The translations under genes were made by a program, and so were the position numbers. DNA of 63,042 bases, the filler included, from Welwitschia mirabilis (lineage: Eukaryota): the NCBI GenBank assembly GCA_051453625.1. It is 6 parts of one record of this genome, joined end to end, with 100 filler letters (N's around TTAATTAATTAA, not from the genome) between each part and the next. Parts side by side here need not be neighbours in the genome. Positions count along the whole stretch, not along the records: positions 46,781 to 55,515 come from JBOZIK010000001.1; 5 more parts are not named here. One strand, written 5' to 3'. The notes under the pieces were generated by a model, which did not search any database, was not told the origin of the DNA, and saw only the letters and a program-made list of their open reading frames with translations. The first letter of the stretch is position 1, and every line of letters starts with the position of its first letter. This document shows, piece after piece, positions 1 to 63,042 of the stretch.

Positions 1-3000
1 ACTGTAGTCATAATCCCCCTACTTAAACACATCATAATAGACCAAATAAATGTCATACTCATAAACAATCATAGAATATAATAGTGCTAGTTCAAAAAAT
101 TGTATGCATTAATTGAGAAAGTAATGCTAAAACTGCTATGTAAGATTAAGTAGTAATAATCTCAAATAATAATGCATGAAGAGGTTCATTAATATTTTCT
201 ATAGGGGCAAAGAATAGGAGTAATCATGACATTCTTTTTCCTTTACATGATCTGAAACATAGCTGCTAGAAAAGTAGTAAGTACTATTGTGCTCCTGTTA
301 AATGAATTCAATGAAATGTATTTAAGTAAAAAGAAATATTATTCAAATAACTCATCATAAATATGTATCATAAAAGTTCAAAGTGATCCTTTAAAATTCA
401 AAAATCTTGGAGAGTTATCCTGCCTTTCACAGGAAAAGTAAGACATCCCGAATTGCACAAAGTGAAAAAGATGACTATCATCCCCTTTGTTATGGGAATG
501 ATAGATGTGGAAGGACAATGTTCAAAATTAGTTGTTTGGAGAGATTAGAAAATTTTCAAAAAGATCTCATAGAAAGCAAGTAGTGGGAAAGAAAGCAGAA
601 AAATAAATAGATGGTAAAGAGTGAAGGAATGTCCAAAAAAGAATAACCATGATGAAAGAACTTATGAGACATAAGAATTATGAAGAAGAATAAAGCAATA
701 CTTTAGAAGTATTCCTCCAATGTATCCTAGAATTCATGAGTGTTTAAAATATACAAGTGGATGTATACAAAATCACAAGACCATATAGAAAAAAACATTA
801 ACATAAAACAAAAAGATCACATCAATCAAAGTGAAAGATATGCATTAATTGAAATTGCTAAAAAAAAAATGCAACCNNNNNNNNNNNNNNNNNNNNNNNN
901 NNNNNNNNNNNNNNNNNNNNNNNNNNNNNNNNNNNNNNNNNNNNNNNNNNNNNNNNNNNNNNNNNNNNNNNNNNNNNNNNNNNNNNNNNNNNNNNNNNNN
1001 NNNNNNNNNNNNNNNNNNNNNNNNNNNNNNNNNNNNNNNNNNNNNNNNNNNNNNNNNNNNNNNNNNNNNNNNNNNNNNNNNNNNNNNNNNNNNNNNNNNN
1101 NNNNNNNNNNNNNNNNNNNNNNNNNNNNNNNNNNNNNNNNNNNNNNNNNNNNNNNNNNNNNNNNNNNNNNNNNNNNNNNNNNNNNNNNNNNNNNNNNNNN
1201 NNNNNNNNNNNNNNNNNNNNNNNNNNNNNNNNNNNNNNNNNNNNNNNNNNNNNNNNNNNNNNNNNNNNNNNNNNNNNNNAAAAAAAAATTACATCAATCA
1301 AAGTGAAAGAAATGCATCAATTAAAAGTGCTAAAAGGAAAGACAACCCTTATAAAGGAAACCTGTGAGTAAAAATAAAAAGACAACTAGAGAGCTACCAA
1401 ATGATCAAGTTCTAATGTTGATGTGGAAAAAGATACTATAATGACTTTAAAAATCCTAAATAAAATAATCAAGAAAAAATATAATAAAAAATGGACAACT
1501 AGAAACATGAAGAAGATTTTCTTATCTACTCAGAATTAATCCTTAGCAAAGTCCCTTAGATGAAATCATAAAATAACCTAATAAGGATGCATGACATAAT
1601 GTAAAAATTTATAAATTTCTAATNNNNNNNNNNNNNNNNNNNNNNNNNNNNNNNNNNNNNNNNNNNNNNNNNNNNNNNNNNNNNNNNNNNNNNNNNNNNN
1701 NNNNNNNNNNNNNNNNNNNNNNNNNNNNNNNNNNNNNNNNNNNNNNNNNNNNNNNNNNNNNNNNNNNNNNNNNNNNNNNNNNNNNNNNNNNNNNNNNNNN
1801 NNNNNNNNNNNNNNNNNNNNNNNNNNNNTACCACTAATCTCATAGCCTCTAACCGCATTTTCATTCTTACCACGATGAGGGGAGTGCAACCACTGTCAGA
1901 AGAGTAAGAACCCATATAGCATGTCCAACTAACCCCCTAGTGGAGTTTCCACAGCTATCATATCGCACTGGCAAAGGTCCCTTTTAGGAATATTTACCCC
2001 AATACACTTGCAGTGGGACATCATGGGGGCCATGGTTTGAGATGTAACATGAAAGATCATGGCCTTTATTATTTTTTCCTGTATTTATTTATTTTTCTTT
2101 NNNNNNNNNNNNNNNNNNNNNNNNNNNNNNNNNNNNNNNNNNNNNNNNNNNNNNNNNNNNNNNNNNNNNNNNNNNNNNNNNNNNNNNNNNNNNNNNNNNN
2201 TTTATTTTTCTTTTAATACATGAATTCCACATGAATAAATACTTAGAAGGATGAAAGTTAAGTGAGGATATAAATAACAAGGAATAATATGCTAAATAAC
2301 TAATTACTCATAGCATTAAAAGAAAATAAAATAACCAGGACATATTCTTTCAAAATGAAGTTCATAGAGATATGAATGTTTAAAGATTGGATGAAGCCAA
2401 TCTTATCATTTAAATGACTAAGTAAAATATTTACTAATCATGGTAACTTCATAAAGTAAAACATTAGTCATGTTAAAGATGTTCAAGTGATAGCATAACA
2501 TTTATTAAAAGAATTAGCTAAAGAAGAATTTAGATAGTGGTAGGTGAAAAAGTTCAACACAATTACTTGTATCATATTCAAGATTAANNNNNNNNNNNNN
2601 NNNNNNNNNNNNNNNNNNNNNNNNNNNNNNNNNNNNNNNNNNNNNNNNNNNNNNNNNNNNNNNNNNNNNNNNNNNNNNNNNNNNNNNCTAAAGAAGAATT
2701 TAGATAGTGGTAGGTGAAAAAGTTCAACACAATTACTTGTATCATATTCAAGATTAATTGATAGATATTTCAATGATTCTTAACCTTTTATCTATTAACT
2801 TCTAAATTTCCCATGTGTTCAAGTTGGAAGTTTTAATAGAGTCATTTAAAATGTACATTTTCTAAAAGATAAGAACCTAATCATTGAAAAGTTCAACTAG
2901 TTGTGAAACAAGTATACTTGGATATTGCATGTTTCTGAAAAATAAGGGCTAAACCAAATAGAAATCAATTAATGAAACATAAAGGGTATGTAATCATTTT

Positions 3001-4624
3001 AAAGTAAAATTAATTGGAGATAAAAAAAGTAAAATAATAAAACTTTGATAGCACAATTTTCAGAATTAAAATAATAGATAAAGAGGTGATAAATTTCATT
3101 NNNNNNNNNNNNNNNNNNNNNNNNNNNNNNNNNNNNNNNNNNNNNNNNNNNNNNNNNNNNNNNNNNNNNNNNNNNNNNNNNNNNNNNNNNNNNNNNNNNN
3201 CCATTAACTTCTAAATTTCCCATGTGTTCAAGTTGGAAGTTTCAATAGAGTCATTTAAAATGTACATTTTCTAAAAGATAAGAACCTAATCATTGAGAAG
3301 TTCAACTAGTTGTGAAACAAGTGTACTTGGATATTGTATTTTTCCAAAAAAAAAAAAGGTTCAAACCAAATAGAAATCAATTAATGAAACATAAAGGGTA
3401 TGTAATCATTTTAAAGTAAAATTAATTAGAGATAAAGAAAGTAAAATGATAAAACTTTGATAGCACAATTTTCAAAATTGAAATAATAGATAAAGAGGTG
3501 ATAAATTTCATTGCCAAATAATCTTTTATAAAAATAGTATAAAACATGAGTATCATTATATAATTCATTCAAGGTACTAATTAAAGAATGGATCCAAAAA
3601 ATATTTAAGGACTTTTGAGAATGTTTAATAAAGATTAAAAAGCTCCTTAATATTTAACTGAAAGCATGGATTATCATTAAGAAGATAAGGCTTTCCCCAA
3701 TGTAAAATTCCAAGATATTCCAAGTCAAACTTTTGGAAAGAATAATCATTAAAGTCAAAGGTAAAGTGGACTTGGGAGAAAAATAATGAATGTTACTTTA
3801 AGGATCACATGAATTTTTAAAAGGAAGAGATTAAGAGATAGTAGAAATAGACTCTTCTAAGTATTGGATGTTATGAGAATCAAGGAAAGGAACATGGCCT
3901 TGAAAATTATATGAAGGTTTAATTAGAAGAGATGGAGAAAGATTATCATTATCAAGGGAGGAGAACTAGAGGGAAGGATGAGATTTAAAATTATACATAA
4001 AGGCATATATGGGGAGAATGTAGAAATATGGGTAGAATGAACAAGTCTATTCTCTANNNNNNNNNNNNNNATATCTATGGGTCCTTTATTAATTTTAATT
4101 TCTTCATTAGTATCCATGTCATTAGTTGGTTGGATTATATTATTTGTGACTATATCTTCCTTTTTTTGTTAAAGATTACTTTCATTCTCTAAATGATTAG
4201 ATTCATCAAAAGGATTATTAAGAGATATAAGAGCATCATCTTCATCATTGATTAAAGGTTTTCATTTTTTCATAATTGTATTCCTCATCTTGATTATCTA
4301 ATAGTAAAATAAATGGTAGGGATATAATATAATATCTTAATATCATCATATAATGAATGGTCATCTTCATCCCAATTGTTGAAATATTAAGTTATGGTAT
4401 TATTGTCATCCTTTTTCTTATCTCTTAAAGAGTAGGATGTTGAAGTCTGATTCACAATTCCATCTTTGAATTAAAAGTAAGAATCATCATTATCTATTTT
4501 TTTTAATTTTCCTTAAGGCAAGATGAATTAGGATAGTTGTGAGGATGTTGTATTGTAAAAGATCCTTGAATATGTAATAGAAATTGTTGAAAATTTTTAA
4601 CTTCTTTTTCCAAGTTCTTATTAT

Positions 4625-5004
4625 TGTTTTTTTTAGTTCTTCATCATTTCACCAATATATTCTCTTAATGGATCTTTTTCTTCCTTGTAGGAAATGATGG
4701 AAGACGATTCTTCTTGATAGTAATACATGGGAAATGATTGGGATTGATAAAGATGATTATAAGAAGTTTGTCTAAATAAGGTGGAATCCATAAAATATGG
4801 AGAATCTCTATCATCATGTCTATATGAGGCTTGAAAAAAAGAGGGAAAAGAATAAGTAGGTTAAAAAGAAGAAGGGGTCTAATTCATATTTTCAAAATTA
4901 TTTTGTAATGGTCTCCCTCTTTCAGCAAATATTCCTCGAAGTGTTTTCTTACCAATGTCTTCATCATTTTGCAAGTTTTTTCTTATTTCAGAAAAAAGTT
5001 TCAT
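4625..5004 (-). pseudogene. gag: Internally deleted gag remnant
   Basis: Manual translation: MKLFSEIRKNLQNDEDIGKKTLRGIFAE...*...YYYQEESSSIISYKEEKDPLREYIGEMMKN*. TLR resembles LTLRELLA (31907-31967) and DPLRE resembles NDPLRNSVKEL (ORF 45062). Confidence 0.5.
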
Positions 5005-5994
5005 AACTATCCTTCTATTAATATTAATTAAAGCAAGTGAGAATAATGGAACAAGATAATTTTAATTCAGGATAGTAATAAAAATAAATACAATGAAGAT
5101 CAATTTTTCCTCTCTTAGATGTTTCATTATTTAAAATTGCTTTTTTTAACACTTAAAAAATGCATAATCGTTATTGCAAGTTGACTACAAAGAGAAAAGA
5201 AAATCTAATTCTAAAATAGAAAAAAAATCCTAGAATTTGCATACCTGGATTTTTGTTTTGAATTCAAATAATTATTTTCTAATGTTTCTGTTAATCTAGT
5301 TTTTTGCTAGCTAATATTTATCATTTTACCAGAATTCTTTGTATACTTACATGCACAAACAATTAAAAAAAACTAAAATTAAATGTAGGAACTATCATCC
5401 ACCTGGTTATGTGGACAACAGAGGGGGACAATGATCACAAGAAAAATAAACTTTAAAAAGCTTAAAACTCTAAAAATTCTAGAAAGGAAAGTTACTAAAA
5501 CCTAGACTATTGTCTAAACTGTCATGTGAATGACAAATAGGATGATAGTACCTTTATTACTAAACTATGAATAGAAAAAAAATTGTGAAATTAGAAAATA
5601 AATTTGAAATTCTAGAACTATCATGCCCNNNNNNNNNNNNNNNNNNNNNNNNNNNNNNNNNNNNNNNNNNNNNNNNNNNNNNNNNNNNNNNNNNNNNNNN
5701 NNNNNNNNNNNNNNNNNNNNNNNNNNNNTGATAGTACCTTTATTACTAAACTATGAGTAGAAGAAAAATTGTGAAAATAGAAAATAAATTTGAAATTCTA
5801 GAACTATCATGCCCTATGTCATTGGAATAATAGAGAGAATGACATGGTTTCTAAAAAGTTACAAAAAATAAAATTTTATAGAAATAAACCTACTTTAAAC
5901 TAAAAATACAATACTAATTCAAAATAAATAACCTGAACAGAATATTTAAGGAACTTATTTGGTTAGTGACAATTCTCTTAGCTCCTTACGGTCT

Positions 5995-6015
5995 TTCCTA
6001 AAAATAGTGCTAAAA
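5995..6015 (-). promoter_or_regulatory. Decayed tRNA-Asp primer-binding site (Athila type)
   Basis: Plus-strand ttcctaaaaatagtgctaaaa matches TCCCCGGCAACGGCGCCAAAA mostly through C>T/G>A changes and sits directly against the LTR end. Confidence 0.55.
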
Positions 6016-7675
6016 TGGTGTGAATTTATAAAATCTTGAAGCTCTTTAGGTAAATCTGTAAATTAAATAACTTGCAAAAAAACACATGCAAGTGTAGATG
6101 TAAGTTCACCCGAATGTCGTAATCCCAGTGAAGGAACTAGGCTTAGAGTTAGAGAATTGATTTTCAAAGGTATTTTTAGTCTTTTATCTTTTATTGACTA
6201 AAAGTAAATAATAAAATAAATTTAATTCAAGATGAATGAAGATGAAATGCAATTGAATGGAAATGAAAATGAAATGGATTTTATTGGTTCCTAATTCTTT
6301 TTTTACAAAGACTAGCTTCTAATCTTTTTTTCAAAAAGACTACTTTCTCTATATCTTATATCAATTAAGAAGAGAATTTAACTAATTCTTAACCAACATA
6401 AATTATGAGATCTACCAAGTAGAATATGAATATGTCATATGGAATTGAAATGTAAACCTAAATTAACCAAGATCAACCTTAACAAAGATTACCCTTATGA
6501 TCTAAATAAATCATAGAACTGTCACTTAACTATGATCAACTTAAACTATAAGGGACATTCACATAATTGAAATGAAAAGAGTATTTTTATTGATTCAAAG
6601 AACTTTGCATCCACTTATAATAGAATAACAACACCTCAATGGAAGAGACTCAGCATAACACTAATAAAACTCCTTTCTGTAGCTGCTAGATAGGCCTCTT
6701 AACTTTTAAGCTTCCATCACAAGCATATCAAGTATAAAATATGGTTTAGAAGTAAAGGGGAGTAGGGTATTTATNNNNNNNNNNNNNNNNNNNNNNNNNN
6801 NNNNNNNNNNNNNNNNNNNNNNNNNNNNNNNNNNNNNNNNNNNNNNNNNNNNNNNNNNNNNNNNNNNNNNNNNNTCCACTTATAATAGAATAACAACACC
6901 TCAATGGAAGAGACTTAGCATAACACCAAGAAAACTCCTTTCTGTAGCTGCTAGATAGGCCTCTTAACCTTTAAGCTTTCATCACAAGCATATCAAGTAT
7001 AAAATATGGTTTAGAAGTAAAGGGGAGTAGGGTATTTATAGTTTTACAATGAAAGTTCTAGAACCGTAATCCTACACATTTGTTAAGAAAACCTTAGCAA
7101 CCCATATGAGTCATTTAACCCCATTTATAACAATATTTATTTCAGAACATGTAAAAATAGTTTTCATCCCTACTGTTATGGGAACTATCATGGGGATGAC
7201 GCCATGTGTCACCTATCTCCATGAGCCCCATGTGCTATTGTTAGTCTCGTGGATTCTCTGCTTATGTTATTAGTGTTGTTATCTTACCTATCATTTGGAT
7301 GACATAGGAGATGATACCTCTATATACTCCATGTACTTCATGTACTACATGCGCTGCCATGTATTGCCATGTGCTACCATATCATGATGGGTAGCGGTAC
7401 TATCATTTCATCAGTCATGTAGATGACAGAGGGGATGAAAAATCTCCTAAGCTTCTTAAGTAGAGTAAATCATCTGTCTTTACCATTAGTCTTTCTTCAA
7501 TACGATTAATGTCTAAACATGTCTAAAATATCTCCAAATATGCTAATAATTATGTGTTTTCATGATCATCTTGTTGTCTCTCTATGATTAGCAAAATTGT
7601 ATCTAAACCTACATAAATGTCCTATAAAAGTACTCCAAATACACCATAACATTCCTACAAATTGACATCACAACA
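6016..7675 (-). repeat. 5' LTR of element A
   Basis: Plus-strand termini are TGGTG...CATCACAACA; the same CATCACAACA end occurs at 42583 and 54020. A TATA-like tatttatag lies near 7033. It contains a 100-N gap with duplicated flanks. Confidence 0.75.
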
Positions 7676-8802
7676 ATGCATAAAAAAGAAAAATTCTTAT
7701 GATATCCAGTCTTGCCATAGGAGAAAATGTATCTCCTACATTAATCTAATTGTATTCTTGAGCCACTAATATAGCTTTGTCCTTAGTCACATTATTGTAT
7801 TTATCACACTTATTATTAGAGATCCATTTTATTTCAATTACCTTTTAATTATTTGATCTTTTTACTAATTTTTAAACATCGTTTCTTTGAATTATTGTAA
7901 TTCTTCTTGCATTGTCATCATCCACTCTTCATGAGCTTTAGCTTATTCATACTTCTTAGATTCAATTTAAAAGACATAACAAATATGAATATAAAAATTT
8001 TTAATAGAGTTTATTATGTGTATTTTTAAGCTCACATCACCAATAAGTGATCCAAAAGAATGATATTTTAGTTCTTTGAACTTTTTAGAGGTAACTTCTT
8101 AAGTTTTTTCTTATTATTTTTCATTTATTACTTTATTAATAGTAGAGATACTTGGAGTAAGATTATCTTCACCATTTGAAAGTAGAAGTCTAGTTCTAAA
8201 GTCATTTATTTGTACATCTATGAATACTTTCACTATTAGACTTTATTTGTTGAATATCTATTAAGCTTTCTTTCTAGTTGAATATGCCAGAAAAATTGCT
8301 TCATTAGTCTTACACTCAAATTTTCTCAAATGTCCTCCATTTTTTAAGATAAAGAATTTACTTCTAAATACTTTAAAGTATGATAGATTTGGATTTCTTT
8401 CTTTCCAAAGATCACAGGGGGTTTATCCATATCCAATATTAGATAAACTCTATGGATAATAGAGCATGTAATACTTACTACTTTAACCCAACATGTTTTA
8501 AGTACTTCCTTATCATTTACCATTATTCTTGCCATCTCTTAAAGGACCTAATTTTTCCTTTTTAAATTTTCATTTTGTTGTGGATTCTTTGGAGTTAGAA
8601 ACTAATGTTCTATACCATTGTTCATGGAATATTTCTCAAAAAATTGATTTTCAAATTCCCCTTCATTTTCACTTCTAATTTACTTAATAGTGTATCCCTT
8701 CTTATTTTGATTTTGTTAAAAATTTTAACACAATTTTTGAAGGTTTCAGCCTTGTTTTCCTAAGAAGGCAATCCAAATGAATTTAGAGAAGTAATCCATC
8801 AT
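7676..8802 (-). pseudogene. pol: Ty1/copia (SIRE/Sirevirus-like) pol fragment: integrase core, SH3-like region and RT N-terminus
   Basis: Degenerate motifs YFSKFIWIAF, KFECKTNEAIFLAYSTRKKAY, HSFGSLIGDV, MQEELQ*F..NDV*KLV, KWISNNKCD..KDKAILVAQEYN and DTFSPMARLDIIR appear in INT-before-RT (copia) order. Confidence 0.85.
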
Positions 8803-10149
8803 TATTGTAATGCATATTTGTGCTTCTAATTCTAATATTCTAAAGATCAAATTTAACTTATAACATTTGAAAAGCTAAATAGCTAATTATATATAATACA
8901 CATTTGTATAGTGGGATCAACCCAAATGTCATACACTTAGAGAATACTTTTAAAAGAGAATATGAAAATTACTTTCATAAAGATAAGAATAGATATTTTA
9001 AACTTTTGCTTTTAAGGAAATAAAATTAAACAATGTAAAGATGAAGATGAAATATAATGCAATGTAATGAATGCAATTCTAATGCAATAAATTAATTAAA
9101 CTTTTAATCTATTATTACTCAGATTGGTCCTTATAATCTATTTTAACTACAAATTCATATCACTTAAATTCCAATTAAGATAAGATATAAGAAAAAACAA
9201 TAAAACATTTGAAATTATTTCAATTCAATCAATACTTTTANNNNNNNNNNNNNNNNNNNNNNNNNNNNNNNNNNNNNNNNNNNNNNNNNNNNNNNNNNNN
9301 NNNNNNNNNNNNNNNNNNNNNNNNNNNNNNNNNNNNNNNNCAATTCTAATGCAATGAATTAATTAAACTTTTAATCTATTATTACTCAGATTGGTCCTTA
9401 TAACATATTTTAACTACAAATTCATATCACTTAAATTCTAATTAAGATAAGATATAAGGAAAAATAATAAAACATTTCAAATGATTTCAATTTAATTAAT
9501 ACTTTTATTAATGAAATTGAAGTACATCCACTTACGATGATAACTCCTCAATAAAAGATTTACTACCTAACACCAAGGTGGTCCTATTCATGAGCAGAAT
9601 GGATTGCCTTATTTCTAACAATCTCCAATTGTCACAAGAATGTAGTTGCAAAAGATGATGTTTAATAGGATCTGAAAGGGCCTATTTATAGCTTGGGATA
9701 GGTTGCTAAATGGTGTAAAATGAAGAGTTTCAAGTTAGATCCTCCATTTTATAAAAATTTAATTAACTTTAAAATTTATTTTAAGTGTTGTTCCTCATGT
9801 TGTTCTTATGACATAGAGGACGATACTCCATTTGCTAACTAATGCTTAGCATGTGTCAAAAATGCTAACTGTCATTCCAATCGTCGTTCCTATAACATAG
9901 AGGATGATCATATTTATCTGACTATCATCTCCTATCATCCCCACAATAATGAGGATGACTAATATATCTTTATTACTGTGCTTTCATTTATCATTATCTA
10001 GAAATGGATTCTTATTTTAAATATTATTACATATTTTAACTTGTATAAAAGTTTTGTAGAATTTTCATAAATCCCTTAAAAAACCTATCAATATAACTTG
10101 AAAATGTACTTTAAAAGTTTATTAAATAGATCAATGTGATATTATAACA
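8803..10149 (-). repeat. 3' LTR of element B
   Basis: The left end tattgtaatgcatatttgtg matches the reverse complement of the LTR end at 53032 (TGTTGCAGTGCATATTTATG). The right end ...ataaca abuts the PPT. Confidence 0.7.
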
Positions 10150-13049
10150 TAGCCACTCACTTAGCATTTATTAGTTCCTAATAAAGTAAGTGAATAACAA
10201 GTTGCGAGTCAATTAATGAAAGAAACTCAAAACAACATGTTAAATACATCAATGAAAAACCATAATTAAAATTAATGTATATTATAAATTATTAAGGTTA
10301 ACATCATAGAAAAGTTGCATAAGTTATGAAGGAAAGGTAAAGTAAGGTAAGAATTTCATGATCGCAAGGTTAAGTGAGAGAAGAGGTTGTAAAAAGGAAG
10401 ATTGTCAAAAGAAAGAAGAGCATCAATATTATCATGTAAAAGAATGGTTAAGGCAAAAGTAAATTTGATTTTATGTATAAAGTAATAAAAATTATTTAGA
10501 AAAAGGTGAGAAAAATGACTTTAGGAAGACAAGTCCTTAAANNNNNNNNNNNNNNNNNNNNNNNNNNNNNNNNNNNNNNNNNNNNNNNNNNNNNNNNNNN
10601 NNNNNNNNNNNNNNNNNNNNNNNNNNNNNNNNNNNNNNNNNAAGTATAAGTGAAATTAATGTATATTATAAATTATTAAGGTTAACATCATAGAAAAGTT
10701 GCATAAATTATGAACTAAAGGTAAAGTAAGGTAATAATTTCATAATCACAAGGTTAAGTAAGAGAAGAGGTTGTAAAAAGGAAGATTGTCAAAAGAAAGG
10801 AGAGCATCAATATTATCATGTAAAAGAATGGTCAAGGAAAAATTAAATTTAATTTTATGTATAAAGTCATAAAAATTATTTGGGAAAAGGTAAGAAAAAT
10901 AACTTTAAGAAGACAAACCCTTAAACTAAGATAAGATAAAAAGAAAAATAAACAAGACAAAATATTAAGAAGATTAACTTTTTACCTAAAATTTAAACTT
11001 TAAAAAATCTTTTGGTAAGGTTGTAAATATACTTTATATAGAAATGCATGATTCANNNNNNNNNNNNNNNNNNNNNNNNNNNNNNNNNNNNNNNNNNNNN
11101 NNNNNNNNNNNNNNNNNNNNNNNNNNNNNNNNNNNNNNNNNNNNNNNNNNNNNNNAATATTAGGAAGATTAACTTTTTACCTAAAATTTAAACTTAGCAA
11201 AATATTTTGGTAATGTTGTAAATATACTTGATATAGAAATGCATGATTTAATGTAGAACATAATAGAATACCATTTGAAAGGGTAATGATGATGATAATA
11301 TCTACTGATTATATTTAATAAGGTATTAAGTCATAATTAAACTATGATTTAATTCCTCTTAAGTTATAGCAACCATAGGACTTTGATAAGATATCATCTA
11401 ATAATTAATATACTCATATGATCATAGATTATATGCCTTAAAGTAATGGGGCTATTAGTTAATGAGGTATTGAACAACACTATTCATCATGATGAGTGGA
11501 GTGCANNNNNNNNNNNNNNNNNNNNNNNNNNNNNNNNNNNNNNNNNNNNNNNNNNNNNNNNNNNNNNNNNNNNNNNNNNNNNNNNNNNNNNNNNNNNNNN
11601 NNNNNTTAGTTATTGAAAAACACCATTAATCATGATGAGTGGAGTGCAACCACTACCAAGAAAATAAGTACCTATAAGCCAAAGCTAGATCATGACCAAC
11701 TAATCCTCTAGTGAAGTTCCAACAACTACCATATCACACTATCAAAAGCCCCTCTCAGGAAAATTTACCCTGCTATACTTGCAGTAGTACATTATAGTAT
11801 AATTGCAAGAGGGTGATTCATTTTTCTTTTTCTTTTTTTTTTAAAAATATTTCCCTCTCGCTTTTCATTTTTTTATTTTTTTATTAACTTAGAATTCCCA
11901 TTTTTGATAGCATTGATTAATCATTATAATAATAAATTAATAAAGTATATGATTGAGAGTAAACATCAAATTAACATAATTAATATGTTGCCATAAAATA
12001 ACCAAGGAGATTGATTATATATATTGAAATATCTTAAGATTGGCTGAATTCAATCTTTATCACATGAAAATCAAAAGCAAATAATTACTTAACCATGATA
12101 AAACCTATGAAAATCATACATGAATCAAGTTAAAGATAATCAAGTAGTCTCATAAATTAAACCAAGGAATAAAGCTAAAAAAGAATCTAGTAGATGGTCA
12201 AGGGAATATCTTTCTTTTTACAAAGAGGATATTTTAAGTTAATTTCTTCTATCATATTTNNNNNNNNNNNNNNNNNNNNNNNNNNNNNNNNNNNNNNNNN
12301 NNNNNNNNNNNNNNNNNNNNNNNNNNNNNNNNNNNNNNNNNNNNNNNNNNNNNNNNNNNNNNNNNNNNNNNNNNNNNNNNNNNNNNNNNNNNNNNNNNNN
12401 NNNNNNNNNNNNNNNNNNNNNNNNNNNNNNNNNNNNNNNNNNNNNNNNNNNNNNNNNNNNNNNNNNNNNNNNNNNNNNNNNNNNNNNNNNNNNNNNNNNN
12501 NNNNNNNNNNNNNNNNNNNNNNNNNNNNNNNNNNNNNNNNNNNNNNNNNNNNNNNNNNNNNNNNNNACTTATTATGAGTATTATTTAAGAACATGTATTT
12601 CAAGCCATTAGGTAAGTTTTAGAGGTCATTTTTTATCCTTTATAATTGTTAAACACCCATCTTGATGTAAAATATTTTTAATGGGTCTTACATGTTGGAT
12701 ATCATGCTTAAGTATAGGTTCACAGTCCTCATAAAAATAATTATTGAAAGAGTGATTTAAAATATTTGGATTAGGGTTGTAAGGATTGAAAGAGTTTAAA
12801 TATTTAAAACTAATTTAAGATTCTTCCTCATTCTCAAACAANNNNNNNNNNNNNNNNNNNNNNNNNNNNNNNNNNNNNNNNNNNNNNNNNNNNNNNNNNN
12901 NNNNNNNNNNNNNNNNNNNNNNNNNNNNNNNNNNNNNNNNNTGAAAGAGTTTAAATATTTAAAACTAATTTAAGATTCTTTCTCATTCTCAAACAAGGCT
13001 GATTTATGTAATGAAACGAGCCTTCTTTATAATGGATGATGTTCAACTA

Positions 13050-15292
13050 AAATGGATGATCTAACTTTTTCTTCTATATCTAATTCATATTACATGTCTT
13101 TTTCAATAGCTTCAAATGCTCTGATACTAAACTTTTTATTGCCTATATAACATTTCATCATGTCTGTGTAAGTATCAATGACATAATGGGATGTTGCACA
13201 AAAGGCTCTTTCTAAAAGTAGAGGGTATCCACCATTATGTTCAACATCTATAATAACCACATTTATAGGTAGGAAGCTTTTTTGATTTGAATCACTAAGT
13301 CTTTGATTATTCCTATAGGTTTTTTAGCTGATTCATTAACCAATTCCAACACTACTTTAGTAGGTCTAATTCTCCCTTCTAATCCAAGATTTTTACAAAT
13401 GTGTAAAGGAATAATATTGACACTTGTTCCTATGTTTATTAGAGCTTTCTTGATTTTCTTATTTCCTTTCTAAAATAACACCAATAATGGTTTCCCTTGG
13501 ATCATTAAAATTAGGACATTTCTAAGAAACTAAGTTAAAAAGAGATTGAGCAATGAATACTTTACTTAGAATTACTCTCTTTTATCTTCATTTTACTAAG
13601 TTATTCCAAATTTTGTTGTACTTGGAGTTGTCTTAAAAAATCTTCCAAAAGGGTATATTGATAGTAACATCATTCATAATTGCTTTTAAACATTCATCAT
13701 AAGTTGGATTATTGTTTAATATCACCAGTCAAGAGGTAGTATTCTGCTTAGAATGTTGGTTGTTATTGTTGGATATAGGAAATTTTAGTTAATCAAGAAT
13801 TTCAATATTATCTTCTTGGGGTTTTTCTTTATGGACAGAAGTTAAAGGTTTCTCATGAGTAGTAGTATTATGTCCACTTCTAGTTACTACTTTTCAATCT
13901 TTCATTACATCATTTGGGTTTGAAATAGTTTGAGTGGTAAGTGATCATTGAGGTCCTTTATTTCCTAACATGTTTTATTAAAGGAGGTTAATCAGATTTT
14001 CTAAGTTTTTATTCTGACATTCTGAGATCTCATTAGTGGCATCTTATGTCTTTTTGAGTTTCTCCATCATTTCTCTATAAGAATCATTTTTATTGTAGTT
14101 GAAAAGATTAGGCTGAGAGTTATGATTTTTATATTTGTTATCAAATAAAGGTTGGAAAGATGTTGAAGGTTCATTTTATCTTGATGGATATTATTGGTTT
14201 ATTCCAAAGTTATTTAGTCTTTAATTGAATGCATAAAATATATTGAATATTACCTTTCTACAAGTTGGTAAAGCTGGGCATTCTTTGGTAAAATGGTTAA
14301 GTTGATTTAGCAATTTTTCATTAGTTAAAGCTTTTGTGTAACTCTCTAATGTACTAGTGAGATCACTAAGTAGGGTGTTAACCTTTGATTATTCTTCTTC
14401 ATGTTGCACTTTTTTTGAGTCTCTAAGCATGTTACCTATAGTTCTAGTATCTTTACATGTAGTTTTTAACCAAATTTGACTTCTTTCAATAAGGTATTCT
14501 AATAAGTTCTAAACATTATCTAAGGTTAAACTAAGTAAATCTCCATCACATGAAAAATCTATTATTTGTCTAGTTTGACTATTCAATCCACTATAAAAAT
14601 GATTAATAAGTTCTTATTTTTCAAATTCATTCATCAAATTAAATGACATAGTAATCAAGAATCTTTTATATNNNNNNNNNNNNNNNNNNNNNNNNNNNNN
14701 NNNNNNNNNNNNNNNNNNNNNNNNNNNNNNNNNNNNNNNNNNNNNNNNNNNNNNNNNNNNNNNNNNNNNNNATAGGAAGATCACTAAGTAGGGTGTTAAC
14801 CTTTGATTATTCTTCTTCATGTTGTACTTTTTTTGAGTCTTTAAGCATATCACCTATAGTTCTAGTATCTTTACATGTAGTTTTTAACCAAATTTGACTT
14901 CTTTCAATAAGGTATTCTAATAAGTTATAAACATTGTCTAAGGTTAAACTAAGTAAATCTCCATCACATGAAAAATCTATCATTTGTCTAGTTTGACTAT
15001 TCAATCCACTATAGAAATGATTAATAAGTTCTTATTTTTCAAATTCATTCATCAGATTAAATGACATGGCAATCAAGAATCTTTTATATGTTTAGGAATA
15101 ATCTTCATAAGGGTCTTATTGAAATTTGTTACTTATTTTATTCTTGTACTTATAACTATCTCATTCATGAATCATTTGATAAAGACTTTTTGTACATGAT
15201 TCCATAACTTAAGACTTCTATGTAGAATGGTTTCAAGCCAATTCTTTGCTTTTTCTTTTAAGGTAAATTGAAAGATTATCATGTAGGTCCTA
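13050..15292 (-). pseudogene. gag: Athila-like gag-aspartic protease pseudogene
   Basis: FYSGLNSQTRQMIDFSCDG (cf. ORF 14807-15004) and protease KALINIGTSVNIIP are present, with many stops and frameshifts. Bases 14380-14671 are duplicated across a gap. Confidence 0.85.
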
Positions 15293-15392
15293 NNNNNNNN
15301 NNNNNNNNNNNNNNNNNNNNNNNNNNNNNNNNNNNNTTAATTAATTAANNNNNNNNNNNNNNNNNNNNNNNNNNNNNNNNNNNNNNNNNNNN
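15293..15392. other. Artificial scaffold-joining spacer N44-TTAATTAATTAA-N44
   Basis: Exactly 100 bp; the 12-mer at 15337-15348 places stop codons in all six frames. An identical structure occurs five times. Confidence 0.97.
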
Positions 15393-16246
15393 ATTTTTCA
15401 CTTAGCACATGTTTGGTTGTAAATAGCTTGCTTCTTTCCTTATATTATTTTACATTATTTTCAATAAAAGAAATCTTCACGATTTATCTACACTTATGTA
15501 CTCAAATAACTTAAATTTTTTCACCACAAACTTTAAAGAAAAAGTTCAATTTTAGTTAGAGAGCATAGCATCCAATTTTAATAATAAAACTTTTTAATTT
15601 GATGCTTTAATTACTTAAAATTCATTATAAATTTTTTAATNNNNNNNNNNNNNNNNNNNNNNNNNNNNNNNNNNNNNNNNNNNNNNNNNNNNNNNNNNNN
15701 NNNNNNNNNNNNNNNNNNNNNNNNNNNNNNNNNNNNNNNNNNNNNNNNNNNNNNNNNNNNNNNNNNNNNNNNNNNNNNNNNNNNNNNNNNNNNNNNNNNN
15801 NNNNNNNNNNNNNNNNNNNNNNNNNNNNNNNNNNNNNNNNNNNNNNNNNNNNNNNNNNNNNNNNNNNNNNNNNNNNNNNNNNNNNNNNNNNNNNNNNNNN
15901 NNNNNNNNNNNNNNNNNNNNNNNNNNNNNNNNNNNNNNNNNNNNNNNNNNNNNNNNNNNNNNNNNNNNNNNNNNNNNNNNNNNNNNNNNNNNNNNNNNNN
16001 NNNNNNNNNNNNNNNNNNNNNNNNNNNNNNNNNNNNNNNNNNNNNNNNNNNNNNNNNNNNNNNNNNNNNNNNNNNNNNNNNNNNNNNNNNNNNNNNNNNN
16101 NNNNNNNNNNNNNNNNNNNNNNNNNNNNNNNNNNNNNNNNNNNNNNNNNNNNNNNNNNNNNNNNNNNNNNNNNNNNNNNNNNNNNNNNNNNNNNNNNNNN
16201 NNNNNNNNNNNNNNNNNNNNNNNNNNNNNNNNNNNNNNNNNNNNNN

Positions 16247-16536
16247 TTCTCTACTTTATTTTTGTCTTTTTAGTTTGTATTTAATGAGGCTTGACCTCTC
16301 AGTTTTATATAAAAAAATGTTTAGTTGTTAGTTCTGAATTCACAAATTCATTATTTCTCTCATTTAGTATCAGAGCCAAGGTTACATTATTGAAGCTTCA
16401 ATTATTGAGATGGCATCAAATGGAAATTCAAGCACATTCATCTCTTTGACTACTCTTTATTTAAAGGTTAAAATTATGATTATTAGGTAATCAAGCTGAA
16501 TACATTCTTAAGGTCCCAAAATCTATGGGATTTGAT
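16247..16536 (+). mobile_element. 5' end of a Ty1/copia element: LTR end, tRNA-Met PBS and gag start
   Basis: tagtatcagagcc at 16365-16377 (consensus TGGTATCAGAGC) follows ...ctctca. The ATG at 16410 gives MASNGNSS...G*NYDY*VIKLNTFLRSQNLWDL, a typical copia gag N-terminus. Confidence 0.8.
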
Positions 16537-17699
16537 NNNNNNNNNNNNNNNNNNNNNNNNNNNNNNNNNNNNNNNNNNNNNNNNNNNNNNNNNNNNNNNN
16601 NNNNNNNNNNNNNNNNNNNNNNNNNNNNNNNNNNNNNNNNNNNNNNNNNNNNNNNNNNNNNNNNNNNNNNNNNNNNNNNNNNNNNNNNNNNNNNNNNNNN
16701 NNNNNNNNNNNNNNNNNNNNNNNNNNNNNNNNNNNNNNNNNNNNNNNNNNNNNNNNNNNNNNNNNNNNNNNNNNNNNNNNNNNNNNNNNNNNNNNNNNNN
16801 NNNNNNNNNNNNNNNNNNNNNNNNNNNNNNNNNNNNNNNNNNNNNNNNNNNNNNNNNNNNNNNNNNNNNNNNNNNNNNNNNNNNNNNNNNNNNNNNNNNN
16901 NNNNNNNNNNNNNNNNNNNNNNNNNNNNNNNNNNNNNNNNNNNNNNNNNNNNNNNNNNNNNNNNNNNNNNNNNNNNNNNNNNNNNNNNNNNNNNNNNNNN
17001 NNNNNNNNNNNNNNNNNNNNNNNNNNNNNNNNNNNNNNNNNNNNNNNNNNNNNNNNNNNNNNNNNNNNNNNNNNNNNNNNNNNNNNNNNNNNNNNNNNNN
17101 NNNNNNNNNNNNNNNNNNNNNNNNNNNNNNNNNNNNNNNNNNNNNNNNNNNNNNNNNNNNNNNNNNNNNNNNNNNNNNNNNNNNNNNNNNNNNNNNNNNN
17201 NNNNNNNNNNNNNNNNNNNNNNNNNNNNNNNNNNNNNNNNNNNNNNNNNNNNNNNNNNNNNNNNNNNNNNNNNNNNNNNNNNNNNNNNNNNNNNNNNNNN
17301 NNNNNNNNNNNNNNNNNNNNNNNNNNNNNNNNNNNNNNNNNNNNNNNNNNNNNNNNNNNNNNNNNNNNNNNNNNNNNNNNNNNNNNNNNNNNNNNNNNNN
17401 NNNNNNNCCCTCTTAACTTTATTTAAAGTTAAAGTAGTATAAATCTGAACAAATACCCAATGTTATCACTGAAGAAGAATGATAGCTAAGTAAAAACTTA
17501 GTTTAAATCTGAGATACTATACTATAATAAATAGTTAGTATGGTGTAATTATTTGTTAAATTAATGTTTCTACTTCATGAAATTTTTTAATAAATTAAAA
17601 CTCATCAAGATCAAAAATTATTTCACAAGGGTTTAAGATGAACTTTACAGAAATTTAAAGGTCAAATTCAAAGAAAGAACAGTGGTGCCAATGAGAGAA

Positions 17700-19950
17700 T
17701 GTAACAACACTAGTTTCCTTTGGAAGAATAGTTTGCTAAAAATATAAGACACATAACGTGAATAGAAAGAGAAAATGAAATGATTGATGAAAAAAAATGT
17801 AATGAGGTAAAGGCTATGTATACTAAAAAAATAAAAAAAACTAAAGTGTAGTGTAATTTAAGAAATAATAGAAATTAAAAAAAAAAAATCCTAGATTTTA
17901 AAATGCAATAAAAAAGATGCAAAAATAAAAGTATAAAATTTAAAATACTAAAATGAGAAGAATAATCTTAGAAGAAAATTTTTCTTTAAGGTCTTTAGGA
18001 CCTATAAAAGGAGAGGATTAAGGGTGAAGAATAAAGAAAGAATTAATAGGAAAATAAAATATTCTNNNNNNNNNNNNNNNNNNNNNNNNAAAACTTAATT
18101 AACCTTAACAAAAAATTAATATGGAGCTAAAAGTTTGTGTTAAAGAATAAAAATTATAGTAAAATAAGAGAAAATAAAAAATAAAATAAAAATAAGGAAA
18201 GAACAAATCTAGATTTTACTAGAATAGAAATAGTACTATTTACTAGAAAAGCAAATAAAAAATCATTAAAAAGGGATAGTATAAATAAAGAAAGAAAAGA
18301 AAACTAAAAAAGAAAAAGAAAGAGAAAAGAAAATAAAAAAAGAAAGTCACTAGAAATGGACCAGTATAATTAAAAATTACAATAAAATAAAAATAGCACA
18401 AGAATAGGACCAACATAACTTAAATACAAAAGACGAAGAAAATAAAATAGAGTATAAATGAAAATTTTATATGTGCCCAACTCTAGTTATTGTGCCATTA
18501 TCCTTGGCTATAGTGCTAAAAAGATATTATGAATTACTTTTTGCTACATTTATATCACTATATATGTATTTTAAGATTAAGAAAGATTACCTTAGAGATA
18601 CAAATCTAATGAAGTTAAAAATTAACTTTTACTAACATACTAGAACTTCCACTTGAAGTGTAGCTCGATTCTCATTCTTTCTAAGGGATAATATGCAATA
18701 AGTCAATAGTAAAACTTGTATAAGACTAACTAATGTAAATATCATAGAATTATTAGTTATTAAAAGATAGAAAGAGCATTTTGTAAATCAATATATTAAG
18801 CTAAGAATGAGTCATAGCCATTAGCATCTAGCATGACCATAATAACACTGATAAGAATCCTAACAAAAAAAAAGGGACTTACTTGTAATTATTTCAAAGA
18901 AATCATGTTAAACATTCATTAATATTCAAGCATTGATAATATAATCTCATTCATCATATAAGTGTTAATGAATATTCTAGATTACCTTTAGCTCTTATGG
19001 CCAACTTCATAAGCATGAAAAGTAGAAACTCATTATAAAGAAAATAAAATGCTAGCATCTATGGACTAAGATTAACACATAGAAGATAACTCAGAAACAT
19101 GGATAAGTTTAACATGCTTTAATCCATATCAAGTATTATAAGTATGAAAAATGTGCATACTTAAAATCACAAATAAGGTTGAAGAAATTTCAATATTTAT
19201 TATAATAATTAAAAATGAAAGATCCAATCTAATGTTTCAAATATTATGTTAGTCATAAGAGCTAGCTCATCACTATAAAAAAGAAATTTTAGAAAATAAA
19301 TAATAAAAAAGGTGTATTTTTTAGTGGAACAAGCTGGGATTTTGCAAATAAGTCATGATAGCAACTACGAATGTAATATAATTTAAGTTACAAGTCATTT
19401 ATCTTCAAAAAATTATTTTTAAACTTATTACTAAAGGATAGGATCTTTTCTTGATGACCCCATTGACTTTTCTTAGATTTAAAAGATGAATTATAGATTG
19501 CATATATCAAAAGATGCCTCAAAATGAGATCAAATTACGATTTTATAACCTAAAAATAAGGGTATGATTAGGGTTTTATAAAGTTGTACAAAACACGATC
19601 TCTTCAAATTAGGTCACCAATAGCCTTAATGAACTTAGCATCTATTCATAGTTCTAAATCATTAGAATGAACATCTATCTCCTAAGATAGTGAGTGCTTC
19701 TGATGACTCTTATAGGCATTGTTGGCATTTTGGATAATTTTCCTTTTAACTTTTAGTTCATGCTCTATTAGACTATTAGAAACATGCAAAGTTGAAATAT
19801 ATAGATCAAATGTTAGATTTATATGATTTTAATAGCATAGATCAAGATAAATTCATAATACTATGAAAATTAGAACTTAACCATGCTAAAATGGCCTTAA
19901 TTACTTAGTAAAACATTAAGTTTTATATGTTATTATCTTCTTTATATATC
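17700..19950 (-). mobile_element. Athila-like 5' LTR, PBS and 5' UTR remnant (different LTR family; boundaries approximate)
   Basis: tccttggctatagtgctaaaa at 18501-18521 is a decayed TCCCCGGCAACGGCGCCAAAA. A very A-rich tract (T-rich on the sense strand) lies to its left and LTR-like sequence to its right. Confidence 0.5.
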
Positions 19951-19999
19951 TTATCAACATTAGTTTGATTAATCATCATTTCACATTATAGGATCATAA

Positions 20000-20740
20000 T
20001 GCTTTGGAAGGAAATTAAGGTTTATTCTTATTTTATCATGCTTCATGATATTTTAATGCTTCATAGATGGATAGTTTTCTTTTGATCTTATTGATATCCA
20101 TCTCAATACTCTTATTCTATTCCTTTAGTTTTTTAGCTAGGATTTTAGGGCAATGATCTTCAATGAACACCTCTTATTTTTGATAATATATAAGTTGTAA
20201 AACATGTGAAAGAACTATCTATTTCTATAATTTTCCACTTTGACTTTTACACCTTTGATGACTTGGTACTAAATAAAAAGATGATCTTGCTTTCTTGCTT
20301 CTCATATGTTTTTAATTTACATAAATTATTAGGATGTCCATTTAAATTGCAGCTATTATCTTAACATAAGTTTAATTACCAACACAAGCTAAGAAGAAAA
20401 ATAAATTTATTTCACTTTGTTAATAGTCATAGGCATGTATTATAACTTTTAAAGTTTTATTAATGAACTTCTCTTTTTATTATTACTTCATTGATTAAAT
20501 TCTCTTTCTGTTATCACTTTTATTTTAGCTTAAGATCATGAGCTTCTAAACTTGACATGTCATCTCATTCATTCTTAAGACTGTAAATTTCATCTTTAAA
20601 TTAAGTGATTCATTATATTTGTCTTAACATTATAGAACTTTCAATTTGTAACTTTATATTTGATATTTTTTTAAGTTTATCTTAACGTCCTAGAACTTTC
20701 AACCTTTGGTTCTAATATCATGTTGGAATTTAAGATATNN
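20000..20740 (-). pseudogene. gag: Decayed Ty1/copia gag remnant with Met-PBS
   Basis: gttctaatatca-tgttgg (20709-20726) and gctctaagacca-tgttgg (20845-20862) resemble GCTCTGATACCA-TGTTG. SSLEAHDLKLK near 20525-20560 resembles copia gag SLEAHE. Confidence 0.4.
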
Positions 20741-20899
20741 NNNNNNNNNNNNNNNNNNNNNNNNNNNNNNNNNNNNNNNNNNNNNNNNNNNNNNNNNNNN
20801 NNNNNNNNNNNNNNNNNNNNNNNNNNNNNNNNNNNNNNATATATGCTCTAAGACCATGTTGGAAATAGTTTTTTAAAGAAAGAATGATCTGATCTTATG

Positions 20900-22112
20900 T
20901 TTTAGGATTAAGTGTAGAGGCTTAGATATTATGTTGTAAATTTATCATATTCATAATTAAAGACAAAAATATTAGAAGGTTTCTTTATGAATAATTAAAA
21001 ATAAGAAGTAAGAATTAATCCAGCTCTTAATATAAATCAAATGTTATATCAAATTGAATAAATAACTTAATAATTTTAGAATGAATCATTGTACTAAATA
21101 ATGCTTTTAAAAGACATGTAGATAGTTGATTCATGGATGAATCCTCTATTTAAGTCTTCATATAAGTGTTTTATTACACTTTTTTCTTTCTTGAATCTTA
21201 ACTTAATTGAACATTCTTTTACTAATCAAGAAAAGGAAATGTCTTTTGGACATGAAGTCAAAAATACCATTTCATTTTTCATTATTAAGTTAATAAGTAC
21301 TAAGTAAATTGTATTAACATGTTAATATCTTACTACTATACTTATGACCTTTTGCTCTAATAAAAAGATATTTCTATATTTGACCAAATTTCACATCTCA
21401 TTTACAAACATGCATTGGGAGCATTAACTATGACGAAAATTCTAGAAGTAACTTTTTATAAAAAGTTAGATGTAAATGATGGAGTTTCTTACATGTAAGA
21501 AGATGGAAAATATACTAATAATACCTCCTGTGAATTACTAATTATAATGTCCATGTGTTGTATCTTGAGCTTATATTATATAAACCTAAGTAAAATCTTA
21601 GATTTATTATAATTTTTCTTAATACCTTATACTTCTTGATGAAAATATGTCTCCTTGTAAAACAAAATACTTTATCTAATTTTACTTTATTGATTCTAAT
21701 ACTTCTTCTCTTCATTTTAATCCTATACTTGATCTAAATCATGCTATGAGTTTTATTTATAATGAGACTAATTGTCATCATTATACTTTTAGTTCAAGGT
21801 AAAGTGTAAACCTTCTTAAGTTCTAAAATAAATTCCTCCCCTTAATTGGACCCATTATATAATTCATGTCTTAAGCATGTCCTATCATATTTGAACTAGA
21901 AAGATATTATAGCTAAATTTCCTAATTTCTTTCAATCCTTTATTTATAGAAGATGAAACTTGTGACCTAACTAATTTTAAACATTTATGAAAATTTTATC
22001 TTCTAAAAGGTCCTACATTATGTAATTTTAAAGAAGGTATATGTATCTTCTTATTGAAATCACCCAAGATTTTTATAGGATGTCTGAGAGAGCAGCCTAA
22101 ATTCTGATACTA
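20900..22112 (-). pseudogene. Highly decayed chromovirus-like gypsy gag-pol remnant
   Basis: EKSVIKHLYEDLNRGFIHES near 21128-21187 resembles the RT N-terminal ELL.KGFIRPS. A Met-PBS-like ttctgatacta lies at 22102-22112. Confidence 0.3.
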
Positions 22113-22981
22113 GTGCTAGAGCTAAATAGACTAATGAGAAATGGATGATCAAAAGTTTAAATACATTAAAATTAAAATATCACATTCAACACAATAAATA
22201 CTAAGTTAATATGAATAGAAACTTTTAAGTAAAAAACCTCAAAATCCTATTCCTTTGCATAATAATCACACCTACCACTATAAATATCAATGTTATAAAA
22301 TACTACTGAGAGTGATGTGGAAGTAACCATTTATTTTATATTTAAATATTATTTTAAAATTACACTTGAATAAATACAAAATATAGTAGTTAAATTTTTT
22401 TCTAGTTATCTTCATAAGATTATTACATCATAGACTCTAAAATTCTTTAAGTGAGATTTACTATTTTCTCCCATCTTTAATGATGAAAGTAATAGAGGAT
22501 TCATATTTATTTGCTATTTTAAATCCTATTGTCCTTTATAATATGATTGTAATTAGATTTCAAAGTTCCAAATTGTTAGCTTGCATTATTTAAAATAAAG
22601 GAATTATTGTATTCATTTGTTTTTCTATTATATTATTGCTAATAAGGATATTTATTATTAGTTCTAGCTATCTTTTTTTGTTTTATCTTTTTAGATTACT
22701 ATTCCTTTTCTCTTGCCTTTCTTTCTATCATGTGGTTCATTTGGCTAGCTATCCTTATAATTATTCATCTTTATTGGTTGAATTTATGACATTTTTACAT
22801 TGTTGTAACCATCTATTATGTGAGAGAAAATGGTAAATAAGAGATTTTGCATGGTTCATAACTTTATAGATATTTAAACCCTTATTTTCATTTTTTTAAA
22901 AATAATTTTACCTTTACCTTGATTATAGATGGATTCAAAGTAGTAAATGTTTGTTTTAATGAATTGTAGATGCCTATCTTG

Positions 22982-23109
22982 ATTGCAAATGTTTGGTCTA
23001 AAAAATATTAAAAGCCTAATAGATGTATATAAAACTAAAATATATCTATTACAAATGTTTGGTATAAAAAATATTAAAAACCTAATAGATGTATATAAAA
23101 TTAAAATAT
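22982..23109. repeat. Tandem duplication of a 66-bp unit (about 2 copies)
   Basis: Near-identical units (attRcaaatgtttggt...atagatgtatataaaa) start at 22982 and 23048, with no gap between them. Confidence 0.9.
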
Positions 23110-25199
23110 TGTTATACCAAAAGATAAAGATATTTTTAAGAGAAAGCAATTTGAAATAAGGGATTATAATAATGAAAATAGTGGACATCTTAATTTAATA
23201 GAAGATTCCTTCACATGATATTGTAACAAGTTAACAACAACTAGTAAGTACTAAAGTTATTCTATTAATTAAAAAAATTGAGATCTATAAACTAATAAAT
23301 AGTCAACCATAGCTTACATAATAATACCAATTGACTAAGCTATAGTGGGATAAAAATCTTTACCTTGATTTACCTCATTAGGATTAGTCCAATTTCCATC
23401 TCTTTGCAGAGCTTATTAANNNNNNNNNNAGGTTTTATTTTTGTTAAGATGTTTTTTAATCATTCTTTCATTTTCATACATTCTAATTTTATAATTCAAC
23501 TTTACATATGATTTCTTAAGAAGTTTTGTTAAATATCAATGTATTTCATTTTGGACTACTATATTAAATTATTTAACATATTAATAATAATCTTATTATT
23601 TCATAGCATGGGAATTACATCTAATATAATACCAAAAGAATCTAGAATCTATATCATTAAAAGGGATGAGGCATAATGCTTAATGATATCATCATAAATT
23701 TCTCTAATTAACTATGTAATGCATTATTAGAATAAGCATCAAAGCAATTATATTTTCTTGAGATTATAAAAATAAGGAGTAAAGTAATATTTACTATAAT
23801 AATGATGAAAAATGAATTTTTATAAGGTTAGAATGATTTTTTTAAAATTTATTTGAAGATTATTAATAATTAATAATCTTATAATAAGGACTATTAACTT
23901 AGGAAGTTATATAAGCTTATCACATTTTTAAAAGCATGCAACATTTATTAACGATTGACAAAAATAATAAAGAGATTAGTTTAAATTTATCAACATGGTG
24001 TGATAATTAAAATCTAAACAACCATTAATAGTCATTTATAACTTGATAATAAGGCACCAATTTGATATATTGGAGATAAGGCTAAATCTAAATCAGGAAA
24101 GCATGAAAATATCATGATGTAAGATCCACATGATGAACGTTTCAAAGGATCAACATCTTTACAATAGGAATTCAATTGCAAATGATAATGTAGGGTAATA
24201 AGTAAGGAGGGATCAATGATTATCTATTAATTAATTGATAAAATTATATTAAGATAAACTATTAACTATTAATAAATATTAAAATAAAAATTAGTTGGAA
24301 GTTTTTACAATGTGATAATATCAAATTCATGATTAACTCAAGAAATCATGAACATATCAATGGTCAATAGGAATTTCAACTATTATCAATGAATGGTTGA
24401 TCAAAATTGAAGCTTTAGCACATCTTATTAATAATATATCTCAAAAGTGATAACAAATTACAAGGAAATAATAAGTATTTAAAGGAAAAAATCAGCATTA
24501 AATTAGTATATACTCAAAATTATATCTCCTCATATATTAGTAGCTATAAAGACCATTGTAATCCTTTTCCAAATTCCCTCACAACTTAAGTATAAATGCA
24601 ACCTCTCTTCATTTGAAAAGTTGTCTAAAGTGGTAAATTCTATTAAAAATTTGATTCAATTATTGTTGCACTATTGTTTTTAATAATAGAGGATTAGTTT
24701 CATATCTTATTTTATGGCATATTCAATTTAGCTTTACAATGTGTAATTCATTTGATGCTTACATGTTGAAAGTCTGTTAGAATTATTCTGAATAAGTTAT
24801 TTAATTTAGTTTCTTTAATTTTGTACTTTCATTGTAGTTTTTGTATTCTTTTTTATAATAAAATTGAGTTCCAACATTTTAGTTAAATGTTAAATTTTAT
24901 TTAAATCCAAATAACATAATCTTATTTAGTATTTTTTTTTATTTTCATATTAGCTTTATATACATATAATTAGTTTAATGTGTGAAATTATTTTAATGCA
25001 AATTGATTTCTTTTTTTATTATGTGATATGTGATCCATTCAAGTATTGATGAGGAATCCATTTGCATGCTACTCTAAGAGAGTTATTAAGAGGATAACAT
25101 ACTATTAGCATTATCAAATTGATATTGTTTATCTTTCTTTATATAGATGTAAGTTAAAACCAAATGTTCTTTTTATTTTTTATTTTTCATAATAAAGTT

Positions 25200-25384
25200 T
25201 CATTGCAAATTAAATTATCTTATTTATTACATAGAAAAAATTAATTAGATTTACGTAATTACTTAATCCTAATTTTTATTATCTTGAGTCCACATTCAAA
25301 AGATTCCTATGATATGATAAGACTGATTGTAATTATGTTAGTTACTTCTCACCACCCATCATATTTTAGCACTATTGCTAAAGA
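25200..25384 (+). promoter_or_regulatory. End of an Athila-like 5' LTR (...ccatca at 25361) followed by a decayed tRNA-Asp PBS
   Basis: ttagcactattgctaaaga (25366-25384) matches TTGGCGCCGTTGCCGGGGA with only G>A/C>T differences. T-rich UTR-like sequence follows. Confidence 0.6.
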
Positions 25385-25829
25385 AGCATCAGCGATTTTA
25401 AATCTTAGAGTAGGTTGACAATCTTTTCTTTTAAAATGTTGAATTTTACTATTGAAATTTTATCTAAATAAATTAGTAGTTTATTTCTTTCATGTTTTTT
25501 TTCTTACATGCATCTTTCATTTCAAATAGTTCTAACGCAATAAGTTTTTACTAATACAATAAAGACTTGTAGCACAATAAGTTTTTAGTAATAAAGTAAA
25601 GAATTGTATTTAAATAATAATATCTTAATAAACAAAGAATATACTAATTAGATAAACTTATTGGATTCCATAAGATAAAAAGTATTTCTATTTAGTTTTT
25701 AGTTAACTATTTGGATTAAATCTTTGAACCTTGGAAAATCTAAACATGATAGTTGTTTAACATTTTCTTTCCATTTTTTATATTTATATTAAATGATTTT
25801 TCATTAAAAACCACTTTGTAATTTTATAT

Positions 25830-26542
25830 TAAACCATAAGGGACATCTAAAAAACTAAATGCATAAATGAAAACAAAGTTTTATGTTAAAAGGAACTAAC
25901 ATATGGGTTACAAAATAGTCGAGTTTCAATGAAGGATGCACAACCCTCCCCCAAGGAAATGTTTTTCTATAACTTTTGAGATGGATCTTTTATTCTTCGA
26001 TCTCCTATTACAAAAAGTTATGGTGCATCAAAGATAGAGAGAAGAGTCAAAGAAGATCTTATTTATAGGGTTACAAAATTAACTGACATACAAAAGGTAC
26101 TGCTAAATGTGCTCCATTACAGAAAAGAAATGGATTAAATAGAAAAAAATTAGCTGGTGGTTATAACTATCATCCAGATGATCATGGGAATAATATCCTT
26201 TTATAAAACATGACTCAACAGTGCCAGCTTATCATTCATATTAGCATTCAGTATAGCATGAATAGTATCATTATCTTGGCTGTCATGGGGATAACAGAGG
26301 GGATGATAATCTTCTTTATCATCTAAGTGAGGAGAAACTAGCTTTTTTTATTAGTAATATTCATCCAAATCTAGTTATATTAGAATGTGCCTTAAATGCC
26401 TCAAATATTGCTAAGAATTAAAGATTTTTGAGATCTTTCATTGATTCTCAAAAATCCTTAGAATTGCATCTAAACCTATGTAAATGTCTTACAAAATAGC
26501 TTATAAAACCCCATCAAATACACACAAATTAGTAGTGCATCA
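25830..26542 (-). repeat. 3' LTR of element C (distal part missing)
   Basis: It aligns with 32960-33752 (for example gggttacaaaatagt, aacttttgagatggatc, atctaagtgag). Its last part is repeated after the gap at 26666-26799. Confidence 0.75.
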
Positions 26543-28876
26543 TATCTCCCACTTAGCCTTTATCANNNNNNNNNNNNNNNNNNNNNNNNNNNNNNNNNNN
26601 NNNNNNNNNNNNNNNNNNNNNNNNNNNNNNNNNNNNNNNNNNNNNNNNNNNNNNNNNNNNNNNNNTGCTAAGAATTAAAGATTTTTGAGATCTTTCATTG
26701 ATTCTCAAAAATCCTTAGAATTGCATCTAAACCTATATAAATGTCTTACAAAATAGCTCATAAAACCCCATCAAATACACACAAATTGGTAGTGCATCAT
26801 AGCTTTCACTTAGCCTTTATCAGTCCTTGATAAAACCTAGGTAAAAAACCATGAATGTGAGCCAATTTATTTTTAAAAAAATCAACCTAGAAATTATAAA
26901 ACAGGCTCATCATATAGCAAAATAATAAATTATACATCATTTTTATAATAATTTTAAAATTATGTCACATGAAAGCTTTTAAATAACTTGAAAAGTTTAT
27001 GAAAAACAATCCATGAAAATGGGTCCTACCCATTGCTTTAACCTCTAAGAAAAATAATATGTCCCATATTGGTTAATAAAGTAAAGAAAGCAAATGGAAA
27101 TGAGAAGGTAGATGATGGGTGTTCTTGAATTTGAATAATTTTCTAAATTAAGTGCAAAACTGAGTAAAGAAATATCATATTTGAAAAAGTATAGATATAT
27201 GAAATATTTTGATAAGAAAAGAAAATGTTTTGTTACAAAATGATTATGAGAAGTGTTAAGAACTCCAAAAGACTAAAAAGAAACATCATGAAATTATTAA
27301 GAAAATTCAACTCTTTATTGAAAAGTAGGTAAGGAAATCATTAAATGTTAAGGTCCTCAAGTGATAAGAAAATACAGAAATGACTTTGAAATAACTAACT
27401 GAATAATAAAATAAAATAAAATAAAGGACATAAGGCAACATAAAGAAGATAGCCTACCTACCTAAAATTTTAATCTAGTAAGCCCTTGTGAAAGAAATCA
27501 TAACATCACTTGACTTTAAAATGCATGACTTGATGTATAAAAAATTCCATTCGNNNNNNNNNNNNNNNNNNNNNNNNNNNNNNNNNNNNNNNNNNNNNNN
27601 NNNNNNNNNNNNNNNNNNNNNNNNNNNNNNNNNNNNNNNNNNNNNNNNNNNNNNNNNNNNNNNNNNNNNNNNNNNNNNNNNNNNNNNNNNNNNNNNNNNN
27701 NNNNNNNNNNNNNNNNNNNNNNNNNNNNNNNNNNNNNNNNNNNNNNNNNNNNNNNNNNNNNNNNNNNNNNNNNNNNNNNNNNNNNNNNNNNNNNNNNNNN
27801 NNNNNNNNNNNNNNNNNNNNNNNNNNNNNNNNNNNNNNNNNNNNNNNNNNNNNNNNNNNNNNNNNNNNNNNNNNNNNNNNNNNNNNNNNNNNNNNNNNNN
27901 NNNNNNNNNNNNNNNNNNNNNNNNNNNNNNNNNNNNNNNNNNNNNNNNNNNNNNNNNNNNNNNNNNNNNNNNNNNNNNNNNNNNNNNNNNNNNNNNNNNN
28001 NNNNNNNNNNNNNNNNNNNNNNNNNNNNNNNNNNNNNNATCATTGAGAAAAACATCAAAAATAAAGCATCTTCCTTCAAACTAAAGTTCATAGATGTGTA
28101 AATGTCTTAACATTGAGTGAATTCAATCTTATCACTATAAGATGTCTAAGTCAAAAGATTAGTTATGAAAATAAATACATAAATCACATTTGAAAGATGA
28201 TTAAGTAACATCATAATGACCTATGAAGGAAAAAGATAAGAGAAAATTCAAAAGGTTGCTCATATAATTCCAACCTTTGTACATTCACTTTCTAAATTTC
28301 TTAAGTGATTAAGTCAAAAATATTAACAGAGCCATTAGAATGTACTGTCTTAAAAGGAAAGGATCTAAACATAGATTTTATTTCTTAAAATACACAGTCA
28401 AAAACATAAAAGTATGAAAGCAAAAAGAAAACACAAAGAAAGTGAATCTTATTTAAATCCTAAAATATAATTACACTTCTATTGAAAATAAATAAAAAGG
28501 AAAGGATTTGTTTTAATGATCTAAGGATATTGCATTCTTTCAAAGAAATAAGGCCCAAACCAAATGTTTATCAATTGATAAAACATAAAATATATACAAT
28601 TATTTTTAAGTAAAATAAATTGAAAGAAGAGAGGAATAGCAGATAAATCTTTATGAGACCTCAAAAGCACATGAATTTTGGAAGTTAAAAGGGAGATTAA
28701 TGTTAACTCTATAAAAGATTTTCATTAATTATAAGAGTTTTATTTTAATTATTACAAAGAAAAATATGTTCTAGTCCACTAGGAAGGTTTTTTAGATCCA
28801 AATTCAAATTATGATTTTCAGTTTCTAACTCATGTAGTAGATAATCCCCCTCAATGTATGAGTTTTTATTTAATAG

Positions 28877-31800
28877 TTAGAATTCTTTGCAATCTAATGG
28901 TTTTATTTCTTTTTTATTTTGATCTAAAAATTCATGCTCAAAGTTTAATGAATTAATAGATTCTAAGTTTTTAGTCTCAAGTGGATCAACATAAAGTATA
29001 GGCTCATGTAATGTTGAGCCTATTTCTTTAAGGGAATGATTTTGAAGAAATAAGGTTAATTTGAAATTATATTCTAAGTCCATTTTATTACCTAGGTCTT
29101 TCTCAGCTGCATCAAAAACTCTAATTGTAAATGTTTTATTTCCTAGGTTACACTTCATCATTCTAGTTATTGTGTCAATAATGTAGTGGGATGTTACATA
29201 GAAGGCTCATACTAAAAGTAATGGGTATATTTTATTTTGTTTGACTTCTATGATAATTACATCTATTTGGTAGTAGACCTTTTCAATTTAGATCACTAAA
29301 TCTTTAATAACCCATAAGGATTTATTAACTAAAGTGTCTACTAACTCTACGAGAATCTAAGTAGACTCTATTCTACCTTCTAAACCAAGTCTTTTGCAAA
29401 TGTGTAGTGGCATGATATTAACACTCACTCTAATGTCTATTAAAGATTTCCTGATCTTTTTGTTTCCCTCTAACATGACATTCACCATTGCTGCTCATGA
29501 ATGTTTAAATTTTAAAGAATTTTGTAATACTAAATTTGTGAGGGATTGAGCTAAAAAGACTCTACTAGAAAAATCTCATTTTCATTTTCTTCTTTTTAAA
29601 TATTTCCATTTCCATAGCTTTGAGTATCCTAGATTTTATTGTAATATTTCTAGAAGAATAAGTTTATGCTTATACCTTTTATTAATACTTTAAGATGTTC
29701 ATTGAAAGTTGAATCAAAATTAAGCCTATCAAGCCAAGGGGTAGTTAGTTGCTTTTGTGAAGAATTTTTCTTTTTATTTTTATCAAGATAATGGAAGTTA
29801 TAATCTTCTAATATTTTAAAGTCCTCTTCTTCATCATTTCTAATGTCATCTTAGAAGGTTGATTCTTCATAAGGAGGAGGGTTTATTTCTTAACCACTTT
29901 GTATTACAATCTTATAATCTCTTCTCATTTTATTAGGGTTTGGTAAAGGTTTTGTATCTAATGTTCCTTATGATTTTTGGTTTACTAACATGGTTTGTTG
30001 AAGGACATTTACTAAGTTTTCAATGATTGGCATTTTGTTTCTCTTGTAATTTCATAATGTTAACAATAGAGTTTTGAAGAGAATCATCTTGATATTTGAA
30101 ATTTAAAGGATTTATTTTAAAATTTAAATTTTTGAATTGATTTTTAAAAGATTAAAAATTCTGGTAAAAATGTGTATTTAACTTAGGTTGTACTTAATTT
30201 TAATATCTAAAGTTTTAAAATGTTTGATTGAATGCATAAACTTCTTCTCATATTTTCTCTTTGTATGTTAGTAATAATGGACAATTTTTATTAATGTGGT
30301 AATTATTCTCACATAAATCACATGTTGGTATAACATTATTCTTCGTTGCTGATTTGGAATCTAAGATCATTTTAGTATACTTCTCTAGAGTTGTTGTGAA
30401 ATTTCTAATTAGATTTACAAGGTTGTCTTCTACCTATTTTTTGTTTAACTTCGTTTAAATCTTTGAGGATTTCTCCTATAGTATGGTTATTTTTTTATGT
30501 TAGCCAAGTTTGGCTTACAGACAAAAGTTCCTCTAATTTTTTCTAAGAATTTTCTAATGTAAGGTTTATAATTTTTATACCACAAGATAACTCTACAAGT
30601 CATTTTATGTGGTGGTTTAGACTACTATAAAAGTAGTTAAATAATTCTTCTTATAAAAACGCATCTACTGGATTAGAGTGAATGGCAATAAAGAAACATT
30701 TTTATGTGGAAGTGTAATCCTCATTCGATTGTTGTTAAAAATTCATTACTTCCTTTTTCCTTTTTCTAACTATTTCTTCACTCAGTAATCTTTTACTAAA
30801 AGCCTCTTAGACTTGATTCTAATANNNNNNNNNNNNNNNNNNNNNNNNNNNNNNNNNNNNNNNNNNNNNNNNNNNNNNNNNNNNNNNNNNNNNNNNNNNN
30901 NNNNNNNNNNNNNNNNNNNNNNNNTGTTGGAAATTTAATGGATTTATTTTAAAGTTTGAATTTTTGAATCGATTTTTAAAAGATTAAAACATTCTTGTAA
31001 AAATGTGTATTCAACCTAGGTTGTACTTAATTTTAATATCTAAAGTTTTGAAATGTTTGATTGAATGCATAAACTTCTTTACATATTTTCTCTTTGTATG
31101 TTAGTAATAATGGACAATCTTTATTAATGTGGTAATTATTCTCACATAAATCACATGTTGGTATAACATTATTCTCATTTGCTGATTTGGAATCTAAGAT
31201 TATTTTAGTATACTCCTCCAGAGGAGTTGTGAAATTTCTAATTAGATTTGCAAGGTTGTCTTCTACCTATTTTTTGTTTAACTTCTTTTAAATCTTTGAG
31301 GATTTCTCCTATAGTATTGTTATTTTTTTATGTTGGCCAAGTTTGGCTTACAGCCAAAAGTTCCTCTAATTTTTTCTAAGCATTTTCTAATGTAAGGTTT
31401 ATAATTTTTATACCACAAGAGAACTATATAAGTCATTTTGTGTGGTGGTTTAGACTACCATAAAAGTAGTTAACTAATTCTTCTTATAAAAAAGCATCTA
31501 CTAGATTAGAGTGAATGGCAATAAAGAAACATTTTATGTGGAAGTGTAATTCTCATTCGATTGTTGTTAAAAATTTATTACTTCCTTTTTCCTTTTTCTA
31601 ACTATTTCTTTACTTAGGAATCTTTTAATAAAAGCCTCTTAGACTTGATTATAATACTTTAAACTTCCATGGGATATGGTTTTTAGCTAATTTTTAGCTC
31701 TTACCTTCAATGTCATAGGAAATATTACCATGTATGTTCTATCACTAATCCTCTTTTTCCATTTTTGGAGGTATGAATTCATTTTTCTATGTCCATAATG

Positions 31801-31967
31801 TATTGGAGGAGATCCTCATTGCATTTATCACTAAAGATTGGATAGGAATTTAGGTTCTATAACTCAAAATCATCTTATAGGGGTAAATCTAAAGGAGTTT
31901 AAATTTTCATTTCCCATTTGCTAGTAATTCCCTTAAGGTAAGATTTACATTAGGACCAAGGGTTGAA
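28877..31967 (-). pseudogene. gag: Athila-like gag-protease pseudogene
   Basis: LTLRELLA, PIFSDKCNEDL, YFYGSLN and protease SLIDIRVSVNIMP are present, plus the PR C-terminus MMKCNLGNKTFTIRVF (ORF 28877-29161). Bases 30100-30824 are duplicated at 30925-31655. Confidence 0.85.
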
Positions 31968-32649
31968 NNNNNNNNNNNNNNNNNNNNNNNNNNNNNNNNN
32001 NNNNNNNNNNNNNNNNNNNNNNNNNNNNNNNNNNNNNNNNNNNNNNNNNNNNNNNNNNNNNNNNNNNNNNNNNNNNNNNNNNNNNNNNNNNNNNNNNNNN
32101 NNNNNNNNNNNNNNNNNNNNNNNNNNNNNNNNNNNNNNNNNNNNNNNNNNNNNNNNNNNNNNNNNNNNNNNNNNNNNNNNNNNNNNNNNNNNNNNNNNNN
32201 NNNNNNNNNNNNNNNNNNNNNNNNNNNNNNNNNNNNNNNNNNNNNNNNNNNNNNNNNNNNNNNNNNNNNNNNNNNNNNNNNNNNNNNNNNNNNNNNNNNN
32301 NNNNNNNNNNNNNNNNNNNNNNNNNNNNNNNNNNNNNNNNNNNNNNNNNNNNNNNNNNNNNNNAAAGAAGATAACAAAGACTGATTATTATTATGCTAAT
32401 AGAAAACCAAAATCTAAAAACACAAACTAAAATCATAGACTATTGTCCTAGCTATTATGGGAACGATAGAGGAGATGTGATTATTTTACTACTAAAACTA
32501 AAAAACTGCAAATAGAAAATAAAACCTATGATTTCTAATTAAAGTAAATGTCTCTACAGATAAATAACTAAATGAAAATCCAATGTACTCACCTGAATGA
32601 TGACAATAATCATGCTCCTCAGTAGTCTTTCCCAGAGATAACACCAATT

Positions 32650-33752
32650 TATTGCTATACATATTTATGTGCACTCTAGTATGAATGGAAGTGATCCAAA
32701 TGTCATATTTTATTAAAGAATTATGAGAGGAGAATAAGGATTAAATTTCAATAAAGTAAAGTAATCAAAATTAAATAATAAATGTAGTAAATAAAGATAT
32801 AATACAAATAAAAATACAACTAAATCTAAATGCAATGCAAAACAAATCTAAACTATTTTATTTTAGCCTTAAGAAAGACTACCCTTAAGATCTATATCAC
32901 CAATGAAACTATAATTAGATCAAGGAATCAACATCTAATAAAACTGAATACATAAATAAAAATATAGTTTTATATTAAAAGGAATAAACATTTGGGTTAC
33001 AAAATAGTTGATCCTTAATAGTGAATGCATAGTCGTTTACTAAGGAAATATCTTTCTGCAACTTTTGAGATGGATCTCTTGCCCTTCAATCTCCTATCAT
33101 AAGAATTTTTGGTGCATTAAATATAAAAAGGAGATCAAAGGAGGTTTTATTTATAAGGTTACAAAATGAAACTGACACACAGAAGACACTATTAAATGTG
33201 CTCCATTACAAAAAATAGATGGATAAAATGGACAAAAGTTGGCTAGCAGTTATAACTATCATCTTGACTATCATCCTAATGACTATGGGAATGATAGTCT
33301 TTTATAAAACATAACTCAATAGTGCCAGCTCAGCATCCATGTCAACATCTAATGTGGCATGAATAGTGTTGTCATCCTAGCTATCGTGGAAATAACAAAG
33401 GGAATGACAATCTTCTTTATCATCTAAGTGAGAAGAAACTAGCATTTTACATCAATAATCCAATGTAGCATGGATAGTATCATCATCCTAGCTATTGTGG
33501 GAATGACAAAGGGAATGACAGTTTTCTTTACCATCTAAGTGAGGCAAAACTAGCTTTTTCCATTAATAATCTTTCTTCAAAGCTACGTATATTAGAATGT
33601 GCCTTAAATGCCTTAAATCTTGATAATAATTACACATTTCTAAGATCTTCCATTGATTTTCCAAAATCCTCAAAATTACATCTAAACCTATATAAATGTC
33701 TTGTAAAATAGCTCATAAAATTCCATTAAATACACACAAATTGATAGCACAT
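32650..33752 (-). repeat. 5' LTR of element C
   Basis: It starts tattgctatacatatttatg (the family terminus TGTTGCAGTGCATATTTATG) immediately after the PBS and has an internal duplication of about 112 bp. Confidence 0.75.
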
Positions 33753-35599
33753 AAAAGTTTAAGGAGGAAGCTTGAATTCTTGAGATTGGAGCTCTTCATC
33801 AAATGTTAGGATCTATGTAAGTATCTTAAAACATTAAATTTCATTAAGAAATAATTTAGAACTTTAATTTGGATTAAAAAATTCTTGGTGATTTGTAAAT
33901 ATTTCTTCAAGAAGTCCTTTTCATTTCATAGAAAAGATGGAATCATTTTTTGTTAAAAATCATTAGTTTCCTTTAAAAAAATAAATTATTTAATTTATAA
34001 TCCTTTAAAATTCAAAAAATGGTAAAATTTTATTTCTAATTGAAAAAACATTATTTCAAAAGGAGAAGAGTTTTTCTAATTTTTAGGTTCAAGATAATTA
34101 TGTTTTCTTTTCTTTATTTTTCTTTTTTAAAATGGCTTTCAAAGAATTTTAATTTTAAATTAATTTTATATTTTTAAAGTTATAAATGAATTGTATTAAA
34201 TATAAATTAAATTTTAATTGATCAATCTCAAGACATCACCTAAACGTATCAGATGAGGTAAAGGTAGGGGAAATAATAGTAGACAACCTAAGTGGATTAG
34301 AAATATCTCTTCTACTGACTTACAATGTTTATTATTTTGCCCTAAACTCAATTGAAGAAAAAATATCTTTTAAAATTTAGATTAAAAAAGCATTTCTACT
34401 AAACTTATGAATTTACAACAATAATTTTAAAATTAGAAAATCATTAATGAAATTACCTTGTAACTAGAAGATTAAACAAAATTTTTATCTAACTTTGTCA
34501 ATAATACTTTTCAATTAAGATAAAAAGTCCCTACCAAATTTGATCAAAGAGATTTAACAAGTTTTATAGTAAAGACCTAGATATATCTTCTAATTCCCAA
34601 GTTTGTAGGGAGGTAGTTAGCCCATTTTCAAACTTAGAAGCGAGTCCTTTTAAGAAACTAAAAAATTTGAAACCATTAGATTTTACTACAAAACATTAAG
34701 TTGAACTAAGATTTATCTAGTTAAGAAATCATTAGAACTTACTTCTATCCAATCTTAATACTTATTCAAATTTCAAAAACTTCTAGTCAACATGAATAGA
34801 AAATCACAAAGTAGATTCATAACTTTAAAGGAAGTGATTAAATATGCAAATATTATAGAAAATGTCTTATATATAACCTTGTAAGAAGTATTTTTACCTT
34901 ATCCTCTAGTGGGACTATCTTTCATGATGTAAAGTATTGAATTTGAATTAGGAAGGCAAAGAGAAGAGAAGAAAGTTTAGGATCCAACATCATAGCCATA
35001 AAAATTATAAATGCCAAGAATCTTATGGTAATCTATAAATTGATGAAGTGATAAAATGTATGAAATCAATGCATCTTTAATTAAGTTAAGTGATGAAATG
35101 ATAAATTACTAGAAAATAATGCAAAATTAAAAACCTTAATTCATAATGAAAAATGTTAATATTTTATGTAATCTAAAAAATAATCATATTTCTTATTTGA
35201 ATGCAATCTCATGTCATATTTTCACATCTACATTTCCGTTAATATGACCTACGGAAACTCCTATAAATTATAGATAACAAGTAAGTTAGAGTTAATCCAC
35301 AATTCAAGCATATTAGGGTATAATAACAATAAGTAAATCTTTGTTGATACTAATGCAATATTTTACTAAAAGAAATTCAATTATACTTACATGAAACAAC
35401 AAATTCCTTTACATTTCTTAACTACATTATAACTAGAATATATAATTATTTCATGACCTATGTAATCAAATCAAGTTAGAGCTCCTCTAATGACTCTATT
35501 TTATTTTGAAAACTCAAAATCACCAAATATGAATAATATAGCCCAACATGAATAAATATTGAATGATCTTAGCTTCTAATGTGGATAAACCTTATGATG

Positions 35600-38500
35600 T
35601 ATCCTTAATGTCTTCACTAGAACCAAATCTTAAAGTTTATAATGTGTAACTCTTATTATTGTTTTATGGTACTGATGTTGAAGATCCAATGATACATTTA
35701 ATTAAGTCTAAAAATGTGTTGGAATTTGTAGCATTTATAGCTACTGATAGAACTAAGATGATTACTTTTAGAACCATTTTAAAAGAAAAAGCCAACTTTT
35801 GATTGCAAACAATACAAAATTCAATTGGATCTTGGAAGGAATCTAAAAATACTTTTATGAAAGAGTTCCTTTTTAATGATAAACTATATAATTTGAGAAA
35901 TAACTTAATGAGTTTTCAAAAAAAAGAAAGTTGAATATTATGAGAAATATTGTTGAGGTTTTTTATGTTATGCTAAAAGAACCCTCATCATAGGTTTTCA
36001 TCACATAAAGTTATTTACATATTTACTAAATGATTAAACAAATACATAATTAGAATTTAGACTTTTTGATAGATGATAACGTAATTAACTAAAACACCTC
36101 AATAATCTTGTAAAATATTAGAAGCATTACTTGATCAAAGAAATAGATGGCTAACTAAGCCAACTAAACAAGACACATTTTCTTAAGAGAAATCAATACT
36201 GGTTAAAAATATGGGATACATGATGTATAAATTAATGGTTATCATAATGATCTAACAATCTCAATAATATCTTTTACCATTGACATCAGTTATAGGAAAA
36301 TAAACTATAACACCATCATAGTCTACTCAAACTATTATAAATGAACCTTAACCTAAACCAAGTTTGATGATTGTGTGAAATTTTGAGTTATGTGTTATTT
36401 ATAAAAAAAAAAAAAGAAAATCAAGATCAAGCTTGTGGAGATTAGCAATATGCACTTGATTTTACAAAAGAAATAATAGTAGTGTTACAAGAAAACATTT
36501 CTTTTACTTTTTCAAATTTCATTACACCTAGATAAGTAAACCTCTTAATAATTAAAGATTTCAATGAAAATAATAACCATTATAAAAAATACCATCATAT
36601 CCATCAAATACATGTATAAACCTCAAATTCCAATAATGCCATGGAAATTTAGGATTTATGCAATTTATCAATAATATATTATGACTCAAGATGAATCTAA
36701 TGAATAAAATGATTAGAAACATGTACTGAATGCTTATAGACTTTATGTAGAGATAATAACCAAGATTACCTTTACAATAAAAGCTAAATTCTATCAATAA
36801 CTATCATGAACAAAGTCCATCCATAATGACCTAAAGTGAAAAAGTTCAAAATTATTAATAAATATTCAATCTTTAAGAAAGAAGAATAAAAATTTATTAA
36901 CATTAGAAGTAATAATCAAAGAAATAACTAAAGATGCAACTACTAATAAGAAAGCTAAATTAGTAGAAATATCTAAAGAAGAAGATTCATCCACTTCTCA
37001 TCTAGTATAAGTATTAGAAATACCAACACCTACACCACTTTTTTCAATAAGATTAAAAGAGAACATTAGGAATGATATAAATCTTACTCTAAATTTTGAA
37101 GAAGTGGAGTTAAAGATACCTTTGATGCATGCTATTAGAGATACTCCTCTTACTTCAAATACATTAAGAAAAATGAAAAGGAAATTCACATTGCAAAATA
37201 TCCATTTAACAAAGAACATAACTTAAATAATTATGTAGAACATTTCTTCTAAGTTTAAGGATCCTAGATCACCAACTATTCTAGTAATCATTAATAAGAA
37301 AAGAATGACTTATGCCTTATTATGTTTATACACAGTGTTAATATCATGTTTTTTTATTTATGTAAAACTTTGGATTGAGTAAAAGTTTTTAAAACCAACA
37401 TGATTCTATCATTAGGATATTGTTCTATTACAAATCTAAAAGGAATTATTAAAAATATATTATTTCAAGTAGACCAAAGTATATACCCTATAGATTTTAT
37501 AATTCTAGATATTAATGAAAATGTTTTATGTTAATTATTTTAAAAATATCTTGGTTAAATATGAGAAATGGTATAATTCATTATTAAACTAGACTACACA
37601 ATTAAAGTTTGTAAATTTTAAAATAAACATTGAAAATTTTAATTCTTTTGAACATGAGGAAGAGGGAAAACATAGATAGAAAACAAGATTCATTAATATA
37701 GATACCAAATACATTCTCATTAAATACTCTTTCTAATTAGTATTATAAAATGAGCATGAAAACCTTCTAGACATAGATGATCAACATGTGAAAGTTAAGA
37801 AAATTAAAGAACTAAATCTTTTTGAACTACAAGATAATTAAAACATCATCATAGAAAATGAATTTTAAGAAATATTGGTGCTTAAATAACTACCATCCAC
37901 TCTAAAGTACATTTTTCATAATGTATAAAAAGAAAAGCTACTAATCATTAGTAATGATCTAAATCCTAGACAAGAGAACAAGTGATTCAAAATATTAAAT
38001 AAAATAAGGAATCCTTCACATGGTCACATAAAGATTTTGAAAAATAAATCTCACTAGCTTTGGTAATGTAACAAATTTACCTATAAGAGAATTTAAAACT
38101 AACCAAGTAACATCCTTATTGTTTTAACCCTATATTACTAAAGAGAGTTAATACTGAGGTCCATAAGTTATGAAAAACAAGTATTATATATCTAATGATA
38201 GGTAATAAGTGGCTAACTCTAATTGTAGTAGTGTCAAAGAAGAATGGTAAATGACAAGTTTGCATTTACTTCAAGAATTTAAAAAAATGTATAAAAAAGG
38301 GTCACTTTCCCATATCAAACATTAATAAAATCCTTAAAAATCTCTAGGGGTATTAATACTATTACTTATTGGGATAATTTAGTGGTTATAACTCAATTGC
38401 TATAATATCTACAGATTACTAAAAAATAATATTTACTTTACTATTTNNNNNNNNNNNNNNNNNNNNNNNNNNNNNNNNNNNNNNNNNNNNACCTTTACTT

Positions 38501-40860
38501 ACCAAATAATTTCTTTTCAATTAAGCAATGCACTTTTTAGTTTTTAAAGAGTTATGATGTCAATTATGTTTGATATTCTTGAAGAATACATAAAGATATT
38601 TATAAAAAAAAATTAGTATATAGTAATTCCTATCATAAAAGTCTAGAATAAATTTAAAAGTATTATCATGATGTATCAAATAGGATTTAAAATTGAGTTG
38701 GGAGAACATCCATTTAAGTTTTAAAAGTGGGATTGTCTAAAGAGATGTTGTTATCACATGCTAAAATAACTATGGATCCTAAGAAAATTGAAGTTATTAC
38801 ATCTTTACCAGTTCCAATCAATCTCAAAACATTAAGAGGTTTCCTAAGACACACTGGATACAAACAATAATTCATTAAAAATTTTTTGAAATTTGCAAAT
38901 CATTTATCTGAATAATTGATAAAGGATAAAATATTTATATGGAGTGATACCTATGAAGATATTTTAAGGTTTTGAAAGAAAAAACTATTATTACACTTAT
39001 TATTAGTATACCAAATTAGTACTATTATTTTGACTTAATGTGTAATTCTAGTAACACTACAATTGGTGTAGTCTTAGGACTCATCTCATTTACTATATTT
39101 TAAAAACCATCACTCTAGCTTAATGCAATTATATAACTAAAAAGAAATTTATAGTAATTAGTACTACATTTGATAAGTTTTAGCACTACCTTGTAGGTTT
39201 TAAAACTCAATTCTACATGTATCATTCATCTATCAAGTTCTTAGAAATTAAGAAAATTGATAATATTTGTATTATGCATTGGTGCTTACTTATGAAATAA
39301 TTTGACTTAAACATTTAAAAAAGGCTGAATCATGATAATTTAATTCTAGATAATCTTTCTCATTTTGACATATCCTAGAGATGCAAACTAAGGATACCTC
39401 TAATGGTATCTTTTCAACTGAAAAATGATTTAAAGTACACTCTAACCCTCACAACTAAGATCTTAGTATGAACATCATGAATTATCTATCTACCCTTCAT
39501 GTTTAATAAGATTGGTTAAATGAGCATAAGAAATTATTTCTTAAAGGAATTAGAAATTACATTTGGAAAAATTCTTTCTTATATAAAATTTGATAGGATA
39601 AAATTTTACACTAATGTATTTTAAAATAGGAATANNNNNNNNNNNNNNNNNNNNNNNNNNNNNNNNNNNNNNNNNNNNNNNNNNNNNNNNNNNNNNNNNN
39701 NNNNNNNNNNNNNNNNNNNNNNNNNNNNNNNNNNNNNNNNNNNNNNNNNNNNNNNNNNNNNNNNNNNNNNNNNNNNNNNNNNNNNNNNNNNNNNNNNNNN
39801 NNNNNNNNNNNNNNNNNNNNNNNNNNNNNNNNNNNNNNNNNNNNNNNNNNNNNNNNNNNNNNNNNNNNNNNNNNNNNNNNNNNNNNNNNNNNNNNNNNNN
39901 NNNNNNNNNNNNNNNNNNNNNNNNNNNNNNNNNNNNNNNNNNNNNNNNNNNNNNNNNNNNNNNNNNNNNNNNNNNNNNNNNNNNNNNNNNNNNNNNNNNN
40001 NNNNNNNNNNNNNNNNNNNNNNNNNNNNNNNNNNNNNNNNNNNNNNNNNNNNNNNNNNNNNNNNNNNNNNNNNNNNNNNNNNNNNNNNNNNNNNNNNNNN
40101 NNNNNNNNNNNNNNNNNNNNNNNNNNNNNNNNNNNNNNNNNNNNNNNNNNNNNNNNNNNNNNNNNNNNNNNNNNNNNNNNNNNNNNNNNNNNNNNNNNNN
40201 NNNNNNNNNNNNNNNNNNNNNNNNNNNNNNNNNNNNNNNNNNNNNNNNNNNNNNNNNNNNNNNNNNNNNNNNNNNNNNNNNNNNNNNNNNNNNNNNNNNN
40301 NNNNNNNNNNNNNNNNNNNNNNNNNNNNNNNNNNNNNNNNNNNNNNNNNNNNNNNNNNNNNNNNNNNNNNNNNNNNNNNNNNNNNNNNNNNNNNNNNNNN
40401 NNNNNNNNNNNNNNNNNNNNNNNNNNNNNNNNNNNNNNNNNNNNNNNNNNNNNNNNNNNNNNNNNNNNNNNNNNNNNNNNNNNNNNNNNNNNNNNNNNNN
40501 NNNNNNNNNNNNNNNNNNNNNNNNNNNNNNNNNNNNNNNNNNNNNNNNNNNNNNNNNNNNNNNNNNNNNNNNNNNNNNNNNNNNNNNNNNNNNNNNNNNN
40601 NNNNNNNNNNNNNNNTTAAAGCTTTTAAGAAATATATCTTAAAATGCTTTGGGAATCTACATTTTATTATTAATGGTTAATGAACTTAATTCATTAATCA
40701 AACCATGAATAAATTAATAAAGTTAATAGGAATTATACATAAATTTACAATTGCTTGTCATCCACAAATAGATGGCTAAGTTGAGAAACTTAACCAAGAG
40801 ATTGAAGGGGAAGAGATCTTAATTAAAATATTTAATTCTAGTAAGGATTGATATAGAAAA
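35600..40860 (+). pseudogene. pol: Element D: degenerate full gag-pol (gag, PR, RT, RH, INT) of a non-chromoviral Athila-like gypsy element
   Basis: FYGTDVEDPMIHL (35663), KFKDPRSPTI (37250), WLTLIVVVSKKNGK*QVCI..KGHFPI (38209-38315), FSGYNSIAI, LRGFLRHTGY, LMCNSSNTTIGVVLG and integrase CHPQIDG*VEKLNQEI (40756-40803) appear in gypsy order. Confidence 0.85.
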
Positions 40861-41827
40861 NNNNNNNNNNNNNNNNNNNNNNNNNNNNNNNNNNNNNNNN
40901 NNNNNNNNNNNNNNNNNNNNNNNNNNNNNNNNNNNNNNNNNNNNNNNNNNNNNNNNNNNNNNNNNNNNNNNNNNNNNNNNNNNNNNNNNNNNNNNNNNNN
41001 NNNNNNNNNNNNNNNNNNNNNNNNNNNNNNNNNNNNNNNNNNNNNNNNNNNNNNNNNNNNNNNNNNNNNNNNNNNNNNNNNNNNNNNNNNNNNNNNNNNN
41101 NNNNNNNNNNNNNNNNNNNNNNNNNNNNNNNNNNNNNNNNNNNNNNNNNNNNNNNNNNNNNNNNNNNNNNNNNNNNNNNNNNNNNNNNNNNNNNNNNNNN
41201 NNNNNNNNNNNNNNNNNNNNNNNNNNNNNNNNNNNNNNNNNNNNNNNNNNNNNNNNNNNNNNNNNNNNNNNNNNNNNNNNNNNNNNNNNNNNNNNNNNNN
41301 NNNNNNNNNNNNNNNNNNNNNNNNNNNNNNNNNNNNNNNNNNNNNNNNNNNNNNNNNNNNNNNNNNNNNNNNNNNNNNNNNNNNNNNNNNNNNNNNNNNN
41401 NNNNNNNNNNNNNNNNNNNNNNNNNNNNNNNNNNNNNNNNNNNNNNNNNNNNNNNNNNNNNNNNNNNNNNNNNNNNNNNNNNNNNNNNNNNNNNNNNNNN
41501 NNNNNNNNNNNNNNNNNNNNNNNNNNNNNNNNNNNNNNNNNNNNNNNNNNNNNNNNNNNNNNNNNNNNNNNNNNNNNNNNNNNNNNNNNNNNNNNNNNNN
41601 NNNNNNNNNNNNNNNNNNNNNNNNNNNNNNNNNNNNNNNNNNNNNNNNNNNNNNNNNNNNNNNNNNNNNNNNNNNNNNNNNNNNNNNNNNNNNNNNNNNN
41701 NNNNNNNNNNNNNNNNNNNNNNNNNNNNNNNNNNNNNNNNNNNNNNNNNNNNNNNNNNNNNNNNNNNNNNNNNNNNNNNNNNNNNNNNNNNNNNNNNNNN
41801 NNNNNNNNNNNNNNNNNNNNNNNNNNN

Positions 41828-43398
41828 CTATAATAAACTTAAATCATAAGGGACATAAACACAATTGTAGTGAAAATAGTAATTGAATTGATCATGAAAC
41901 TTTTACATCAAATTACAATAAAGTAGAAGCACCTTAATGGAGGATACTCAGCTAAACACAAAGGATAACTTCTCTCTGTAGTTGCTAGATGAATCTACTA
42001 TCCTTCATTATTCCATTAGAAGAACATTAGGTACAAAAGATAGAAATAGAAGTGAAGTAAAGGAAGAGTATTCATAGTTTTACATTGAAGTTTTAGAAGC
42101 TCAACTGTAGAAGTTGGAGAAGAAACCTTAGCAGCTCAAATGGGTTATATGACCCCATTACAAAGATAATTCTTTCCATCATAAAAAATAGCTATCATCC
42201 TAACTATTATAGGGATGAAAATGGGGACGTCACTCCATGTTAAAATGTGGTCCATTAGCTTTAGGACCTAAAGTTAACTTTACGGCCTATATCCCTATTA
42301 GTAGTGTTATTGTCTTATCTATCATGGGACGATAAAGGAGATGATATGATTTTTCATCTTTAATCTCAAAGAGAAACTAGTCTCATGCATAGTAAATCCT
42401 TCTTTTGAAGTATGAAGTATCATAATAAGCCTGAAAAGCCTTCAGATATGTTAAGAATCACATGTTTCAGTGATCATTGTATTAGTTCTTCATAATCATC
42501 AGTATTAAATCTAAATTTGTATAAAATTCCTATAAAAGCAATCAAGATATACCATCAAATTCCTATAAATTGGCATCACAACATAGCACCCTACTTAGCC
42601 TTGTCAGTTCTCGATAAAGTGAGTGATTAACTATATTATGAGCTAACTTAACTAAGATTAATAGNNNNNNNNNNNNNNNNNNNNNNNNNNNNNNNNNNNN
42701 NNNNNNNNNNNNNNNNNNNNNNNNNNNNNNNNNNNNNNNNNNNNNNNNNNNNNNNNNNNNNNNNNNNNNNNNCCTCACTATAGATTGAATGAATGTCATA
42801 CACATATAAAAATCATAAAATGTAACAATAATAGCTCAGAAAATAGTAATGTGTATGCATAATGCAAGATAGTGACACTTATTTGTAAAACTTAAGTAGT
42901 GATAATCAGAAAAGAATGTTGCATCTAAGTTCATTAGTGTATTTTACAAGGGCAAAATACACTAATAAACATAGCATTGTTTTTTCTTTAAATGATTTAA
43001 GACATAGCGACAAGAAAACTCTGTGAGTGTGCTATTNNNNNNNNNNNNNNNNNNNNNNNNNNNNNNNNNNNNNNNNNNNNNNNNNNNNNNNNNNNNNNNN
43101 NNNNNNNNNNNNNNNNNNNNNNNNNNNNNNNNNNNNNNNNNNNNNNNNNNNNNNNTTTACTTAATATCATAGAAGAATGTTCCAAAAGGTATCCTACCCC
43201 TCACAGGTGAAGCAAGACACCCTAGATTACATCAAATGAAAAGGATGAGTGTTGTTCTGGCTATCATGAGGATGACAGACATGAGATGATAGTGATTAAA
43301 TAAGTTGTTTGAAAATATATGAAAACCAACCAAAAAGTAGTAGAAAAGTATAAAGAAGGTACCAAGTAAATAAATATCCTTAAAAACATGATCATAAT
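41828..43398 (-). mobile_element. Athila-like 3' LTR (41828-42583), PPT and 3' internal region
   Basis: The junction ggcatcacaaca|tagcaccctacttagccttgtcag is present. The LTR is homologous to 6530-7675 and 53270-54020, and the internal part to 15-650 and 54020-54870. Confidence 0.8.
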
Positions 43399-43498
43399 NN
43401 NNNNNNNNNNNNNNNNNNNNNNNNNNNNNNNNNNNNNNNNNNTTAATTAATTAANNNNNNNNNNNNNNNNNNNNNNNNNNNNNNNNNNNNNNNNNNNN
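43399..43498. other. Artificial scaffold-joining spacer N44-TTAATTAATTAA-N44
   Basis: The 12-mer at 43443-43454 has 44 N on each side. Confidence 0.97.
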
Positions 43499-44419
43499 CA
43501 CATGAGCTTATTAGAATGTTCATTCTATTGGGATTTTCCCTTTCATGAGCTTACATCAAGATTCAAAGGAGAAATGAGGGGTCTCTTGTGCTTGGTGATT
43601 GAGGTTATGAATCAATGATTATGGCCAAGTAACCAAAGGATTCACTATAAAAGTTTAGATACCCATGCTTGATTCATATTATCATATAGTATTTTATTTT
43701 TTTTATCAATTACGCATTAGAATTCTTTATTGANNNNNNNNNNNNNNNNNNNNNNNNNNNNNNNNNNNNNNNNNNNNNNNNNNNNNNNNNNNNNNNNNNN
43801 NNNNNNNNNNNNNNNNNNNNNNNNNNNNNNNNNATTAGAATTCTTTATTGAGAAAGGATTTTGTGACCTTGAGAGTTCTTCATTGATTGCTTCATATAAT
43901 TTTACATATAGCTACTATGCACATGTATAAATGTATGTGTGATATCTTTTAGTGTTATTTTGATTTAGTTTGGCATCATACTTTTCTTCTAATTGAGTCG
44001 ATTATTGATTTCTTACATTAGTTATTGCATTAATTCATGTATATAATTTCCAACATATCCATTAATATGGACCACCTTGATTTATCATATGTTCATGCAT
44101 ATTAGTAAACATGGGAATGAGGCCCAAGATAGAACTACATATGGTCTGACTTTCTCTAGATGAGGATACAAAGGAATAGTTGCTTAGTTATCACTTGACT
44201 ACCTATTATATATTCATTGAAAAAAAAAATCAAGATAAACTATTTATGATTTGTACACTTGAATAAGTGGGTCAAATAAACTATACTCATATAGGTTCCT
44301 GAATGTAAATCCTATTGGTAAATCTTACATGAAGTAATCATTTGAATATATTATCCTTATTATAACTAATTAAAACAAATGATTATTCTTAAGGGGAATT
44401 AAAGTTTGAGGTGTAACAA

Positions 44420-44668
44420 TGAAGGAAGTAGACAAGGCATTTTGAGCAGTTAAAGAAGAGCATTATTGAAGATCCTACGTTAAAACTTCTAGATTTTAAT
44501 AAGAATTTTCAAATGGAATGCGATGCAAGTAGTAAAGAAATTAGAGAGATGATCAATCAAGAAGGTAAACCCATTACCTTATTAAGTGAGAAGCTGAATA
44601 ATGCTAAGGAAAAGTACTCAACCTATGAAAAGGAGTTATGTGCTATTTTATAGGTGGAGATATTACCT
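44420..44668 (+). pseudogene. pol: CRM-like chromovirus RNase H fragment (upstream 43550-44420 may be decayed PR/RT)
   Basis: FEQLKKSIIEDPTLKLLDFNKNFQMECDASSKEIREMINQEGKPITLLSEKLNNAKEKYSTYEKELCAIL...WRYYL; the SEKLN..K..YSTY pattern is typical of CRM elements. Confidence 0.75.
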
Positions 44669-46680
44669 TATTGCAATGCCAACTTAGATGTATTTGATAG
44701 GGTATTTTGAGTTGTTTTGCAGATAAACTAATAGATAAATGCCTNNNNNNNNNNNNNNNNNNNNNNNNNNNNNNNNNNNNNNNNNNNNNNNNNNNNNNNN
44801 NNNNNNNNNNNNNNNNNNNNNNNNNNNNNNNNNNNNNNNNNNNNTAGAGGAGAACCTGATAAAGACCCCATACAACACATCACAGAAATAAAACAACTCA
44901 TCCTTACATCCGATAATGGTAAGAAATGCATAACCGATAGAAATTACATGATCATCTTTCCCATGAATTTGCGAGAAAAGGCTAAACTTTGGCTTAGAAT
45001 GATCTCTCATACAAGCCTAAAATCTTGGAGCCAAGTTTAAGAGGCCTTTGTCAAATGATTTATGAATGAAACCACCATCCGAAAACATAAGAAAGAAGTT
45101 ACAACCTTCCAACAACTACCAAACGAAGACTATCCTTTTGCTTATGAGAGATTTATCGTAGCTTTACACTCAAACCCAGTAGAAGCTTTTTCTAAGGTAG
45201 AATTAATAGACTATTTCTATAGTGGATTAAATAGTCACACTAAACAACTAGTAGATTTCTCTTGTGGANNNNNNNNNNNNNNNNNNNNNNNNNNNNNNNN
45301 NNNNNNNNNNNNNNNNNNNNNNNNNNNNNNNNNNNNNNNNNNNNNNNNNNNNNNNNNNNNNNNNNNNNNNNNNNNNNNNNNNNNNNNNNNNNNNNNNNNN
45401 NNNNNNNNNNNNNNNNNNNNNNNNNNNNNNNNNNNNNNNNNNNNNNNNNNNNNNNNNNNNNNNNNNNNNNNNNNNNNNNNNNNNNNNNNNNNNNNNNNNN
45501 NNNNNNNNNNNNNNNNNNNNNNNNNNNNNNNNNNNNNNNNNNNNNNNNNNNNNNNNNNNNNNNNNNNNNNNNNNNNNNCAAAAAAGTGTCTTTTACTCCC
45601 TACATGCAAAGAGAGAATTTATGAAGAAGTATCTGCATTAAACCAAGGACCCTCCAACTATAATCAAAACTACAACCAAAGACAAGCCTCAAATCACAAC
45701 TTTCAAAATAGGATGAATGAACCATCTAGCAATTTTCAATCACATTATTCTAACTCCCAACCCTATCAAAATAGATTTGATCATCAAAATTTCCAATACA
45801 ACTACTCTTTAAACTCCCAGAATCATAATGATCCTCTTAGAAATTCTGTTAAAGAGTTAAGAAAANNNNNNNNNNNNNNNNNNNNNNNNNNNNNNNNNNN
45901 NNNNNNNNNNNNNNNNNNNNNNNNNNNNNNNNNNNNNNNNNNNNNNNNNNNNNNNNNNNNNNNNNNNNNNNNNNNNNNNNNNNNNNNNNNNNNNNNNNNN
46001 NNNNNNNNNNNNNNNNNNNNNNNNNNNNNNNNNNNNNNNNNNNNNNNNNNNNNNNNNNNNNNNNNNNNNNNNNNNNNNNNNNNNNNNNNNNNNNNNNNNN
46101 NNNNNNNNNNNNNNNNNNNNNNNNNNNNNNNNNNNNNNNNNNNNNNNNNNNNNNNNNNNNNNNNNNNNNNNNNNNNNNNNNNNNNNNNNNNNNNNNNNNN
46201 NNNNNNNNNNNNNNNNNNNNNNNNNNNNNNNNNNNNNNNNNNNNNNNNNNNNNNNNNNNNNNNNNNNNNNNNNNNNNNNNNNNNNNNNNNNNNNNNNNNN
46301 NNNNNNNNNNNNNNNNNNNNNNNNNNNNNNNNNNNNNNNNNNNNNNNNNNNNNNNNNNNNNNNNNNNNNNNNNNNNNNNNNNNNNNNNNNNNNNNNNNNN
46401 NNNNNNNNNNNNNNNNNNNNNNNNNNNNNNNNNNNAAGAAAGCCTTAATAGATATAGGAGCTATTGTTAATATCATACCCTTGCACATTTATAAACGTTT
46501 AGGATTGGAAGAGAGAATAGAACCTACAAACATCGTCTTAGAGTTAGCTGGTTCATCCATTAAGAAACCCTTAGGAGTGATAAAGGACTTGGTCATTCCG
46601 ATAGAGGAAGCTTTCTACCACATAGATGTAGTTGTTTTAGAAGTCGAGAATTAAAATACATATCCCCTATTTCTAGGTAG
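44669..46680 (+). mobile_element. Athila-like element 5' part (LTR start, gag, protease) inserted into the CRM-like RNase H
   Basis: Bases 44669-44744 match the LTR start at 51764-51840. Gag motifs begin at 44846. Confidence 0.75.
45062..46654 (+). pseudogene. gag: Gag-aspartic protease (ORF bridges two N gaps, so frame continuity is unknown)
   Basis: FQQLPNEDYPFAYERF, LIDYFYSGLNSHTKQLVDFSCG, an N/Q-rich linker and protease KKALIDIGAIVNIIP are present. Upstream gag has stops. Confidence 0.85.
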
Positions 46681-46780
46681 NNNNNNNNNNNNNNNNNNNN
46701 NNNNNNNNNNNNNNNNNNNNNNNNTTAATTAATTAANNNNNNNNNNNNNNNNNNNNNNNNNNNNNNNNNNNNNNNNNNNN
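46681..46780. other. Artificial scaffold-joining spacer N44-TTAATTAATTAA-N44
   Basis: The 12-mer at 46725-46736 has 44 N on each side. Confidence 0.97.
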
Positions 46781-47797
46781 CATTATGGTTTTTATCATCA
46801 GTTAATTTGTGATTATACTTATATTTGTAATCCCTTCACTTATTACTAGAGAAAAATGTAAATTTAAATGGAATGAATCTTATCATCTTACTTTCAATAG
46901 GCTTAAACATAAACTATCTTATGCTTCTATAATCATAAGACCTAATTGAAAACTTGACTTTGAGCTTATGTGTGATGCGAGTAACTTTGCCATAGGTGGG
47001 GTTCTTTGTTAAAAATATGAGAATGATTTTAAAGTTATANNNNNNNNNNNNNNNNNNNNNNNNNNNNNNNNNNNNNNNNNNNNNNNNNNNNNNNNNNNNN
47101 NNNNNNNATTATCTTTTACCTTGATTCACTTAGATATTATCTTTTAGGCTTTTACATGAATATTTACATTGATCATTCTACCATTCATTACCTTATGATC
47201 AAGAAAGATTCTAGTTCCCGTTTGATTAGATGAATCCCTTTTATGTCAGAGTTTAACTTAACCATGATAGATTAAGTAGGGAAACATAATTCTATTACTA
47301 ATCACTTATCTTGACTCCCTTCTCCTCCAAATGGTACTATCATTAATGATTCCTTTCTTGATGAGGAGCTTTTCACTCTTTCTTCTTTTCATCCTTCTTA
47401 ATGATATGCTGACATTATGAAATATCTTATAACCATGAAAACACCACAACACTGAACATATAATCAATGTAAATCTTTTTTCCATTAGATAGGTAACTAT
47501 GAGTGGATCGAGCTAGATTTGTACCATAGGTGCAAAGACCAAATCATGAGAAAATGTGTGCTCGATTGGGAGATACCTACAATTCTTTATCTTTATCACA
47601 ATGATGTTTGTGGAGGAAATTTTAGTGGACATAAAACTGTGATAAAAATCCTCCATTCTAGTTTTTACTAGCCTTTTCTTTTTTATAATTCATTTGATTT
47701 TATTAGAAGGTGTGATCCTTGTCAGTATTATAGTAGTCTTGTTTGTTCATAAGAAATACCCCTTTAGACCTATTCTCAAGTGTGAGCCTTTTAATTA
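46781..47797 (+). pseudogene. pol: RNase H and integrase N-terminal zinc finger (Athila-type pol)
   Basis: DFELMCDASNFAIGGVL, IDHSTIHYLMIKKDSSSRLIR*I, INDSFLDEELF and YHNDVCGGNFSGHKT..CDPCQ. Confidence 0.9.
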
Positions 47798-49849
47798 NNN
47801 NNNNNNNNNNNNNNNNNNNNNNNNNNNNNNNNNNNNNNNNNNNNNNNNNNNNNNNNNNNNNNNNNNNNNNNNNNNNNNNNNNNNNNNNNNNNNNNNNTCT
47901 TAGATTATGTGGGAGTGTTCTTTTCTGTCTTTTATCTCACTTATTTACCTTTATATTTTTTAAGTATGTAATCATGTGGGAATTTTGTTTGGAAAAAAAT
48001 GAGAAAATGAAAAAGTGAAATAATGGCCATGATATGTCTATTTTGTATTCTACAAACATGGTCAGCATGATGTCCTACTATAAGTATACTAGGATAAATA
48101 TTTCTGAGAGGAGCCTTTGAAAATCTAATATGATAGCCATGAGAACTCTACTAGGGGATCATTTGGCCATGCTTTGTGGGTCCTTACTCCTCTAACAGTG
48201 GCTGCACTCCCCTTATCATGGTAAAAGAAATAAAACTTTTAGTATTTCCACTTGATCATTTCACTTTTGGAGATTCCAATGAGTTTGTATGCAGAAGCAG
48301 GTGAGTCCATTTCTTAGTAACTTTTGGTTTTTGACCTTCATTATTCTACATACTTGACACTTTAGATATCACCATAACCATTGTATTTTCGAATGAACTT
48401 TACAGATTTCATACATTTTGTTATGCATATTTACTTAGGTGATGTTATGATGTTTTCCTTGGAAGTTTTCTAGGTTAGTACTTTGGATATGTAAATAATC
48501 CTTTCCTTACTCCTTAAGTCTATTTTCACTCTGTTTTTCATGAGTTTTTGAGTTTAGAATTTCAAAGTCATTTCTGTATTTTCTTATTCCTTCATAGGAC
48601 CTTAATCATATAGTAGCTTTCTTGTTATTTGATCATGATAAATTATTTTTTTAAAAATGCATTTGAAAAATGTTAACATAAACATCTTTATTTTTTGAGT
48701 CTTTATGAGTTTCCTTATAGGTTATACAATTCTAAGTCTACTATGCTTTCATTTTTGTTTGGGCACATTCATATAGTTTTTATTACAAGTTTCAACCTAG
48801 ATAGTCTATTTTCTTCAGCCATAGTTTTTCCTTTTATATGTATCTGTCCTTTTAAGAAATGTTACTTAAATGATCATATTTGAGCCAAACTTTTATAGCC
48901 AACCTGTTTCTTTTTGATAAACCTTTTAATGCCCCATCGTCTATTTAGTTATCTAGACAACACTAGGGTGGATGATGGTCTAATTTGTTTTGAGAGTTAT
49001 CCTAGGACCATCGTCCAAACGATGCCACTGAATGATAGTATGATAAAACCATGGATCAAATACTTTTTCCTCATTTTCACTCATTTTCTTGACATATTTG
49101 TTCATTTCTTTGAGAGTCAATGATCCCTCTAGTTAGCACAACATTTTAGGACTTATCTCACTCAATTTCATTATCAGATTTATGAGATTTCATCATATTT
49201 ATAAAAATGAGGTATGTTTTTCTTTCCTACCACTTTTTACTTTTTTCTCCTATTTTTATCCTTTTAATTCATATTTTTGATGTATATTGTTTAATTTTTT
49301 GTGCTCTTCACTTTGGAACTTATGGATTTGAATTTCATTGTGTATTTGTCGAGTTATGATCCATTTTTATGTATTACAAGGTATTTTCAGGTTTTTAATT
49401 TTTGTGCTCAATTTCTTGCAAACTGTAGGTTGAATCATAGTGGTCCTTTAAGTAAACTTGATCAGTTTAATATGTTATATTTTCACTTCATGTAGGACCC
49501 ACTAAAAATTCAGTTTTCACACTTTTCATAATTTTCTCCATTTTTCTCTCATGTTTACGTAATTCGGAATGCATCACATCTTTTTAGGTGGGCAGGACAA
49601 GATATATTTTCAATATTTCTGCTAGTTTTTCATCAATTTTAGGGGTCGTTATTATGCATCCATGCGATGTTTTGACTTGTCTATCTATTTTCGCATGATG
49701 AGTTTGTGTTTTCGATTAAGTAGGCCATGTATGCATTAAGCTAGATAAGCCAAGATTATGGATAAGCTTATGGAGTAAGTGGTAGGCCTCTTGGTTAAGC
49801 CAGAGATAGAGCATGTAGACCCGTGCATCTACCACCTCAATACAGATGA

Positions 49850-51230
49850 TCCTTGAGTATTTAGATGACTAATATCGATGTCAAGAAACATTTTAAATAC
49901 TTCATGCATCATATAGAGTCAAAGGTAGATCAGAGATTAATAGATTTATAAATTTAATAAATCTCAGATGTGCATCATTCTTATTATGAATTAGAGATAA
50001 GAGAGTTCTATAACACCATGCATATAAAATAGTGATCTGATGCTTGTAGTCAGCTTCAGGATATGACTGTTGCTTTCATACGAGGCCACNNNNNNNNNNN
50101 NNNNNNNNNNNNNNNNNNNNNNNNNNNNNNNNNNNNNNNNNNNNNNNNNNNNNNNNNNNNNNNNNNNNNNNNNNNNNNNNNNNNNNNNNTATATGACTGT
50201 TGCTTTCATACGAGGCCACGACATAGTTATTCTTTCATCCCACATTATAGTTATTATAGATATTATAGGGCTTGGGATTATGCATATCCATTTAGCTAAT
50301 GGGATAGAGGAGCATTAAGCCTATAACACCATATTAGACATAACCATAAATCGACGAGGGATAAATATTAACCAACTAATCCCCGCCTATAGAGTTTTGT
50401 ATAGAGGAAAAATTCATAACATTAGTCCATCATTTCATGACATTCATGCTATAGTAGTACATCTATAGATTCTGACAGCTTTTTATTAGGAAGAGAAGAT
50501 GGACTTACTCACTTTTATCTAGAGGAGACTCAGATTCATTATAGAGGCATGATACTTATAAACACTTGGATATCCAGACCTTCTCTTATCTCCTTTTAGA
50601 TAATTTAGGATATTAAAACCCATGGGTATGTAGTTTATCTCTTATATTTAGACTTTTATTTACTACCTACAGGATATGGATATATAGGTGTCAGGAGAGG
50701 TAGAGAGACCTTAGGTATAGAGACCTGAGATTGAATCTTTCCTAGAGAAGATTTAGGATTTTTTAGCTGAGACTACAAAGGCCATCAGAGGTTTCATTGA
50801 TACAGGTATCTAGGCACTCGAATAGNNNNNNNNNNNNNNNNNNNNNNNNNNNNNNNNNNNNNNNNNNNNNNNNNNNNNNNNNNNNNNNNNNNNNNNNNNN
50901 NNNNNNNNNNNNNNNNNNNNNNNNNATCAGAGGTTTCATTGATACAGGTATCTAGGCACTCGAATAGAGGATCCAGACCTCTAATCAGATAGATGAAAAG
51001 CATATAATATTCATTGAGAGGAGAGTATAGCACACAAAGGATTAGATGATAGACATGTGTTAATGCATTGTTTCTATTTAAAGAGTGTTACTATGGATAT
51101 TCCAAAGTCAGTCATTATTCATGGAAATAAGACAGTTAGATCCATTATTATATCTATAGAGGTCTATCTCCTTATGGATCTTGAGCATCCTCCTTCTTCT
51201 TCCCTTGCTCTTAAGCTAGCTGTTGAATCA
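49850..51230 (+). pseudogene. Athila ORF2/env-like extra ORF, degenerate (boundaries approximate)
   Basis: YYELEIREFYNTMH (49982-50023), MTVAFIRGHDIVI and LGYPDLL (about 50566-50586) match the Y..LVREFYAN / VRG..I / LPYP motifs of plant retrotransposon extra ORFs. It lies between pol and the PPT. Confidence 0.6.
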
Positions 51231-51763
51231 TAGTTCATCATGCATAAATGAGAAAAGTAATTTTTCACTATATTTTGTATCTTCCCTTTTATACCTTTTA
51301 TACTAAAAACTCTCTTCTGATATTATAGAGATATATTATTTTTCTAGCATGGTCTACTCATTTCTTTCTAATTTTACATGATTATTTTTTGATTTTTATG
51401 ATGAGGATTTATTTATTCATAGGTAAATCTTTCATTCTTAACTATTTATTTTAGTGGGGGCTATTTATCATATTTAACTAATTATTTGTATAGGTTCCAA
51501 ATTTCAAAGCTTTTCTCTAAGCCTATCATTTCCTCCATTATCTAGAGGACAACACAAATAACTGACTTCTAAGCTTACACAGGTATTTTGTTTAGTGTTT
51601 TTAATCTTTTAAAATTCAGTTTTCTATCTCTTAAATATTCTGTAAATCTTTCTGAGATAATTTATTTAGGTATTCTAGTTGTTTTAATATCCAATAAGTT
51701 GGCTCATAAATGTGATTTACCACTGACATTTATTGGGAATTGACAAGGCTAAGTGGAGGGCTA

Positions 51764-53032
51764 TGTTACACTGCCAACTTACACATATTTAATAGGATAT
51801 TCCAAGTTGTTTTATAGGTAAATAGATAGGTAAATGCTTGGTTTTCATGATAATTGAGAGATAGAATAAAAATGATGAAAATATGCAATCTTCAAAATAA
51901 TTCACAAGAATTCTAAACAAATATGAACACTTTGTATTTCTAAAGATAATTTCCTACCAACATTGAGGCTAATGCAATGACTAAACAATTACTAAAGGCC
52001 ATCATCCACCTCATCATCTAGATGACTGTACAGATGATCATGCAAGCTGGATACTAATTGAAATCTAACTAGTAGCTAATATGGAATAATTATAAAATGG
52101 CATCATCACCTCTATCATCCGAATGATCAATGGAATAATACTATTATAATGTTTGTACTAAAAATTCACCAAGATTTTACCACTTGTATTTTCATTTTCT
52201 TTTTGTATGATCCTTACAGTTTACCTATATTTTTCTATCTTTGTTGTTATGTATCTTTAGTTAATAAATAAAGATGTTTTCCTTAACTTGTAGTGGTCTT
52301 CGTTTGCACTCAAAATTCTCATGACAAGAGATAGAAGGGCTAGAGATCCATCTTGTAGTTCTAGAGAGATATTTCCTTGGTATTAGGTGATGTTTCCTCT
52401 ATTAAGATGCAGCTATTTTATACCATAGATGCATTTCGAATCCTAATACAAAACATTTCTTTTTTATGCTTTAATGTGTGAATGTTTCTCTCCCTCATAG
52501 CTTAAGTTGCTTGAGATTTAGTGACAATATCTCTTGTGATATAGGTTATGAGGGTAACCTTTATCAAGGTTAAGCTTGATTAATTTAAGTTAAGTGNNNN
52601 NNNNNNNNNNNNNNNNNNNNNNNNNNNNNNNNNNNNNNNNNNNNNNNNNNNNNNNNNNNNNNNNNNNNNNNNNNNNNNNNNNNNNNNNNNNNNNNNAGTG
52701 ACAGTATCTCTTGTGATATAGGTTATGAGGGTAACCTTTATCAAGGTTAAGCTTGATTAATTTAAGTTCAGTGCATTACTGTTTCTTTTTGCTAGATTAT
52801 CTTTACACAAGTGTGCTTTTCTTTTCTTTCATACATTGTAAGCGATTTTTGTAGATTAGAATACAAGAATTTCTCTTTTGAAAGATACTCTCTTATTTCT
52901 ACTTTGGCCTTGATAGATTATGATATTTGGATCAACTCCCATCTATATTAGTGTTGTATTTGTACAATTATTATTTGTGATTAATAAGATTCTACTTAGG
53001 ATGTAAACATTGCATAAATATGCACTGCAACA
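51764..53032 (+). repeat. Complete 3' LTR of element E
   Basis: Termini TGTTACACTGC...GCACTGCAACA form an imperfect 11-bp inverted repeat (TG..CA) directly after the PPT. Confidence 0.85.
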
Positions 53033-53119
53033 AGATTCCAATCCTTGTGTCTTAAGAATCAATCCTTATAATTTAGATTAATTAGAAAGAGTTTATAACT
53101 TATTCCTAACTAACATACA

Positions 53120-55515
53120 CTATAAGATATGCCACACAGAATATGAATAATGCAAATATGGAAATGAAACGAAATAGAATGCAATTCAAAATCTAAACTA
53201 ATAAAGACACCCTTAACATAGGTTACCTTTATGATCTAAATAAACTATAAAGTTGTTACCAAACTATAATTAACTTAAACCATAAGGGACATTTACACAA
53301 AAGGAGTGAAAAGGGTTCTTAAATTAATTATTAATTTAACATCCACTTATAATAAAGTAGTAGCATCTAAATGGAGGATATTCAGTCCAAAACTAAAGTA
53401 AACTTATTTTTGTAGCTACTAGATGGGCCTCTTATTCTTTAATCTTCCATCGCAAGAATATTTGGTACAAAAGATAAAAAATAGAAGTGAAGAAAAGGGA
53501 GGGTATTTATAGTTTTACATTAAATATCTAGAAACTCAACTCTAAGAATTGGAGAAGAAACCCTAGCAACCCATATGGGTCACATGACCCCATTAAAAAT
53601 ATAAGCCTTTTCATCCATATAAAAATAGGTATCATATTAAGTATCATGAAGATGATAATAGGGATAATACTCCATGGCAAAAGGTGATCCATTAGCTTTA
53701 GGCCCCATAGTCAACTATGCAGATTTGATCCATATCAGTAGTGCTATCATCCTATCTATCGTGAGGATAACATAGGGGATGACAAAACTCTCTATCTTCT
53801 AGTTTAAAGGGAAATAAGTCTTCTACATAGGTAATCTGTTATTTAAGAAATGAAGTATTAAAATAAGCTTGAAATACCTCCAATATGCTAAGAATTGCAT
53901 GTTTCAGTGAATATCCTATTGATTCTTTATAATTATTAAAATTGCATCCAAACCTATATAAATGTCTTATAAAAATACTCAAAATACACCATCCAATTCC
54001 TATAAATTAGCATCACAACATAGCCCTTACATAGCCTTGTTAGTCCTTGATAAAGTAAGTGATTAAGCAAATCAATTTAACTAAGAAAACTAGCAACTAA
54101 AAAAATGTAATTTTGAGTTTAATTTTTACTATGTAAGAATAGACATTAAAAACCAATTAACTAATATATTTATAAGCCCCCTACTTAAACACATTATAAT
54201 AAAACAAATAAATATCACACATATAAAAATCATAAAATTTAATGATGATAGCTTAGAAAATAATTATGTGTATGCATAATTCAGGATAGTGATACTAAAA
54301 CTGATGTGTAAAACTAAGTAGTAATAACTCAAGAAAAAAATGATGCATGCAAGTTTATTAATGTATTTTACAAAGGAAGAAGTATAAAGAGTAATCATAA
54401 CATTCTTTTTCCTTATTCAAGACATTTAGATATTCTAAAACGTAGCTTTAGAAAAACTCTATGAGTGTGCTACTATGCTTTTATTAGATAAAGTTCATAA
54501 AATTTTATTCAAGTAACATGAATTCATATCAAAACAAGTCATCATAAATATGTATCATGAAAGCTTAAAAAATGAACATTTTAAATTTTAAAATTTTGTC
54601 AATGTATTTCAAAAAGCTCAAAAATATGTTCTGCTCCATCATTCCCCCAACAAGTATAATAATACATACCGAATTACAACAGAGTGAAAAGGATGATTGT
54701 CATCCTGTCTATTATGAAAATGAAAAATGTGGTACAAAACTAATCAAATGAGATGTTGGAAAAGATAGAAAAAAATAGAAAAAGTCTAAAATTAATCAAG
54801 CACTAGAAAAACAATAAAATATCAAGAAGAAGTTAAAAAGTAAAGAATTATCCTAAAAAACATAATCTATGATGAAAAGAGACTTATGAAAAAAAGGATA
54901 TTAAAGAGAAAAGAATGCAATAAGTAGAAGGAAGCAATTCTTAGAAGAATTCCTCATATGTACTCAAACTCAATAAGCATGAAAAAGTAAGAATTTAAAC
55001 TCAAAAGTATTATTATCACCTATCAAAAAAGAGAAACAACAATTCACATGAATAGAAGCTATGAGTAAAATTAATAAGAAACTACTAAATGGTNNNNNNN
55101 NNNNNNNNNNNNNNNNNNNNNNNNNNNNNNNNNNNACCATTTAAATAGGTAATGATTATTATGATTTAAAGTATGTTTAATGTTATTAAACAATAAATGA
55201 TAAAATAAAAAGATATTAAAACATGAACTAACTAGCTCATATATTAAAACAACACTAGATTATAAAAAAGTATAATGATCATGTAGAAGTACTAAATGTA
55301 AAAGGAGTCTATAAAATAAGCAATTCTTCTGATGAAACTAGGGGCATCACAAATCCCCTAGCCTCTAAGTAACAATTTATTCTATCATGATGTGGGAAGT
55401 GCAACCACTATCAAAGGAGTAACAACCCATATAACATGGCCAACTAATCCCCTAGTGGAGTTCCCATAGCTATCATATCACACTGCTAAAGGCTCCTCTT
55501 AGGAAAATTTTCCCC
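53120..55515 (-). mobile_element. Element F: Athila-like 3' LTR (about 53120-54020), PPT and 3' internal region without ORF2
   Basis: The junction catcacaaca|tagcccttacatagcc is at 54020. It is homologous to element A 15-2000, and the conserved block is at 55386-55515. Confidence 0.8.
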
Positions 55516-55615
55516 NNNNNNNNNNNNNNNNNNNNNNNNNNNNNNNNNNNNNNNNNNNNTTAATTAATTAANNNNNNNNNNNNNNNNNNNNNNNNNNNNN
55601 NNNNNNNNNNNNNNN
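55516..55615. other. Artificial scaffold-joining spacer N44-TTAATTAATTAA-N44
   Basis: The 12-mer at 55560-55571 has 44 N on each side. Confidence 0.97.
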
Positions 55616-58293
55616 TTTCTTTCTCCATTTCACACTTTTTCCTTTAGTGTATAAAAAAGATAGAACCTTAACTTAATTTCATTATGTTTTAGCCCTATCT
55701 AGCTCTCAGATCTAGTGATTTTCTCTCAAGATCCAGAGCTCTTACTTCTAAATCCAGTGTTTTTCTTAGTTCTTTTACTAGCAAGGGTCTTAGAATGGCT
55801 GAGAGTCTTCTACGAGAAGAACAAATGAGGCTCCTTCAAGGAAACCATTCTACTTCTACTAAAGAGTATTAGAAGAAGATGTTGAGAAGTTCACTGATAA
55901 GTTTGAAAAGAAGGTTGTGTACTAGGAATTCTTTATACCTACATCAAAGCTCAAAGAACTCAAGGAAGTCATCTAACTCTTGAGAAATCAAGATTTTGAT
56001 TATTTCTTGGATGTTTCAGGTTCAGCTTATCCATGTCTTACTAGGATGTTTTACTATAATGCCTCTTTTAATCGTGATTCTAAGAATCTTAAAATTCTTG
56101 TTCTAGGTAAGAGGATAAGAGTGATAGTAAATCTTATCTCTGAGCTAACCAATCTTTGAAGGAAAGACTATGAGGAGTTTTGACCTCTTAGCAACACCAT
56201 GGAAGACAAGCCTACAGTTATTAGGGAGCTTTGTGGTAGGGTGCATTCGTGGAAGCACAATTTATTTACCTCTTTGTTGACTCCTAAATATCATTTTATT
56301 CATTTACTGTTTACTTATAACTTTCTACCTTTAGCTGGCCATTGTGATGAGGCCTCTTACTATTAAGCCTATTTGATTATTTGATAAGAATTAAGCATTC
56401 CATTGATGCTCTTATCATAATACTGAAGAATATGACCTCATAGCTAGAATACCACAAAACTAGGACTTTACCCTACTTTGTGCTTATCACTAGTATTTAT
56501 CATCATTTTCATATTAACTTTCATCTTAAGTTGAAAAATCTTTAGTCTATATCATCCATTGGGTGTGCAACTTTATCTCGCATGCATATCTTTGCCTCAT
56601 CAAAGAAATCTCCTACTGCTCCTCTAAAGGAAGCATCTCCTAATGAGACTCTTTCATGTCTGAGGCAGATTGACACCTGCAACAAACACATGAAAGAAGT
56701 CATTCTTATAGCTAAATATGACATTATGGATACCTCAGTTGAGGCTACTAGTTCTGCTCGCATTAGAGGAGATGACGAAGAATCAGAGGCAGACTTTGAA
56801 GAGGAAGAAGAAGAAGGAGAGAAGGAGCCTAATTAAAATCTTTTATTTTTCAAATTATATTTGGTGATTCTTTTCTTTACCTTTAGTGTCAAAAAAGGGA
56901 GATTTAGTTATACTTGTTTGTTAAATCTCAATTATATACTCTTGATGAGGACTTAGTTTCTTTGTACTTCTTGCATGTTAGACTTGTAATGTTTTACTCA
57001 TAATGCAATTTAGTTATCTATCTTAGTACAATCTTGGTATCATTTGATATATCTCATTTGGTAGTATGATATTATATGTGCTTATTTAATAAAGCTTAAA
57101 TTATTATAACATTTAAAAATAAACTAAAATATTTATGTTATCTAATTAAATAAGTTTCTTTGATCACATTATAATTATCTTTGTGCCTTCTGAATTTCTA
57201 AATTATAAATAATTAAATTAGTTACATTTAAAATCACAAACTATTATTTGTTTAAAATACCTTAACTTGTCTCAAACTTGGATTATTACTATGCAATAGT
57301 ATTAGGGGGAGAAAATTTGATATTTTTGGACACATATTTAAGGTTTATATTTCTTTACCATTAATGTTAAAAGGGGAGAAAATCTAGTATTTTCAAAGTA
57401 TTTTTTCAAACATATGTAGTGTTTTATTAAAGGGGGAGAAAATGGTTTGTTTTTAGAAATATTTTACTCTTTACTTAATATTGTTTATATGGCGTTGTAA
57501 AAGGGGAAGTTTTTTATTTTGCCTCAAATTTGTTTGGTAAAAGAGCTTAAATTTGTTTGATTTTGAAATCACTTATTTCTTTGCTATCAATGTCAAAGGG
57601 AAAGATTGTTGGATTATATATTACCAATTGATGTCAAACTAATATCTTTTATATAGAAAATGTTATATGTCTTATGCAAAAGAGTTTAAGATTTTTGCAA
57701 GTTAAAAGATGGAATAAAATATGGACTAGAAATCTATCTAGTTAGTTCATCCTCTAGAGGGATTAACTGAATATCTTAAAGGGGTTAACCGCACCTGAAG
57801 CTATCAAAAGAAAAATGAACTGAACCCATAGGTATCAATCAGATTCTACTAGAATTAATAGAATCTATAACTTAAAGAATCAGTGTCCCTAAACTAAATG
57901 ACAAGGGGTTGACCAGTCCAAGATGGAGTCAATCAGATTTGAGAACATGATAAACAGTATGTTTAGACTAAGAGACAAGTGGTCAACTAGACTCAGATGA
58001 GGTTGACTAGACATGGAAACATAAAAACTTAGGGTAGCTGAACTTCTCTCTTAGGTAACCTATGTAATTCATGGCACCACATGGAGTTGACCAGATTTTT
58101 GTGGGGTCAACTAGACAACACAGAAAAGAAATCTTTATAAATGTTATTTATTTATTTTCTATCCATTAGGTAGCTATTTTGTAGCTGTTTATAGCCATTA
58201 GAAGTACAATTCAATTGTAATAAACCCTAATAGACTTCCATTATAAATAGCTAAGATATAGATGACTAAAAAAACTTTTGGAACTATTCTCAT
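55616..58293 (+). mobile_element. Sirevirus (SIRE, Ty1/copia) 3' part, copy 1: extra ORF, multiple PPTs and 3' LTR from 57607
   Basis: AGGGGGAGA-like tracts occur near 56891, 57304, 57369, 57428 and 57499, with terminal gtcaaagggaaagat|TGTTGG. The LTR carries decayed GTCGAC-type repeats and tataaatag near 58243. Confidence 0.8.
55795..56836 (+). pseudogene. Sirevirus env-like/extra ORF with an acidic C-terminus, disrupted
   Basis: QDFDYFLDVSGSAYPCLTRMFYYNA, LVLGKRI, LPYFVLITSIYHHF and the tail GDDEESEADFEEEEEEGEKEPN (ORF 56582-56836). Confidence 0.7.
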
Positions 58294-58393
58294 NNNNNNN
58301 NNNNNNNNNNNNNNNNNNNNNNNNNNNNNNNNNNNNNNNNNNNNNNNNNNNNNNNNNNNNNNNNNNNNNNNNNNNNNNNNNNNNNNNNNNNNN

Positions 58394-60762
58394 AGTTACT
58401 GTTCATCCTAAGTTGAAAACCCTTCAGCTAATGTCACCCATGCATTGGGCATGTGACCTTGTCTCCCATGCATATCTTTGTCCCCTCTAAGAAATCTCCT
58501 ACTGCTACTTCTAAAGAAGCATCTCCTGATGAGACTATTTTATATCTGAAATAGATTGACTCCTATACTAGACACATAAAAGATGCCCTCATTGAAGCTA
58601 TATATGACATTGCAGATATCTTAATAGAGGCTACTAGTTCTACTTGCACTAAAGGAGATAAGGAAGAATCAGAGAAAGACTCTGAAGATGAAGAAGAAGA
58701 AGAAGAAGAGGAGGAGTCTAATCAAATTAATTTTACTTCAAATTATGTTTGGTGTTTTTTCCTTTTCCATTGGTATCAAAAAGAGGGAGAATTAGTTGTG
58801 TTTATTTTGTTAAATTTCAGTTGTATGCTCTTGATGAGCACTTTTTTCTTTATAATCCTTACATGTTATAATTATAATGTCTTACTCATAATGTAATTCA
58901 ATTATCTATTTTAGCACAATCTTTGTATCATTTAGTATATCTTATTTGGTAGTGTAATATCATATGTGCTTGTTTTGAAAAGCTTAAATCATTGTAAATT
59001 TTGAAAATAAACCAAAATATTTGTGTCATCTAGTTAAAGAAGTGTTCTTGATCACATTATAATTATCTTTGTGCCTTCTTAATTTCTAAATTATGCATAA
59101 TTAAATTAGTTACATTTAAAATACAAAATATTGTTTGTTTAAAATACCTTAACTTGTCTCAAACTTGGATTATTACTATGACATAGTATTAGGGGGAGAA
59201 AATTTGATATTTTTGGGCACATATTTAAGGTTTATATTTCTTTTTCATTGATGTCAAAGGAGGTTAAAATGTAGTGTTTTCAAACATAAGCATCAACTAA
59301 AAATGGTTTACTTCAAAAATATTTTTATCCTTTGTTTAATGTTATTTATATGGCTTTGTGAAAGAGGGAGTTCTTATTACGATAATATGCCTTAAATTTT
59401 TTAGTGAAGGAGATTAAATTTGTTTGATATTAAAATCACTTATTTTTTTATCATTAATATCAAAGGAGAAATTTATTGGATTATATTTTGTCAATTGATA
59501 TCAAACTAATGTCTCTTGTATAGAAAATGTTGTATATATTGNNNNNNNNNNNNNNNNNNNNNNNNNNNNNNNNNNNNNNNNNNNNNNNNNNNNNNNNNNN
59601 NNNNNNNNNNNNNACTTATTTAGTTAGTTTACCTTCAGGGGTCAACCCAATCCTAAAGGGAACGACCATACTTAAAGCTATCAAAGAAAAATAAACTACA
59701 TCTAGAGGGATCGACCAGATTCTAATGGGATTAACTGGACCTGTAACTTAGAGAATCAGTGTCTTCGAATCAAATGGCAAGGGTTTTATTAGATTTTCAT
59801 GGGTTAACTAGATTTGAGAATCTAATAGATACTATTCCTAAACTGAAAGATAAGGGATCGACCAGACCTAGGNNNTGATGGGACCTAAATGGGTTCGACT
59901 GGACATGGAGACATAAAAAACTTAGGATGATTAAATCTTTCTCTTGGAAAACCTGTGTAATTTACAACACCACATGGGGTTGACTAGATTTTCGTGGGGT
60001 CAACCAGACAGTGTGAAAAAGAATTTTTTTTAAACATTATGTATCCATTATTTAGCCATTGAATAGCCCTTTTCTAGCCATTTATAGTTGTTGGAGGCTC
60101 AATTCAAATGTACTAAATCCTAATAGCCTTTCATTATACATAGAAAAGCTATAGATGACTAAGGAATCTTTTGGAATTATTCTCATTCAGTTAAATCATT
60201 TGAATTTGAAAGATCAAGTTGTGTATTAACATTATTATATCTTAGCTTCTACAAATCTAACTAGAGGAGATCTATCATTAACACATGTACTTAATTCAAA
60301 GTTAGATCTAGAGCTACATTGGTGTATTACTATAGGAGGAGAGCTTCATCTATTACACTATTTTAGAATGATTGATATTTGTACTATTTAGACATCACCA
60401 CATCACTATCTCTTTTGCTAAAGCTTGAGACTAAGCCTTAAAAGGTCTATGTTAAAGGTTGAAACTAAGCCTTAAAAATCTTGTGATATAGATTAAGACT
60501 AAGCCTTAAAAAGTTCATTGTGAAGGTTGAGACTTAACCTAGAAAAGTCTACTTATAAAGCGTTACAGATGAATCAGGAATACCTAGTGGAGTAACAGAG
60601 ATCTAAGATCTAGCTTGGAAGAAGCTAATCATTGAAAGTAGAGTGGGTGATTTTCAAACCACTATAAATCTGGCTTGCATCAAATTAGTAGTTGTTTTTT
60701 ATTTTTGATTCTTTACTTTTAGTATTTTATCATATTGTGCACATCCTAAATAAATTTATTTT
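58394..60762 (+). mobile_element. Sirevirus 3' part, copy 2: ORF tail, multiple PPTs and 3' LTR from about 59474
   Basis: It is colinear with 56520-58293 but clearly diverged, and extends further into the LTR, including aaaccactataaat near 60656. Confidence 0.8.
60425..60549 (+). repeat. 34-bp tandem repeat (4 copies) inside the Sirevirus LTR
   Basis: ttgagactaagccttaaaa-like units start at 60425, 60459, 60493 and 60527. Confidence 0.85.
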
Positions 60763-61144
60763 NNNNNNNNNNNNNNNNNNNNNNNNNNNNNNNNNNNNNN
60801 NNNNNNNNNNNNNNNNNNNNNNNNNNNNNNNNNNNNNNNNNNNNNNNNNNATTCTATCAATAAGTTCATATTTTAACAACTTTTTATCTTATCATTCATT
60901 GTTAGATAACATTAGATATACTTGACATTGTCATAATCATTGCCTATTTGAGTGGAGATTTATGAATTTTTACATTATGTCATGCATCATTATCAAGTGA
61001 TTTTATGATTTCTCCCAAGGGAATTTTCTAGGTAAGAAACCTTTTTCATGTTCTTAGATGTCTATTTTTATTATGTTTTTTCTTTATTATTTTTCTTGAA
61101 ATTTTTAAAGTCATTATCATATCTTTTTCCACATAATAATTAGG

Positions 61145-61244
61145 NNNNNNNNNNNNNNNNNNNNNNNNNNNNNNNNNNNNNNNNNNNNTTAATTAATTAA
61201 NNNNNNNNNNNNNNNNNNNNNNNNNNNNNNNNNNNNNNNNNNNN
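61145..61244. other. Artificial scaffold-joining spacer N44-TTAATTAATTAA-N44
   Basis: The 12-mer at 61189-61200 has 44 N on each side. Confidence 0.97.
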
Positions 61245-63042
61245 ATTCTTGCATGAGAATGATCCACCTAATAAGTATGGTACTAGAGTATTTTTTAGTT
61301 ATAAGATAGCAGATGGGTACATGATCTATGTAAACATTAATGTAAAAGCCAAAAAAATAATATCGTAGATGCCCCCCCACCCCCTCCCTTCCCTATAACA
61401 GTGTTTCTTACATCACATATAAGTTCAAAATTTTTACTTAAATCAGGACCCATTATAATAGGTTTAGAAGAAATGTTTTCCTTGACAGTTTCAAAAGCAA
61501 ATTAACATAAATCATTCTAATCAAATTTAACATATTTTTCAAATAATGAATGGAGAGGTTTATAAATTCTAGTTAATCATGAATAAAATGTCAATAAAAA
61601 CTAGCATGATTAAGGAAAGATCTAACTTGTTTAACATTAGCTAGAGCGCTAAGGTTTTTAATGCTATCAACTTTTATGGGGTCCATCCTAATCCCTTCTT
61701 TAAAAATGTGATGTCTTAGGACAACTCCATGGTTAACAAGGAAGAAACTCTTTTCCCAATTCAAGTATAAGCCACTCTCAATACATCAATTTAAGACTTT
61801 CTCTAATATCTCTATGGTTTGTTTAAACGTATCACCAAATATGGAGAAGTCATCCATAAAGATTTTAATAGAATCTTTTATAATATCAAAAAATATCCCT
61901 ATCATGGCTTACTAAAAGATTCTAGAAGCATTAAAAAGTCCAAAGGGCATTCATCTAAAAGCACAGAATCTAAAGGATGAGGTGAAAGTGGTTTTATCCT
62001 GGTCTTTACTTGCTATAAAAATTTGATTATAGTTATTATACCCATAAAGAAAATAATAATAGGCATAACCTTGGAGTCTATCAAGTACTTGATCAAGAAA
62101 GGGTAAAGGGAGATGATCCTTTTTATTGACCTCATTAAGTTTTTCAAAATTGATACACATTCTCCATTTTCCTCCCTTCTTTGGAACTACTATTAAAGGC
62201 CTAATCCACTCACTATCGGATATGGCATATATGATTCCATCATCTATAAGCTTAGTGATTTCAGCTTTAATGATTTGTTTAAGGTCTAGATTGAGTCTTC
62301 ATTGAGTTACCTAATAGGTTTAGCATTATTTTCAAGATAAATTTTATGTTGAACTATGAAAATAGGAATAAGTCTTTATGTGTCTAAGAAAAGGCATTAT
62401 TTTTAAGTTAAGAATGAGATCAAGTTTGATTCCTATTGAGGAGTGAAAAGATCACTAAGTATTAAAGGTTTTATTTAATTTTCAAATAGAAAAATATATT
62501 TTAATTCTTGGGATAATTTCTTAAATTTAAAGCTAATATTTGATCTATTGTCTTATCTATTGCGGGCATAACAGACATGGGATGACACTTTGTAAAACAT
62601 TTTTCTACCATAAAAATGTTGAGTTTCTTCTCAATCATTGTGTTCTTCATCCTCAGACTCAAGACAGTGTGTTTTAGTGGGATCATCATATAAAGTTGGT
62701 TTATGTAGCATGATTAATCTCTTCTCAATTAATCAATGTTATAAAAATAAGGTTGGTTTTAGTTCTTCTTCAAGATTAAACTTAATTCTTATTTCCTTTT
62801 TAGTAGCATTAAAAACTCTAATGGTAATTTTTCTATTGCCAAAATGATATCTTATCATACTAGATCATGTGTCAATGATACAATGGTCAGTTGCACAAAA
62901 GTATCTTCTTAAAAGAAGTGGATAACCTCCATCATATTTTATCTCACTGATGACAACATCTATGTGTTAAACATATTCCTTAGTTTGGATAAATAAGTCC
63001 TTACTAATTTCTAATTGTTTCCTGGTTAAGGTATTAGTCAAT
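61245..63042 (-). pseudogene. pol: Element G: Athila-like pol pseudogene (PR end, RT, RNase H)
   Basis: GIIYAISDSEWIRPLIVVPKKGGKWRMCINFEKLNEVNKKDHLPLPFLDQVLDRL, MPFGLFNA, IFMDDFSIFG and FELICDV. Confidence 0.92.

Follow-up and report, generated by a model that had tools for sequence, protein, structure and literature searches.

Among the closest described counterparts of the element reported here are structured RNAs of retroviruses and LTR retrotransposons. HIV-1 has three prevalent DIS palindromes, one of them GUGCAC flanked by purines; in retroviruses, the signals for dimerisation and packaging are found close to the 5′ end, and lentiviral dimerisation is regulated by conformational switches (PMC5874298). 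In Ty1, a pseudoknot is located near a palindromic dimer interface, and the MTE of MusD needs a kissing contact together with a pseudoknot for export (PMC5767303). Among plant LTR retrotransposons, Evade carries an ENE triple helix, a structured RNA that aids mobility (PMC12501189), and the retrozymes are hammerheads in non-autonomous elements derived from plant Ty3/gypsy, RNA motifs carried by non-autonomous LTR elements (PMC5680766).

Here we describe a 155-nt block in the 3′ region of LTR retrotransposons that recalls these systems in part. Like HIV-1 SL1/DIS and the Ty1 region (PMC5874298, PMC5767303), it is a cis-element candidate of an LTR retroelement with a palindromic loop word after purines that a distant strand could mask; unlike them, it is located in the 3′ internal region and not in the leader, has a 14-nt loop and shows no sequence kinship, and its dimerisation is a prediction. 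Like the retrozymes, it is found on non-autonomous elements, but it has no hammerhead match, is internal and single-copy per element, and also occurs in a pol-bearing element.

The window (the whole stretch of 63,042 nt of Welwitschia mirabilis DNA that was analysed) represents a fragmented assembly of plant type, in which 53 runs hold 9,233 N. Four copies of the block are located at 48066-48220 (+; copy 1), 1871-2025 (-; copy 2), 11631-11796 (-; copy 3) and 55386-55515 (-; copy 4). When copy 1 was used as the blastn query, the other three were found with E values of 1.5e-30, 9.6e-27 and 8.4e-15, so that the four sense-orientation copies listed in an earlier note on this DNA were recovered. 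A fifth full copy was not found by nhmmer or a covariance model in the readable part of the window, and an 18-nt partial block at 11488-11505 was rejected as a fifth copy because it is a duplicated contig end. We note that 100-base gaps, some of them with a six-frame stop linker, are present at many sites between 92-100% duplicated contig ends, for example at 11488-11505, 2518-2757 and 30095-31656. Copy 1 is heavily deaminated, copy 2 is the least decayed, and copy 3 has an 11-nt insertion in a variable hairpin. Copy 4 is short, as the earlier note had stated, with its 5′ 25 nt lost at a scaffold gap; its truncation may thus be an assembly effect.

Copy 1 lies in an element whose 5′ LTR starts near 44671. 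Coding remnants come next (44846-47764, +; broken gag, protease, RNase H and the integrase N-terminus), and a scaffold gap separates them from the block; the PPT is located further on, at 51751. The PPT and the start of the 3′ LTR (51751-51837, +) are 76% identical to 44671-44742, and no RT was seen in the readable sequence of this element. A gag-like start is located less than 3 kb upstream of copy 2, which lies ~1.85 kb upstream of its PPT; gag and protease are found less than 1.3 kb upstream of copy 3, and copy 4 lies ~1.2 kb upstream of its PPT. A tblastn search with 167 related proteins found no RT, RH or INT in the copy-2 or copy-3 element. The block is therefore retained in elements without visible pol (two of the four), as the earlier note had claimed. 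In all four elements the block has the sense orientation of its element and occupies the same zone, after the coding region and 1.2-3.5 kb upstream of the PPT.

An RT at 61576-62319 (-) belongs to an element that shares 208 nt of 3′ region with copy 2 at 76% identity. This RT groups with angiosperm RTs on a long branch in a tree of 27 rows (support 96/89), and it does not have the 18-residue insertion of angiosperm Athila-type RTs. We take the grouping angiosperm proteins to be Athila-type, a name that the databases do not use. By this RT grouping, and by the gag-PR-RT-RH-INT order expected of the type, the host elements are Athila-type Ty3/gypsy. Another gag-pol element of the same kind is located at 35600-40850 (+), and its 3′ region is unreadable. 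The stretch at 55700-60200 holds a different element, partly duplicated (56520-57668 versus 58402-59535, 79%), in which an acidic ORF end and a weak match to Transposase_32 (E 0.022) were seen.

Pairwise identity among the block copies is 75-84%, and their GC content is 39-47%, compared with 22-32% in the 300-nt flanks, which bears out the description of the block as locally GC-rich. For five of the six copy pairs, the upstream flank is unalignable or gives matches of only 27-42 nt, and one pair (copies 1 and 3) has no downstream flank in common. The 861 aligned base pairs between block copies comprise 666 identities, 147 transitions and 48 transversions, and the purine/pyrimidine class is kept in 117 of 131 block columns. 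Transversions per aligned base amount to 5.6% in the block and 8.8-17.5% in all six best-aligning comparison regions, the protease region included. GC-rich methylated DNA is expected to decay faster.

The boundaries of the block are also seen in public data. Four public runs, consisting of 21,457 and 26,411 DNA contigs (two organisms) and 78 and 33 RNA reads with the strand not given, were aligned to 1280-2587 at 80% likeness. In the two organisms, 85 and 84 DNA contigs break at 1874, close to the 3′ end of copy 2, and the flanks beyond this break agree at just 0.53-0.54. The RNA reads break at 1868-1875 and at 2025, which are the ends of copy 2, and 91% and 94% of the aligned RNA reads contain unlike sequence beyond the block. 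Read depth is 13-24 on the block versus 0-6.6 on the flanks in one RNA run (X14), and 2-9 versus 0-3.7 in the other (X17); summed DNA depth on some flanks is as high as on the block. At position 1965, the CpG cytosine is kept in 14 of 24 RNA reads, compared with 17-22% of DNA contig depth, and this higher frequency in RNA suggests that the transcribed copies are the less decayed ones. The block is a real, sharply bounded and conserved element, and the greater divergence of its flanks, noted earlier, is borne out both by the transversions and by the sharp breaks in contigs and reads.

The block is non-coding. Stop codons are found in all frames of all four copies (1-7 each), so the protein-coding remnant considered earlier as a counter-explanation was not found; no frame is open across the copies. 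The length variants, +11 nt in copy 3 and in 8 RNA reads and +4 nt in 6 RNA reads, are all located within one hairpin, and these lengths, which are not multiples of three, argue further for a non-coding block. Fifteen upstream and downstream frames, read with X, gave no convincing Pfam match; in a control over the pol remnant, one of three frames gave RNase H and integrase matches.

Many helices are possible in the block, and they are described here by copy-1 coordinates (+). A 7-bp helix between 48066-48072 and 48214-48220 would close the domain; its 5′ strand is the 5′ conservation boundary, with loose RNA ends at the copy-2 equivalent, and its 3′ strand is the 3′ conservation boundary, with contig breaks at the copy-2 equivalent. 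It is followed by a 5′ hairpin at 48073-48094 (48073-48076 with 48091-48094, 14-nt loop), one pair of which differs among the copies (C-G in copy 2, U-A in copies 1 and 3). The loop contains, after AA, a six-base self-complementary word at 48084-48089 that is a candidate kissing loop. This word is GTATAC in copy 1 and GTGCAC in 10 RNA reads, is wobble-paired in copy 2, is broken at one end in copy 3 and is lost at the gap in copy 4. Directly 3′ of the hairpin is TAAAT (48095-48099), of which AAAT is present in all four copies. A central domain (48107-48193), closed by a 7-bp helix of 48107-48113 with 48187-48193, contains a GGGA-loop hairpin (48148-48166) and the length-variable hairpin. A 3′ segment at 48197-48208 can form a 4-bp hairpin (four pairs, invariant in all four copies), or pair with the 5′ loop, or pair with 48122-48129. 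Several crossing alternatives are possible as well. Outside the block, copies 1 and 2 only have an extra 7-8-bp helix at 48025-48063, preceded by an A-rich tract at 47992-48023.

Folding statistics are close to those of chance. Single-copy folding z scores are -0.14, 0.01 and -0.72, and the alignment z score is -0.38; the alignment energy is -18.1 in sense and -8.5 in antisense, both with z of about -0.4. In an eight-helix model, two pairs are changed on both sides, and 292 of 500 shuffles scored as high. A five-helix version of the model proposed earlier has 92% of its cells paired and no pair with both sides changed. The complementary segments described earlier therefore exist, without excess over chance (z about 0), and covariation support for a secondary structure did not emerge above shuffles from the four decayed copies. 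Four deaminated copies give these tests little power, so the fold is neither supported nor excluded by them. The last bases of the ATAGC/GCTAT helix are present in just two of four copies and differ in RNA reads; CpG decay may have given rise to this extension. The best hint of a fold comes from the variable hairpin, whose outer stem, compared by eye, changes in step: copy 1 has GGCC/GGTC, 8 reads have GGTC/GATC and 6 have GGTC/GACC. Another ten RNA reads carry TTCG within the insertion, and in them the 3′ strand of the central helix is altered.

These observations make it probable, though well short of certain, that the block is a cis-acting structured RNA of some kind. We propose more tentatively, with somewhat more doubt than belief, that it is a cis-acting dimerisation and packaging switch in the genomic RNA of one Athila-type lineage, a reading that starts from the conservation, the boundaries, the non-coding character and the transcription of the copies, and from pairings that are possible. 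Its retention in pol-less families suggests that the block acts in cis; autonomous and non-autonomous families alike would keep it because their RNA needs it to replicate. In the proposed mechanism, the 7-bp end helix would close the domain, and the six-base palindrome after two adenines in the 5′ hairpin loop would kiss the same loop on a second RNA. Pairing of the 3′ GUUGCACU segment with the 5′ loop would hide the palindrome; folding of the GUUGCACU segment on itself or on the central AGUGYGAU would free it. We infer that these pairings form, that the RNA dimerises and that Gag binds, and among the candidate functions named in the earlier note, packaging or dimerisation appears to be the best fit.

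Several features support the switch. All four copies are in sense orientation in one zone (coding region, block, PPT), and two of the elements are pol-less. Block transversions are below those of the flanks, against the decay expected for GC-rich DNA, and the sharp ends coincide with self-complementary 7-mers in DNA contigs and RNA reads. The length variants are confined to one hairpin with an in-step outer stem. The loop word, GTATAC in copy 1, is GTGCAC in 10 RNA reads and there has the letters of an HIV-1 DIS palindrome (PMC5874298), and the pseudoknot beside the palindromic dimer interface of Ty1 offers a parallel (PMC5767303). Against it, the block is in the 3′ internal region, several kb downstream of the 5′ leader, and there is no covariation above shuffles and folding z is about 0. 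We estimate the chance of a six-base palindrome after AA or AG in a 14-nt loop at ~2%, and many motifs were viewed; palindromic words are barely above mononucleotide shuffles, the outer palindrome pair is broken in copy 3, and DNA depth on the block is no higher than on some flanks. The position and the weak statistics are the reasons why our confidence in the switch is limited.

The same evidence can be read in other ways. The block could be a neutral module, spread by template switching between co-packaged families, that looks conserved since it is younger than its flanks; the folding and covariation tests gave no signal, the block was not found outside this lineage, and neighbouring stretches are also mosaic-shared between element pairs. 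We consider this explanation unlikely, as both ends are a complementary 7-mer pair that stays constant against many different flanks, the indels are confined to a single hairpin whose stem covaries, and the block is a GC-rich island within sequence of 22-32% GC. An element for export or stability of unspliced RNA, similar to CTE, RTE or MTE, in which the crossing helices would offer tertiary contacts to a host protein, is likewise an unlikely explanation. The position of the block between pol and the PPT and its size of ~155 nt fit CTE and RTE elements; the MusD MTE, CTE and RTE occupy a similar genome zone. Several crossing pairings are possible in the block, and the block resembles the MusD MTE, CTE and RTE in being a candidate structured element that would act in cis in an LTR element and may form kissing and pseudoknot contacts. 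It differs in sequence (no likeness or Rfam match), in having no internal symmetry that we could see and in its plant host, and export is a prediction. With Evade, the block shares the character of a candidate structured RNA in a plant LTR retrotransposon, one that in Evade aids mobility. Binding of poly(A) by an ENE requires U-rich internal loops; the block has no such loop, which argues against an ENE-type stability element, and an ENE was rejected on the lack of a conserved U run above 3-4 nt.

It is quite unlikely that the block acts at the DNA level, as an internal enhancer, an antisense promoter or a protein-binding site whose palindromes bind transcription factors. Its primary sequence is kept with few compensatory changes (117 of 131 columns in the same class), several CATG and TGCA words are present, and reads are about equal on both strands in libraries that may be unstranded. 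However, the orientation is fixed in four of four copies, length varies only in a hairpin, the ends are complementary at long range, and the alignment energy is lower in sense (-18.1 versus -8.5, both with z of about -0.4). Least credible of all, in our judgement, is a translation element (an IRES or a termination-reinitiation element) for the AUG at the 3′ end of the block, or a captured box C/D-like RNA. An ATG is present at the block end in three of four copies, and the words UGGGA, CUGA and AUGAU occur in an order that recalls these two classes. The frames after the ATG close in 3-28 codons where they are readable, and downstream frames have no convincing Pfam family; the ORF2 translation element suggested earlier thus gained no support from a Pfam-matching ORF downstream. 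A box C/D snoRNA was rejected, with the best snoRNA family at E 4.8 in the Rfam search of copies 1 and 2 and a D-like word 25 nt inside the end with no supported terminal stem. A MITE was rejected as well: only 7-bp inverted ends are present, and all four copies are in sense and in the same zone. Target-site duplications were not found at the three copies with both ends.

The suggestion of an unrecognised ribozyme calls for a comparison with the pistol class, which is defined by three stems, a six-pair pseudoknot and a two-base junction (PMC4604425, PMC6154101, PMC6795133, PMC7027511). In the published descriptions, the pseudoknot has six base pairs (PMC6154101), a P3 stem is joined to P2 by a strictly two-nucleotide junction (PMC4604425), and the cleavage site is a GU, with the U facing the base after P2 (PMC6795133). 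These papers list pistols from bacteria, metagenomes and phages only, and their supplements may hold long-insert variants (PMC4604425, PMC6154101, PMC6795133). The block shares with the pistol the order of P1, pseudoknot, A-rich joiner, P2, GCG and GU before P2′, with a U after the P2 strand. Copy 2 reads as a hairpin, a loop strand that pairs downstream, TAAAT, a 4-bp P2 strand and then U, followed by the pseudoknot partner, GCG, and GT directly 5′ of the P2 partner. It is thus conceivable, but very improbable, that the 5′ 80 nt are a self-cleaving ribozyme of pistol-like topology that the rest of the block holds off as a switch. An equally faint prospect is that these 80 nt are an enlarged pistol-type or new-class ribozyme with the 3′ half as its off-switch, which would let the genomic RNA survive, an on-demand cut releasing the 3′ RNA. 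The cut itself, at 1952/1951 in copy 2, equivalent to 48139/48140 in copy 1, is predicted with just as little assurance.

A relaxed descriptor of this order matches copy 2 and none of 20,000 dinucleotide shuffles, and it has no match on either strand in 548 kb from other Athila loci. It was relaxed once the sequence had been viewed and several ribozyme templates had been tried by eye. When a purine-G or strict lengths are required, no copy passes, and one of four passes without the purine-G. The G33-like place is G in 88% of contig depth in one DNA run (X1) and in 25 of 25 RNA reads of X14, and at one P2 pair three copies have C-G and the fourth has U-A. Of its cells, 92% are paired in P1 and 73% in the pseudoknot, with no covariation above shuffles. 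GCG is present in one of four copies and the G33-like base in one of four, never both together; each is common in reads, and their linkage was not seen. The cleavage-site dinucleotide is GT in two copies and AT in two. Both pistol-like U positions are invariant in four copies, and a shifted P2 register would pair the U after P2. Conserved bases of the pistol include the AAA joiner after P1, G5 and A31; the AAA joiner is present in all four copies, the G5-like position lacks G and the A31-like position lacks A.

The defining parts of the pistol are where the resemblance ends. The P3 helix is absent, since the 11 nt between GCG and GT contain no helix of at least 5 bp by helix enumeration and, by eye, at best three A-U pairs around a bulge. 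The pseudoknot has 4 bp in copy 2 and at most 5, versus 6 in the pistol, the P1 loop (14 nt) and the linker (16 nt) are far longer, and the block has 75 extra nt. As P3, the pseudoknot length and the linker lengths fail, the block is not a member of the pistol class, and of the ribozyme suggestion a partial pistol-like resemblance is what is left. In alignment columns, the pistol-like pairings are 12-16/55-59 and 36-39/76-79, and the nested alternatives are 59-63/120-124 and 74-77/102-105. The GCG can be explained as a strand of an ordinary helix (columns 59-63 with 120-124, 16 of 20 cells paired), and the A-rich joiner after the pseudoknot stem is generic, being found also in a post-integrase motif of other Athila elements. 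No pistol match or score was obtained in Rfam at the gathering threshold or, for copies 1 and 2, at E<=10, and no pile-up of read ends was seen in the 78 and 33 RNA reads, which are few. Moreover, an LTR element would be expected to suffer from an internal cut of its genomic RNA. Oligo-dT depth falls from 9.0 to 3.6 across the putative cut; this was discarded as cleavage evidence, because six length-variant reads stop aligning nearby and the other RNA run has no drop. Hammerhead, HDV-like, hairpin, twister, twister-sister and hatchet ribozymes were rejected by element order, compared by eye.

Searches for a known family or a wider range of the block gave little. Rfam returned no match at the gathering threshold over the window, and at E<=10, in a search that covered copies 1 and 2, only chance matches and no ribozyme were found, which agrees with the earlier remark that the block was not recognised as a known RNA family. 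Exact block motifs were absent from viral, metagenome and prokaryote collections. With looser motifs, 10 and 18 loci came up, all judged to be chance (best model E 0.033, for loci chosen on the motif). Copy 2 had no blastn match in plasmids and phages, and protein-led scans of viral contigs found no relatives. We also examined 80 of 585 Athila-type integrase loci of other plants, taken from metagenomes. The block is absent from these 80, of which 49 extend at least 1 kb and 24 at least 4 kb after the integrase; since they form ~20 groups of typical angiosperm elements, this absence is hardly informative on close relatives. To date, the block has been seen in two organisms only, which have related DNA. 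In the literature covered, mostly open-access and exclusive of the older Athila descriptions, we found no paper on such an Athila element or on a pistol in a plant retrotransposon.

Two other motifs were observed in the angiosperm loci. A strict pattern of a ~50-nt post-integrase motif is matched by 36 of 70 Athila-type loci, ~15-120 nt after the integrase match (L013-L089, e.g. L018, L021, L030, L035). It consists of a 3-bp hairpin whose loop can pair with a downstream AGC, a UAAA joiner and a hairpin with a covarying stem. The motif resembles the block in being non-coding and downstream of pol and in its small hairpin, UAAA joiner and loop-to-downstream pairing; it differs in its length and unrelated sequence, was not found in the window, and its loci do not contain the block. 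The coremin Xrn1-resistant RNA also has a 3-bp hairpin, a conserved A-rich spacer and a second hairpin (PMC6546385), but the first loop of the post-integrase motif is 7-8 nt and not YGAD. A possible role of this motif is protection of a subgenomic ORF2 RNA. Among the matches listed, no paper linked coremin with retrotransposons. A second cross-family motif is a short hairpin directly 5′ of the PPT (L013:3308-3365, L014, L030, L060, L065 and others).

For now, the block is an uncatalogued conserved element with a narrow known range, and its fold is a candidate only. If the cleavage reading were true, it would extend pistol-like chemistry to eukaryotes and would place an internal ribozyme switch in an LTR element. 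Little is known of how RNAs of plant Ty3/gypsy elements, and those of the non-autonomous derivatives, are chosen to be packaged and copied. A short element with sharp ends that is kept across unrelated flanks offers a direct handle on this question, as the isolated RNA is open to probing and to dimer and cleavage assays, and the block could help to group non-autonomous elements with their helpers.
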